Shown piece by piece: positions 1-64,000 of a stretch of DNA of 64,000 nt. A program made the translations under genes and the position numbers. The stretch lies in contig OZ024741.1 in NCBI GenBank assembly GCA_964016885.1, positions 206,088,001 through 206,152,000 on the forward strand. The letters run 5' to 3'. The notes beneath the pieces were generated by a model. That model did not search any database, was not told the origin of the DNA, and was given only the letters and a program-made list of their open reading frames with translations. Numbering within the stretch: the stretch's first letter is position 1; every line of letters starts with the position of its first letter. The stretch is from Eledone cirrhosa. Its lineage: Eukaryota.

Positions 1-2482
1 CAAACATAGACTGAAACGACCCCAAACCAGACTGGCCGACTTGATCTGGGACCCCAAGGACAGGAATATTGAGCCCCAGATTTCGTGGTCAGTGAAAAGA
101 CGCGTGGCACAAATCCCCAGTGACATAAACCACGGCAGATTATGCCTGGCTGAGGCGGCGGAAATAATTAAATTAAAATCCGCCATAAACTATAGGTCGG
201 ACATAATTGTCAATTGCAGACACACCAGGCTGAACACCTTTTCCGCACAAACATTCGGGGGAGGGCCACGCACTAACCATGACCCACCATAATAATAACC
301 ACCTCTGCCCCGTATCACCATCGCCCTTCTCAACGAATTTATTAATTTTATTTTACTTTATCTTATTTTATTGTATTGCATGTAACCATCTGTAAGCCCG
401 TATTTTGTATATCATGCCGCATACATCACCCCCACCAAAAATCACACTAACCATGACCCAGTATAATAATAACCACCTCTGCCCCGTCTCAACATCGCCC
501 ATCTCAGCGAACTTATTTTATTGTACTGCATGTAACCATTTCTAAGCCCGTATTTTGTATATCATGCCGCATACATCACCCCCACCAAAAATAACATCAC
601 CATACACCCCTCATCCTTGCAACATTGTGTTCGATCGATCTCCTATGATAGGTTTTACCTTACAATCCACAGTAACACGGGATCTTGTAAATACAATGTC
701 GATCATATCACACCACACATCGTCATATGTCTACCATACACACCTGCAACCTTATCCCCCATGTCCCCTCTGTCCACCCTAGCCTACAACCCCACGCTAA
801 ATTCGACCCTGTAAATGTACTGTCGCACACACCACCACCGCCAACACTAGATACATCCACATACTTCAACAATCATTAACATCATTAACATCATCAACAC
901 ATATCATACCTCACTCCCAGATCGACTGTATTATACCCCCCCCCCGTCTGCCTTACCCTGTAACACACCGTAACTTCTGATCATGTAATCATCTTGTCGA
1001 ACATATCACCCCAGCCCCACCACCACCACCATGACCACAACACACATCGCCATACGTCCATAAATTCTTCTCCCCACGATCCCTATGTAACCTTTTAACC
1101 TGTAACCCATCGCAATATTCGATCCTGTATATTTTTGTCCCTCACAACTCCACCACCACCACCACAAGACACAACTCCATACTTCATCAACACCGCCAAC
1201 ACATACCTCCACTCCCGAACCAACGCAAGTGTGTGTGTCTGTGTGTAAGTATTTTTTACATATATGGGCGTATAAATATGCGTGCGTATACGCATATATA
1301 TATATATATGTGTGTGCACATATATGTGTGTGTATATATATGTCTACATATATGTATATAGGTGAATCTGTGTGTATGTGTATGTGTGCGCGTATATGTG
1401 CATGTATGTGTATGTGTGTGTGTGTGTGTGTATCTGTGTATGTGTGTGTATACGTGTGTGTATGTGTATGTTTTGTATACGTGTGTGTGCGTTTATGTGC
1501 CCATATCCGTATGTGTGTATGAGTGTATGTATGTGTATGTATATATGTATAACACCTTCTCCATTGCCTCTCACCTTCCCCCCATCTTTCTCCATCGCCA
1601 CCCCCACCGATACTCCCCCCACTCTCCATATTTGTGTCTGCATGCGCGCATGCACATACATGTGTGTATATATACATATGGCTGTATATGCACGTGTGTC
1701 GATATGTGTGGGCGAGGGTGTGCGTATGTGTTTTGTGTGTGTTTATACATCAATATATGTGCGCATATATACATATGTGTGTGTGTATACATATATACAA
1801 CGTATTTGTCAGACGAAGAGCGTCTAGCTATGTATCTCCGTAAGGACTTGACACCACCAACACATCCACCACACCACCACAAACGCCACTACCATAAACA
1901 ATAACACCACAACCACACCCCCACACACCAACCGGTCTACCGACAATCCACTAACCTCATACCACAGCCCATCCCAGTAAGCGACCATAACCACCATGAT
2001 ATCATCACATCCACCCCCCACACACTCTACAGGCCAAGGCCAACCCACCACCACCACACCACAGCCCATCTCATCCACCGACCGTCACCAACATCTCACC
2101 ATCACATCCACCCCCACATACACTACAGGCCAGTACATCCCCTTGATCCTTCCCACCAATCAAAACAACTCATTTTGTCAAACTCTTGAAACTCTGACTT
2201 TACCACATAGCATGTATTTCATTTTCTTATAGCATTTTAAGAAGGTCCGTCGAGCCGCCGATTATTGAGTCGGGTAGGATCGATACAGATCGAACCTTGA
2301 GCTGATCAGTGGCGAAACGCGCGTCACCTATCAATAAATGCAATGAAGGAGTAATCAATCGTCCTTGTTATCCTTTCAATATATTACACTCTGTATAGCT
2401 CTACACCTCATCACAGAAGTGAACCTAAACATCGAGTGCTCTCCCGGCTGAACCTGTAGTAACTCCTAGTTACACCCCCTGG
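1..2482 (+). mobile_element. 3' part of Penelope-like element (Nematis-type): GIY-YIG C-terminus plus long 3' pLTR ending at (TA)n
   Basis: 1-292 reads TRLADLIWDPKD..ISWSV..RLCLAE..INYRSDIIVNCRH, matching the endonuclease C-termini of the other PLEs in the window; HHR and AATAAA near 2243-2338; internal ~173-bp duplication at 271/444. Confidence 0.8.
2243..2329 (+). ncRNA. Type-I hammerhead-like ribozyme, variant core CCGUCGA, long stem II
   Basis: Stem I AGGT/ACCT; stem II GCCGCCGAT/ATCAGTGGC; GAAAC-GCGC-GTC; homolog at 52590-52674 (-) has core CCGACGA. Confidence 0.7.
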
Positions 2483-2577
2483 ATATATATATATAGGGAA
2501 TGTAACGTCCAGTTACTGTAGGTTCATCCAAGTGAGCACTCGATGCGTAGTTTCCAGACATTACAAATCGTCATTTT

Positions 2578-3118
2578 CGTTAACATCTGCACTGAACTTC
2601 ACGTTTTCTTTATTCTCTCTCTCTCCCTCTCTCTCTCACTATATAAATATATATATAGTGAGAGAGAGAGGGAGAGAGAGAGAGGGGGGGGGAGGGATAG
2701 AGATAGAGAGAGAGACCGAGAGAGAGAATAAGGAAAACGTGAAGTTCAGTGCAGATGTTAAAGAGTACTTTATTAACAAAGCTGTGATACAAATTTCTAT
2801 GACGATCGTGGCTACGTAATTGTTCAATCCTGTTACGCGATCTCATAACACAGCATCATTATGTTTTCATAAACGATGTCCGTTCCCTTGATGGAACGGA
2901 CACCGGCTTGGAAAACATCATTTTTGTCCGTTCCCTTGTTTTAGATCGGATTGCCTCGGAAATGTAACCTTACTACATAATGATGCTGTCTGATGAGATC
3001 ACACGACTGGTTAAACGATTGAACAATCACGTAACTACGATCGTCATTGAAGTATGTATCACAGCTTTGTTAATAAAGAACTCTTTAACAGCTACACCAA
3101 ACTTCGTATTTTCCTTAG
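2578..3118. mobile_element. ORF-less fold-back PLE-pLTR derivative (nested inverted repeats) with degenerate HHR at 2985-3065
   Basis: 2578-2762 folds back around a TA centre; 2728-2865 is inverted at 2975-3118; GCTGT-CTGATGA...GAAGTATGTATC-ACAGC then AATAAA; relative at 43006-43161. Confidence 0.6.
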
Positions 3119-3332
3119 TCTTCATATACTTTGTCACTGACTGACAAATCATATTTAGAAGAAAAACACATGACGTTGAGTGCTTGATTCGATTTGCATC
3201 ATTATGTACTGATTGATGCATTGCATACGCAACCCCGATTAGTCAGCATGTTTATCGTAAGTATATATATATATGTGTGTGTTTTACGTGCGTTTCGCAC
3301 CTATGGGTGATCTTGAGCCAATCTTCTGTGAA

Positions 3333-3523
3333 ACACGCGTAACAGGTCGATACACAAAAACATCTTATACATGTAAACGAAACTTTCTTCTTTTTCTAAT
3401 ATATTTCTGATATATACACTCTGCCTGTGCACAGAGTCTATATATTAGAAATATATTAGAAAAAGCAAGAAAGTTTCGTTTACATGTATAAGATGTTTTT
3501 GTGTATCGACCTGTTACGCGTGT
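3333..3523. repeat. Near-perfect long inverted repeat (~92-bp arms, ~8-nt loop)
   Basis: acacgcgtaacaggtcgatacac... is reverse-complemented by ...gtgtatcgacctgttacgcgtgt. Confidence 0.9.
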
Positions 3524-3582
3524 GTATATATATATATATATATATATTTATATACACACATACATATATATATATATATATG

Positions 3583-3937
3583 TAGAGGTTATATTTAATT
3601 TGTTGGGATACAACAAGCAAAATATTTTTATAACTGATATAAAGCACTCAACAAATTATTGGAGTAAATATACAATATATTAACAAATGGAAACTATATT
3701 TATAAAACCATATTTATTTCATTATACATATTTCAAGGGCCACCAAGGTAAACTATGGTGCGCTTTCATTAGATTCCAACCAGAATGGTTGCATTTTTTA
3801 AGGGTATGTCAATATTTATTTATAAAACTAACCTATATTATATTTTATCTAATGAAAGCGCACCATAGTTTACCTTGGTGGCCCTTGAAATATGTATAAT
3901 GAAATAAATATGGTTTTATAAATATAGTTTACATTTG

Positions 3938-3942
<5 letters not shown>
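3583..3942 (+). mobile_element. ORF-less PLE-pLTR mini-element with inverted copy; HHR at 3842-3905 (core mutated to CTAATGA)
   Basis: 3679-3772 is the reverse complement of 3847-3942; stem I ATTTTAT/ATGAAAT; homolog 52760-52917 has intact CTGATGA; (TA)n on both sides. Confidence 0.7.
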
Positions 3943-3982
<40 letters not shown>

Positions 3983-3984
<2 letters not shown>

Positions 3985-4964
3985 CAGTCTCCTCGTTCAT
4001 CTCTTTACTAGAAGTCAGATATATTTTTTATGTGGGCTGACAGTAATTGATTAAGGAACTGCAGAAACCCCAAAAGCTAGAATTTAACATCTTTCTAGCG
4101 GGTCCGGGTGAGTTTTTACATTCATTTAATTTATTAATTTATTAATTTATTATTTGAGTGACCCGAATTTTCCTGGTCGTTTTTTTCGGCTGTGCGAATG
4201 ATTTTAGGTATCGTCTCTATGTGTTGGTACTTTAACGATAGTTATAGCTCTGGTTCATCCAAACTATTGAGCCCTCTGCCACACATGTCGAAGATTGTTT
4301 ATCGTTATTTCGTGGGCCGAGATTCTGATTCTCGATTATTTACTTGTATTAATCTCCAGGCTTTAGCTATTGACCAGTTAATTTTATTGATTTTTTAGCT
4401 GATCTTATTGACTGATGAATAGCTCTTGTTTATTTTAACACGTCTGTTGAGAACTCTTATTCGATATGTGATTTTTTGTATTCTTACAAAATTTACACTT
4501 ACTGAATTCTTTCGCCAAATATAGGAGTTCCCTCCCTTGCTGGACTACACGCGTGTTCAGTAACGGGTCCCCCTGTATTTTTGAACGAAACATCCGCTGA
4601 GAAAGCAGTCTCCTCGTTCATCTCTTTACTAGAAGTCAGATATATTTTTTTATGTGGGCTGACAGTAATTGATTAAGGAACTGCAGAAACCCAAAAAGCT
4701 AGAATTTAACATCCTTCTAGCGGGTCCGGGTGAGTTTTTACATTCATTTAATTTATTAATTTATTAATTTATTATTTGAGTGACCCGAATTTTCCTGGTC
4801 GTTTTTTTCGGCTGTGCGAATGATTTTAGGTATCGTCTCTATGTGTTGGTACTTTAACGATAGTTATAGCTCTGGTTCATCCAAACTATTGAACCCTCTG
4901 CCACACATGTCGAAGATTGTTTATCGTTATTTCGTGGGCCGAGATTCTGATTCTCGATTATTTA

Positions 4965-4967
<3 letters not shown>
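3983..4967 (+). repeat. Partial tandem repeat, ~622-bp unit (about 1.6 copies), between (TA)n tracts; probable non-autonomous PLE/retrozyme-type element
   Basis: 3983-4345 recurs at 4604-4967 nearly identically; CTGATGA at 4412. Confidence 0.85.
4502..4825 (+). ncRNA. Candidate structured RNA domain (copy A)
   Basis: Colinear conserved blocks and compensatory stems versus 13019-13341. Confidence 0.6.
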
Positions 4968-5031
<64 letters not shown>

Positions 5032-5085
5032 TATGTGTGTGTATAAATATATATATATACATATATATAGACACACACACGCACG

Positions 5086-5130
<45 letters not shown>

Positions 5131-5131
5131 G

Positions 5132-5209
<78 letters not shown>

Positions 5210-5238
5210 TATATATACACACACACATATATATATAT
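4968..5238. repeat. Compound (TA)n/(CA)n microsatellite
   Basis: Direct reading. Confidence 0.95.
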
Positions 5239-5749
5239 GTAAGAGTTTCATTATGTACTATAGGGGGTGGATAAACTTCATTATCTTCTCAACTTGAAGA
5301 ATACAACTTCCTTCAGGCAAGGCTGGTTATGGTTATAATATGAAAACAGGAAATAGATGATATAGCGATTACAATAAAAGTTGACTCAATTTTGTTTGGA
5401 AATTGTTTAGACACTGTTGCAGGGGCCGTGTCTTCATTCCAAGTGGTGAAATTAATGAACATGTTTTGGTCTTTTTGCATCTCGTCAGCGAAGAACATTC
5501 ACTTAGAAGTTGACATTGATTATTATATGGGGAGATGGATGTTTTTGTATATGTCCGGTGTATATATATAGGGTTGAATATATACACACCTGATTTAAAC
5601 AGAATGAAACATTTTTCAATAAATACATTTTGTAAAATATATGTATTTGCATTCAGTTAGACAGTCACATCGTCTCTACTGAATATCTTCAGGACATTCC
5701 TGATGATTGCCTTTGAAATTCCAGAAGGGAGAAAATCGTAACAATTGAC

Positions 5750-7148
5750 AACTGGAACGTTACAACCCTTACAGGCAAAAAGCAGGGGCTAGTGGAGGAG
5801 GCCAGATGCTACTGATATAATCGTGGGTTTCTCATCAAAGTTCTGTGATTTGGATGGAGTATAGAAATACCACTATTCAGTTTCAGCGCTAGAAAAGATT
5901 GTACAGGCGGGAGTGAGGATACTCACAAGACCTCGGTTGAACGGGATCCAATTAGGCAGGAGGATTTGCTTAGGTTGAAAGAAAGGTATCTGTGGGTGGT
6001 GAAAGTTGTGCACCAAATAGAGAGTTTTAATACAGATCCTTCCTTGATGAAGTCATTGCAGTATTATATGTAGTTAAGACTGAGTTACATATCCCAACGG
6101 GAGACTTCAATGTACATGTTGGCATTGACCACCTGACATGGAAAGGAGTGATTAGAAGGAACGGTTATCCCAATCTAAATACAAATGGAGAGAGCTTATA
6201 ACTTCTGTTCTAATAATGGGCCCTCTATTATGAACACATTCTTCCAGCATAAAGACATCCACAAATATACACGATATAAGGGGAATCGGGGATAGAGATC
6301 AGTAATTGATTTTTATACTGTCTCTGATCTCTTCGATTCTGGGCTGGATGTTCATGTTAAGAGAAGAGCTGAGCTGTCAACGAGAGCAGGAATGGAAATC
6401 AGTGCAGGGAAGACTGAGACACTCCTCTTCTCAAGAAAGCCTCTACAGTGCACTCTACATGTGAATAGAGTTCCACTGAAGCAGGTAAAGAAGTTGAAGT
6501 ATCTCGAGGATGTTTTTACAATTGATGGTAGGCAGGAGGCTAAATTAAGTGCAAGAATTGCAGGAACTGGTGCAATAATATGCCAACTTCAGCATTTGGT
6601 TATCAGAAGATGGGAGGTATGTGTAAAAGCCGAACTCGCTATCTTCAATTCAGTATTCGTGCCAACCTTTTCCTATGGTCATAAATCTTTGGCAATGACC
6701 AAAATAATGTGTTCGCGAATACAAGCAGCCGAAATGTGGTTCCTCCGAAGGGTAGTTGGAGTATTGTTATTCAATAGAGTGTGTAGTTTGGAGACCAGGG
6801 AGTCACTCCAGGAAGAGCAACTGCTTCTCCAAATTGTGATATCACAGTTCCGATACTACGGACATGTGGTCAGAACACCTAATGAAAGAATCGCTAGACA
6901 ACCGACAGAAGACCCAGGCGTAGATACTTGGACAAGATGGCAAGATAACATCCATGAACTGAGCATGGTCTCGATTGGGGTTCCAGTCGTATACTCTAGG
7001 GACAGTTGCTCCTGACAGGAACGGGTGGAAGGCGCGCTTGAAGGTCGTGCTCCATGACCTTCCCAGGAAGAAGAAGAAGAAGAAGAAGAAGAAGAAGAAG
7101 AAGAAGAAGAAGAAGAAGAAGAAGAAGAAGAAGAAGAAGAAGAAGAAA
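5750..7148 (+). mobile_element. Decayed, internally deleted RTE-clade LINE with (GAA)n tail
   Basis: APE motifs (GDFNVHVG, NTFFQHK) at 6100-6380 joined to RT C-terminus (IQAAEMWFLRR, RYYGHVVR) in ORF 6392-7015; (GAA)n at 7067-7148. Confidence 0.8.
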
Positions 7149-7770
7149 TATATGCGTATGCATACTATCTAGCACCAGGTAAATGATCAAATATATTTCA
7201 GACGTCACCATCCTGTCCTTCAGGGATATCTATAATTACATTTTATAAGGCAGTAGAATTTGATTCTAAGAAAATTTAACTGATACTTGTAGTTTCCTTG
7301 CTGGTTCGCCAAACACACTTGAATATTATAATGCCCATATCAACTTTCTTGTTGTGGCGTTCTGAGGGGACCAGTATTGAATAAATATTTTAGTATTGTT
7401 CATAGAAGAGGCTTATTTCTCCCAGAAGTTGTTTATGGCATGGAATAGAAAGCCATATCTCCCAAACGTTATCAGCAGTAAAGACCACTGAATCATACGT
7501 TAATGAATATTATAAATCCTTATTGAGAAACGTGCGTAACATTGATAAAAGTGTTAATATTTGATGGAACCAAAGATATGTGTGTTATATTTCTGGCACT
7601 AACTCTTTTAATCTCCTTGGCGTGTATTAAATCCGGTAATATCTTAGTTCTCATCATTGAATATCATTTTATGATCTTCTTATCCTGCCAACACATCTGT
7701 TCTCGCCAGTTAAAACATTTAATACTATAATTTATAAGATGAAGTATGATGCTCAGAAGCAGAAAATAAC

Positions 7771-10297
7771 TTAGCTCTTAGCTCTCAGTCCGGATTGTTC
7801 CGTCGTGAACATAAGTCAATCAATCGTCTTCAACGCTGTCGGTCGGCAGCAGGTCATTGACATCAGTGCCAGGTGATATTGAGTTTGTAGGTCGCTTTGG
7901 AATGACCACCGACAGGTCATCTTCAGTCGGCCTCTTTTCCGCTTGCTTTAGGGTAGAGTCCATGTCATCACCGTTTTGGACGGGCGATATTCAGTGAGGC
8001 ACAGAATGTGACCCGCAAAACGGAACCAACACTCTGTGACGATCTTGTGCAGTGTACGTGACCTTGCTTCCGCAGGACCTTTTCGTTCCTAACGCGATCT
8101 CGCCAGGCGACCTTTAGAATCTTACGCAGACTCCTTTGATGGAAAGTGTTTAGACGCCTATCTGTTTTGGTAGTGTGTTTCTACACTTCTCAGGAATAGA
8201 TAGCCATGGGAAGTACAATGCTGGTGTACAGGCACAGCTTGATGTACGTACTAATGACTGTGTTTGACCAAATCGAGTGCATCCGTTGGAATACTACGAT
8301 CGCCTTACCAATCCTTCAGTTGATGCTCAGCTCGATGTCACAGTTGCTCAGGATGTTGCCAAGGTACTTGAAGTGGTCTATCAGGTCCAGCTCACGTTGG
8401 CTCACCTTATCTGCCTGGCCTGGGTCACTTCCCACCTTCGTAACCTTGGTCTTTTCGGTGTTGACTCGTAACCCGATCGTCTCACCATTCAGCTGCAGGG
8501 AGGTTGTTAGGTCCTGCAGGTTTGTACTGTCCTCAGATAGCAAGGCGATGTCGTCCGCAAATTCCAGGTCTTTCAGCCAGGATATCCCTGCCCACAAGAT
8601 CCCCCGACCTGCTCCGTCGGCAGTTCTTTTCATCACGAAATCAACTGCCAGCAGGAACAACAGGAGAAAAGATGCAGTCTTGTCTGAGCCCGGATTCGGT
8701 TTATTATGCAACAGCTAGAGTTGGAGTACAGGTCTTTGAAGATGGTGATGAACCTCTGTGGAATACCACACAAGCATGCAATGTTCCACAGCACTTCCCT
8801 GTGCTCTCTGGAAAATGCTTTTTAAAAGTCAATGAAGTTGACTGCCAGCGGCTTTTGAAGCTCGATGCATTTCTCAATGGTGTTGTGCAATAAAAAGATA
8901 TGTTTAGCACATGAGTGGTTGCTTCGGAAACCTGCTTGTTCTCTGAGCATAGTGGCTACATCGTGTCGGCGCCGTCGTAGCAACACTGTGCTGAACACTT
9001 TGCCGAGACCGACAGCAATGTAAATCCACGCCAGTTAATACAATCTGTTAGATTCCCCTCCTTCAACAATTTAACGATGACTCCCTGTTGCCATCCGAGA
9101 GGCACTTGTCCGTCTTACCAGTAGCGGTTTATATGTCTGGTCAGTGTTGTGATAGCATTGTCATCATCAAACTTCAGCATCTCTGCTGAGGTCTCGTCGA
9201 GTCCTACGGCCTTGTTGTTCTTGTTCGCATCTCTTGTTTCCTGTTCGGTAATTTGGTCTTCACAGACTTGGAGTGTTGCATCAGTTGCCGCTGGCTCTGA
9301 GTTAAAGGCAAATAGGGCACTTGGAAACGGTTGGTTTACTGTCTCCCCTCTCTGGTCTTGTTCGTCTGCTGTCACCAGGGTCTTGCCACTTTTGTCTTTT
9401 ATTGGCATAGATGGATTGCTCCTTGTCCCAGTCATCACTTACATGATGCGGTAAAGGTTTCTTGTGTCGTTTCGACTGGCTGTTTTTTCTGCTTCTTCTT
9501 TTTTCTTTTCCAGCGAGGATCGTCTGTCCAGTCGGCAGCTTTTCTTCACCTGTCGGTTGAGATGGCTGTATGCAGGATCCGTTTCTTCTTTTCTTCCTCT
9601 GTTTTGGCAGTGTCCCTTTCTCTTTTTGCCTTTGTCCACTCATCAATCAGTTCCAAGTAGGTTCACAAAACCACTGCTCTCTCCTCATTCTGCGCCTTCT
9701 CACAGCCCCCTGCACTGCTTCAGTCACGGCAGCTGTAAATAGCGCTCACTGTTCTCCTAGGTCCGCTGTCTCACCCAGCTGCTGACATCGGTTCTTTAAG
9801 CTTCTCTACCGCGTACGGCCTCGGCCTTTCTCGCTGTATCCGTTTCTTCAGGCGCACCTGTAGATTGGCTTGCAGCAGATGGTGGTCCGAGCCAACGCCT
9901 GCACCCGTATACACTCTGACATTGTGTACTGAGGATCTCCAGCGCTAACTAACGCATATATAGTCGATCTCGTTTTTGGTGACATTATCCATAGACTGTC
10001 ACGTGGCCTTATGTATGGCTTTGCGCTTAAAGTAGGAGTTGCCGACGCTTAGGCTGTTCCCAGCGCAGAACAGCAGCCACCGTTCGCCAGTGTCTGTGGT
10101 CCTCCTAGCGGAACCAAATTATCCAATGACCTGTTCCAGTTCCTCCATGCTGCCCTTCAACTGGACATTGAAGCTACAGATGCGAAGTTTGATGTAGTAG
10201 CTGGACAATTCATAGCAGCTGATGTAGAAGTCATCCTTTGTAGCGGCATCACTGTTCTCTGCCAGAGCAAAGACCTGTACCATGGTGGTCCTCGAGC
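7771..10297 (-). mobile_element. Decayed RTE-clade LINE (APE + RT)
   Basis: Minus-strand DLEFADDIALL, LRVNTEKTKV, FKYLG, KAVGLDETSAEMLK, GSDHHLL; many frameshifts; short GAGCTAA tail repeat. Confidence 0.88.
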
Positions 10298-10669
10298 TTC
10301 ACCCACGACGTTTACTATTTTTGTATTTTAACTTGCACGGGAAATAAAAATAACAACGGAAGGCCTTGTTTGTTTGTTTGGTTGTTTGTTTCTTTGATAA
10401 TATGTGGCTAAAAATATAAAACTATAATAGTATACATTTCATGTCACTTTGTTAATGATGAAAAGAACAACCAAAGCAAATCCAAAGCAAAGAACAACAA
10501 AGGCGCAAACCAAATCAAGTCACGATGTTGTAAGATTTACAGTAGCTTCCGAGATTTACAGCTGTAACTCGTAATATTAAAAAGAAACAGAGAACGAAGA
10601 CTTATTTTATCTTTCAGAGAAAAGCAAGCAGAATTTCCGTGACTGTCTTATTTTCCTTTCTTTACTTGA

Positions 10670-10860
10670 ACTAGCAGAAAAACCACCCTTCGGGTGGTTT
10701 TCTGCTAGCATGTGTAGTGCGCATATTGATATTATATGCAAAATACATGAATGTAGATATGATACATCAAATAAAATTGTAATTGACAATATGCACAGAA
10801 ATTGAAGAGAGATTGTGTTACATCCTCTTCTGTAATCATTAAAGTAAGCCGTGATACATT
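10670..10860 (-). mobile_element. 3' end of non-autonomous Helitron-like element with terminal hairpin
   Basis: CTAGCAGAAAAACCACCC-TTC-GGGTGGTTTTCTGCTAG at 10671-10708; homologous to 49176-49371 and 43819-43855. Confidence 0.6.
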
Positions 10861-12134
10861 TCCCCTATAAATACCCCTATACATAGCTTAGTATTGCATA
10901 GACTTGCGTACACTTAACGTAATTCCGAAATCGAATACAGTTTGCGACAAAGCTGAATATTTAATTAGATACAATCCGCCCGACAAACCACGATACAGAT
11001 TCCGTCTACGGAATTTCACTCCCAAGGCATGATTCGAACTCAGAAATTTATGATTGCGAAGCAAATTTGTTAGTCACACAGTCGTAGGTATATCCACAAA
11101 GCGATATTAACAACTTAAATATCAAAAATAAATCTAATAGTAGATGTAACTTTACTCATCATGAAAAACTGTTGCGAGCCGAGATTTACAATAGCTTCAG
11201 TAATTTTTAACCTAAAACTCTAACACTTATTACTCCTTAAATCAAAAGTGTAATTTTTTACAACTGTGAAATAACTTTCATTCCGTAAGCCTTTAGCATT
11301 TACATTACTCTTTATATACTATTGTATTTTCACTGTAGAGGCTTTACCTCACATAATTATCTCACATAATATTGAATCTATGAGATTTTGATATTATTTA
11401 TTTTGGGAAGAATACCTTAACATAAGTATGAGTGGCCAGTTACGACCGGTTTGAACAGAAAGGGTTAAATGATGAAGCTAACATTAGAGCTAATATTTGG
11501 ACATTAAACGTATTAGAAATAACAGGCACATTTCCTCAAATTCTATCGTATCTGTTTTAAAATGGATGTTACCTATAATATAGGCTGCGGTACAATAAAG
11601 TACACGGTACTCCAAAATAGACAAAGAAGACGTTTGATTATAGCTCTGATAAATCATGACCAATATGAGATTAAACAATAGTAGCAATAAAAACAACAAA
11701 AACTACACCATAACAAAAACAACAAAAAATATAATTCTTCTTACATGGAAAAAAAGTTTCATCTTAATTTCGAACAACGAACATTATATATTTAAACTGC
11801 AGTTAAATTCATTGTGATAACTAAATGCATTTGGGTGAGAAGCCGAACACACTTTCATAGAGGCTGACATTACTTAATTAAATTTGAAAATAAACAAGCT
11901 AGCTAAAAAAAGAAATTCTATTTCAACTCTTCCTTGTTATCACCGAAATAAACTTGATGTCTAGTGTAGTTTTAGTCAAGCAAACATTAATTTGATTTAA
12001 TGTGATAAAACTACGGATTTATTTACCAAAGGATATTTAAAAGAAAGTTGGAAAATATATAGCAAAAGTGACAGAATGAGCAGAAGAAACAGAGTTTGTT
12101 GTGTGAGAAGGAGTATGAAGTGAAAACACAGGGT

Positions 12135-12245
12135 AACGGGAGATAAAGTGTCTTACTCAAGGAAACAACGAGTCGTCGGGAATCGAACTTACGGTATTTC
12201 AATCGTGAGCCGAACATTAAAACACTAAGCTATGTGCCTTCACTG
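12135..12245 (-). mobile_element. tRNA-derived SINE fragment
   Basis: Minus-strand B-box GTTCGATTCCC followed by TCCTTGAGTAAGACACTTTAT, as in 39055-39281. Confidence 0.6.
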
Positions 12246-12805
12246 CGAGAACGATATGATCAATTAAAACGGAATCCCTTGGAAGTGGTACGTTAACAAT
12301 CCAAGGACTGATATCAGTAAAACTGCAAAAGAATAAGGCATTAACAACAGCGAAAAAAAAATAGAAACTGTATACCTAAAAAAGAATGAAAATAATAGAT
12401 AGGGCACATTTTTTAAATATAAATAAGCGAACACACTGGCAGTTAAGAAATTGTTGTTTAACTTTCTATGAATCCACTCTGACTGAACAGACCTATGATT
12501 AACGGAAATCCAGCTTATATTGAAGACAAGAGAATATGAACTTTGGAATGTTTAGCAGCTATTTATACCAAGTTAAACAACCAAGATGACGCTGCCACCC
12601 TGGTTAAAAGATGTATGTATTCCTATTCCCCAAATCGAAACCTAGTCAAGGTTGTTTCATTTAATGTATTAATAAAATTAGGATGGTGAGGATTGTCTGT
12701 TTTATTTCGCGGTCTGTGGAAAATGGTATTGAGAATTTTAACAGACAAAATAAATTTTGCAGCCACTGCACTACCAATTTGGAAATGTAGTTTGCTATGT
12801 TATAA

Positions 12806-12863
<58 letters not shown>

Positions 12864-12869
12864 ATATAC

Positions 12870-13345
12870 ATATTCCTGATGAAGAACTTATGTCTGAAAC
12901 GTCAAACCACTTCCATCAAGCGCGAACCTAATATAACTGTGTACAATTGCCTCCTGTGTTTTGTTCGTTCATTTTCAACAAATTGTGATATTTTGCATTT
13001 TCGCAATATTATACACAACTGAATTCATTCGCCTAATATAGGTGTTGCCTCCCTTGCTGAACCCCACGTGGGGTCAGTTACAGATACATTTATGTGGGCA
13101 TTCGAACTGAATCCCGTTGACAGCGCGTACTCCCAGTTCAGTCATAGTACCAGAAGCCTAACATCCTTTATGTAAGTGGACAGTAAATGACGTATGGAGC
13201 CGCAGAAACTCAAATACTGGATTTTACCATCTCTCCAGGGGTCCGGGTAAATTTTCAACCATATATGTTTTTATATATTTTTATATTTGTATATCTGTTT
13301 GACCCGAATTAGGCGGTCGATTTTTCGCTGTGCGGATGATTAGTT
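12870..13345 (+). mobile_element. Non-autonomous element: HHR-like motif (12876-12903) followed by structured domain copy B (13019-13341)
   Basis: CTGATGA-AGA..TCT-GAAACGTC; downstream blocks homologous to 4502-4825. Confidence 0.6.
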
Positions 13346-13369
13346 TAACCAGTTTTTACTGGTTAAACT

Positions 13370-14178
13370 AATCAGAGGATGCTCTGAAACTCCCGCACTC
13401 CCTTCCCTCCGGTGAAACTCTCGTGGTATCTAACAACATCAGAGACGTGGACAGCAACATAAGCTGGGCCACGCATATAAGCAGCAAAGTTGACATGGCC
13501 CGCAGAATGTTTTCCTGGATCCTCAGTCGAGAGATTCCCACACCATTATCCTTCTCTTCTTCACTTTTGCCCGACCACACCTTGAATACTGTTGTCCACT
13601 GTGGTCTCCCCACACGAAACAAAGTATCATGAAACTTGAAGCTTCCCAAAGGGCAATCACGAAAAAGATAGATGGCATGTCAGACCTTGACTACTGGGGT
13701 CGACTAGAAAAGCTGAAACTTTACTCACTCCAACGTCGCCGTGAGCGTTATATTATCTGCATGATGTGGAAAATGTTTCATCAGCACTGCCCAAATGATG
13801 TTGGCATCACCTTCAAAATACACCCAAGCCTTGGGCCCCGTGCTATCCGTCCCAAACAAAAATCTTAATCGCAACTCATAACAACAATACGGCACAATTA
13901 TTTCACCTCAATTGGCCCTGCTCTCTTCAACATCACACCAGGACACGTCAAAACAGAAACTGACCACACACAATTCAAGAAGTCTTTGGACAAATTCCTC
14001 CAAGTAATCCCGGACAAACCACCCACACCCGGATATGTCTCCGCAAACAGTAATTCTCTTCTCGAATGGGCCATGGTGCCCAAATCCTGAATTAAAAGAC
14101 TTCGCCAGGTGGTGCTATTAAGTTAGATGTGGCCTGGCCAATACTGGCCAAAACATTTCAAAGTTATTCAAAGTTAAG

Positions 14179-14180
<2 letters not shown>
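13370..14180 (+). mobile_element. 3' fragment of CR1/L2-group LINE
   Basis: RPHLEYC-like region, LEASQRAITKKIDGMSDLDYWGRLEKLKLYSLQRRRERY, FKKSLDKFL; CAAAGTTA tail repeat before (TA)n. Confidence 0.8.
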
Positions 14181-14263
<83 letters not shown>

Positions 14264-14293
14264 CATATATATATATATACATATATACATATG

Positions 14294-14324
<31 letters not shown>

Positions 14325-14431
14325 GAATATATATATATATGTATATATATATACATATATATATATATACATATATATATATGTACATATATATATATAC
14401 ATATATATATATACATATATATATATACATA

Positions 14432-16377
14432 TATGAAGACAAACATAGAATATTCGAAAATATTCTGTATGTTTATAATAAACATTTTGAAGACCCAATC
14501 GCTATAGAATAGAATACGTCACGTATTACAATTTGAGATTCTCGATAAAAGCAAGGGAAGTAACCTACGCGTTTCATTCTTATTAGAAATCATCAGGATT
14601 ACATATCCAATGCTTTTATCGAGAACGACACAGCTAGAGACTTATAGAATACTTAGCTGTGTACAGGAACTGGTTTGAAAGAGCGGCAGCCGGTCCGGCA
14701 GAAATTAAAATTTGGATATAATGCTCTGAAATAGCGATATATATGTGAAGACAAACATAGAATATTCGAAAATATTCTGTATGTTTATAATAAACATTTT
14801 GAAGACCCAATCGCTATAGAATAGAATACGTCACGTATTACAATTTGAGATTCTCGATAAAAGCAAGGGAAGTAACCTACGCGTTTCATTCTTATTAGAA
14901 ATCATCAGGATTACATATCCAATGCTTTTATCGAGAACGACACAGCTAGAGACTTATAGAATACTTAGCTGTGTACAGGAACTGGTTTGAAAGAGCGGTA
15001 GCCGGTCCGGCAGAAATTAGAATTTGGATATAATGCTCTGAAATAGCGATATATATGTGAAGACAAACAGAATATTCGAAAATATTCTGTATGTTTATAA
15101 TAAACATTTTGAAGACCCAATCGCTATAGAATAGAATACGTCACGTATTACAATTTGAGATTCTCCAAACCAGTTCCTGTACACAGCTAAGTATTCTATA
15201 AGTCTCTAGCTGTGTCGTTCTCGATAAAAGCATTGGATATGTAATCCTGATGATTTCTAATAAGAATGAAACGCGTAGGTTACTTCCCTTGCTTTTATCG
15301 AGAATCTCAAATTGTAATACGTGACGTATTCTATTCTATAGCGATTGGGTCTTCAAAATGTTTATTATAAACATACAGAATATTTTCGAATATTCTATGT
15401 TTGTCTTCACATATATATCGCTATTTCAGAGCATTATATCCAAATTCTAATTTCTGCCGGACCGGCTACCGCTCTTTCAAACCAGTTCCTGTACACAGCT
15501 AAGTATTCTATAAGTCTCTAGCTGTGTCGTTCTCGATAAAAGCATTGGATATGTAATCCTGATGATTTCTAATAAGAATGAAACGCGTAGGTTACTTCCC
15601 TTGCTTTTATCGAGAATCTCAAATTGTAATACGTGACGTATTCTATTCTATAGCGATTGGGTCTTCAAAATGTTTATTATAAACATACAGAATATTTTCG
15701 AATATTCTATGTTTGTTTTCACATATATATCGCTATTTCAGAGCATTATATCCAAATTCTAATTTCTGCCGGACCGGCTACCGCTCTTTCAAACCAGTTC
15801 CTGTACACAGCTAAGTATTCTAAAAGTCTCTAGCTGTGTCGTTCTCGATAAAAGCATTGGATATTTAATCCTGATGATTTCTAATAAGAATGAAACGCGT
15901 AGGTTACTTCCCTTGCTTTTATCGAGAATCTCAAATTGTAATACGTGACGTATTCTATTCTATAGCGATTGGGTCTTCAAAATGTTTATTATAAACATAC
16001 AGAATATTTTCGAATATTCTATGTTTGTCTTCACATATATATCGCTATTTCAGAGCATTATATCCAAATTCTAATTTCTGCCGGACCGGCTACCGCTCTT
16101 TCAAACCAGTTCCTGTACACAGCTAAGTATTCTATAAGTCTCTAGCTGTGTCGTTCTCGATAAAAGCATTGGATATGTAATCCTGATGATTTCTAATAAG
16201 AATGAAACGCGTAGGTTACTTCCCTTGCTTTTATCGAGAATCTCAAATTGTAATACGTGACGTATTCTATTCTATAGCGATTGGGTCTTCAAAATGTTTA
16301 TTATAAACATACAGAATATTTTCGAATATTCTATGTTTGTCTTCACATATATATCGCTATTTCAGAGCATTATATCC
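14432..16377. repeat. 312-bp tandem array with one HHR per unit (retrozyme-like); ~2.3 minus-strand units then ~3.9 plus-strand units, inversion at 15165/15166
   Basis: Unit landmarks at 14435/14747/15059 and 15241/15553/15865/16177; near-identical units; long (TA)n flanks. Confidence 0.93.
15241..15283 (+). ncRNA. Type-I hammerhead ribozyme (also at 15553, 15865, 16177 on +; 14560-14602 and 14872-14914 on -)
   Basis: GTAATC-CTGATGA-tTTCT aata AGAAt-GAAAC-GC-GTA-GGTTAC; stem I extended by TCTCGATAAAAGCA/TGCTTTTATCGAGA. Confidence 0.9.
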
Positions 16378-17505
<1,128 letters not shown>

Positions 17506-17703
17506 GCATATATATATACATACATATATACATACATATACATATACATATATATATACATACATATATATATACATATATATATACATACATATATATA
17601 TACATATACATATATATATACATATATATATACATATATATATATACATACATCTATATACACATACCTATATACATATATCTATATACACATATATATA
17701 CAC

Positions 17704-17734
<31 letters not shown>

Positions 17735-17862
17735 CATATATATATATACATATATATATATACATATATATATATACATATATATATATACATATATATA
17801 TATATACATATATATATATACATATATATATACACACATATATATACATATATATACATACA

Positions 17863-17894
<32 letters not shown>

Positions 17895-17962
17895 CATATA
17901 TACATACATATATATATATACATATATATACAATATATATATATATATATATATATACATAC

Positions 17963-18154
17963 ATAGGAACAAGTAAGACCCCGACGGCTGAGCTCAAGCC
18001 GTTTCGACGGCTAATTCTGGACTGAATTAGCCGTCGAAACGGCTTGAGCTCAGCCGTCGGGGTCTTACTTGTTCCTATTACCCACTCTACTACCCTAAGT
18101 ATTGAGTACTTTGGTGCGTTATGGTCCACCTGGTTCCTTACCACATTTCCTTCG

Positions 18155-18156
<2 letters not shown>
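17963..18156 (+). mobile_element. Fold-back mini-element from the 3' end of the 26-29.7 kb PLE family
   Basis: 55-bp perfect arms around TGGACT (17963-18078); 18024-18156 matches 29613-29743; embedded in (TA)n. Confidence 0.9.
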
Positions 18157-18241
<85 letters not shown>

Positions 18242-18258
18242 TACATACATATATATAC

Positions 18259-18373
<115 letters not shown>

Positions 18374-18484
18374 CATATTAGTAAATTTGTATTCCAATGT
18401 TACTAAGTAGTTGCATTGGATGGAGTCAACCGACGTCGGAGATTGCTCAACGTATAATAAAGTGTGTTTTAAGATCCGGAGAAA

Positions 18485-20118
18485 ATATGGAGAAGTTTAT
18501 GAAACGGAAATGCGGGTATAAATAATTTATTAGGTAACAATTGTTTCTATAGTGTATGGGTTACCTATACCTATCCATAAGGATCTCCCGACTGTCGTCT
18601 AATTTGCAGACCTTCAACGAGCATGCTGAATATTATAATGACGCACTTAGAAAAGCTGGTTACTGCGAGAAAATAGAAAATCTAGACGATAACCACATAA
18701 GTACTATGAATAAAACACATCTAAGTCGAACTAGTATTGCACCACACACACACACATCAATAGGCATACTAATAGGTGCAAACCAGCAAATAGAGTCAGA
18801 CGTAGAGAGTACATATGGTATAACCACGTGTACAATATTTCTATTAGCACTAAAATTATATCACAATTCTATACACTAATCAATAAACACTTTACAACTT
18901 CATATAAATACTATAAAATCTTTAACTCGCGCACTATTAGACTCTCATACTCCACTGCACCTAACATAGAACAACTAATTAAAAAACTCAACTCAGCAAT
19001 ACTAAATAAGTACATCCCTAATGACTCAGCGCACCAGCATAGCAACATACAACACACTAACACGTAACTACAACCCCACCAAACCATCCAGGATACTACT
19101 GCAGAACCTAAAAATAATTGTAACTGCACCAAACCAGGTACGTGCCCACTGAATAACCAGTGCCTAGCACGCAATATTGTCTAGCGATGTACAATAAATT
19201 CCGGAACCAACAAATGGTATTACGTCGGATGTACCGCAACTTCTTTCAAAGATCGCCTATACCAACATCGATCTTCGATCAGGCACGAGAAAATGCGCTC
19301 CGTAACAACCCTCGCCGATAAAGCCTGGCAGCTCCGGAGGAACAATCAAGCATTCTCCCTTGATTGGCAAATTATTTCAGCTGCGCCTGCATATAAGCAA
19401 AATCATCGATTCTGTAAATTATGCAATATGGAGATATACTGCATTTTAACGTCGGTAAACAAACTTTTGAACAGCAAAATTGAACGTTCACTGTATTGTA
19501 ACCATCGTTTGAAAACGACTTTTTCTGTTTTTAAATGCATGTAATGTTACCTTTTTACACCACCGTTTGCAAATTTCTGTTTTATATGTTTATACACAAG
19601 ATATGGCTTTCTATAATAATAGTACTAAACACTGTTTTCTGGACCCCTTTAGAAATAACCTGCTACTATAATAGCCCCAATAACTTGTCTGTAACTCTGT
19701 ACCACTTTGACCCCTTTAACTAAATTTTGTCCAAACAACACCACTAGAAAAATTTACTTCCCCCGCCAACCCTAACATGCCTCATTAAGCTAACTGCTGC
19801 CAAAACTTTCTCTCCTTACAATCTCTACTAGTCTGACAGTCTTAAATCCTAGGACTCCCTCCCCCTTACTCACTTCCCTCTTCCCCTTCTCTTCCTACCT
19901 CCTTCTTTCTCTTTTATCTAGTGTATGAAATATTTTCATATCATTCCAATACAAAGGTCTGACGACATGGTGTGTTTGCTTGCAGTGTACCTTCGGTTTA
20001 TGATAATATTTTTATATTATTCAAATAGCGAGGTATAGGTAACCCATACACTATAGAAACAATTGTTACCTAATAAATTCTTTATACCCGCATTTCCGTT
20101 TCATAAACTTCTTCTCTA
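18485..20118 (+). mobile_element. 5'-truncated Nematis-type PLE with short inverted 5' pLTR copy
   Basis: SIRISRLSS..YYNDAL, LSYSTAPN, CNC..CPL..C knuckle, YYVGCT..FKDRLYQH (GIY-YIG), decayed; ~18490-18572 is the reverse complement of ~20031-20113. Confidence 0.88.
19955..20071 (+). ncRNA. Type-I hammerhead ribozyme with extended, branched stem II
   Basis: AGGT-CTGACGA-CATGGTGTGT...ATACACTATA-GAAAC-AATT-GTT-ACCT-AATAAA. Confidence 0.82.
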
Positions 20119-20229
20119 TATATATATACATATATATATATACATATATATATATATACATATATATATACATATATATAAATATACATATATATATATA
20201 CATATATATATACATATATATAAATATAC

Positions 20230-20282
<53 letters not shown>

Positions 20283-20314
20283 CATATAAATATAAATGTA
20301 TACATATATATACA

Positions 20315-20358
<44 letters not shown>

Positions 20359-20393
20359 TGTGAGAAAAACCACAGACCCTCCATCTCAACTCA

Positions 20394-20431
20394 CCTTTTG
20401 AAAAGCAGAAGAACTGCGAAACCGGTAAAGG
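20394..20431 (+). ncRNA. Minimal type-I hammerhead ribozyme, U3-A8 core variant, in a ~210-bp element (20360-20568) between (TA)n tracts
   Basis: CCTT-TTGAAAA-GCAG aagaa CTGC-GAAAC-CG-GTA-AAGG then AATAAA. Confidence 0.8.
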
Positions 20432-20562
20432 AACCAAATAAATATATATATTTCTTTTAAAAATAAGACTTCAGTTGCATTTTCGATTTCATCTCTTTTT
20501 CTTTATACTTTCACTCGTGTAGGACACCTCGGTTATTTTTCATTTTGTAAAAAAAAACTCAC

Positions 20563-20634
<72 letters not shown>

Positions 20635-20637
20635 CCA

Positions 20638-20670
<33 letters not shown>

Positions 20671-20737
20671 AGACATATACTGGAACAAATATACAAATGT
20701 ATGAATAACATCAAATACAATTCAGTGCATATGGTAC

Positions 20738-21065
20738 CTTAAAGTTGGCTGATCTAAATATTCCCAAGTCATAATAGTAAACAATGGTGTCCAACAAATG
20801 AAGAACTCTAAGACCACAACAAAAAGCATCTTGATAACTCGTTTCTTGTTTTTTAGGCTGCGCTCTTGTTGAACTTGTTGAATAGATAAATTCTCTGCGG
20901 TTTGGAAGCTGACGCTGCGGTTTGTACTGTGATGAGTTCGATTCTCAGAAGAGTTGTAACTATCATTTATGCTGTTGGAACTGGCATTTGTCAGTTCAGT
21001 AGTTGAAGAAGACTCCTGTTTCCGCTGTGTTGGTTCATTTCTACTTTTGCTTTTGGATTTGTTTC
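20738..21065 (-). CDS. CCKR: Internal exon of a cholecystokinin/sulfakinin-type class A GPCR (ICL3-TM6-ECL3)
   Basis: Acceptor ttttttatttctctacAG, donor AAG/GTacca; 328 bp open frame ending ...SLKNKKRVIKMLFVVVLEFFICWTPLFTIMTWEYLDQPTL, the KKRV.KMLFV.VLEFFICWTP motif of CCK/sulfakinin receptors. Confidence 0.88.
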
Positions 21066-21917
21066 CTGTAGAGAAATAAAAAAAATAGGACGAAAAATAT
21101 CATGTACAGAGAAGTGAGATTCCATAAAATGCAAACTACATATAACAATAACACCAATTGTAATAACTAGTTATTATGATAATACAAAACACCAACAAAT
21201 GTCAAAAACGAAAGGTCTGCACTTTACAGCAATCCCTGAGAAAATTCTACACAAAACCCCGACTTACTCTGTCACACCAAGGGTATTGAAAGTACTCTCT
21301 CACGTTCCTTTCCTCCTGCTTAGAAAAATATAATCGAAGTAGTTTTATTCAGCCAGGTCAATCTTGCCGATTTCGCCCATCTTCTGAAAACTACACTAAA
21401 CGGCAGCATCTCCCTATCTATCCCCACCTCCCCCCTAAATTTGTACTCAAAATCTTCAGCTCTGTGTTCAGTAGAGTTACGGGTTTGAAGTTCTCTATCT
21501 CGTCACTCTTTATTCGGCTCCATTCTTAGCAGTTACCACTCCTCAGCTCACACAACTGGGTATATTTCCAGTCTACTGTCCGCTGCAACAGACGACTACC
21601 AAAACAGGTAGTGACTTGATTTTATATCAAGTGTGTTCAATCAAGACTGCTCAGTAACTAAACAACAACAACAGTTTCAACAAATACTACTACAATTTTC
21701 TTTTAATTCTGGTATACCAATAAGCTACTTTATTAAAATTATATATACATAAAAGCTAAGATATCTTTACAGTCACTGCAGATTCCCTTAAAGAATGATT
21801 AGTGACAGATTTACATAGCTGACTTCGTTTGCCTTGCATGAATAGATTTACCTCAATTCAAATCAGAGATCTGTTTTGAAGTAGCATTTAATATATTGAG
21901 ACTGCGTCACTGAGCTG

Positions 21918-22315
<398 letters not shown>

Positions 22316-24264
22316 AGAGTTAAGATAGATAGATGGATGGATAGATAGATAGACAGACAGGCAGATAACAAGATAGATACTAATCGAGCTCTTATAGATA
22401 GATATAGATAGTTATGAGAGAGAAAGTGGAAATAGATGAATATATAGGAGTATGAAATTACAGATAGAGACAAAGACAAGGCAGTTAAAATGAGATAGAA
22501 AGACAGAAACTGTTAAGATGGGATAGATACATGGATACATAGATAAGAGAGTAAGGGGGAAGTATAGAGAGGCAAGAGAATGAAAATTTACCCACACACA
22601 CGCCCCCCCCCCCACACATATATATATATAACATATGAAAGAGAGTTGTATTGAGATAGACACAGGTAAGAACGTAAATGTCTTTATGCTTTCTGATTTT
22701 ACTGTCAAACATTTGGCAGTCTCTGACAATCATCCTTCCTTTGATGCCACATAAGAGGATATAATGAGAGTTGGTGGCTTAATTCCTTCAGTTATATTTC
22801 TCAATCAACTATTCATTCATTCTAAGAGATTATATTCGAAGAGCTTACATCTAAACATTTAAGTGGAACAGAAATAGGCTGAACAGCGATGCTAGAAATA
22901 AAACCATTGATCCAAGGTCAAGGACGTAAATGTTGTAACCATTGCTGCTTGGCTTCCACCACATCAACTCTGATCGAGGAAAACTACAATCAAAGACGTT
23001 AATGCAATGGGAATTCTGCCCTTCTCTTCATAAATTTAGAACTACATAGTCTAATGAGAGTTCTCTTTTCTTTAGACGATAAGTTCGTATATAAGTTAAC
23101 TTTAGTTGGCATTTCTAGTTGATCACACGACCACAAAATGTACCCCCATTTGCCGTTCTTGTTGGTGGAGAGTAAAATTTTAAAACTGAAGTAGTTTAAG
23201 TATTTATATTGATATAAAGACCAAAAAATAAGAAAAAAAGAAGTACAATTCACCCAATATGTATAAAAGGCAACTTAGCGTGGCTTCATTCTCTTGTATT
23301 CATGAGTCATGGTGCAGTGACTCTTGAGAAAGCTGATGGGTATATTGTATTCACTTAAACTGGACCCCCACGAAAGGTGTAATTCCTAGCTAGGTTATTA
23401 CAGACATTGTTGATTGGCTGTACTTCCCAAGAATACTGAGGAACATCGCTAACCTTTGTAAATCTATCAGTTAGATTCTGAAAACAGAAAAGGAAACGAA
23501 CAACCACAAATTTCATTGCAATAAAGATTTAAAAGAATATGTAAAATTTTCATTGCTACTAAGACACGATGATCCTCGTTTGGGCAAGATTGCTGTGAAA
23601 TAACCCAGTCCTTCAGTTTCCTCTGCCGAAAGTAAAAGAGTTTTCAACACAGGAGGAATTAATTTTAGAATTTACGAGTTCTTAAATTTGATTCTTAAAT
23701 TCTATTTACTGGTTGAATAAGGAATCATTCTCACAGAATTTTTTTAATACGTTTATATAAACATATATTCGGAAACTTTATGATCTTTAAACTAATCCAT
23801 TCAAAGATCAACTAAATACATGCACTCTTAGATGGGTAGGAAGATCTTTCTTCTAACTTGACATACTTTAGCCTATAGGAGTTTTCACACATTGGGCAGT
23901 CCCAAGTAATTTGTAGTTTTGTAGATCAGCACGTTTGCGGACTAGGATAAAATGTTTCTTATGGAATTTTACATGTTGCTTCCTGTGTGTTTGCCGAATT
24001 TTGATTGTCACCCATAGTTCTCTTGTTCAAGCATAGGTGCCTATCAATAATTGTTTCTACTATCTATCAATAATAACAGTAAAAAAGAAAAAAATCAAAC
24101 AAACAAGCAAAAAAGGCCGGTTATCAAAACCGAGTTATCAGCAAAAAACAAAAAACCGATATGGATTAATCGGCAAAATGGTCGATATGGCTAATATCGA
24201 TTATTCATTACCCCCCCCCACACACACACATATACATATATATAAATATATGTGTGTGTGTTAC

Positions 24265-24750
24265 TATTTGTTGACCTAAATAAAGCTTTTGACCGAGTCC
24301 CCCGCTCTGTAATCTTGTGGTCACTTACGAAACTAGAGGTAGAAGAGTAGCTTGTGGGGGCAGTACAGCCATGTACAGAGGTGCAGTCTTACCATTCTCC
24401 GGGGAAACGCCTTCTCCATTCTGTCCGACGGGGCTGTGGGGAGGCCAACACATGGGACCCCATTTTCTCACCATACGGAGAGATGGGGAGGGCGAGAGAG
24501 ATGGAGGCGATGACAGTGGGGGTTCGGCTCTTCCACGTTCGGACCATATCCTTGTGGTTGTGTTCATCAAACCCTAGTGCAGTAATGATTCATTAACTGT
24601 TAACATCATTATAGCATAAGGATGCTATAATGAAGTTCATTTTTAATATCCTTCAGGTTACAATTAATAATGACTTGAGTGAGGAATTTAAAGTGCAAGT
24701 CGCGGTTCACCAGGGCTCCGATCTTAGCTGTTTACTCTTTATTATTCAAT
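24265..24750 (+). mobile_element. Old RTE-type RT fragments split by an unrelated insertion
   Basis: FVDLNKAFDRVPR and FKVQVAVHQGSDLSCLLFII motifs. Confidence 0.65.
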
Positions 24751-24840
24751 GCGAAATTTTGCGACTCCAGAAGCTTCTTTATTTGTTTAATCGAACATTC
24801 ACCAATACAGACAATCGCACACAAATATGTGTGTGCTTCC

Positions 24841-25555
24841 TGTAACTCCTGATAGAGTCGTAGGGACGCCGTATTGACATACGGTGTTTCTGGGGTATTT
24901 TAAACCTGTTGGAGCCCATCCCTCTCGAGGTGTGAGTAGAGCAGATTTCTTCCAGAGAAAGATAGAAAGTTAGAGAGAGGAAATGAGAAAGAGATATAGA
25001 GGAAGACTCGACTCCAGTTTTAGACTGCTACTTTTTTATAGACCTCGAAAGCTAAACTCGGCGGGATTTGAACTCAGAACATAAAGGGTCGCTACTATAT
25101 GGAGCAAAACATGTCTGACGCTCTACCGATTCTGTCATTACACCTCCCTAAGAAACTTCAACAATAATAAAATAAATAGAATAGAAAATAAATGCAATAA
25201 GACAAGAAATTTAACTAACTGTACAATGTATGTATGGTCCCGTGACTCCTGATAGAGTCGTGGGGGCGCCGTATTAACATACGGCGTTTCTTGGGCATTT
25301 TAAGCCTGGTGGAGCCCATCCCTCTCCAGGCCTGACTACACCAGATTTCTTACAGAGATAGAAAGTGAGAGAGAGAGGAAATAAGGAAGATATATAGAGG
25401 AAGAATCGACCCAGTACTAGACTGGTACTTTTTTTATCGACCTAGAAAGGTTGAAAGGCAAAGTTGACCTCGGCAGGATTTGAACTTAGAGAGCCGGAAC
25501 AAATATCATAAAGCATTCTATCTGACGTTCTAACGACTCTGTCAACTCACCGCCT
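24841..25555. repeat. Diverged ~400-bp tandem duplication, each unit with a minus-strand tRNA-derived SINE
   Basis: actcctgatagagtcgt at ~24845 and ~25245; ggatttgaact B-box in both units. Confidence 0.75.
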
Positions 25556-26584
25556 ATATGTGTGTGTTTATATGCGTATATATATGTGCATGTTTGTGTA
25601 ATCACGTGTAAGTGTCTACCTCGTTAAATACATAAGGCTACCTTAAGTAAGAGTGAGTTAAATGCACAAATAACAGATTCAACAAGGTGTTTATTGATCC
25701 CTTTGTTGTCTAGGCACGTAATCTAGACTTTATTTAAATAAACTATACTCTATTTAACTTTGAAATTGGCAATGCTTTGCGCATTTTCTAAAAAGGGAAT
25801 ATTAAATTACAAACAGCTTTAATGATTTACGTGATGAATAAAAAATGAATTCGAAAAAGAACACAAAATACACAGAAAAGTTTGTTTCACTGACCGAATA
25901 TAACTGATGACAAAATGTTAATGTATAATATGCAACTCCCACGAAGATGTTCACACAAATTTAAACGACAAATCTCAATTCTCTTAACTGACTTACCTGC
26001 CGTCAACCGCGACAATAACGTATTCGAGATTGTAACTTAACGCTACGTTTCATCATTTATAAGAATTTTGAGACTTGAAATATTGAATTAGAAAAGTGAA
26101 TGTCCTACTTCATAGAAATAAATGTTGGGCACTGGAGTAGCTAAACCTGCCAGTAGGAGAAAGAGGGAGAGGGGTGGAGGAGACCCATTCATGCGTTGAT
26201 AGTGCCGACTACAGCTGGGCAGGAGGTCAAAGAAAATACTAGGGAGGGGGAGGGGGAGGAAGTCGAAACAATAAGTAGAACAATAAGGGGTAAATATATA
26301 GAAAAAACTGAGAGTGTTAAAAAGCAATTAAATGTAAAAAAAAAAAATTAAAAAAAAAACAATTTCTGGTTACTACGACCTAAGTCTCTCACTGGTACTG
26401 CTAGGCTAAAAAAATATACTAGGTGGGACGGAATTATAATGAGACCCTTTTAAGAGGTATAAGTAATAAACCGAGTATATCTTACGGTGACGGGTTAACA
26501 AGTGAGGGGCCAAAATACTAAAGAAACTACCACGAAATAATAAATAAAGGTTTCTACCCCAGGCACAAGGCCAGCAACCACCCA

Positions 26585-28466
26585 AAACTCCGGAGCAACT
26601 TAACAGAGTATGATAACATCAATGACATCATGGTGCACTCGGATAAAACTGGGAACCTCTACTTTGTCAACCCCGACAGATACCACACACTGATCAGGAG
26701 CAACCTAAACTCCACCTATAAAAAGGCTAACCACTCATGCATCGAGGACATAAATCGAGATGGACAACAAATTACCTCCAGCCTCGGGGTCGCCGACCGC
26801 ACGGAACCCCTACACCCACGGACACCCTACTTCACACCGAAGGACCACAAATCTGATTTCGACCGTAAACCTTCTATCAGGCTTATAAACCCAACGAAGT
26901 CCGACATAGGGAGAATCAGCAAAAAAATCCTAGACCGCGTGATACCAAAAGTTAAGCAACACGTCCGACTTAGCCTATAGGTCAACACCAGTAAGTAATC
27001 TCATGGTTCAGCAATATGGAGGAAAAACGAGACACTAAATTCATCCAGTTTGACATAGAGAGTTACTATGCTTCAATCACCTTACCGCTACTTACGGCTG
27101 CCTTGGACTTCGCCGAAGCACTTGTGTCCATCACCGACCAGGAAAGAAACATCATCCTCCACGCCAGGAAGACAGTCTTACTCTTCGACAACTCCAAATG
27201 GATAAAAAGAGCTCCCGACTCACCCTTCGACGTCAGCACAGGCGCGACGGATTCGGCTGAGGTCACAGATCTTATAGGATTATTCCTAATAGCCAAACTC
27301 ACCGATATGTTTCCTGCATTCGGCGGTGGATTGTACCGTGATGATGGGCTCCTTACACTTAAAGGGTACAACCCCAGTAGTACAGATCGGGTCCGTAAAC
27401 AATTAATCAGCTTCTTCCGCGACTGGGGATTTAAAATAACCCTAAAAACGTCCCTGACCCGAGTAAACTTCCTGGACGTTACCCTCGACCTCGATAATGA
27501 TCTGTACTACCCATACAGGAAACCTAACGACAACCTGCACTACATCCACCGCCGGTCAAACCATCCTAGGAACATCACCAATAACCTGGTTAAAAACATC
27601 TCCCTCCGCATATCCCGTTTGTCAGCTAATGAGCAGATATTCGATGAATATGCGCCTTATTACAACCAGGCCCTCAAGCGGAGTGGTTTCCGGGAGGAAA
27701 TATCCTACTGTCCAACTCCCATTAGCGGAACCAGCAGGCGACATCGCCGCTCACGCAATGTAACATGGTTCAATCCTCCCCACAACGCCGAGGTGACAAC
27801 TCCTATCGGGAAAATCTTCTTTAGGCTCATGAAAAACACTTCCCACTACAACACCGCTACCACAACATAATTAACAAAAATACCACCAAACTCTCTTACG
27901 GCACTACACCAAACTTTGCACAAAACATCGTCTCCTCTAACAACAAAAAACTCAACCCCTATGGAAGAAATAACCTAAATAGCAGTGGAGAGCCGACCAG
28001 GAGGTGCAACTGTCCTGATGGATCCATTTGCCCCCTCGACAACAGATGCAGAGATCGTAATGTGATCTACCAGTGCAACGTGAGGACGGACACCTCCAAC
28101 AAAGCTTATATAGGATTAACCGCATGTGACTTCAAGACCCGGCTATACCAACACAGACATACCTTCCGAAACCCGGCCCGGCGTCACGCCACTACACTTT
28201 CGGGCTACATATGGGACCTCAAGGATAACAACATTACCTATGATCTCACTTGGAGCTTACTGTCCAGAGCCAACTCTTACACGGGAGGACGCCGTCCGTG
28301 CAATTTATGCTCGGAGGAAACTTTACAAATGTTGTTTTCGACGGACCAACTCCTAAACAAGAAAGATGAATTGGTTACTGCATGTAAACACAGATTGCGT
28401 AGGACTTACCTCGCCCTCAAACCCCATAATGACCGGGGGGGGGGGGGGGGTAGACTAGGGCTATAA
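26585..28466 (+). pseudogene. PLE reverse transcriptase + GIY-YIG endonuclease (stops near 26980-26997, frameshift near 27835)
   Basis: SDKTGNLY, IRLINPTKSDIG, QFDIESYY, GLYRDDGL, NFLDVTLDL, YRKPN, WFNPP, CNC..CPL..C, IYQC..YIGLT..FKTRLYQH. Confidence 0.93.
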
Positions 28467-29556
28467 CACCCCACTTGCCGATTTTGTAATGGGTAACCCC
28501 TGCTTGCTAAGGTAGACGTAAGATCTTCTTTTATATCTTTTTATCGCTTCCTCTATATTTCCTTCTTCCCCCCATCCATCCCTAGTCCTTCCACCCCAGT
28601 TCTCTTTCTTTGTCGTCGTCTTTTCTCGCCCACCCGAGGCAGCCCCTCGGTCCTTTGTAGCCTCAGTACCCCCACCCCCTTCCCCTATTCTATGATAGAT
28701 TTGGCTGACTCCGCTTTTTATAGCAGATGTATTAGACCCCGGATACTTGCCCTCTTATCCGACCGCTGCCCCCTTTCCGTGCTTTCTATACTTAGTGGTA
28801 TCTTTGCTTTAATTTCTTGTTTATCAGTATTTTTTTTTGGGGGGGGGGGATTCTGAATTAATCTTCCGTATCATATTTTACATATACTTCGTACGAGCTT
28901 TTATGTAGCTTGCACTAGAACTTTTGTATCGTGGCGGCACCCTTAGAGATAGTATTAGTATTCTTTTTCGGGACTCTGAATTATTATTTCGTATTAGTTT
29001 ACTTTTTTGCATTGGGTGGTTGCTGGCCTTGTGCCTGGGGTAGAAACCTTTATTTATTATTTCGTGGTAGTTTCTTTAGTATTTTGGCCCCTCACTTGTT
29101 GACCCGTCACCGTAAGATATACTCGGTTTATTACTTATACTTCTTAAAAGGGTCTCATTATAATTCCGTCCCACCTAGTATATTTTTTTAGCCTAGCAGT
29201 ACCAGTGAGAGACTTAGGTCGTAGTAACCAGAAATTGTTTATTTTTTTTTTTTTTTTTTACATTTAATTGCTTTTTAACACTCTCAGTATTTTTCTATAT
29301 ATTTACCCCTTATTGTTCTACTTATTGTTTCGACTTCCTCCTCCTCCCCCTCCCTAGTATCTTCTTTGACCTCATGCCCAGCTGTAGTCGGCACTATCAA
29401 CGCATGAATGGGTCTCCTCCACCCCTCTCCCTCTTTCTCCTACTGGCAGGTTTAGCTACCCCTTCCCTCCACAAATTGCCATCATAGAATTATTATGTCT
29501 CAACAACAAACTTTTGACCAATCCTTGTGACAATCACTTTGACCATATATGGAATT

Positions 29557-29652
29557 ACCCCTTGAGAAGCTCGGCTATTCAAATACCAGGATAACAATTT
29601 TCATTCAGTCCAGAATTAGCCGTCGAAACGGCTTGAGCTCAGCCGTCGGGGT
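29557..29652 (+). ncRNA. Type-I hammerhead ribozyme, U3-A8 core (UUGAGAA), long stems II and III
   Basis: ACCCC-TTGAGAA-G..CGGCTA...TAGCCG.C-GAA-ACGGCT tgagctc AGCCGT-C-GGGGT. Confidence 0.75.
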
Positions 29653-29742
29653 CCTACTCGTTTCTATTACCCACTCTACTACCTAAGTATTGAGTACTTT
29701 GGTGCGTTATGGTCCACCTGGTTCCTTACCACAGTTCCTTCG

Positions 29743-29779
<37 letters not shown>

Positions 29780-29837
29780 TTTTATTTACTTTATTCTTCA
29801 CTCTGAAACCGAGAATAATTCGGTTTCCTAGTTAGAA

Positions 29838-30110
29838 TTTTAGTCTACGACTTCAGTTATACCATTTACATGGTTTTGTGTTTACGTGCAATTGTTCTCC
29901 CCGCTCCACATATGACGTATTATCTTCGTTTTTTCCGTTCATTGCCAGAGAACGTCTCTATGAACCATCTAATAGAATATTAGTCTACGACTTCTTTTAT
30001 ACCATAAACGTGGTTTTGTCTTTGCGTGTAATTGTTTTTCAACGCTCCAAATAATCACGTATTATATTCGTTTTTGCCGTTCTTTGCCAGGGAACGTTTC
30101 CACGAACCAA
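29838..30110. repeat. Diverged ~140-bp tandem duplication
   Basis: ttagtctacgacttc at ~29840 and ~29980 with colinear downstream similarity. Confidence 0.75.
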
Positions 30111-30893
30111 AGTATCGTCTTCCTGTCTTCCTCCGGTTGCAACGTTTTTTGAAATATTCAGACACGAGTAGTTCGTTCGGAGCAAATTTTATCACTGGGG
30201 TGTTATAAAAAACACCCTAAAAAAAAACCTCTTCCACTCTTGTCATGCCAGTGGCTGTTTTTACTCCACGTCATCTTAAGTTCTGGTCACACGGGTCATC
30301 AGCCATTTTCCGTCCGACACACTTCAATGGAGTCATGCTGGGTCAGCATCTCACACGTTTTTATTATATAATGTATTTTTAATTTACGGTTTTGTTTATA
30401 TATGTATATGTGGAAACATGTGTGTGTAAGCAAATATGCAAATGTGCAGGTGTCTGCATGTGGCAGTCCGTGTGCGTATGTATATGTAGATGTATATATG
30501 TCTGCATGTATAAATGTATATGTGTGGGTGTGCGTATGCATGTAGTGATTTTTTGTATATATATATATATATGTGTGTGTATGTATGTGTGTATGTAATT
30601 TTGTGTACGTATGTGTATTTTGTATGTATGTGTGTGCATGTGTGTATATATACATATGTATATATATATATATGTGTGTGTGTATGTATATATGTGTGCG
30701 TATGAGTGTATATATATAAATGTATATAAGGTTTTGCGTAGTTATGTGTCGGACGGAAAATGGCTGATGACCAGAATTTAAGATGACGTGGAGTAAAAAC
30801 AGCCAATGGCATGACAAGAGTGGAAGAGGGTTTTTTTAGGGTGTTTTTTTATGATAACACCCCAGTGATAAAATTTGCTCCGAACGAACTACC

Positions 30894-30984
30894 CGTGTCT
30901 GAAGGAACCTGCAGCCGTAGAATCAGCCAAATCCATACAGGGACCATATCTCTAGCTACCTACTGGCGAAACAATTGTAACACG
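30894..30984 (+). ncRNA. Atypical hammerhead-like motif in pLTR (second copy 35284-35374)
   Basis: CGTGT-CTGAAGG...GCCGTAG/CTACTGGC-GAAAC-AATT-GTA-ACACG-c-AATAAA; core-to-stem II junction is non-canonical. Confidence 0.6.
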
Positions 30985-31162
30985 CAATAAATTGAGTCCA
31001 GATGCATCACTGATTTTTCGTTTTCTTTATACTATCTACACTCTACTCTGCTGAATATTGAGTGCTAATTTTGGCATACCGCTTATGGAAGCACCATAGC
31101 TACCATTATGCACTACTATATACTACGCTCCTCCATAAGTAGAGCGCTTACAGCGATCCGCC

Positions 31163-34075
31163 ATGGAAAAATTCAATTACTCTTCTTCCCTGAAAGACAT
31201 ACCAATCCCGTCTGATAATACGTACATGGGCCTGCTGATATACCACACCAACTCGTTCATCAGACGCATGAGGTGGCGCGCATTTCACCCCGACAGGCGG
31301 ACACAACAACACGCGCCCGACGCCCCTCAGGACTGCCTAAAGCGGATATTTAGATATAGAAGACACCCACTGCATAATGCACAGCTGGAGGAATTTGAAA
31401 ACCGTATAATCAACATAGTTCGTAACATCAAGTTCCATAGGAATAGTGCACGGCGGACCAAATATCTCTAAAGTCTTAGCTCCACCATCAAAAGCATGGA
31501 AAAATGCCAGGATTTACTAGTGCCTTCGGACAAAACTGGTAATGTATACATGCTTGACCGTTTTACATACAACGACTGCCTCGGAAAAGAGATTAAGAAA
31601 AACTATAGGACCACAGGACAGACAAATTTAGATAATATTAACGCCACGACAAAAAGTATACTGACGGGGCTAGGACTAGAGGATAGGACCGAGGTATATG
31701 TACCGAGAAAACCACGGATATCTATTAAGGACCATAAATTAGACTTTAAAACAAAACTACCGGTTAGGTTAATAGCACCCTCCAAATCTGACCTAGGCAG
31801 GACCAGCAAGAATATTATAGATAGGATACTACCGGTACTTAGAAACAAAACTAAGCTTAGTCTATGGACCTCCACTAAGGAGGTAATTGACTGGTTCTCG
31901 TTAATAGGTGACAAACACCAAGTAAATTTTATTCAGTTAGGCATAGATAGCTATTACGAGTCAGTATCTCCGATACTAGTCAATAAGGCCCTCATAAGCG
32001 CCATGGCCAGATCTAGCCTCACTAGGAAGGAGACCAACCTCATAGTAGCAGCCAGAAATACGCTAATTAGATTCGAAGACAAGTTATGGGAGAGGAGGGA
32101 CATACCCGACAGTTTCGATATCACCATGGGGTCGAGTGACTCGGCGCAGGTGACCGACTTTGTGGGGATATATCTCATCCATAGGCTAACGGAGGAGATC
32201 CTGGGGATCGGAGGGTGAATATACAGAGCCGACGCACTTTTCACCTTCCGTTCCCTTAACCCCAGTCAGATGGAGCGTATGAGGAAGCGCATATCGCATT
32301 TTTTTAAACAACACGGCTTATCCGTGACAATAGACCCTAGCACTAAGACGGTCAATTTCCTGGACGTTACCTTGGAAATGAATACGGGCATCCACAGACC
32401 GTACCATAAGCCCAACGAAAACCTGCAATATGTGAACAGGCAATCGAATCATCCTAAGTCAGTCATAGAAGCCATAGTTAAAGGGGTATTCAAACGCGTA
32501 TCCACCCTGTCGTCGAACGCAGAAGTGTTTAAACAGCACGCCAAATATTATAATGAGGCACTGTGTAGGGCCGGTTACACAGACACCATACTATACACCC
32601 CGGACAGAGTAGAGCCAAGTCATAAGGCGTGCACAAATGCCAATAACGGGGGCGCCTCCTTAGGTAGAAGAAATGACCCGGTAGCAGTATCCAGGAACAC
32701 AAATAGCAACACAACTACCTTTAATGACGCAGGACCGACCTGAGGTAGGACAAAGGCACCCATAGGAGCCAGACCACCCAGTACGCGGAGGCATGGGCCT
32801 GGTACGCACACTGCATGCTCCGTGGCAACTGGGACCAGGGACAGGACATCGACAAATACGGACGGGGCACACGCCAGGGAGCACGCCCAGCCTGGTTGTA
32901 GTGGTACAGCACCGACAGCAGCATCACATAGACCTAAGGGGAATAAACGTATAGCTGACCACATAGAACGACGTAACTTTATAACTGTAGGGCATAACGC
33001 CGACGCCCATAGCGGGAAAATAGACAGAGTCAACACACGGGATGTAATTGTGGTTGGGCCGAGCACAGGAGGGACATCGTGTCCTGGACACACCAACAGG
33101 AATTCACGCACACGAAGGAACAAATCTAAGGCCGTTACTTGGTTCAATGCGCCTTAATCCAAACATGTACGCACCAACGTGCCAGGACATTTTTCCCGAG
33201 CGTTGGATGAGTGCTTTTCGCCGACGAACAAGTACCACAAAATCTTCAACCGCCACACGGTGAAGTTTTCCTTCTCCACGGCACCTAATATGGCCGACTA
33301 CATGGCTAAAACTAACGCGGTGAAGATGGCGCACACTGGCCGTCAACTGCGGCGACAGAGTGACCGTCTTTCGGAGCGCAGTCAACCACCCAGGGACCTG
33401 CCCTCAATTGACAACCCGGCCCCCGATGCGACCAGAGCACCCGCGGAGGGTGATGTGGTCCAACGCCGAGAGGGAAATAGTGGTATGGGGGAGACAACAG
33501 TGTCGGCGGTACAACACCCTGAGAACCTTGGGAGGGCCATAGCAGATCGAGGCCCGGACATCGGATGCGTAAGAACTGACAACAGAACTTGTAACTGCAG
33601 AGCGGGCACCCGGTGGCCCCTACTGGGAAAATGCCTGATGAAGGACCTAATATACAAGTGTGTGGTTACAACCCAAAACGCACATCACACCTACATCGGC
33701 GCAACATCCACGACCTTTAAATCGCGGATGTATAATCACACGAATTCCTTCAGGGACCGTAGCAAAAGGCACTCCACTAGGTTAGCGGACCTGGTGTGGG
33801 ACCTGAAAGACCAAAGCACTCCGTACGTTCTGGAATGGAGAATCGTTCGCCACGCGAGGGCATATTCGGCCGGAAGTAGAAAGCGCCGATTATGCCTACA
33901 CGAGGCCAAGGAGGTAGTCAGACTGAAAGATGACGCCGTCAACCTGAAGTCTGAAATTATCATGACCTGCAGACACCAGAGAGGATGCACATTTGCATCA
34001 TGGAGTCCTCCGGGTGGCGCAGGCCGGGGGCATGGGAACGGGTACGCACAGACCCGAACGGCCCAACGGGATTAG
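31163..34075 (+). pseudogene. PLE RT-GIY-YIG polyprotein, one reading frame (~970 codons) with four in-frame stops
   Basis: ORFs starting at 31163, 31496, 32270, 32822 and 33179 share a frame; YSSSLKDIPIPS, RRMRWRAF, SDKTGN, NFLDVTL, YIGATSTTFKSR; catalytic motifs altered (QLGIDSYY, IYRADA). Confidence 0.9.
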
Positions 34076-34679
34076 GGGACCTGACGCCATGCCCCGATGA
34101 CAGTGAGGCAAACATATCTAAACCAGGCGCGCACCTGACCGAGCACACAACATTGGAAGATACACCGCCTGGGCCGGGACCCGCTAACACGGGGTCCACG
34201 GCCGCCCGGTCCGATACCCCAAGCATATAGAACAGCACACCCCAGCCACGGTGCCATGCCCCATGGCGACCGGGCCGGGCGTCCCCTTGAATGTGTACCC
34301 GTCAATCGTGACTATATACTCTCCACATGTTCCACTTTGGAACAATGATTATTACTGTCATTATTGTTTTATTATTGTTCTGTTACTGTTACTTGTTCTA
34401 TATACGGACACACGGTTTTGTTTATATATGTATATGTGGAAACATGTATGTGTAAGCAAATATGCATATGTGCAGGTGTCTGCATGTGGCAGTCCGTGTG
34501 CGTATGTATATGTAGATGTATATATGTCTGCATGTATATATATATATGTGTGGGTGTGCGTATGCATGTAGTGATTTTTTGTATATATATATATATATAT
34601 GTGTGTATGTATGTGTGTATGTAATTATGTGTACGTATGTGTATTGTGTATGTATGTGTGTGCATGTGTGTATATATAC

Positions 34680-34721
<42 letters not shown>

Positions 34722-35503
34722 ATGTATATATGTGTGCGTATGAGTGTATATATATAAATGTATATAAGGTTGTGCGTAGGTATGTGTGCGCGCGTATGTG
34801 TGTATATAGGTGTATGTTTGCGTAGGCCATGCTTGTCGGACCGGATATATGGCGCGACTTAAGCAGACGTTAAGAGGCTCGTGGCGGTATGTATCTAGAA
34901 GTGGGTGTGATTGGGTCTGTGGAGGTGAGGGTGAGCGTATGTGTGTATATATACATGTATGTATATGTGTGGGTGTGTGTGTGTCTACGCATGTGTGCTT
35001 ACGTGTGTGTATGCACGCATGTGTCTGTTTCTGCCTGTGTGTGTATATGTGTGTGTATATTCGTATGCGTGGGTGCTTGCTTTGGAGTGTGAACAGACGT
35101 GTGAGATGCTGAACCCAGCATAACTCCATTGAAGTGTGTCAGACGGAAAATGGCTGATGACCAGAACTTAAGATGACGTGGAGTAAAAACAGCCAATGGC
35201 ATGACAAGAGTGGAAGAGGTTTTTTTTAGGGTGTTTTTTTATGATAACACCCCAGTGATAAAATTTGCTCCGAACGAACTACCCGTATCTGAAGGAACCT
35301 GCAGCCGTAGAATCAGCCAGATCCATACAGGGACCATATCTCTAGCTACCTACTGGCGAAACAATTGTAACACGCAATAAATTGAGTCCAGATGCATCAC
35401 TGATTTTTCGTTTTCTTTATACTATCTACACTCTACTCTGCTGTATATTGAGTGCTAATTTTGGCATACCGCCTATGGAAGCACCATAGCTACTATTATA
35501 CAC

Positions 35504-35554
<51 letters not shown>

Positions 35555-35555
<1 letters not shown>

Positions 35556-37204
35556 CTATTTTGTCTTATTTGAGAATAGAGCGGTTCTCAAGAGATTGCA
35601 AGAGAGACAACAAATTATGACATCACAAAGTTGGCTGCATTTGTGAATGAAGATGAGCCGAAACGTCTTCCAGAACATCGCTGTGCATATTATGAAATCA
35701 TTTCGTCAGACAGAGGAATTTTCTTTCCCGATGCTCCAGGTGACACAGGTAAACCACATGTAACAGCATTGCTTCCCTCCAATGTAAGGCAAAAAAAAAA
35801 AAAAAGAATTGCACTTGCTTCTGCACCGTCTGGACGAAGAGCTTTTTTTGCATTTAAACTACCGCTAAACCGGGTTGCAAATAACAGTCCAATTTGTAAC
35901 ATAAGCAACGATTCAGGTTCAGCAGAAGTGTTGTTCCAATTCCACCTGATCATTTGGGATGAATGCACCATGTCATATAGATGAGCAATGAAAGCTCTTG
36001 ATAAGACCTTGCAGGACATTAGAAGCAACAATACATCTATGGGAGGAGTTACATTAGTTTTATCAGGAGACTTCAGATAGACATCACCAGGGACAAGAGG
36101 TGATGAAATAAAAGCAAGAATTAAGTCTTCGCAGTTATGGAATAAAGTACACAATTTCTCTTTCAATACTAACATGGAAGCTTTATTACACTGGGACCAA
36201 TGTACAGAACAGTTTTCAACCCAATTCCTTCAATTAGGAAATAGAACAATATCAATTGATGGCAATGGTGATATCAACTTGGCTCATATTGCCATCAGGG
36301 TGGATTTCCCAGCTTAATTGAAGAACAGGATATTTCCAGACTTAAATTATAATCATAATTCACATAAATGGTTGTGTGAAAGAGCAATTCTTGCTAAAAA
36401 AGTGAGACAGTAGCAAGGATTAACCATAAACTAATGAATAAGATTCCAACAGTAATTAAGGAGTACAAATCAGTTGATTCAGTCCTTGATGTAAACGAAG
36501 CTGTGCAATACCCAACAGAGTTCCCTAATTCTCTCGAGCCCCTTGGAACTCCTCTACATAAACGTTTCCTAAAGGTTGGAGTCCCAATAATGCTTCTAAG
36601 AAATTTAGATCCCTCTAAATTATGCAATGGCATTGTGAAGGCATTATCATCTAATATGATTGAATCTGCCATCATCACTGAATATGCCTCTAGTGAAGAT
36701 GTTTTCATTACAAGAATTCCAATCAAACCAACAGACATGCAATTTGAGTTCAAACGAAGACGATTTACAGTGCAACTTTGCTTCCCAATTTTTATCAATA
36801 AAGCTGAAGGACGGACTTCGAAATCTACTGGCTTACACTTAAGTTAGGCTCGATTTACTCATGGTCAACTTTACGTTGGTTGTTCCAAGGTGGGTAGTTT
36901 ACAAGACTTATTTGTCTATGCCCCAAACCAGAAAAAAAAAAATTACCTAGAAGTTCTTACGTAATTTCTTTCAACATATGTGATAGAATTTATCTCCCCT
37001 CATAAAAGTGATACATTTTGTATTTTCACTTATTATCATTGTTTTTTGTATTATGAATTCAAAATTGATTTCATCGTGAACCTCAATTGAAGAATAAATG
37101 GTATTTAGAATAAAAAATTTCTATACAACTTGTTTTTACTTTCTTCTATTCTAATATATAAGAAACACTTTCATTCCCGGGCAATGGCGGCTGCCTCTGT
37201 TAAT
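35555..37204 (+). mobile_element. Decayed Helitron, Pif1-type helicase region and degenerate 3' end
   Basis: DAPGDTGK, IIWDECTM, VLSGDF, KVGVPIMLLRNLDPSKLCNG, FKRRRF..INKAEG, FTHGQLYVGCS; cccgggcaatggcgg hairpin remnant near 37176. Confidence 0.88.
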
Positions 37205-37634
37205 ATATATTTATATACACAATATCTTATATAGAATCACCAACGGGTAGATTCCCAGGCAAGTGATCTAAAGCAAGATAACTTCCCAACCATCTTACCA
37301 TAAAGATAGGTGCCTAGTTAAGTAACCTAAAAGTAGATGGCTACCCTAATTCCCTTTCCAGAACCAAGAAACAGTACTGATCATCTCAATAGGATAACAC
37401 AGTCCATCCTCTAAGAAGATCCTTTCACCAAAGAGATTGTTTTAAGATATAAGAGAAAAAGAAATCTGTTAATAGACGAAGTCCATCCTAACCGATCCAG
37501 CATGGTGAACAGAACTACACCCATGTGTAGATCTGCGAACCACTTAATGGTCTGTCGGTTGTAAAGTAGATAAAGGAAAGCGCTCAACGATCTGCATAAA
37601 AGTCTAAGCCGGAGCATTATATATCAATAAAGAT

Positions 37635-37797
37635 CCGAGGCAATATTCATTTGGTTTTGGTTTATTAAAATCCTTAATGAACATTTCGCTGAGGACTAAC
37701 AGCTATGAGAAGCTCAGGCTGTCATAACTGATAATGCTCACCGAAATATATATTACCGATTTTAATAAACTAAAACCAAATGAATATTGCCTCGGAT
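37635..37797. repeat. Short inverted repeat, probable PLE pLTR remnant
   Basis: ccgaggcaatattcatttggtttt / aaaaccaaatgaatattgcctcgg before (TA)n. Confidence 0.6.
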
Positions 37798-37821
37798 TAA
37801 TATATATATATATATATATAT

Positions 37822-38945
37822 ATTAATTAGTTAAGCAAAACAAGACCACAAATTTCACAAGGAAGACATTATTAAAAGATTGTCAACATATTTTAGTTTG
37901 ATGTAAGGAATGTAGAGAATAATAATAATATTAATAATAATAATGTCCGTTTACAATTGTTTCGCTACTCCGTATAATATTTCTGGATCAGATGACTATA
38001 TATCATAATTGAGCTGGTTCAGTTGAAAATAATTAACATATTTAAAAAACAGAGCGGCTCATCGGAACTTCAAGGGAATATAAATTAAAATAATGAGAGA
38101 ATGTTACATAATATAATGTTCCATATATTGGTTTTTCACTATGGTGTCTTGGTTGCATCAGTTGTCAGCCATAATCAAGCAGTATTCATCTGTCGAGGCT
38201 GCATTGTGTGAGATCTGCCTATGGGTAACAAGATGGCTGCCAAAGGACATATTACCTTACTAATTAGAAGGTGGTTTCAGGAGAAGTACCTCCTCGAGAG
38301 ATTAGAAATTGTGGGTAGTTTATAGTTAAGTGCTAATTTTTAAATTTTTTAATTGAGAGACAATGTAGGGGAGGTAACTTATAATTATCTAAGTTAGTCA
38401 TAGCTATTTAACTTATTAGCTACAAGTAAAAATGGGGCTAGATGACTAAGTTGGGTCAAATATTCTATTGGCGAAGGAATTAGCCCTTCGATGTTGACAG
38501 CTAATAGTTACCTCCGTTCTATCGTTAATCGGTAGAGGTCGTGATAGAGTTATGTAATATGCTTCTGTAATACAGAGATAACAAGATTTTCTTCGTCCAT
38601 TGAACGGTTGGGCCCTAGCCACGATATCCCATTTTAGTGAGTGTTGAACGTTGCTTAATTTAATGTTTTTAATGAGCCTAGCTAGCGATGTCGAACATCT
38701 GTTGCTAGGGTCACGGAAGGAAAAAGAGTGCGCGTTATAGCGTACCTTAAAAGGGTTAGAGGTAGACCCGATGTAAGAGCTGGTATTCGAAGCAGTTTTA
38801 ACCGTGCACCTATAGACTATGTTGGGTGTCAGGCAGTGACCATTTAATGGGCATGTATTAGGGTAACGGCAGTTGCAGTTGCTTCTGCGGTTAGTGAGAG
38901 TAGGGTAGTTTAACCTAAGCGGTAGGTCAGTGTTAGAAGGATTAC
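37822..38945 (-). mobile_element. 3' fragment of Nematis-type PLE (knuckle + GIY-YIG + pLTR)
   Basis: Minus strand CNCRYPNTCPLNGHCLTPNIVYRC..SYIGSTSNPFKVRYNAH..CYLCITE..CQH. Confidence 0.87.
37949..38068 (-). ncRNA. Type-I hammerhead ribozyme, U4C core, long stem II
   Basis: GTT-CCGATGA-GCCGCTCTG...CGGAGTAGC-GAAAC-AATT-GTA-AAC. Confidence 0.72.
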
Positions 38946-39054
38946 GCTTTGGCTTCTAACTAATTCACCAATCTCTCCTCTCATATCTCCTCTTCTATCT
39001 CCACCTCTCTATTTAAGATTGGTTACTCTTGAACTGTGTATAAATATATATATA

Positions 39055-39281
39055 TTTTTTTTTTTTAACGATCGACTTTCGTCAAATCGGACCGAGGAAA
39101 CAATGTTTCCGTTGGTCTTTCAAATTGCTAATACTTTCTATCGGTCGCAACTCCAGGTAGAAGGAGCAACTTGAAATAAAGTGTCTTGCTCAAGGACATA
39201 ACGCATCGCTCGGCCCGGGAATCGAACTCACAACCTCACGATTGCGAATCCAATTCTCTAACCACTCGGCCACACGCCATC
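39055..39281 (-). mobile_element. tRNA-derived SINE with A-tail; 5'-truncated copy at 55068-55221 (+)
   Basis: A-box TGGCCGAGTGG, B-box GTTCGATTCCC, GTCCTTGAGCAAGACACTT core. Confidence 0.82.
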
Positions 39282-39909
39282 ATATATATAGTAATAAATT
39301 TGAAGACTAAAATCCAAAGAGGGCTCGATAAGGATAAATATATATCAAATATATAAGAACCGTAGAGCAAATAGATATATACATACATGATGGCAGCCCC
39401 CTCATTATCGAGTATGGCCATTGCACGATATAGCATTATTAATAATTATTAATTAATTCTATCGTGCAATGCCTGTGCGTGAAGATTTTTTTTAAAGTGA
39501 GGAAAGACTGTGCACTGAGCCAATCCCACTCTCTGAGCGACAGTAGCTATAACCCGAAAAGAAGAAAAGATCAACATCATCGGTAACTACTGAGCCGCAG
39601 GTTTTATATCGTAGTTATCCCAGTTTCCTAAGTTGCCTTCTCCTAGAAGAATGCCCTGACAAAATGGTTTACCCGCGCGGTACATGTGTATATACATATT
39701 TACACACTTTTGGATGGCCGTTGACTCTTTTGAGTTCTTCCGCCCTTTATCAGGTTTTGTTTTTTGTCCTGCAGGATGTCCAAAATCACCCTCCTCATCA
39801 AGTAAACTTGGTGGGGTTGCCGGTTTTGTCGCCGACGACCCGACCATGCGACAGGTTGTTCTCGGTTACATGTTACCAGTAGCACACAAAAGTGACCCGA
39901 CATATACAT

Positions 39910-39940
<31 letters not shown>

Positions 39941-39942
<2 letters not shown>

Positions 39943-41432
39943 AACGTTAGAATATGTGTAATAAGGCCAAGACAATGCAGATATGGACATAGAAAAAGAA
40001 TGCAATAGTGAGAGATATTGATGAGGATTCGTCTTTCACCTTGAATTTATTTAAATGTCCTTAATTTTCGAGATAATATCTCTTCTTCGGAGGGAAGTAA
40101 AAGTCTCAGACCAGCGTCTAAATTTCCAATGAAGCCATGCTGACCGGAAATAGTATAGAGTTCTAACTTTAATATCAAAGAATTAAAATTAGGTGGGTAA
40201 AGAGTAGTCTCCCTTTAAGAGGGGTTTGTTTATGTTTTTGTTGTGTTTTTTAAATTTTATATGCGTGCCTGTATATGTGTGTGGGAGAAAGCATGAAGGT
40301 GTAGGTATGTGTGTGTGTGAGTGTGGGAAGATAGGTCTAATCGTAAAAGTGGGGGGTAGGTGTTATCTGGTGTTAGAACTGGTTTTGTGTGTGTATGTGT
40401 GAGAGAGAATAAGTGGAGGTGTGTGCGTGCGTGTGTGTGGGGTGTGTAAAGTGGGGCTAGAGGTCCTATCAGGTTATAAATTGGGTGTTGAGCTCTAGTC
40501 TATTATTGATTGGTGGATGTGTTCTATCTATAATGAGTGCTTCCTTGATTCTAAGATTACCGAGGTTTCTTTCTTTAGTTTCTATCCTAACTGTTATGTT
40601 TTTATCAGTGTTTTTGCATTTAACTAGGTGTTTCTTAAATGAGGAAGCGTTAAAAGAATAAAAGAACACCTCAATACTAACGCTTCCTCATTTAAGAAAC
40701 ACCTAGTTAAATGCAAAAACACTGATAAAAACATAACAGTTAGGATAGAAACTAAAGAAAGAAACCTCGGTAATCTTAGAATCAAGGAAGCACTCATTAT
40801 AGATAGAACACATCCACCAATCAATAATAGACTAGAGCTCAACACCCAATTTATAACCTGATAGGGCCTCTAGCCCCACTTTACACACCCCACACACACG
40901 CACGCACACACCTCCACTTATTCTCTCTCACACATACACACACAAAACCCGTTCTAACACCAGATAACACCTACCCCCCACTTTTACGATTAGACCTATC
41001 TTCCCACACTCACACACACACATACCTACACCTTCATGCTTTCTCCCACACACATATACAGGCACGCATATAAAATTTAAAAAACACAACAAAAACATAA
41101 ACAAACCCCTCTTAAAGGGAGACTACTCTTTACCCACCTAATTTTAATTCTTTGATATTAAAGTTAGAACTCTATACTATTCCCGGTCAGCATGGCTTCA
41201 TTGGAAATTTAGACGCTGGTCTGAGACTTTTACTTCCCTCCGAAGAAGAGATATTATCTCGAAAATTAAGGACATTTAAATAAATTCAAGGTGAAAGACG
41301 AATCCTCATCAATATCTCTCACTATTGCATTCTTTTTCTATGTCCATATCTGCATTGTCTTGGCCTTATTACACATATTCTAACGTTTATACCTCATTAC
41401 ACAATGCTTCAAGTGAACTATAACCTCCTCCT
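39941..41432. mobile_element. Fold-back PLE remnant: ~710-bp near-perfect inverted arms, ~25-bp spacer, Penelope/Poseidon-like GIY-YIG C-terminus, HHR-like motifs at 40059-40093 (-) and 41237-41271 (+)
   Basis: 39941-40652 vs 40678-41390; KRIKEHL..KKHL..LRIKEALII..PPIN; CCT-CCGAAGA-aGAGAT att ATCTC-GAAAATTA-AGG. Confidence 0.85.
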
Positions 41433-41441
41433 ATATATATA

Positions 41442-41596
<155 letters not shown>

Positions 41597-42028
41597 ATAT
41601 ACACATACGGCAAAAATTCAGTATTGAACAAATTTAATTTGTATTCTCAACTAACTGAGTTCAAGAAAACATAATATTTTTTTAAAGAAATTAAATACTC
41701 GTTAGCACGGTATATATGTATTTGTTTGTGTGTGCATGTTTGTATGTATATAAGCAAATACACATAAACAGAAAGAGAGATAGTGACAGAGAAAGAAAGA
41801 ACAGCATGATATGAACCTGTAGATCGATTGACACGGTCAAATACATACTCATTCACAAGCACACATATATTATAATTACTTACCATATATATACTTTTTA
41901 TATATAAACGAGACTTCCTCGTATTTTTCTATTATATATATATATGTGTGGGTGTGTGTATGTGTGTGTGTGCCTGAGTGTGTGTATGTGTGTGGGTGTA
42001 TGTATGCATATATATATACATATGTGTG

Positions 42029-42073
<45 letters not shown>

Positions 42074-42791
42074 CATACCAGTGTGCGCGCGTATGTGTGT
42101 GTTTGCGTAAGTAGTGAAAGAGAAAGTGGAATTTTTTCTTTCTGTTTTCGACTCTTAAAAACCGTGTTAAGTTTAGCAGAAGAAAAATGAATAGAGAAAT
42201 AGGAAGAAATTACATATTGATTATTTGATTATTTGCCAATTGAATCTCTATAAAATGAGACGAAATGAGCAATGCAGTATTGTTAAGATCTCGGGATTCG
42301 GCGGCAATACCGTGAAATAAAGTAAGTCACGTAAACTAAGCCAATTGTTTAATACGACGGAATTATCTTTTGTTAAGTATGTATCTTTTATGCAAGTCAC
42401 GACAGAACGCAATGTAGAATCGCGTTGAAATCCCGTGAGAACCGAACTGCAGATTTGATGAAAGCCAAGAATAAAAATATACCTAGTGGCGAAGCACGTC
42501 TCTCCGTTTTGTAAAAATGTCGGTCGTATGTATCATCTCATCGGCTGCGACTTTTTACAGCTACGTGAATGTATATACATACACGCACATATACACCCCC
42601 TAACACAGCCACCACACACTCACACGCACACACAGGCACACAGAGACTGACAGATGCACGCACACATATGTATGTATGTGTTTATGTGTATGTATGTATG
42701 TATGTATGCATATATGTGTGCGTGTGTGTGTATGTATGTACATATATGTTTTGTGTGTGTGTGTAAGTATGTATGTATGCATGAATGTACG

Positions 42792-42919
<128 letters not shown>

Positions 42920-43005
42920 TATATATACTTAAGGTAAATATTGATGCTATTCAATTCAAGCACTCGACGTATTTTTTCACATAGGAAAAACGGAGTAAAT
43001 TTAGA

Positions 43006-43161
43006 ATAAGAAAATGCGAAGTAGTTTCAGATGTAAAGTCCTTTATTGATAATGCTGTGATACATATTCCAATGACGTGTGGCCATTGTCGTCATTGAAA
43101 TATGTATCACAGCATTACCAATAAAGGACCTTAACATGTGAAACTACTTCAAATTTTCTTA
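43006..43161. repeat. Imperfect fold-back of a pLTR 3' end (family of 2728-3118)
   Basis: gctgtgatacatattccaatgacg / cgtcattgaaatatgtatcacagc; followed by (TA)n. Confidence 0.75.
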
Positions 43162-43162
43162 T

Positions 43163-43229
<67 letters not shown>

Positions 43230-43230
<1 letters not shown>

Positions 43231-43818
43231 TAGTAGTGGTACCCGGCGTTGCACGGGATAAGGTATTGTGAAATATATAACCGCCTTAGCTAAGCTGAGT
43301 ATTGCCACAACCACGGCTCGCAAAGAAGTAAGGGTCTGGTGGTACGTAAGTAAGCAACACTGTGGCTTAAAACGTGAGGAAGAAGTTGTGTGCACTTACC
43401 AACTGTTTGGGGAATGAGTGTGAGATTTGTCTTGAGCAAGGGTGGAGAATAACCGGAGGCAGCAGACAGCCAGATATACAGACAGATATTATAAGGGCGC
43501 GTTATGGACGCAGAGCGAATTGTAGAAAGTGACGTAATGCAGACGGCCAAACATACAGACAGATATTATAAGGGCGTGACGTTATATGGATGTATCTATC
43601 TAAAAAGAGAAAGACTAAGAATTATAGAGAGAGATCGCTAAATCGCCTAATGCGGTCCCTAGAGCATTGGAAATTTGAAATTGTGTTTGCTCAGAACACT
43701 CCCTGAAACATAAGTATTACATGTGTAAAGTTTGAAAACAATCGGTTAGGTGCTTCTCTAGTTTTAGGGACTCAAACTCACACACACAGACAGATATCCT
43801 CAGTTTTATATATATAGA
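43230..43818 (-). mobile_element. Non-autonomous Helitron
   Basis: Minus-strand 5' TCTATATATATAAAA; 3' CCCGTGCAACGCCGGG hairpin then CTAG/T. Confidence 0.82.
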
Positions 43819-44367
43819 CTAGCAGAAAACCACCCGGTGGGCGGTTTTCTGCTAGCAAATCTAGTGTATATACTGATATTGTTGAGATTTGGATGAGAAA
43901 TGCTTTCGGCACCACATGTTCACCGTCTCTCGGTGTGTCTTTTATGCATGTATAAATATATATGTTATCTATACGGGGAAATCTTTGAAATAAATATATG
44001 TTAAAACGAAAAAGGAGAAAAAGAGATTAGTGACGGAAATATAAACGTTATGATACATAAACGTTATGATATAACGATGGAAATATATCTTCAAATGGTC
44101 CTTGGCATGGTGTCAAGTCAGAACCGCCTCGAACTGGTTACTTCTGGCTTGTGCAAGGTGTCTCTATAGCAACCAGCGATTCCCTCGGCCTCAGTGAGCA
44201 AAGTCAGTGGAGAGGGGAAGGTAATGTTTCTATAGCGACAGTGTTTCTCTTGGTATTACCAAAGTGGAGAAAGGAAGCGGAAGGTAATATTTCTGTAGCA
44301 CCTACATTTGAGTTTTAGGGAAGGACAGACAGACAGACAAACAGAGAAATGCCCATATATTTCTGTT

Positions 44368-44372
<5 letters not shown>
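43819..44372 (-). mobile_element. Non-autonomous Helitron-like element with terminal 37-nt hairpin, abutting the previous Helitron
   Basis: 5' region with (GTCT)n; 3' CTAGCAGAAAACC..GGTTTTCTGCTAG. Confidence 0.6.
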
Positions 44373-44440
<68 letters not shown>

Positions 44441-44585
44441 CACACACAGAAATGTATATATATTTCTTAGAACAAAATTATTATTAATGTTTTGCTGTTC
44501 ATAACAATTGGAATTGAAAAATTACTTTTGAAATTATTAGTTATTTTACTAATGCTTAGATATGTAAAAATGAAGCAATGTTTCT

Positions 44586-44757
44586 AATAATTGTTTCTAC
44601 TTTTGGCACAAGGCCAGCAAATTACCCAGTACATTACTGGTACTTTATTTTATCGACCCCTCGGCGGTATTTGAACTCAGACCATAAAGGGACGTAACTC
44701 CATGCTATGAAGCATGGTGTCCGACTCTCTACAGATTCTGCCAATCCACCGCCCTAA
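44586..44757 (-). mobile_element. tRNA-derived SINE (Meta-domain-like family)
   Basis: Minus-strand GAGTTCAAAT..GGGGTCGATAAAATAAAGTACC; same family at 49737-49960 and 58172-58562. Confidence 0.75.
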
Positions 44758-45041
44758 TGTCTGTACGTAATGAGGGAGTGAGAGGGAAGAGAAAGAAAGG
44801 CAGAGGTGAAGTGACGAAGTGACTGTCTCCTCCTCCTCCTCCTCCTCCATCTCCCCATTCGTCACAGCGATAGAGGGGATGAATGTTAGTGTGTTACAAA
44901 GAGAAAGAGTGAGAGTGAGAGAAACAGACAGACTAAAAGAGAGGGATAGCTGGAGAGAGAGAGAGATAGCAACCACGCGCGCACGTGTTTCCACTGTGGG
45001 ACAGACAGACAGAGAAATTGGTGGTTATATATTATTTGGAG

Positions 45042-45124
<83 letters not shown>

Positions 45125-45782
45125 CGTGTGTGCGTATGATGACTCTGTGATAAACAGGCGAAACTCCAGAGTAACAAAACTCACTATTCAGCTTTTATAT
45201 AATGAATACACACACACATACACACATATATAGACGCACACATACTAATCATTTACAATAATATTTTGAACGAAATACTAATTCTTTTTACACTTATGAG
45301 GTTTCCAGTAAACATTTTTGAAGAGATTTTAATAAATAATTAGATACACCACAGACTAATTACTCATGCACATATAAACACACTGTGGCACTCACATGCA
45401 TACTCGAACACATATATAATGTAGAGTGACGCATAAAGAAGGAAGTGAGAAGAAGCAGAGTGTGAGAGATTGGTAGATACACACATACCCATATATATAA
45501 GTACACTTCTTGAAGATTGTAAACTAACTCTACATAGTGTTAATTGCCGAGGTATCTTTTTATATTGGAATGGTGACGAAGTGTTAAGAAAGAACCGATC
45601 AAGTTTCGGTGTCCTTTGAAGCCACTATCAGAAAGAAAGATGGAATGCTGATTCAATTGTGTTTTTATTACGTGTGGATGGACATTAAAGAAACGATATT
45701 GTTAGTAAATTATTGTAGCAGATTTGTTAGTGAGCTGATTGAAAATAATTGACAATATGGAGCAAACATGAGGGGTCTACAC

Positions 45783-45970
45783 CAGGCATATCGTACATGC
45801 GGCCCTTTACAAGCACACCTGCAGCCCGCACAAAGGTTTTTACAGTGCGAGCGCAATATAAAATAAAAAATATTAGTTGTAATGTGCGCAAATAGTTGTC
45901 ATGTGTGGCCCTCAGACAACACATATGTGACCCATGTGGCCCTCGGGGGACCCTCAGTTTGTCATGCCTG
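45783..45970. mobile_element. hAT (Charlie-type) MITE
   Basis: TIRs CAGGCAT/ATGCCTG; perfect 8-bp TSD GTCTACAC (45775-45782, 45971-45978). Confidence 0.85.
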
Positions 45971-47316
45971 GTCTACACAATCCCTTTACCTGCTATAAAT
46001 AGTAATAAGATTTTCAAATCACAATCTACTATCTTGAATGAGAGATAGATACATTAAATAATGTAGAATACGGGATGGTCACGACTGAAGCATGTATGAT
46101 AATAATTCTGTTAGGTCAAAGCTACCTTTGAGCTAAACAACTTCAGCAACAGCATCAAAGAATAAGCTTCATCTAATGGGGATCGGTGTGCATCACTTTA
46201 GTCTCAGATCACGAGGGCAGGATGAAATTGAAGAAAATCTGGGTGCTATTTTAAGTAGATCGAGAGTAATATAAGATTTCAGAGAAGTTTAGCGGCTGTT
46301 TTTAGCAGGTTGGACAATTGCATAGAGGCTCCCTCCTCATTTGCTCGTGGATATATTGTGTATATTGTACATAAATATATTGAGTTTAGATTTTGTAGCA
46401 ATCTGGGGTTGCTGCTCTAACGTGATTATCGCAATTACAGACTAAAGAACATTTATACATGTTAGCTGTAACACAGTTTGACCCTGATCAAACAGACCTC
46501 TGGTCAAGCGTGTTCTTACTTTGAGCATTCTAATTTTCATCTTTACATATCTAGGACCAGATCATCAAATGGCTGAGTGTATTGGACACAACGATCAGAG
46601 AGAGCAGCTTATTGCATTAAATAACGTTGTTGCTCGATGTGACACCACCACTTGGCACTCGGGTTTAAGCATTCTTTCTATATCTCCAATTTGAGAATAC
46701 TTGCATTCCTTCCGCCCATCCACCTGTCCAGGAGACCTTGAAAAGCATCATCGGCACTACAATTTCATTCCCACTAAGTGATAAAAAGATGTTACGGATG
46801 TCATTAATCCAAAATGATTAGCTTAAAGTATACAGTAGGACATGTCATTGTTGCAGATGTTATTCTCGTTGATATTTAGACGTAACTCACTTTTGATCAA
46901 GCTGAACAAGCTTAATTATGATCAAAGCGTTCCAGCCTTGATCATCACATCCTATATTCAAGAAGAATCTCCCAAACTACGTTGTCAGATTAATGTTCTC
47001 GTTGTTTTTTAAAGGTAGTACGACGTAGTTTGAGGGCGATCGTTTGCTGTTTCATGCAACAACTTACTAATGTGTAAAAGTTTAAATATGAAATCCCACG
47101 TTGACCTTTGCAGCTAATTTTCAGTCATATTGTCTCTTAGGTAAGTGCTATATTGTGGCATCACTGAAATGGTAAAAGTGCTACATTTGCATAACAAAAT
47201 CAGATACTTTCTATATATAATACGAGTTAATAGTACAAATATTGCTTAATGTTTTGTTTCTCTGTATTTTGTTTCTCTGTTTGTCTGTCTTTCTCTGTCT
47301 CATACTCTCTCTCTCT

Positions 47317-47439
<123 letters not shown>

Positions 47440-47847
47440 TATTTTCCGTTGTGTTGTAATATAAATATTACACACAGTAGATTGACAGCTCATGTAGAGT
47501 TTGCTCGACGGTTCCAGTTGAAATTCCAAAAGTAATCCGGAGAAAAATAGAAAGATTTGAATGGATACAGTTTAGTTGAAAGGAATTTATTGACACGTGT
47601 TTCTATAACAGTTACATAACCTAAAACAGCTGCTATCTACAAAGTATTAGTTATGCAGACAATCAATATTTCAATGTTATTATTTCCTGTCATTTCATCA
47701 GAATAATATTACTGAGGACCTGTTTGGTTTTTATAGAGAATATTAGGAGAGAGGGGTGAAGTTGTTAGAAGAATAGTTGAGGGAGTGGTTTTTTGATAGC
47801 AGTGAGAATTGTTGGTGGCAGTGAGTAATTAGATTCCCATATATATA

Positions 47848-48581
47848 TAATAAATCAAGAAAGAAGAGTGACATGGTTTGCTATACAATAAGGGCTTTAT
47901 TCACATTGCTGACAATTGTTTCTCTGAACTGGTAGGTCTAGAGATTGCTACCCGCCTGTCTTTGCGTCAATCGATCACCAATACATTGTTATAACCAGTC
48001 TATTCGTCAGAGCATGCGAGAATGAAGGGAATACTCAGGCTTCTATATATAGTAGTGTCATTAAATCAGAACAATAATAACAATACTCAAATAAATTAGC
48101 TAAGTAAGAAATAGAGTATACTGATGACTTTAGCATGTAAAACGAACTGATACGAAATAGATGTATGAAATTGACATGTGAAAGTATTGTTATTATTGTT
48201 CTGATTTAATGCCACTACTATATGTAGAAGCCATGCCTGCGTATATCCTTCATTCTCGCATGCTCTGATGAATAGACTGGTTATAACAAAGTATTGGTGA
48301 TCGATTGACGCAAAAATAGGCGGGTAGCGATCTCTAGACCCTATCAGTTCAGAGAAACAATTGTCAGCAATGTGAATAAAGCCCTTATTGTATAGAAAAC
48401 CATATCACTCTTCTTTCCTGATTTATTATTACTCCAAGAGAAATCACCGCGTACTCGCAGCATCACTATGGAAACGTCTTGTTGAGTCAAACTTAGCCAA
48501 GCGTTAGTAATATCCACTACTCGGAGTACCCTAACTTGACTACATCTAAGTGGACTACCTAAAACAATAATTTGTTATCCC

Positions 48582-48582
<1 letters not shown>
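47848..48582. mobile_element. ORF-less fold-back PLE-pLTR element, ~240-bp arms, each with an HHR (47907-48014 -, 48261-48369 +)
   Basis: TGCT-CTGA(T/C)GA-..long stem II..-GAAAC-AATT-GTC-AGCA, then AATAAA; ends at (TA)n. Confidence 0.85.
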
Positions 48583-48655
<73 letters not shown>

Positions 48656-49175
48656 AAACGGTAAACAGAAATAACAACACAATCGGTATAGTATATGGAA
48701 GGAATATATTCGGTTAACGCTTGAAATAGCAGGACGCTAGTCTTGTATATACATATATATATATAAGAAAAGGAAGAGAGACGGTAACATATACTCAACA
48801 TCAGTTTATTTCATTATATCATTACATGTTGAATATATGATACTGTCTCTCTTCCTTTTCTTAATATTGATATTCCGTCTGATACCAGCTAAACTATAAT
48901 AAAGTAAGAAGCGCGGGATTGTGTACGGTTTATAATTTGTTATCCCATTAGTAAAATAAGTTGGATTACTTTGAATAAATAATGAATGAATATTACATAA
49001 TTTATCTACCAAATTTCGTGGCTGTTCATTAAATATATTTTATTACTTATTTAAATATCTACTTCTTTAAAATTTTCAAATGTCAACACTTCCGGTTAGT
49101 GATCATTTAAATAAATATTCATATATTTCTATCACTAATTTTCTCCTAATGCAGTTTATATATAATGTCTTTTTT

Positions 49176-49371
49176 AATGTATCATGGATTAAGTTACTGA
49201 TTACATAAGAGAGTGTAACACAATCTTCGTTCAATTTCTGTGTATATTGTCAATTACGATTTTATTTGATGTATCATATCTATCACACATGCATATATAC
49301 TTGCGTATCATATCAATATGCACACTACACATGCTAACAGAAAACCACCCGGACGGTGGTTTTTCTGCTAG
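49176..49371 (+). mobile_element. 3' end of Helitron-like element with terminal hairpin
   Basis: Reverse-complement homolog of 10670-10860; ends CTAG/T. Confidence 0.6.
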
Positions 49372-49466
49372 TATATGTAATACCTTGTGGCATCCTTAAG
49401 GTCAAGTGCTTCCGTACGATTACAGGATTGTTGATCGATTGCTTGGACCATACAACACTGATTATC

Positions 49467-49528
<62 letters not shown>

Positions 49529-49736
49529 TGAAGTAGAGAATTGCCTGTGAGCTCTGGTAGTTTCAGCTAGTTACCTCAATCTAGACTTCGTCAGGAAAGC
49601 GTCTCAAATTTAAGTGAAATGAGAGGAAGGTAGAGAAGTAGAAAGGAAGAGAGAAAGAAAAGCATGAATGAAGGAAAATAAACAAGGCGGCGAAAAAGTG
49701 AAAAAGAAAGAAGGGGAAAAAATTAAAAATTAAAAA

Positions 49737-49960
49737 ATAATGGTTTCTTATATAGGCACACGGCCAGTAATTTTGGGGGAGGGGAACGTCGATTAAATCG
49801 ACCCCAGTGAGCGACTGGTACTTTATTTTATCGACCCCGTAAGGATGAAAAACAAAGTTAACCTCGGCAGGATTTGAACTCAGATCATAAAGGGCCGTAA
49901 CTCTATGCTACAAAGCATGGCGTCCGACCCTCTACCTGTACTGCCAATCCATCGCCCTTA
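49737..49960 (-). mobile_element. tRNA-derived SINE (Meta-domain-like)
   Basis: atcgaccccgtaaggatgaaa..gttaacctcggcaggatttgaactc. Confidence 0.78.
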
Positions 49961-50815
49961 ATGAAATGTCAAAAGGCACTAACGAGTGGGTATTTAGGAT
50001 AGCTTGCTGAATCCCTACAAGACGGTGATCCAGCATGATCACAGTTTAATGACTAAAACCAGTATAAGCTGGAATGTCAGTCAGTGGCTATTACTTCATA
50101 GCAAAAGAGCTAGAAGGAGAAGAAGATGGTGGGGGAGCTAGAGGGTATTTACTTGGTTGTCTTGCACATACACACACGTATCACCCGCTCACATACACCC
50201 CCACGTACATGGGTAGAAGAAGAAAAGGGATGAAGAGGAACAGAGAAATAAAGGAGAAATAAGGAAGGAGGAAGAAAGAAAGGAAGAAGAAAAAAGAAAA
50301 ACGGAAGAAAGGGAAATGGCGGGAAGCTAAAAGGCAATATCTGGTTGAAGTGTAGAATAGGGTTATAATGGATGGTCTAGGGCGAAAGGTCAGTTGATGG
50401 CTAAATATTGACAACAAAGGGATGTGGGAGGAGGGTAGGATAGTTTGAGGCGGAGGGAACTCACTCGGACGTCACACGCATACACACACACATACAAACC
50501 GACAACACACGCGAACCAGTGCATACAAACAAGAATTTAAAAGTTCAAACTTGAAAATTTAAAAGTTTAAACAAGTCCATAAATCCAAGAAAGGAGAACA
50601 TCGGTGCGAGATACGTTGGAAAAAGCAAGTACTCATGTGTGAATATAATTAGGAGAGAGGACTGGTTTGGGATTGGGATCTGTGAAGGGTAAGGTGGAAA
50701 GTGTATGAGTACTGGGGGAGGAGAGATAGCCAAGTTCTTTTATTTCCCATCAGGCAAGCACAGTTGTCGAGGTTGAGATAGTATAGTCCATTATCATCCA
50801 GGGCCGCGTGTAAGT

Positions 50816-51310
50816 TTAAAGCAGAAGTACAATTTCTGGTTCCGACGTCTGCATTTTGTAGCTAGTTCCGTTTTTTGTTGGTGGGTGGGCCTTTTTCAAA
50901 TAGAAAGCAAAGCTCTTCGGCTGAGCATAAGTTACAGGGGCCACCCTTTCCTTGTATGGCTGGGCCTCAGTGATGATGCTCCAGCTAAGGTTGTAAGGAG
51001 TTCCCTTTTCATGTAAACTCCAGACAAAACTGGAGAGGCTTGTAGTATACTTCTTCTCCTGGTGGCGGAAGGAGTGGGTATGTTGCGTAAATCTCCGTAG
51101 CAATGCTTTTGGGTCCATTTGGCCTGTGGATGTTGAGCTTAGACCTCTTTGAGGCGGTGATGCACTGGGAGATGTTGGGCGTAGTGGAATATGACAGCTT
51201 CACCATGTTTTTGTTAATTATTTTGTGGGAACGGCGATGTGGTGGAGAATGCGGCTGGATCATTCCGAAGAATAATCTGGCAAGTGGTGTCGCTATGTAG
51301 GGAGTTATTC
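50816..51310 (-). mobile_element. Decayed Nematis-type PLE fragment
   Basis: KIINKNMVKLSYSTTPNI; RRFTQHTHSFRH..TSLSSFVWSL..LSWSII. Confidence 0.8.
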
Positions 51311-51443
51311 GGTTTCCTTCGGCGGTTGGGTGCTTCTGGTGTCAAACAAATTTGAATTCATTCTGGAATACGGTACTAAATACGTTTCTCAACACATTAC
51401 TAGAGAAGAAGTATATTGTATATAGAAATGACTTCTGCAGGAC

Positions 51444-51494
<51 letters not shown>

Positions 51495-51517
51495 GCACAC
51501 ACACTCACACATACACA

Positions 51518-52510
<993 letters not shown>

Positions 52511-52589
52511 TATATATATATAAAATAAAATAAAATAAAATAAAATAAAACAAGGACGAGTGGTTACTCCTTCATTACGTTTATTGGTT

Positions 52590-52674
52590 GGTGACGCGCA
52601 TTTCGCCACCGATCAGCTCAAGATTCGATCTGTATCTATCTAGACCGACTCTGTAACCAACGGGTCGTCGGACC
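52590..52674 (-). ncRNA. Hammerhead-like ribozyme, core CCGACGA, long stem II (family of 2243-2329)
   Basis: GGT-CCGACGA-...ATCGGTGGC-GAAAT-GCGC-GTC-ACC then AATAAA. Confidence 0.68.
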
Positions 52675-52815
52675 CTTTTTGGTGGTAATGATTACCATCC
52701 GGTATGGTAATCATTGGTAATGATGGTAATGATTACTATCCGGGAGCTTCCAACAGTAATGGTTGCATTCTTTAAGGGTATGTCAATATTTATTTATAAA
52801 ACTGCTCTATATTAT

Positions 52816-52878
52816 ATTTTATCTGATGAAAGCACACCATAATTTAACTTGGTGTCCTTGAAATATGTATAATGAAAT
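52816..52878 (+). ncRNA. Type-I hammerhead ribozyme (AUA cleavage triplet)
   Basis: ATTTTAT-CTGATGA-AAG.ACACCA..TGGTGT.CTT-GAAAT-ATGT-ATA-ATGAAAT, overlapping AATAAA. Confidence 0.72.
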
Positions 52879-52918
52879 AAATATGGTTTTACAAATATAG
52901 TTTCCATTTGTTAATATC

Positions 52919-52966
<48 letters not shown>

Positions 52967-52970
<4 letters not shown>

Positions 52971-55052
52971 GTGGAACACTGGAAGGTAATATCCGTAGTG
53001 GTAGAGCACTCAGTCCATGGGACGAGTTAGGTAGAATTGGTTACACAACAGTTAGTTCACCATACCGAGAACAATTGTTTCACCTTAGCGGATCCTCAGC
53101 TCGTAATGGGCATGGTTATAGGAACAGGAAGGACAACCGTACGAACGCGCATGCGTAGAAACCCGGTCACTTCACACAGGCAATACTAGAATGCGGGCGA
53201 CAGGTGTAAGGGAGATAACTGCGAAAGTCCGAAAAGTTTTTAGTTGAAAATAAAATTACAAGGAATCAGTCGGGAGCCTTCTAGTTATGCAATAGGTGTT
53301 TGACGACGTGTGGACAACGTGTGAAAAATTCATTTCTCGTGTTGAGACAATCACTATTGCGTAATCTCTTGAGAATAGTTATTCGTTCGTCAATACATAA
53401 GCCACACGTCGGATTTCCCCTTGCGTATGGCTTGAACTTAGTGATGGCTTTCCATTGAATGGAGTAGTCTATACTTGTGTCCTTGAGGGACCATACGTGG
53501 CTCGCGAGTTTCGTGGATGAACGTCTGTCCGGGTACCTGAAGGTAGACTGGTGGTTCAGGAAACGTTCCTTAAATCGGCCCTCCGCCATGCCCACATAGG
53601 ATTTGACCTCCTGTGGTTCGTTTGGTCGGTTGGAAGTGACCACAGCTTCATAAATTACAGTTGGTGTGTTGCATTGCTGTTGAAGGGGGCAAGCTTCGGG
53701 CTTACGGCAAGAGCACCCTGGTGGGGTGTTGCTCCTAGGGTTGCTGGTGATGTGGGCCTTCATGTTATTAGCGCAGGAGTATCCTAGTTTAACTTTGTGT
53801 CGGTTAAAGATGGAGCGGTATTTATGACCTATGGGAAAGTGTCTATCTAAGAGGGCTAGAAATGTTTTTCCTACATTGGTTTTAACGTTGAGTGAGAAGG
53901 GAGGAGAGAACCAGATAGTTTGTCTATTGTTGCGCTTACTTTTCTTAATGGTGTCGTTGCTAGTGGGAGAGTAAGTGATAGGTTTTGAGAAGCCGCTGTT
54001 AGCCAACGCCGTGTTATAGTAGGGTGCCACCCTGTCAAAGATAGCCTTATTAGAGGAGAGGTTTGAGATTCTAGTACTGATATTCTTAATGAAGTTTCTA
54101 AAAACAGTGGGAGGGTGGCATAAGTCCTTGTGAATGTAATTGAGTTTCTCGTTTAGCTTATGGAAGGGTCTGTGTGTGTGTGTGTGCGAAGGTCTAAATT
54201 AATGTCTAAGAAATCTAAACTAGAGAGGTTGGTGGCTACTGTTATCCTAAGTCCTAACTCATTGAAGCTAAGTCTTTTTTAAACAGTCGAGGTCGTGACC
54301 ACTTTTATGACTCGATAAAGTCAGTCCATCGTCACGGTATATTCCCGTGTGGAACTCCGGGAATCTAACACGTAATATCTTTAAGATAAATAGGCCAACC
54401 AAGTCACATACGTCAGCACTGTCAAACGATCCCATGGAGACGTCGAATAGGTCTGAAGTTGTAGACTTCTTTGCCCAGGCTACTCCGTCGTTGAAGAGGA
54501 GGGTTTTCCGGCAGTGAGCGATGATTTCCTGAACCACCAGTCTACCTTCAGGTACCCGGACAGACGCTCATCCACGAAACTCGCGAGCCACGTATGGTCC
54601 CTCAAGGACTCAAATATAGACTACTCTATTCAATGGAAAGCCATCACCAAGTCCAAGCCATACGCAAGGGGAAATCCGACGTGTGGCTTATGTATTGACG
54701 AACGAATAACTATTCTCAAGAGATTACGCAATAATGATTGCCTAAACACGAGAAATGAATTTTTCAGACGTTGTCCACACGTCGCCAAACACCTATTGCA
54801 TAACTACAAGGCCCCGGACTGATTCCTTGTAATTTTATTATCAACTAAAAACTTTTCGGACTTTCGCAGTTATCTCCCTTACACCTTTCGTACGCATTCT
54901 AGTATTGCCTGTGTGAAGTGACGGGGTTTCTGCGCATGTGCGTTCTCACGGTTGTCCTTCCTGTTCCTATAACCATGCCCCTTACGAGCTGAGGATCCGC
55001 TAAGGTGAGACAATTGTTCTCGGTATGGTGAACTAACTGTTGTGTAACCACT
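52967..55052 (-). mobile_element. 5'-truncated Nematis-type PLE with ~525-bp inverted copy of its 3' end
   Basis: Minus-strand FDVSMGSFDS, GIYRDDGL, IWFSPPFS, CSC..CPL..C, SYVGMAEGRFKER (53281-54524); 54525-55050 is the reverse complement of 53038-53564; (TA)n on both sides. Confidence 0.93.
53066..53103 (-). ncRNA. Minimal type-I hammerhead ribozyme; inverted copy 54985-55022 (+) has GAAA mutated to GAGA
   Basis: CGAG-CTGAGGA-tCC gctaa GGt-GAAAC-AATT-GTT-CTCG. Confidence 0.78.
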
Positions 55053-55206
55053 ACTATATATATATATGCGTTATGTCCTTGAGCAAGACACTTTATTTCA
55101 CGTTGCTCCTTCTACCTGGAGTTGCGACCGATAGATAGTACTAGCAACTGGAAAGACCAACGGAAACATTGTTTCCTCGGTCCGATTTGACAAAAGTCGA
55201 TCGTTT

Positions 55207-55273
<67 letters not shown>

Positions 55274-55971
55274 TGTATTACCAGTGGTTTTGTACACATA
55301 AACACGTTTAACTTTTCAGATTCATTCAGAAAAATTAACAAAAGGTGGTGATGTGTTTGTCAAAAGAGTAATAAAATGTCTTTATTTGCCGTTCCAGGTC
55401 ACGTGGTAGTGCTGAGTAATCAGCGACATCAGAGAGTAGATAGATGTTTTGCCTATCCGACGTCACCCGTGGAATTTACGTGCGTGTTAGTTTTTATCCG
55501 TGTATGAACAGCTGCAGATATTGCTAAATGCTAGCTAGAGACCTGGGGTTAGCTGTTCGAGATGGAGTGGAGACAGCAACTTTAGTACACCCTGGAAAAT
55601 CATGCCAATACCACTGAGGAAATCCAATCTCGTATGCCTTATCGAGAAGACAAAATGCTGGATATGGAGCCTTTGGTGGAAAGCAGCTTTCTCCGATAAC
55701 CTAAATACGGCTTTAACGTGTAAATATTTAAGATTAAGATTGTTTGCAGGATATCAGGAAGGCCAACATAAGTTATGGTGTAATCGCAGAAACGCCACGT
55801 TGACGAATTGCAGGTCACTGGCACCTAATATCCCTCATAGATAGCTTTAGTCATAACTGGCTCACGAACCTGCGAACATGTGAAGAGTGTAAAACACTTG
55901 CGTTAGTTAGAGCCAACATATACACGTATAACAAATGGATGCCTACATGTTCATAAGGCTCGGACCCTACT

Positions 55972-56039
<68 letters not shown>

Positions 56040-56089
56040 ACACACACACACATACACAGAGAGAGAGAGACACACACACATTTTTTGTA

Positions 56090-56123
56090 CTCCTGAAGAA
56101 AGGCTAAAGCCCGACACGTCGAA
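56090..56123 (+). ncRNA. Degenerate hammerhead-like motif (related to 12876)
   Basis: CTGAAGA-aaGGC taaa GCCc-GACAC-GTC. Confidence 0.4.
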
Positions 56124-57332
56124 CTTTCATTCCCCTTTTCCATATAAAGCGTGCAACTAATAAGATTTTTGTATCTCTGTTTTGTCGTTTCCTTGAACTA
56201 TATTTATACACCTACACACATACTTCAGGCTATTTCCATACGTAATCCGTATGAACTTGATTTAATGTTTGTATGTAAGTATGCGCGCGCGTGTGTTTGT
56301 AAATATATGCTTAGTCTATTTTCGCCTATCTTTAAACATAGCGCTATCTCGACCAGGTTTAATATTTGTTTCTTCAGAGAGTGTATTATTAGATATGGAA
56401 ACAAGTTCTGAATAGATTTTATCATGATAACTTTCAAAATCGAATTATTATAATAGAAATTTATTATCGTTTGTGGGTGTGCGATTCTTACTTAACACGC
56501 CCAGATCTTAAATATGCCCCTGTTAAGACGTTTATGAAGGAATATATTTATTTCATAGTTCACAGATGATGTTATCTATTTGATGGTAAAGTTAAAAGTT
56601 GGAGTTCGGATCTGGTTATTATAGAAGGAAATGATTAATTATAGCACTAAGCGTATTAATTGATATCGTATCTACATATCTATGCATACATCCGTAAACG
56701 TCTATTCTTCTATTCTTTTATTACACTATTCTTTTATGTTTCATTGGTGTCATCATTAAACTGCAGCCATGCTGGGACAACACCTTCATGGGTTATAGTA
56801 GATTATATCACTCCTGTCGGTACTTATTCTTTTGACAATGGAAGGACAAATGGTAAAATCGGCTTAGATTTAAACTGACATACGTGGGACCGATCCATAT
56901 TCAATAATGTATTTTTGAACATTCTCCAGTGTAGTATACACGTGCAAAGTCAGCATGATAATGTTGAGAGTGGGTTGCATCAAACAAACGAAAAGAGCTT
57001 CGTCATATTGGACAAAACCAAAAACTTGCATCAAATATATTCATCTTCCTATCACTGTCTCCTTGTTCTTCTTTGTTTCTGTACCTACGAAAGATCCCAG
57101 TATGCCATACTAAATAAAATTGACATTGTGACCAGGAGAGATAGACTCAAGCGCAGTAGCCTTTAACTTAAATACCATAAGCTGAACAAAACAAAACAAT
57201 ATTTATGTTAGATTCATCATCCATAAAAATAGGTTTAGACATTTTAGGAATAGCAATAATTTTGTTTATACCAAGCATAAAAAACGAGAAAAAAAACAGC
57301 AACAAAATAAAACAAAAACAAAAGAAAAAACA

Positions 57333-57363
<31 letters not shown>

Positions 57364-57974
57364 CAAAACAAAGCGGAAACAAATAAATAAACAAAACAAT
57401 TGCCATTGCCTTCGATATTAAGGATTATTATGCGTCTATCCCACATCCTATACTACAAGCCAGTTTAAATCTCGCCAGAACAATCATTCAAATTAAACAT
57501 TCTGAAAACGAAAAGCTTTACATCACATGAAATCCCTTCTGTTCCACAATAGCCCGTATTAGATCAGGAAAAGTACACGTGGACATTCGACGTGTGTATG
57601 GGTTCAAATGATTTTGTTGAAGTCAGTGACACAGTTGGTCTATGCTTACTAGATAAAGACAGAGCTTAAAAGAAATCTCCTAAGTTCCGGCAGAATTATT
57701 GGCAACCTTTTTGTTTTTCGCATGGCAAATATATACAAGAAAATACCTTTTTTCCCTCACAAGTAGGCATAGAAACAATTTAAAGTTGAAAATATGCTTA
57801 GAATATTAAATTGCTATTAAGAAACACAAACAGAAACTAAGCCTATAACCACGGGATAGGATGAGAAAACGTAGAATAATGTTTCACCTAACTAAAACGA
57901 CTTTTATTTACATGAATATTTTTCATAACAAACAGAAGAAAAAATGAAACAAAATTAAATAATTGAAAAACACC

Positions 57975-58173
57975 GGATGGTGTCCCGTGAGAAGGGTTGT
58001 CTGATGTAGCGGGTATCGCTGACTGTTCTCCGCGGAAATGTTTTTGACATCTTGTTTGTGGAGTGCTGCTCTACATGCGGATGGTGTCCCGTGAGAAGGG
58101 TTGTCTGATGTAGCGGGTATCGCTGACTGTTCTCCGCGGAAATGTTTTTGACATCTTGTTTGTGGAGTGCTGC
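57975..58173. repeat. Near-perfect 104-bp tandem duplication
   Basis: ggatggtgtcccgtgagaagg at 57975 and 58079. Confidence 0.92.
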
Positions 58174-58562
58174 TAATAATTGTTTCTACTTTTGGCACAA
58201 GGCCAGCAATTACCCAGTACATTACTGGTATTTTATTTTATCGACAACGTAAGGATGAAAGGCAAAGTTAACCTCGACGGGATTTGAACTGAGACCGTAA
58301 AGGGACGTAACTATGCTAGAGAGCATGGCGTCCAACCCTCTACCGATACTGCCAATTCACCGCTGCTAATAATTGTTTCTACTTTTTAGCACAAGGTCAG
58401 CAATTACCCATTGCATTACTGGTACTTTATTTTATCGACCCCGTAAGGATGAAAGGCAAAGTTAACCTCGGCGGGATTTGAACTCACAATGGCAAGGGCT
58501 GTAACTCTATGCGTCAAAGCATGGCGTCCGACCCTCTACCGATAGTGCCAATCCACCACCGT
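58172..58562 (-). mobile_element. Two tandem tRNA-derived SINEs (Meta-domain-like)
   Basis: Two ~195-bp units with aaggatgaaaggcaaagttaacctcg..ggatttgaact. Confidence 0.8.
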
Positions 58563-59422
58563 TGCTAATAATACTTCTTAGACATGGGTGTAGAGGCTGC
58601 TCTTACAGCCTTCCCCATGTTTTAAATATCTATTTTCTTCCTATTCATTATGCGAAATATGTGTGTAAAGAATGAAATAGAATTAATATTTTTGACGATA
58701 ACAGTTTTAAAGAATTGTGCCGTTTCCATAAGGAAACTAATCAAAATGATACTTCGACCAACAGCTTATAACATCTTTCTTCCATTATGCAAAACCTTTA
58801 GAAACAAGTTCTCGCTTTAGTTAAACCATATTTCCGAAGAAGATCTATGTAATCCCAGACTTGTATTTCTAGGTATTTAAAAATTTATCTGTCACTTATG
58901 CTTCCCGAGTTGTCAAATTCAACGATGATATAAACTAGAGTTTGTCTATAGCAATTTGTATAAAACGACAAACAAATATCCACTTAAAACATCTGCTACA
59001 AACAAAAACTGGTAGACGAGAATTCCTTCATGGTGGCTCACATCAAGGTTGATAAACTGAACTTTTCCCTACCACCAACAACTTGCTGCAAATCACTCAT
59101 GTACAACAACTTGCTGCAAATCTCCTGTGAAATTTCTGCGTTATACAAAGTTAATATGAGTCATACTTACCTAGTTACGAACAAAACAATTCATAGACCA
59201 AATCTATTAATTCTGTAGCACTAAGCTGCTATAAATATTTATCTAACTGATAAATGTCCATCTTGTTTTATTTAGTTAGAAAGTTCATTGAAAAAGAAAT
59301 ACAATTCCGCGAAGATGATATGGAATATGAATAAATTAAAAGATACAAGATGTAACGTTTAAAAATACAATATCCATTTAAAATACTATACTTATATGTA
59401 TGTGTGTGAATATATATATATA

Positions 59423-60555
59423 CAGGGTGCGTCAGATTTTTAGGACACCTATCTTTCTTGAGCTCTAACCTTTTTATTACTAATTTGTTTTGTTTAGTTT
59501 TTCAGAGAAATAATACTAGACATTAAATTGATTCGGCAAATAAAAAGGTACGCTGTAATCATTGTCTTAAAAGCACAGCATAGTGATACAGCGATAGCTT
59601 CCTTCTTGTAAGTTACTCGATCCGCCGTTGTCAAGACGGATGCCTAGGGCCTTAATACAATCATAATGCCTAATCTTTTTAAAAATGTTGAAAAATGTAT
59701 CGATAAAACTCCAGAAAAGTTAATCAGAGACATCGCAAAGGACCTTAAAGTTTCAGAATGCACCATCAGAAGGGCTGTCCATTAAGACATCCGATACAAG
59801 TCATATGTGTTGCGGAGGGGCCAATTTATGTCGGATGTGGCAAAAGAAAATCCTTTAGTCCACGCAAAGCACATACTGAATGAGACAAAACATCAAGGGG
59901 CTGAAATGATCTGGTTCTTTTCTAATGAGAAAAGGTTGATCACGACAAAAAGTTAAACCGAAGGAACGATAGATGGCTATGCAGAGACTCAACTGAGGTT
60001 CCGACGGTCATGCACACCAAATCTCCAGCGACTGTGATGGTTCTGGGTGTTGTCAGCAACGAGGGAGATGTCATGCCTACTCATTCTTTTCTCAGAATTT
60101 AAGAATCAACAGTGCTGTCTACAACAAGGTATTGGAGACAGTTGTGAAGTACTGGATAGACAGTCTTCCAATATAACTCCACGCCTTCCCGTACGGCCAG
60201 AACGACACAAGCATGGATGCTTGACATTTTCCATGCCCACGTTCTTCCTGACAAATAACTTCCTAGGTCACCAGACCTCAATCCCCGGGACTATTACTAT
60301 TACATATAGTTGAAAGATAGGACAATCATCTCTCACAAAACTATAGAATCTCTCAAGTTCGCCATTAAAACCACAATGTCTAGTATTGATAGAGGTCTTC
60401 TGATTCGGTCATGCCAACGCTTCAGATCCCGCATTGAAGCATCCATTGACGGAGGATTCGTGGCATAGATATCGTAAATGTATTATAAATAATTTTTGTA
60501 CCAATTTATATCTAGATATTACATTTCTTTGGTTTGTTATACGTTATTTTCTAAA
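59423..60555 (+). mobile_element. Decayed Tc1/mariner-superfamily (maT/rosa-like) transposon; right TIR not found
   Basis: TA/CAGGGTG left end; RDIAKDLKVSECTIRR (HTH), WFFSNEK, VMVLGVVSNEG, SPDLNP. Confidence 0.82.
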
Positions 60556-60591
60556 TTCATACAAATATCTTTAAACAACTGACGCCCTCTT

Positions 60592-60594
<3 letters not shown>

Positions 60595-60637
<43 letters not shown>

Positions 60638-60679
60638 CACACACACACACACCCCCCCACACCCCCCCACACGCATACA

Positions 60680-60710
<31 letters not shown>

Positions 60711-60816
60711 GCACACGCGCACATGCATGCACACACACACCCACACACCCACACCCCACACACACACATGCACACACACACACACACACACATGCACACA
60801 CACACACACACACACA

Positions 60817-60899
<83 letters not shown>

Positions 60900-60925
60900 G
60901 TGTGTATATATATATATATACATAT
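60595..60925. repeat. (CA)n-rich compound microsatellite
   Basis: Direct reading. Confidence 0.95.
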
Positions 60926-61249
60926 GTGACATGTGTGCTGCAGTTTGCTTGATGCAATGTAGAATATGGAAAGTAGTTATGTCTTGAAAGCCGCAACGAT
61001 GCAGGTAGGATTGTAAATAACGTAACAATAACAGATGAGGTTGAGTGGAGAAGAGGGAGAAAAGCAGGAATCAAAGATTATGATACGTTGGCAAAATTTA
61101 TTAGTCCGAATATATTCCGAATGGATCCGTAGGAAACCGCGCTGAATATGTGTGTTTATAAACGATTCTACCAAGAACGTAGTAGAAGGAAAATAGTTGT
61201 AAATGTAGCCCCAAAAGTAAAAGAGGGGGAAGCGCTTTGATGTGGGCTG

Positions 61250-62900
61250 TGGGCAATCACCGCGCAACAATAGTAAGAACAACAAACATAACCCTTAAAC
61301 AACTATGGGAAGATATCACAACAGAGGAACTGTCTAATACCATGAAAAAAGTAAGCAACTGACAGGTACCGGGACATAACAAAATCTCAAACTTCTGGTT
61401 GAAATATTTAACCGGTGCGCATGGTATAGTTGCAAAAAGTTTATTGAGATTTTGATAGAACCTCACTAAGGAAAACCACCCTGATTCCCCTAAATAATGA
61501 CACAGCATTTCCAGACCTGTCAACTCTCCGCGTCCGACTGGGAGATCTCTCACCCACTTTGGGTGGGGGTGAGAGATGTCTTCTCTTGTGGAAATGGGTA
61601 TAGCTTTCATTCTGTAAAATCTCCCAATTTTGCCCCATTTCTCCCCGTTTTGGGGTACGTTTTTCATAGTACTTCTCGTTTGGGTTTGTAGAGGTTGGCA
61701 GGTCTGCAATCTCCCCAAATTACAGACTCATAACATGCCTTCCTACAAAACTTTAACTTATACAAACTGACTAAGCATTTGGAAAAAACATGTTTCCAGA
61801 ATAGTAGAAATGACACAGTAAAGGCTCATATAGCTGTATAGACCATTTACTAATCAACAAAGAAAATAGTAGAAAAAAACTTCTTAACACAGTATGGATG
61901 GATTACTAGATGGCTTTGACAGTGTTTCCCATACATAAATACTAAATACACTAACCAACAATAAAAACATTCATTAATCAAGCTATGAGTAAGCGACAAA
62001 TAATTCTTTAGATACAAACGAAAGATGGATTTATAATAACATTGTTTTGTAAGAAGCCAACAATTTCAAAACAAAAGCTGAATTGACAGATAATTATGAG
62101 AAAAATAACACAAAAAACAGCTACAGAAATTACTAAAAAGATAAAATCCAAATTGAAAACAAATCTCCAGATTGCTAAGCTAAGCTAAAACGATGGCAAG
62201 TAAAACCTCTACTTGGTCAATACCCGAACAAACTGAATAAGAAATAAGTGGATAAGCTGGTTAAGAAACTCTGGTCTAAAAGCCAAGACCGAAGGCTCTC
62301 TAATTGCAGCACAAGATCAAAGCATCCCCACCAGAAACCATAAAAAAATATAATGAAGCAGAACACAGTCACTACAGAATATGTGGAGGTGGGGAAGAAA
62401 CAATTAACCACAATGGCTCTGGTTTCCCAGTTTTAGTCAATAAAGAATATATCTACAGACATGATAAAGTTGGGATTTACATGCACTGGAAGTTATACCA
62501 AAACTACGAAATACCAACAGAAAAAGGTAGTACAAGCATACGCCAGAAAAGGTGTTAGAGGATGACATAGCGACTATACAATGGGATATGAAAATACACA
62601 CAGACAGAGATCAAAGCCCGCAAAGAAAACATGTGTTTTAATTTCTGTATCTATCTCCACAGATGACAATGTGTCTATCAAGGACATGGAAAAATTATCC
62701 AAATATTAAGATCGGAGATGGAAATAATCCGAATGTAGATGATGAAAATAGAAACAGTTAGTATAATCATAGGTTCTCTGGGAATGATAATAAATACACA
62801 GACAGATACATAATAAAGACGCCAGGACTTGAAAATATACGCAACATACAGAAAATAACACTAATATACACTGCACACATGACGAAGAATACTTTCAATA
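61250..62900 (+). mobile_element. Heavily decayed RLE-type (R4/Dong-like) non-LTR retrotransposon
   Basis: RICGGGEETINH..YIYRHDKVGIYMHWKL and WDMKIHTDR C-terminal motifs; (AAT/AAC)-rich tract at 63120-63235. Confidence 0.7.
61512..61706. mobile_element. Putative MITE nested in the RLE element
   Basis: TIRs CAGACCTGTCAAC / GTTGGCAGGTCTG; TSD not clean. Confidence 0.55.
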
Positions 62901-64000
62901 CATGGCTATTTAAATGAATTGTTTCAGTTTAGTTAACTTCTATTTCATACTTTATCGCTTCTTGTATTTATTGCATTTATTAGAACTTGTACTCTAACAG
63001 GAGGAGACTATACTTCCTCATCGCGACAATAATACAAAGACGCAAATCTGCATACACCTGAGGAGCACGTAAGTGCACCTGGAAATGAAGTAAAAACTCG
63101 CATGAAATTGTCAAAGAAATTATGATAATAATATTTATAATACTGATAATAATGCTAACAACAGAACGACAACAGCAATAACAGCAACAATAATATTAAA
63201 AAGAAGAGCAACAACAACTACAACAACAACAATATTTATTTTGTGGTGGCAAGAGCTTTGTGTGGGGGAATTAGTAGAGTGAGGTCAGAACGCAGTAGAG
63301 ATATAAATCATTTCATCCTGATTTATACATCTTAACAATGAAATACATTTGAATGACAAAGAATTTGGAAGAGATCCAACAATCGGTGACTGGAATTAAT
63401 ATATATATATACGTATGTGTGAGTGTGTGTGAGTGTGTGTGTGATATTTGGCTGGGGGAGAGGATTCATAACTGGATAAGAGAAATGAAAACTGTTGACT
63501 TTCTTGCCAAGATTATAATTGGAAAACAAATGCAAATTTAATAAGATTGAGGCGTAAAAATAGAGGTAACTTTTGATAATTCCATTTATAATGCTTATAG
63601 AAATATTTGTTTATGTGGTAAATCATTTAAAGAGGAAATGTTTCTGTGTATTTAGAACTATGAGAATATGTATATCAATTTTAATGTGTTTACAATTCCC
63701 TAGTATTACTCTGAATGATGAGATGTAATTTGGAAGGCATATAGATTTGTTTTAGAAAGACGGATCCTTCATCAATTTAGACAATAAGCGAGTAATTCAT
63801 CGATCAACTGATCATCCAGCTCATTAAATTAACACGCAAGGAGCCGATTATCCGTGTTCCCTTAAGATAATCATCCGGCAGAATAAGTATGCTGTAATGT
63901 TATTAGGTTGACACTTTGAATTTAGTAGATAGGTTTCCACTGTTTCCGTCTAATTATCTTCAATCAGGCTTAGGTTGAACATCCCAGGAAGAGGGACCGA

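Follow-up and report, generated by a model that had tools for sequence, protein, structure and literature searches.

The region 4502–4825 of the window (the whole 64,000-nt stretch of Eledone cirrhosa DNA that was analysed) likely contains an enlarged, atypical type I hammerhead, which probably cleaves itself, with a predicted cut after C4726. The reading that we favour, with a probability of roughly three in four, is that this region is the core of a large non-LTR retrozyme, whose hammerhead likely self-cleaves and whose copying into (TA)n likely relies on the enzyme of a Penelope-like element (PLE). The initial annotation described a structured RNA of about 320 nt, of no recognised class. 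Its proposal of a conserved cis-acting RNA structure in a hammerhead-bearing mobile RNA is supported by our results, but the homology between the two copies, A and B, spans the whole monomer (622 and 624 nt), and the region holds a type I hammerhead core that recurs in 160 units. The repeat is best read as one of a known type, a retrozyme, whose type I hammerhead is pseudoknotted and atypical, and not as a new class of RNA.

Both copies are members of a family of non-coding repeats of 580–624 nt with many subfamilies, whose representatives are 53–95% alike in pairwise comparison; more subfamilies were found by pattern searches. With either window copy as a query against its own genome (3.0 Gb), 40 of the 40 scored matches have 90–100% identity. 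An exact two-motif pattern gives 1,368 matches on the forward strand of this genome, compared to 23 for the control. The reverse-strand count is inflated by one place that is repeated; doubling the forward-strand count indicates that the scattered copies, certainly well over a thousand, number about 2,700. The units have a low GC content (36–39%), and family A is young (median 1.9% from its consensus). No ATG-initiated ORF longer than 57 codons occurs in 13 tripled monomers, which leaves the earlier suggestion of an IRES unsupported, and no ORF is contiguous with the monomer among the repeat loci examined. The contigs of two sequencing runs contain the repeat and relatives of it, while none of the sequencing runs listed is an RNA dataset containing it. 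A pattern scan of metagenomes returned 28 matches, none of which resembles the monomer outside the pattern, and which we take as chance. A search of the openly accessible literature listed no description of the family.

The insertion pattern was surveyed in 175 insertions with flanks (window copy B being counted twice). A common 3' end is found in 165 of them, directly followed by TA repeats in 161 of these 165, and TA repeats are present on the 5' side in 134 of the 175. The 5' starts, on the other hand, are spread across the unit. More than one unit is present in 76 of the 175 insertions, and one locus has 13 full units in tandem, which are diverged from one another. The fixed 3' end, 5' truncation, partial tandems and (TA)n target are those of a non-autonomous PLE, and the non-coding unit with one type I hammerhead, present in tandem and dispersed copies, is that of a non-LTR retrozyme. 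Regarding the template, 144 variants are common to neighbouring units of a tandem, and 206 and 172 are private (11,035 sites, 54 insertions), counts that agree with circular and with multimeric templates alike.

Features of the repeat copies and of the PLE remnants in the window
Feature	Positions	Strand	Details
Full 622-nt monomer, family A	4346..4967	+	ends at (TA)n run
Upstream unit of partial tandem, 5'-truncated	3983..4345	+	98.9% identical
5' hairpin	4365..4424	+	4365-71/4418-24 and 4375-81/4408-14; includes CTGATGA 4412
Closing helix, 5' strand	4502..4516	+	partner 4816-4825; modest support
Long hairpin	4519..4578	+	conserved unpaired CTCCC, CANNTG-type apex
Predicted pseudoknot, leader strand	4583..4588	+	partner 4614-4619, within loop II
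Hammerhead stem I, upstream strand	4591..4596	+	pairs with 4727-4732
Core positions 3-9 and one extra base	4597..4604	+	C3-A8 mismatch in copy A
Stem II and loop II (~60 nt)	4605..4684	+	stem 4605-4614/4676-4684; loop with pseudoknot strand and irregular hairpin
Extra A, second core half, stem III, C17	4685..4726	+	G12-A15.1 4686-4689; stem III 4689-92/4722-25 with hairpin arm; C17 4726
Stem I, downstream strand, and predicted blocking hairpin	4727..4787	+	stem I strand 4727-4732; alternative partner 4783-4787
Family-B copy, both ends truncated	12983..13351	+	
Family-B copy, parts			core 13117-13123; GAAAC from 13205; blocking strand 13302-13306
PLE remnant with 3' hammerhead	18571-20110	+	hammerhead at 19959
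PLE ORF remnants, Hydra-clade motifs	26522-28466, 31265-34075, 38446-38955 (-), 53281-54800		no Pfam match

All the blocks and stems that the initial annotation quoted for the two copies are present where it placed them. Copies A and B are 70% identical over 370 nt (E 2e-29), and both are confirmed, but they are not alone: a third, partial copy lies directly upstream of copy A and starts inside stem II, so that its first core half is absent. Copy B terminates, at 13329–13375, in a short inverted duplication, after which comes a LINE-like fragment.

The assignment to the hammerhead class comes first from the arrangement of the helices. Two covarying stems cross each other, and the layout is that of a type I hammerhead, with stems I–III around the core and stem I open. 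In unconstrained folding of 4590–4740, stems I–III form with probabilities of 0.83–1.0; all three stems form in 5 of 10 other copies folded unaided. RNAalifold applied to 23 natural copies predicts 15 pairs, all within stems I–III. A hammerhead descriptor matches 16 of the 23 representatives, none of their 23 reverse complements and one of 2,300 resampled sequences.

The most conserved blocks of the region are the core and stems of the hammerhead. Each fixed core position is conserved in 156–160 of the 160 near-complete units that were tallied: U4 in 158, G5 in 156, A6 in 159, A8 in 157 and A9 in 158, a core half (UGANAA) that was absent from all the patterns used to pick loci. The counts for the other half (G12 in 158, A13–A15.1 in 160, U16.1 and C17 in 159 each) must be read knowing that the second core half and the cut site belonged to patterns that picked some loci, GCAGAAAC and GGTCCGGG being selection criteria for part of them. 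Position 7 is free (G in 66, C in 46, U in 36 and A in 12 units). The 3–8 pair is U-A in 129 of the 160 units and in the majority of subfamilies, C-A in 27 units and U-G in 3. The pair 2.2–1.2 is C-G in 8, U-G in 9 and U-A in 5 of the 23 representatives. The very distant families keep the core, the cut site and stem I, and have an altered stem III and loop II.

The hammerhead departs from the canonical form around stem II. The distance from A9 to G12 is 76–83 nt (one row being misassigned), and the canonical R10.1-Y11.1 pair, which would adjoin A9 and G12, is missing; in all 160 units, stem II is instead flanked on both sides by an additional base (A, C or G on one side and A on the other), and then comes G-C. 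These extra bases reduce the fit to the canonical descriptor. The resulting A-A or C-A mismatch at 10.1–11.1 is unusual and may slow down cleavage; a natural mismatch at this position, U-U, is reported for pseudoknotted hammerheads in the available text of PMC3088659. Both window copies also have defects in the core. In copy A, as in 26 of the 29 family-A copies examined, position 3 is a C facing A8. In copy B, whose predicted cut is after 13243, A9 is changed to G.

The covariation of the stems, first proposed from two sequences, is real in a deeper alignment. A model of 35 pairs, applied to 23 representatives, is paired in 85% of 798 cells, against 27–43% for slid controls, and two-sided changes are seen in 16 of the 35 pairs. 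When it is compared to 500 shuffles, three measures are reached by none of them, and the other two by 24 and 33. A tree-aware test of 17 helices finds 16 branches with double changes where 2.2 are expected. The helices that are significant on their own in this test are the 5' hairpin (p 0.002 and 0.034), the apical stem of the 4519–4578 hairpin (p<0.001), stem II and one stem of loop II; the other helices are not, among them the block, the pseudoknot, stem I and stem III. Thermodynamic stability is less uniform, copy A being more stable than its shuffles (z -3.8), whereas copy B is no better (z -0.45). An automatic helix scan of the raw alignment was swamped by chance helices rich in U and G.

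Loop II, of about 60 nt, contains a hairpin and a strand that is complementary to the leader. The GAAC/GTTC stem of the initial annotation is real as a pairing, but is reassigned: judged by complementarity, it is a pseudoknot in which the leader is predicted to pair into loop II of the hammerhead. Leaders pair with the loop of their own unit over 5.6 bp, compared to 5.0 bp across families (p 0.0002) and 4.3 bp after shuffling, and the pseudoknot has at least 5 bp in 21 of the 23 representatives, two of these in another register. According to the available text of PMC3088659, pseudoknots are common among hammerheads and U3-A8 cores are active.

The strand that follows the cut can pair either within stem I or with a strand located 11–53 nt downstream. 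The latter pairing, the CGGGT/ACCCG stem, excludes stem I and is predicted to switch the ribozyme off. This stem had been listed with the covarying ones; it is indeed present, but is nearly invariant among the copies sampled first, and shows covariation only in subfamilies found later. In folds that include the blocking strand, 8 of 10 copies favour the hairpin over stem I. For window copy A, the block forms with a probability of 0.67 in folds up to 4790, and is absent from longer folds or from the circle, in which stem I is lost to other pairings. A subfamily with A at position 1.2, which was found by a search selecting that A, makes up 11 of the 35 loci scanned; the U-A pair of stem I is present in 8 of these 11, and the matching change in the blocking strand in all 5 loci where it is visible. 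The matching change is absent from 13 scattered copies with A at 1.2, as decay would give. Separately, L270, L277, L283 and L303 form one subfamily with a TA microsatellite in the loop of the blocking hairpin, and L303 has tandem fragments, set between TA runs, that comprise nothing but the hammerhead region.

It may also be that the fold derives from a hammerhead that cuts poorly or not at all, and is kept as a protein-binding scaffold, the repeat spreading through linear multimeric transcripts without circles. C3-A8 is fixed in family A, which is young, so that cutting may be weak or dispensable there; the 10.1–11.1 mismatch is present in all units, the 3' ends lie 197–247 nt from the predicted site, and in one PLE, in the available text of PMC11167929, cleavage is dispensable in vitro and needed protein. 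We nevertheless find this explanation unlikely, because it is exactly the catalytic positions that are invariant while position 7 is free, down to about 53% identity and beyond, and because a covarying blocking strand is most easily explained if cleavage must be prevented.

The self-cleaving hammerhead does not account for all that is conserved. The 4519–4578 hairpin, the 5' hairpin and the closing helix are conserved as well, and lie outside what it explains. The 5' hairpin, just 3' of the tandem junction, is a candidate element for binding the reverse transcriptase. The closing of the domain by its 5' and 3' ends, which the initial annotation proposed, is favoured by a permutation test (p 0.037), but this helix has no double change on the tree; the competing pairing of its 3' strand with the 3' arm gives no family-specific signal (p 0.56). 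The apex of the long hairpin (4546–4555) and its homologues keep CANNTG across families, with one subfamily departing, and include non-palindromic forms (L261, L262 and L266). This apex fits a DNA E-box better than a kissing loop.

The CTGATGA motifs are indeed upstream of both copies, at 4412 and 12876 (90 and 143 nt away), but the hammerhead is not there: it is within 4502–4825. The motif at 4412 has no GAAA partner, belongs to the covarying 5' hairpin, and has another sequence in other subfamilies. The one at 12876, short and hammerhead-like, is part of a different element, and is found ahead of one of 30 family-B loci. A type II or III hammerhead at the upstream motif, cutting at the tandem junction, was rejected for want of a GAAA partner and since the junction of family H differs. 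Likenesses seen by eye to HDV-like ribozymes, group I P3/P7, the telomerase pseudoknot, RNase P/MRP and IGR-IRES were dropped after the core was recognised. As the initial annotation supposed, the region has no known Rfam family: cmscan against Rfam 15 of both copy regions, with E up to 10, gives best matches far below the gathering score, and nothing comes near it in the whole window among the 150 of 179 matches listed. A structured RNA of a new class, be it an IRES, a module for dimerisation or a new ribozyme, sitting beside an upstream hammerhead would fit this lack of an Rfam match and the conserved parts left unexplained, but it is highly improbable, considering that the best-conserved blocks are the core and stems of a hammerhead, that the upstream CTGATGA is not the hammerhead of this element, and that there is no ORF.

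Coming back to the retrozyme, the repeat family, its insertion pattern, the core with its three stems, the pairing of the pseudoknot and the mutually exclusive hairpin are best explained by a mechanism whose steps we infer as follows. Tandem copies would be transcribed by read-through, and the hammerhead would fold during transcription, the leader–loop II pseudoknot keeping stems I and II together. Cleavage would occur before the downstream blocking strand appears; this strand would then capture the stem I strand, so that the released monomer would be locked against being cut again. The monomer may be circularised by a host ligase, and the circle would be locked likewise. The protein of a Hydra-clade PLE would then nick (TA)n, and reverse transcription would begin internally, about 200–250 nt 3' of the cut, which would account for the constant 3' end, the variability of the 5' ends and the partial tandems. 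The genomic 3' end is 197–247 nt past the predicted cut, as expected from internal initiation; that the genomic ends do not coincide with the cut site counts against the reading. In one PLE, internal initiation downstream of the hammerhead has been shown, and the protein-assisted hammerhead was dispensable in vitro (PMC11167929, available text), PLEs are described as targeting (TA)n, with insertions that are 5'-truncated or form partial tandems (PMC8557442, available text), and animal retrozymes have been argued to derive from PLEs (bioRxiv 10.64898/2026.07.22.740005, available text).

The mobiliser is likely a Hydra-clade PLE. The PLE remnants of the window have the DKT, RW(R) and CxCX5C motifs of this (TA)n-targeting clade, while a Pfam search with 8 ORFs of the window gave no match. 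The remnant at 18571–20110 belongs to a young family (40 of 40 matches at 98–100%, 1,089 candidates), and in its hammerhead loop II measures about 74 nt, the two halves of the core are 90 nt apart, and stem II is flanked by the same extra bases on both sides. The monomer has no similarity to this one PLE family (best E 0.85), five motifs gave no indication among the matches listed for the Craig 2021 supplement, and no sequence link to a specific autonomous PLE family was found in the loci and this young family. With no ORF contiguous with the monomer and no shared sequence, the PLE partner is a candidate only. Naiad is a less likely mobiliser, being reported as long inactive in cephalopods (PMC8557442, available text).

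Tandem arrays, and insertions with one end fixed and the other variable, are compatible with rolling-circle DNA transposition as well. A rolling-circle (Helitron-like) DNA element or a satellite, whose stems would act in single-stranded DNA, could accommodate the 13-unit array of diverged units, but has very little probability given the numerous G-U intermediates on the + strand of the 23 representatives, the restriction of the complete ribozyme core to this strand, and (TA)n targeting with partial tandems as the available text of PMC8557442 describes for PLEs.

Regarding known systems, our comparisons refer to the available parts of the papers cited. Animal non-LTR retrozymes (PMC7229834; bioRxiv 10.64898/2026.07.22.740005) likewise have non-coding, low-GC units that are both tandem and dispersed, with one type I hammerhead per unit and co-occurring PLEs. 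The monomers are larger here (580–624 nt, against about 220–400 nt in the cases compared), and the enlarged hammerhead with its built-in blocking hairpin is atypical; in most metazoan retrozymes, the circle is predicted to lack a block and to keep the ribozyme free (PMC7229834). Circles are a feature of animal retrozymes, and a possible product of the repeat. The minimal hammerheads of PLEs, including the U3-A8 variant of Schistosoma Cercyon (PMC4209133), are also type I, and share a helix II of 8–9 bp, a helix I of 4–6 bp and one additional base on the 5' side of stem II. Contrary to them, the repeat has a real helix III with a hairpin arm, with which it could act as a monomer, a loop II of about 60 nt, a pseudoknot and a second extra A before G12, and no ORF. 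Pseudoknotted hammerheads (PMC3088659) likewise have base pairing that connects the regions of stems I and II, and the U3-A8 covariation. At 10.1–11.1, where the repeat has A-A or C-A, U-U alone is mentioned in the available text, and the repeat further differs by the large, structured insertion of its loop II. PLEs of the Hydra and Naiad clades (PMC8557442) and Poseidon PAc (PMC11167929) share a (TA)n target, truncated 5' ends, partial tandems and a 3' end downstream of the hammerhead; unlike them, the repeat has neither reverse transcriptase nor endonuclease. Last, plant LTR retrozymes and viroid-like RNAs share a size near 600–700 nt and a ribozyme blocked by a complementary strand, but the hammerhead of the repeat is type I and not type III, and its tandems lie at (TA)n without an LTR arrangement.

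The repeat extends animal retrozymes to about 600 nt, and its natural hammerhead adds an architecture (core halves about 80 nt apart, a pseudoknot, U3-A8, 10.1–11.1 mismatch) which current models miss. How metazoan retrozyme circles escape being cut again, a question left open in the available text of PMC7229834, becomes testable with the built-in covarying blocking strand. PLEs called hammerhead-less or half-core in the available text of PMC8557442 can now be tested for long-loop versions, of which the young PLE family of the window has one. The subfamilies are natural mutants, and young family A, whose 3–8 pair is broken, tests whether spreading needs cleavage. More tentatively, hammerheads with a large, structured loop II, a leader pseudoknot and extra bases on both sides of stem II might be a widespread, hidden subclass within PLEs and their retrozymes, missed by Rfam and by standard descriptors and possibly behind the 'half-core' motifs of Naiad, and the repeat an abundant, self-locking circular RNA in an animal; we consider this wider view possible rather than probable.

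The window contains further elements. Two other hammerhead-like motifs, whose core halves are about 90 nt apart, lie in PLE-type 3' regions at 47701 (-) and about 38090 (-), the first core half of the latter being degenerate. Short hammerhead candidates at 20398 (+), which has a U3-A8 core, 52823 (+), 53099 (-) and 12876 (+) belong to other TA-associated elements. A perfect inverted repeat of 714 nt with a 25-nt spacer occupies 39939–41391. At 14425–16378, a tandem array of 312-nt units with an inverted block is a retrozyme of ordinary size, each unit of which has a type I hammerhead with a canonical core and a palindromic stem III.

Follow-up and report, generated by a model that had tools for sequence, protein, structure and literature searches.

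A hammerhead motif with a U3-A8 core beside a receptor exon of Eledone cirrhosa belongs to an abundant, probably Penelope-like, 209-bp repeat

Introduction

A 38-nt sequence in the genome of the octopod Eledone cirrhosa has the outline of a hammerhead ribozyme, carries U3 and A8 in place of the consensus core letters, and lies close to a receptor exon. Is it a real ribozyme motif, does its unusual core reflect selection on catalysis, and does its closeness to the exon have a meaning? The preliminary description of this locus took the sequence for a compact hammerhead about 300 bp from a GPCR exon and read the double change in the core as an argument for selection. We analyzed the motif within the whole stretch of 64,000 nucleotides (hereafter, the window), in sequencing runs that contain its carrier, and against published hammerhead families; statements on published work refer to the passages of each paper compared here. 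The reading that we favor, with a probability of about 0.78, is that the motif is the minimal type I hammerhead of an abundant 209-bp repeat, likely a Penelope-like terminal repeat or a non-coding derivative thereof, that U3-A8 is the norm of this repeat, and that the solitary antisense copy at this locus is probably inert.

Results

Anatomy of the hammerhead motif

Stem I, stem II, the palindrome and the GUA site were each found on the forward strand where the preliminary description had placed them, as were U3 at 20398 and A8 at 20403 in place of the consensus letters (Table 1). Reading of the forward strand gives four Watson-Crick pairs in stem I (20394-97 with 20428-31), a G10.1-C11.1 pair (G20405-C20417) that closes the base of stem II, a GAAA box (G12-A15.1) at 20418-21, and, at 20425-27, the GUA triplet that marks the predicted site of cleavage. 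This copy is intact at each of its 13 core positions, in its two helices and in its palindrome.

A strict descriptor applied to 54,692 bases of the window (both strands, dinucleotide arrays removed) returned this single U3-A8 match and none in 150 block-wise dinucleotide shuffles, a generous control since the descriptor was composed after the motif was already known; the same site was the sole U3-A8 match across all descriptor scans of the window. Rfam gave no match at gathering score over the window, the hammerhead family was absent among 25 weak Rfam matches in 19500-21000, and the fold of the 38-mer is not better than those of its shuffles (z -0.94); both the weak z-score and the Rfam silence are expected for a motif so small. 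Judged from its letters, 20394-20431 is a complete and real hammerhead motif of the dimer-dependent kind and of a published subtype. The pairing of positions 3 and 8 and the status of U3-A8 as a known variant, both put forward in the preliminary description, are supported by PMC4209133 and PMC3088659. The variant is indeed rare across hammerheads; the same cannot be said of Penelope-like elements, with about 1,300 such motifs in one genome (PMC4209133).

Table 1. Features of the hammerhead locus and related features of the window.
Feature	Position	Strand	Basis or details
Left (TA)n-rich tract, likely insertion target	20106..20359	.	sequence
209-bp interspersed repeat unit with motif	20360..20568	+	read/contig depth in four runs
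Minimal type I hammerhead motif, U3-A8 core	20394..20431	+	sequence; descriptor scans
Core positions 3-9	20398..20404	+	U3 = 20398, A8 = 20403
Stem II	20405..20417	+	20405-08 with 20414-17, 4 pairs, 5-nt loop
Six-base palindrome, stem III half-site, predicted to pair two copies	20421..20426	+
Predicted cleavage site, 3' of A17	20427..20428	+	hammerhead numbering
Tail segment weakly alike to the post-hammerhead segment of a Penelope-like terminal repeat (30745-31122, 35135-35512)	20462..20516	+
Right (TA)n tract	20569..20670	.	sequence
Exon, cholecystokinin receptor type A-like GPCR (third inner loop + TM6)	20738..21066	-	Pfam 7tm_1, protein similarity, tblastn
312-bp array hammerheads	14560-14602, 14872-14914	-
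312-bp array hammerheads	15241-15283, 15553-15595, 15866-15906, 16177-16219	+

Predicted folding and dimer formation

Stem II forms in every sense-strand fold of 38-111 nt. Within the 209-nt unit, its predicted pair probability is 0.66 and that of stem I is 0.005, and the unit as a whole folds no better than its shuffles (z +0.85). Stem III of the monomer consists of just two pairs; the duplex of two palindromes (20421-26) is predicted at -8.3 kcal/mol. The two-copy fold reaches -20.3 kcal/mol vs. -6.4 kcal/mol per monomer, and at minimum energy it has the palindromes paired and the stem I arms swapped, that is, the layout of a double hammerhead. In both the monomer and dimer folds, U3 is predicted to pair with A17, which would compete with U3-A8, so that cleavage would be slow at best; PMC3884650 discusses a comparable alternative pair, C3-G17. 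The hammerhead at 19955-20071 and those of the 312-bp array were rejected as heterodimer partners because their palindromes differ.

The 209-bp repeat unit

The motif lies 137 bases before the 3' end of a 209-bp unit, the whole or part of which was contained in 18 of the 24 listed sequencing runs, from 14 studies; seven of the 24 contain at least half of the stretch's words. No RNA run is listed among the carriers, which has no bearing on expression. Four runs, of DNA or unlabelled, were aligned to the unit, namely X1 (6049 contigs, possibly from the source sample) and X24 (3063 reduced-representation reads from a separate study) for organism A, X4 (226 contigs) for organism B, and X8 (three contigs) for organism E. 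All four have depth in 30 of the 30 bins of the unit. Among the pieces listed, copies in X1, X4 and X8 begin at or near 20360, and loose ends enter (TA)n either past 20507 or past about 20568, which corresponds to two alternative 3' ends. By rough arithmetic, organism A would have some thousands of copies or more and organism B between tens and a few thousand, with the caveat that depth is no copy number. Six joints are listed (6049 X1 contigs); two of these lead to the opposite strand at 20360-64 and none is head-to-tail, thus the dimer partner needed by the mechanism is not seen among them.

One near-identical contig of X8 covers 20360-20464 with one difference, outside the motif. In X4, 23 contigs diverge at 20429, directly 3' of the hammerhead, into a different AT-rich tail, which suggests a second repeat family with a common 5' part and ribozyme.

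No second copy of the unit was found in the window, where the best strict local score is 28 vs. 24-31 for 20 shuffles. The stretch at 49092 was considered as a second copy and rejected (score 25 vs. a maximum of 24.5 in 40 shuffles); it is AT-rich and has no core. Pattern scans for family copies gave none in viral_contigs and none in genome_contigs, and the two matches in metagenome_contigs were dismissed as chance, neither having the core or stem II upstream. The window contains no tRNA gene and therefore no sign of a tRNA-derived SINE head. The literature and supplements searched yielded no account of this octopod family, and further supplements or repeat libraries may contain it; the word 'ribozyme' occurs zero times in the text compared of an Octopus repeat paper (PMC13282606). 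The comparison literature also included two reviews (PMC6155905, PMC6765202).

Signs of a Penelope-like origin

Three hallmarks described for Penelope-like elements in PMC8557442 are present in the unit, namely (TA)n flanks, two alternative 3' ends, and opposite-strand joints at the 5' end. The window also holds Penelope-like remnants, recognized by a GIY-YIG match and reverse transcriptase relatives. A 55-base part of the unit's tail resembles a Penelope-like terminal repeat elsewhere in the window with a score of 21.5; this pair was chosen by eye, and the score was reached by none of 2000 shuffles against that repeat alone and by 13 of 40 against the whole window, so the link is suggestive only. 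No reading frame adjoins the copy at 20360-20568 in the window, nor was any copy seen to be linked to a Penelope-like ORF.

The motif combines the features of minimal type I hammerheads of Penelope-like elements: a paired 3-8 position with GAAA and UH, a short stem I with both ends open, the G10.1-C11.1 pair, and the palindrome. The nucleotide that the PMC4209133 consensus places between positions 9 and 10.1 is absent; it is also missing in Hydra-2_Amil and Penelope-1_NV (PMC8557442), and since these are listed members, this criterion is not strict.

Positions 3 and 8 across the family

U3 is nearly fixed in organism A. C at 20398 accounts for 605 of 1,211,544 X1 depth (0.05%) and for 9 of 1453 X24 reads. 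The difference table of the runs lists 40 rows, with 49 further rows outside these. No A-to-G place at a level of at least 2% is listed for X1 or X4, and X24 counts four A-to-G places, at positions outside the rows listed. U3-A8 is thus the family norm in organism A, and the swap in the copy at 20394-20431 was therefore inherited once. The preliminary description had named family copies with C3-G8 as one observation that would speak against it; no C3-G8 subfamily was seen in X1 or X4 among the rows listed.

In organism B, C occupies 20398 in 21,273 of 21,552 X4 depth (98.7%, 16 contigs). The loose end of one X4 contig reads A at position 8, and its loop II is longer by one base. X4 depth over 20402-08 is 12,993 vs. 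the 6,142 expected if pieces were clipped at a hidden G8. The simplest reading of these values is that organism B has apparently amplified an unpaired C3-A8 core, the linkage of C3 and A8 being taken from summary tables and not from one displayed sequence. A family that passed through both steps, the C3-A8 mismatch having been amplified in organism B and the U3-A8 pair repaired in thousands of copies of organism A, is on this basis a tentative proposal.

The helices vary across the family. Stem I lacks its fourth pair in 52% of the depth of X1 and in 80% of the reads of X24; for the G that closes the loop of stem II (20408), the altered fractions are 4% and 43%, respectively. X1 has 27 variable places among the 209; none of the 23 listed falls in the 13 core positions (P = 0.21, not significant), and the rows listed show no core change other than 20398. 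Conservation of the core does not measurably exceed that of the remaining repeat. The argument that the double change speaks for selection on catalysis is consequently not supported, given that the swap was inherited as a norm, that core conservation is not significant, and that organism B apparently carries C3-A8; the apparent mismatch state in particular weakens it.

The neighboring receptor exon

The minus-strand frame 20722-21099 matches Pfam 7tm_1; of 102 protein matches, the top two are Octopus sequences with the name cholecystokinin receptor type A, at 89-90% identity. A full-length relative aligns to one exon alone in the window, at about 21066-20738 by tblastn, and the same alignment indicates that the last receptor exon is absent from the window. 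The GT at 20737 is the predicted splice donor of the exon. The motif is 306 bases from the exon end, which agrees with the distance given in the preliminary description, and likely lies that far into a long receptor intron. Strand, which that description left unstated, leaves this closeness without support as meaningful: the motif is on the plus strand and the exon on the minus strand, so that receptor pre-mRNA carries the reverse complement of the motif. The motif is not a feature of the GPCR. With respect to the host transcript strand, the criterion that applies to host-domesticated intronic hammerheads of the RECK and C10orf118 type, motif and exon are on opposite strands.

Other mobile elements and hammerheads of the window

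Several other elements of the window contain hammerheads. A 312-bp unit, the copies of which are 98-99% alike, makes up an array at 14430-16378, with 2.4 copies in one orientation and 3.9 in the opposite one. Type I hammerheads of the C3-G8 form are present in six of the units (Table 1); their stem III is palindromic and their stem II starts with a U-U pair. The fold gives z -4.0. The array looks like a young non-LTR retrozyme, and real cleavage is more to be expected here than from the motif at 20394-20431. C3-G8 hammerheads with a stem II of about 90 nt are found at 19955-20071 (plus strand), behind a GIY-YIG remnant at 19185-19544, and at 47587-47706 (minus strand). The 378-bp direct repeats 30745-31122 and 35135-35512, which are 97.6% alike and surround a Penelope-like ORF remnant (31139-34075), contain from about 30894 and 35284 a hammerhead-like motif with G for A9 and a long stem II, the fold of which is not significant (z +1.0). 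A Penelope-like insertion with inverted terminal repeats at 53032-53563 and 54525-55056 (95% alike) carries another C3-G8 hammerhead in these repeats, at 53066-53103 (minus strand) and about 54985-55022 (plus strand); the GAAA box of the plus-strand copy is altered. The C3-G8 hammerhead-like motif at 52815-52879 (plus strand), beside (TA)n, belongs to yet another repeat family with related copies at 3665-3983, and the core of the copy near 3850 is altered. Finally, 12876-12905 (plus strand) is a minimal hammerhead-like core with no loop III and a broken stem I.

Broken remnants of Penelope-like reverse transcriptase/GIY-YIG frames were located at 18553-19544, 26522-28466, 31139-34075, 38446-38955, 50816-51341 and 53281-54822. 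By eye these are close to Hydra-1_Obim, and PMC8557442, in the part compared, lists one Octopus Hydra family alone. A perfect 714-bp inverted repeat (39939-41391) with 25 bases between its arms encloses a GIY-YIG-like frame. The remaining fragments, at 35580-36847, 8316-8714, 6296-7015 and 13494-13868, comprise a Pif1 helicase remnant (PF21530, likely Helitron), an RVT_1 remnant, and other LINE-like fragments.

Discussion

The history that we propose starts from a unit with hammerhead anatomy, defined ends and (TA)n flanks. A parent copy would be transcribed on the hammerhead strand, and two copies would pair via the palindrome into a double hammerhead that is predicted to be cut after A17. 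A Penelope-like reverse transcriptase-endonuclease would paste the copies into (TA)n tracts; we infer this step from the (TA)n flanks, the opposite-strand joints, the 137-base position of the motif and the Penelope-like remnants in the window. The copy considered here has no second family copy in 64 kb and is antisense to the receptor transcript.

The competitor that survives best, a possibility of clearly lower standing, makes the ribozyme irrelevant to the family: G8 would have been lost first, the C3-A8 core amplified anyway, and U3 fixed by drift in one lineage, the restored pair being incidental. It departs from the preferred reading solely on whether the ribozyme of the family still cuts. 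The X4 data favor it, through the near-fixation of C at 20398 with no A-to-G place listed and through the A8 loose end with excess depth over 20402-08, although the linkage of C3 and A8 is itself drawn from summary tables. The predicted U3-A17 pair in competition with U3-A8 and the loss of the fourth stem I pair in half of X1 depth point the same way, as does a lizard element, the hammerhead mutants of which showed no reduction of insertion in vitro (PMC11167929). On the other side stand the intact core, helices and palindrome of the copy, the lack of any other core change among the rows listed, and the in vitro activity of U3-A8 ribozymes reported via PMC3088659.

Considerably less probable is an origin of the unit as a solo monomer from a non-LTR retrozyme family that forms tandem arrays and spreads through small circular RNAs. 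Its 209-bp size, low GC and lack of an ORF fit such a family; solo monomers are common in these families, which are kin to Penelope-like terminal repeats (PMC7229834; bioRxiv 10.64898/2026.07.22.740005), and a tandem array of that kind, although of another family, is present at 14430-16378. However, the unit is solo in the window and none of the six listed joints is head-to-tail, the extended stem I of canonical retrozyme hammerheads is lacking, and the folding of the unit does not exceed that of its shuffles.

It is very improbable that the copy was taken over by the host, cutting RNA at the receptor locus and tuning cholecystokinin-receptor expression. The copy is near the exon and keeps its full pairs, including the fourth pair of stem I that about half of the family depth has lost; however, it is on the wrong strand for receptor pre-mRNA, is one among thousands of copies with no dimer partner in the window, and shares the window with at least 10 other hammerhead-like motifs, so that one near an exon is expected. 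A chance match can be dismissed almost entirely, since the weak 38-mer fold and the silence of Rfam are set against the empty shuffles, a motif common to the whole repeat family, and its placement where Penelope-like elements carry theirs.

Taken singly, the motif at this locus matters little. U3-A8 hammerheads in Penelope-like elements were published in 2014 and natural U3-A8 cores in 2011; what is new is an octopod example with thousands of copies. If paired and unpaired cores do occur in one family, cleavage and amplification would be directly comparable, and the two-step core change, if true, would amount to a natural experiment on whether the spread of Penelope-type elements requires cleavage by their hammerheads.

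Comparison with known systems

The unit resembles the metazoan non-LTR retrozymes (PMC7229834; bioRxiv 10.64898/2026.07.22.740005) in its short length, its non-coding nature and its type I hammerhead, and in the occurrence of solo intron copies. Retrozymes are defined by tandem copies, whereas none were seen for the 209-bp family among the six listed joints or in the window. The natural U3-A8 covariants of Perreault et al., 2011 (PMC3088659) share the compensated 3-8 pair, and in vitro activity is cited there; in contrast to the present case, the passages compared hold no placement in molluscan repeats, and they give no U3-A8 rates. In the lizard element of PMC11167929, single mutants of position 3 or 8 were inactive and the double mutant was partially rescued, and this ribozyme depends on the protein of the element. 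A literature search for the kinetics of mutants at the 3-8 pair returned no paper.

Hydra-clade Penelope-like elements target (TA)n, including Hydra-1_Obim of Octopus bimaculoides (Craig et al., 2021, PMC8557442). The 209-bp unit shares this target, and its sense-strand hammerhead falls within the range of about 100-200 bases before the 3' end; a four-pair stem II and a short self-complementary stem III are often found in their hammerheads as well. All motifs tabled in that paper are C3-G8, unlike the U3-A8 motif described here, and the octopod family sequence was not found in the supplement searched. The same paper calls the function of Penelope-like hammerheads unclear, as does PMC11167929.

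The closest core is found in the Cercyon Penelope-like elements of Schistosoma mansoni, for which Cervera and De la Pena, 2014 (PMC4209133) described about 1,300 minimal U3-A8 hammerheads, mostly solitary. In their assay of an S. mansoni minimal hammerhead, the monomer gave no cleavage and the dimer low cleavage. The Eledone motif differs from Cercyon hammerheads in its stem II of four pairs (vs. seven or eight in most of their families), in having no extra base after position 9, in its stem III of two pairs with a 2-nt palindromic loop, and in its GUA site, octopod host and lack of a linked ORF. It agrees with them in being type I, in the short stem I, G10.1-C11.1 pair and palindromic stem III half-site, in the predicted dimer, and in being mostly solitary; moreover, its U3-A8 core is identical in all seven letters to that of the S. 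mansoni(4) motif.
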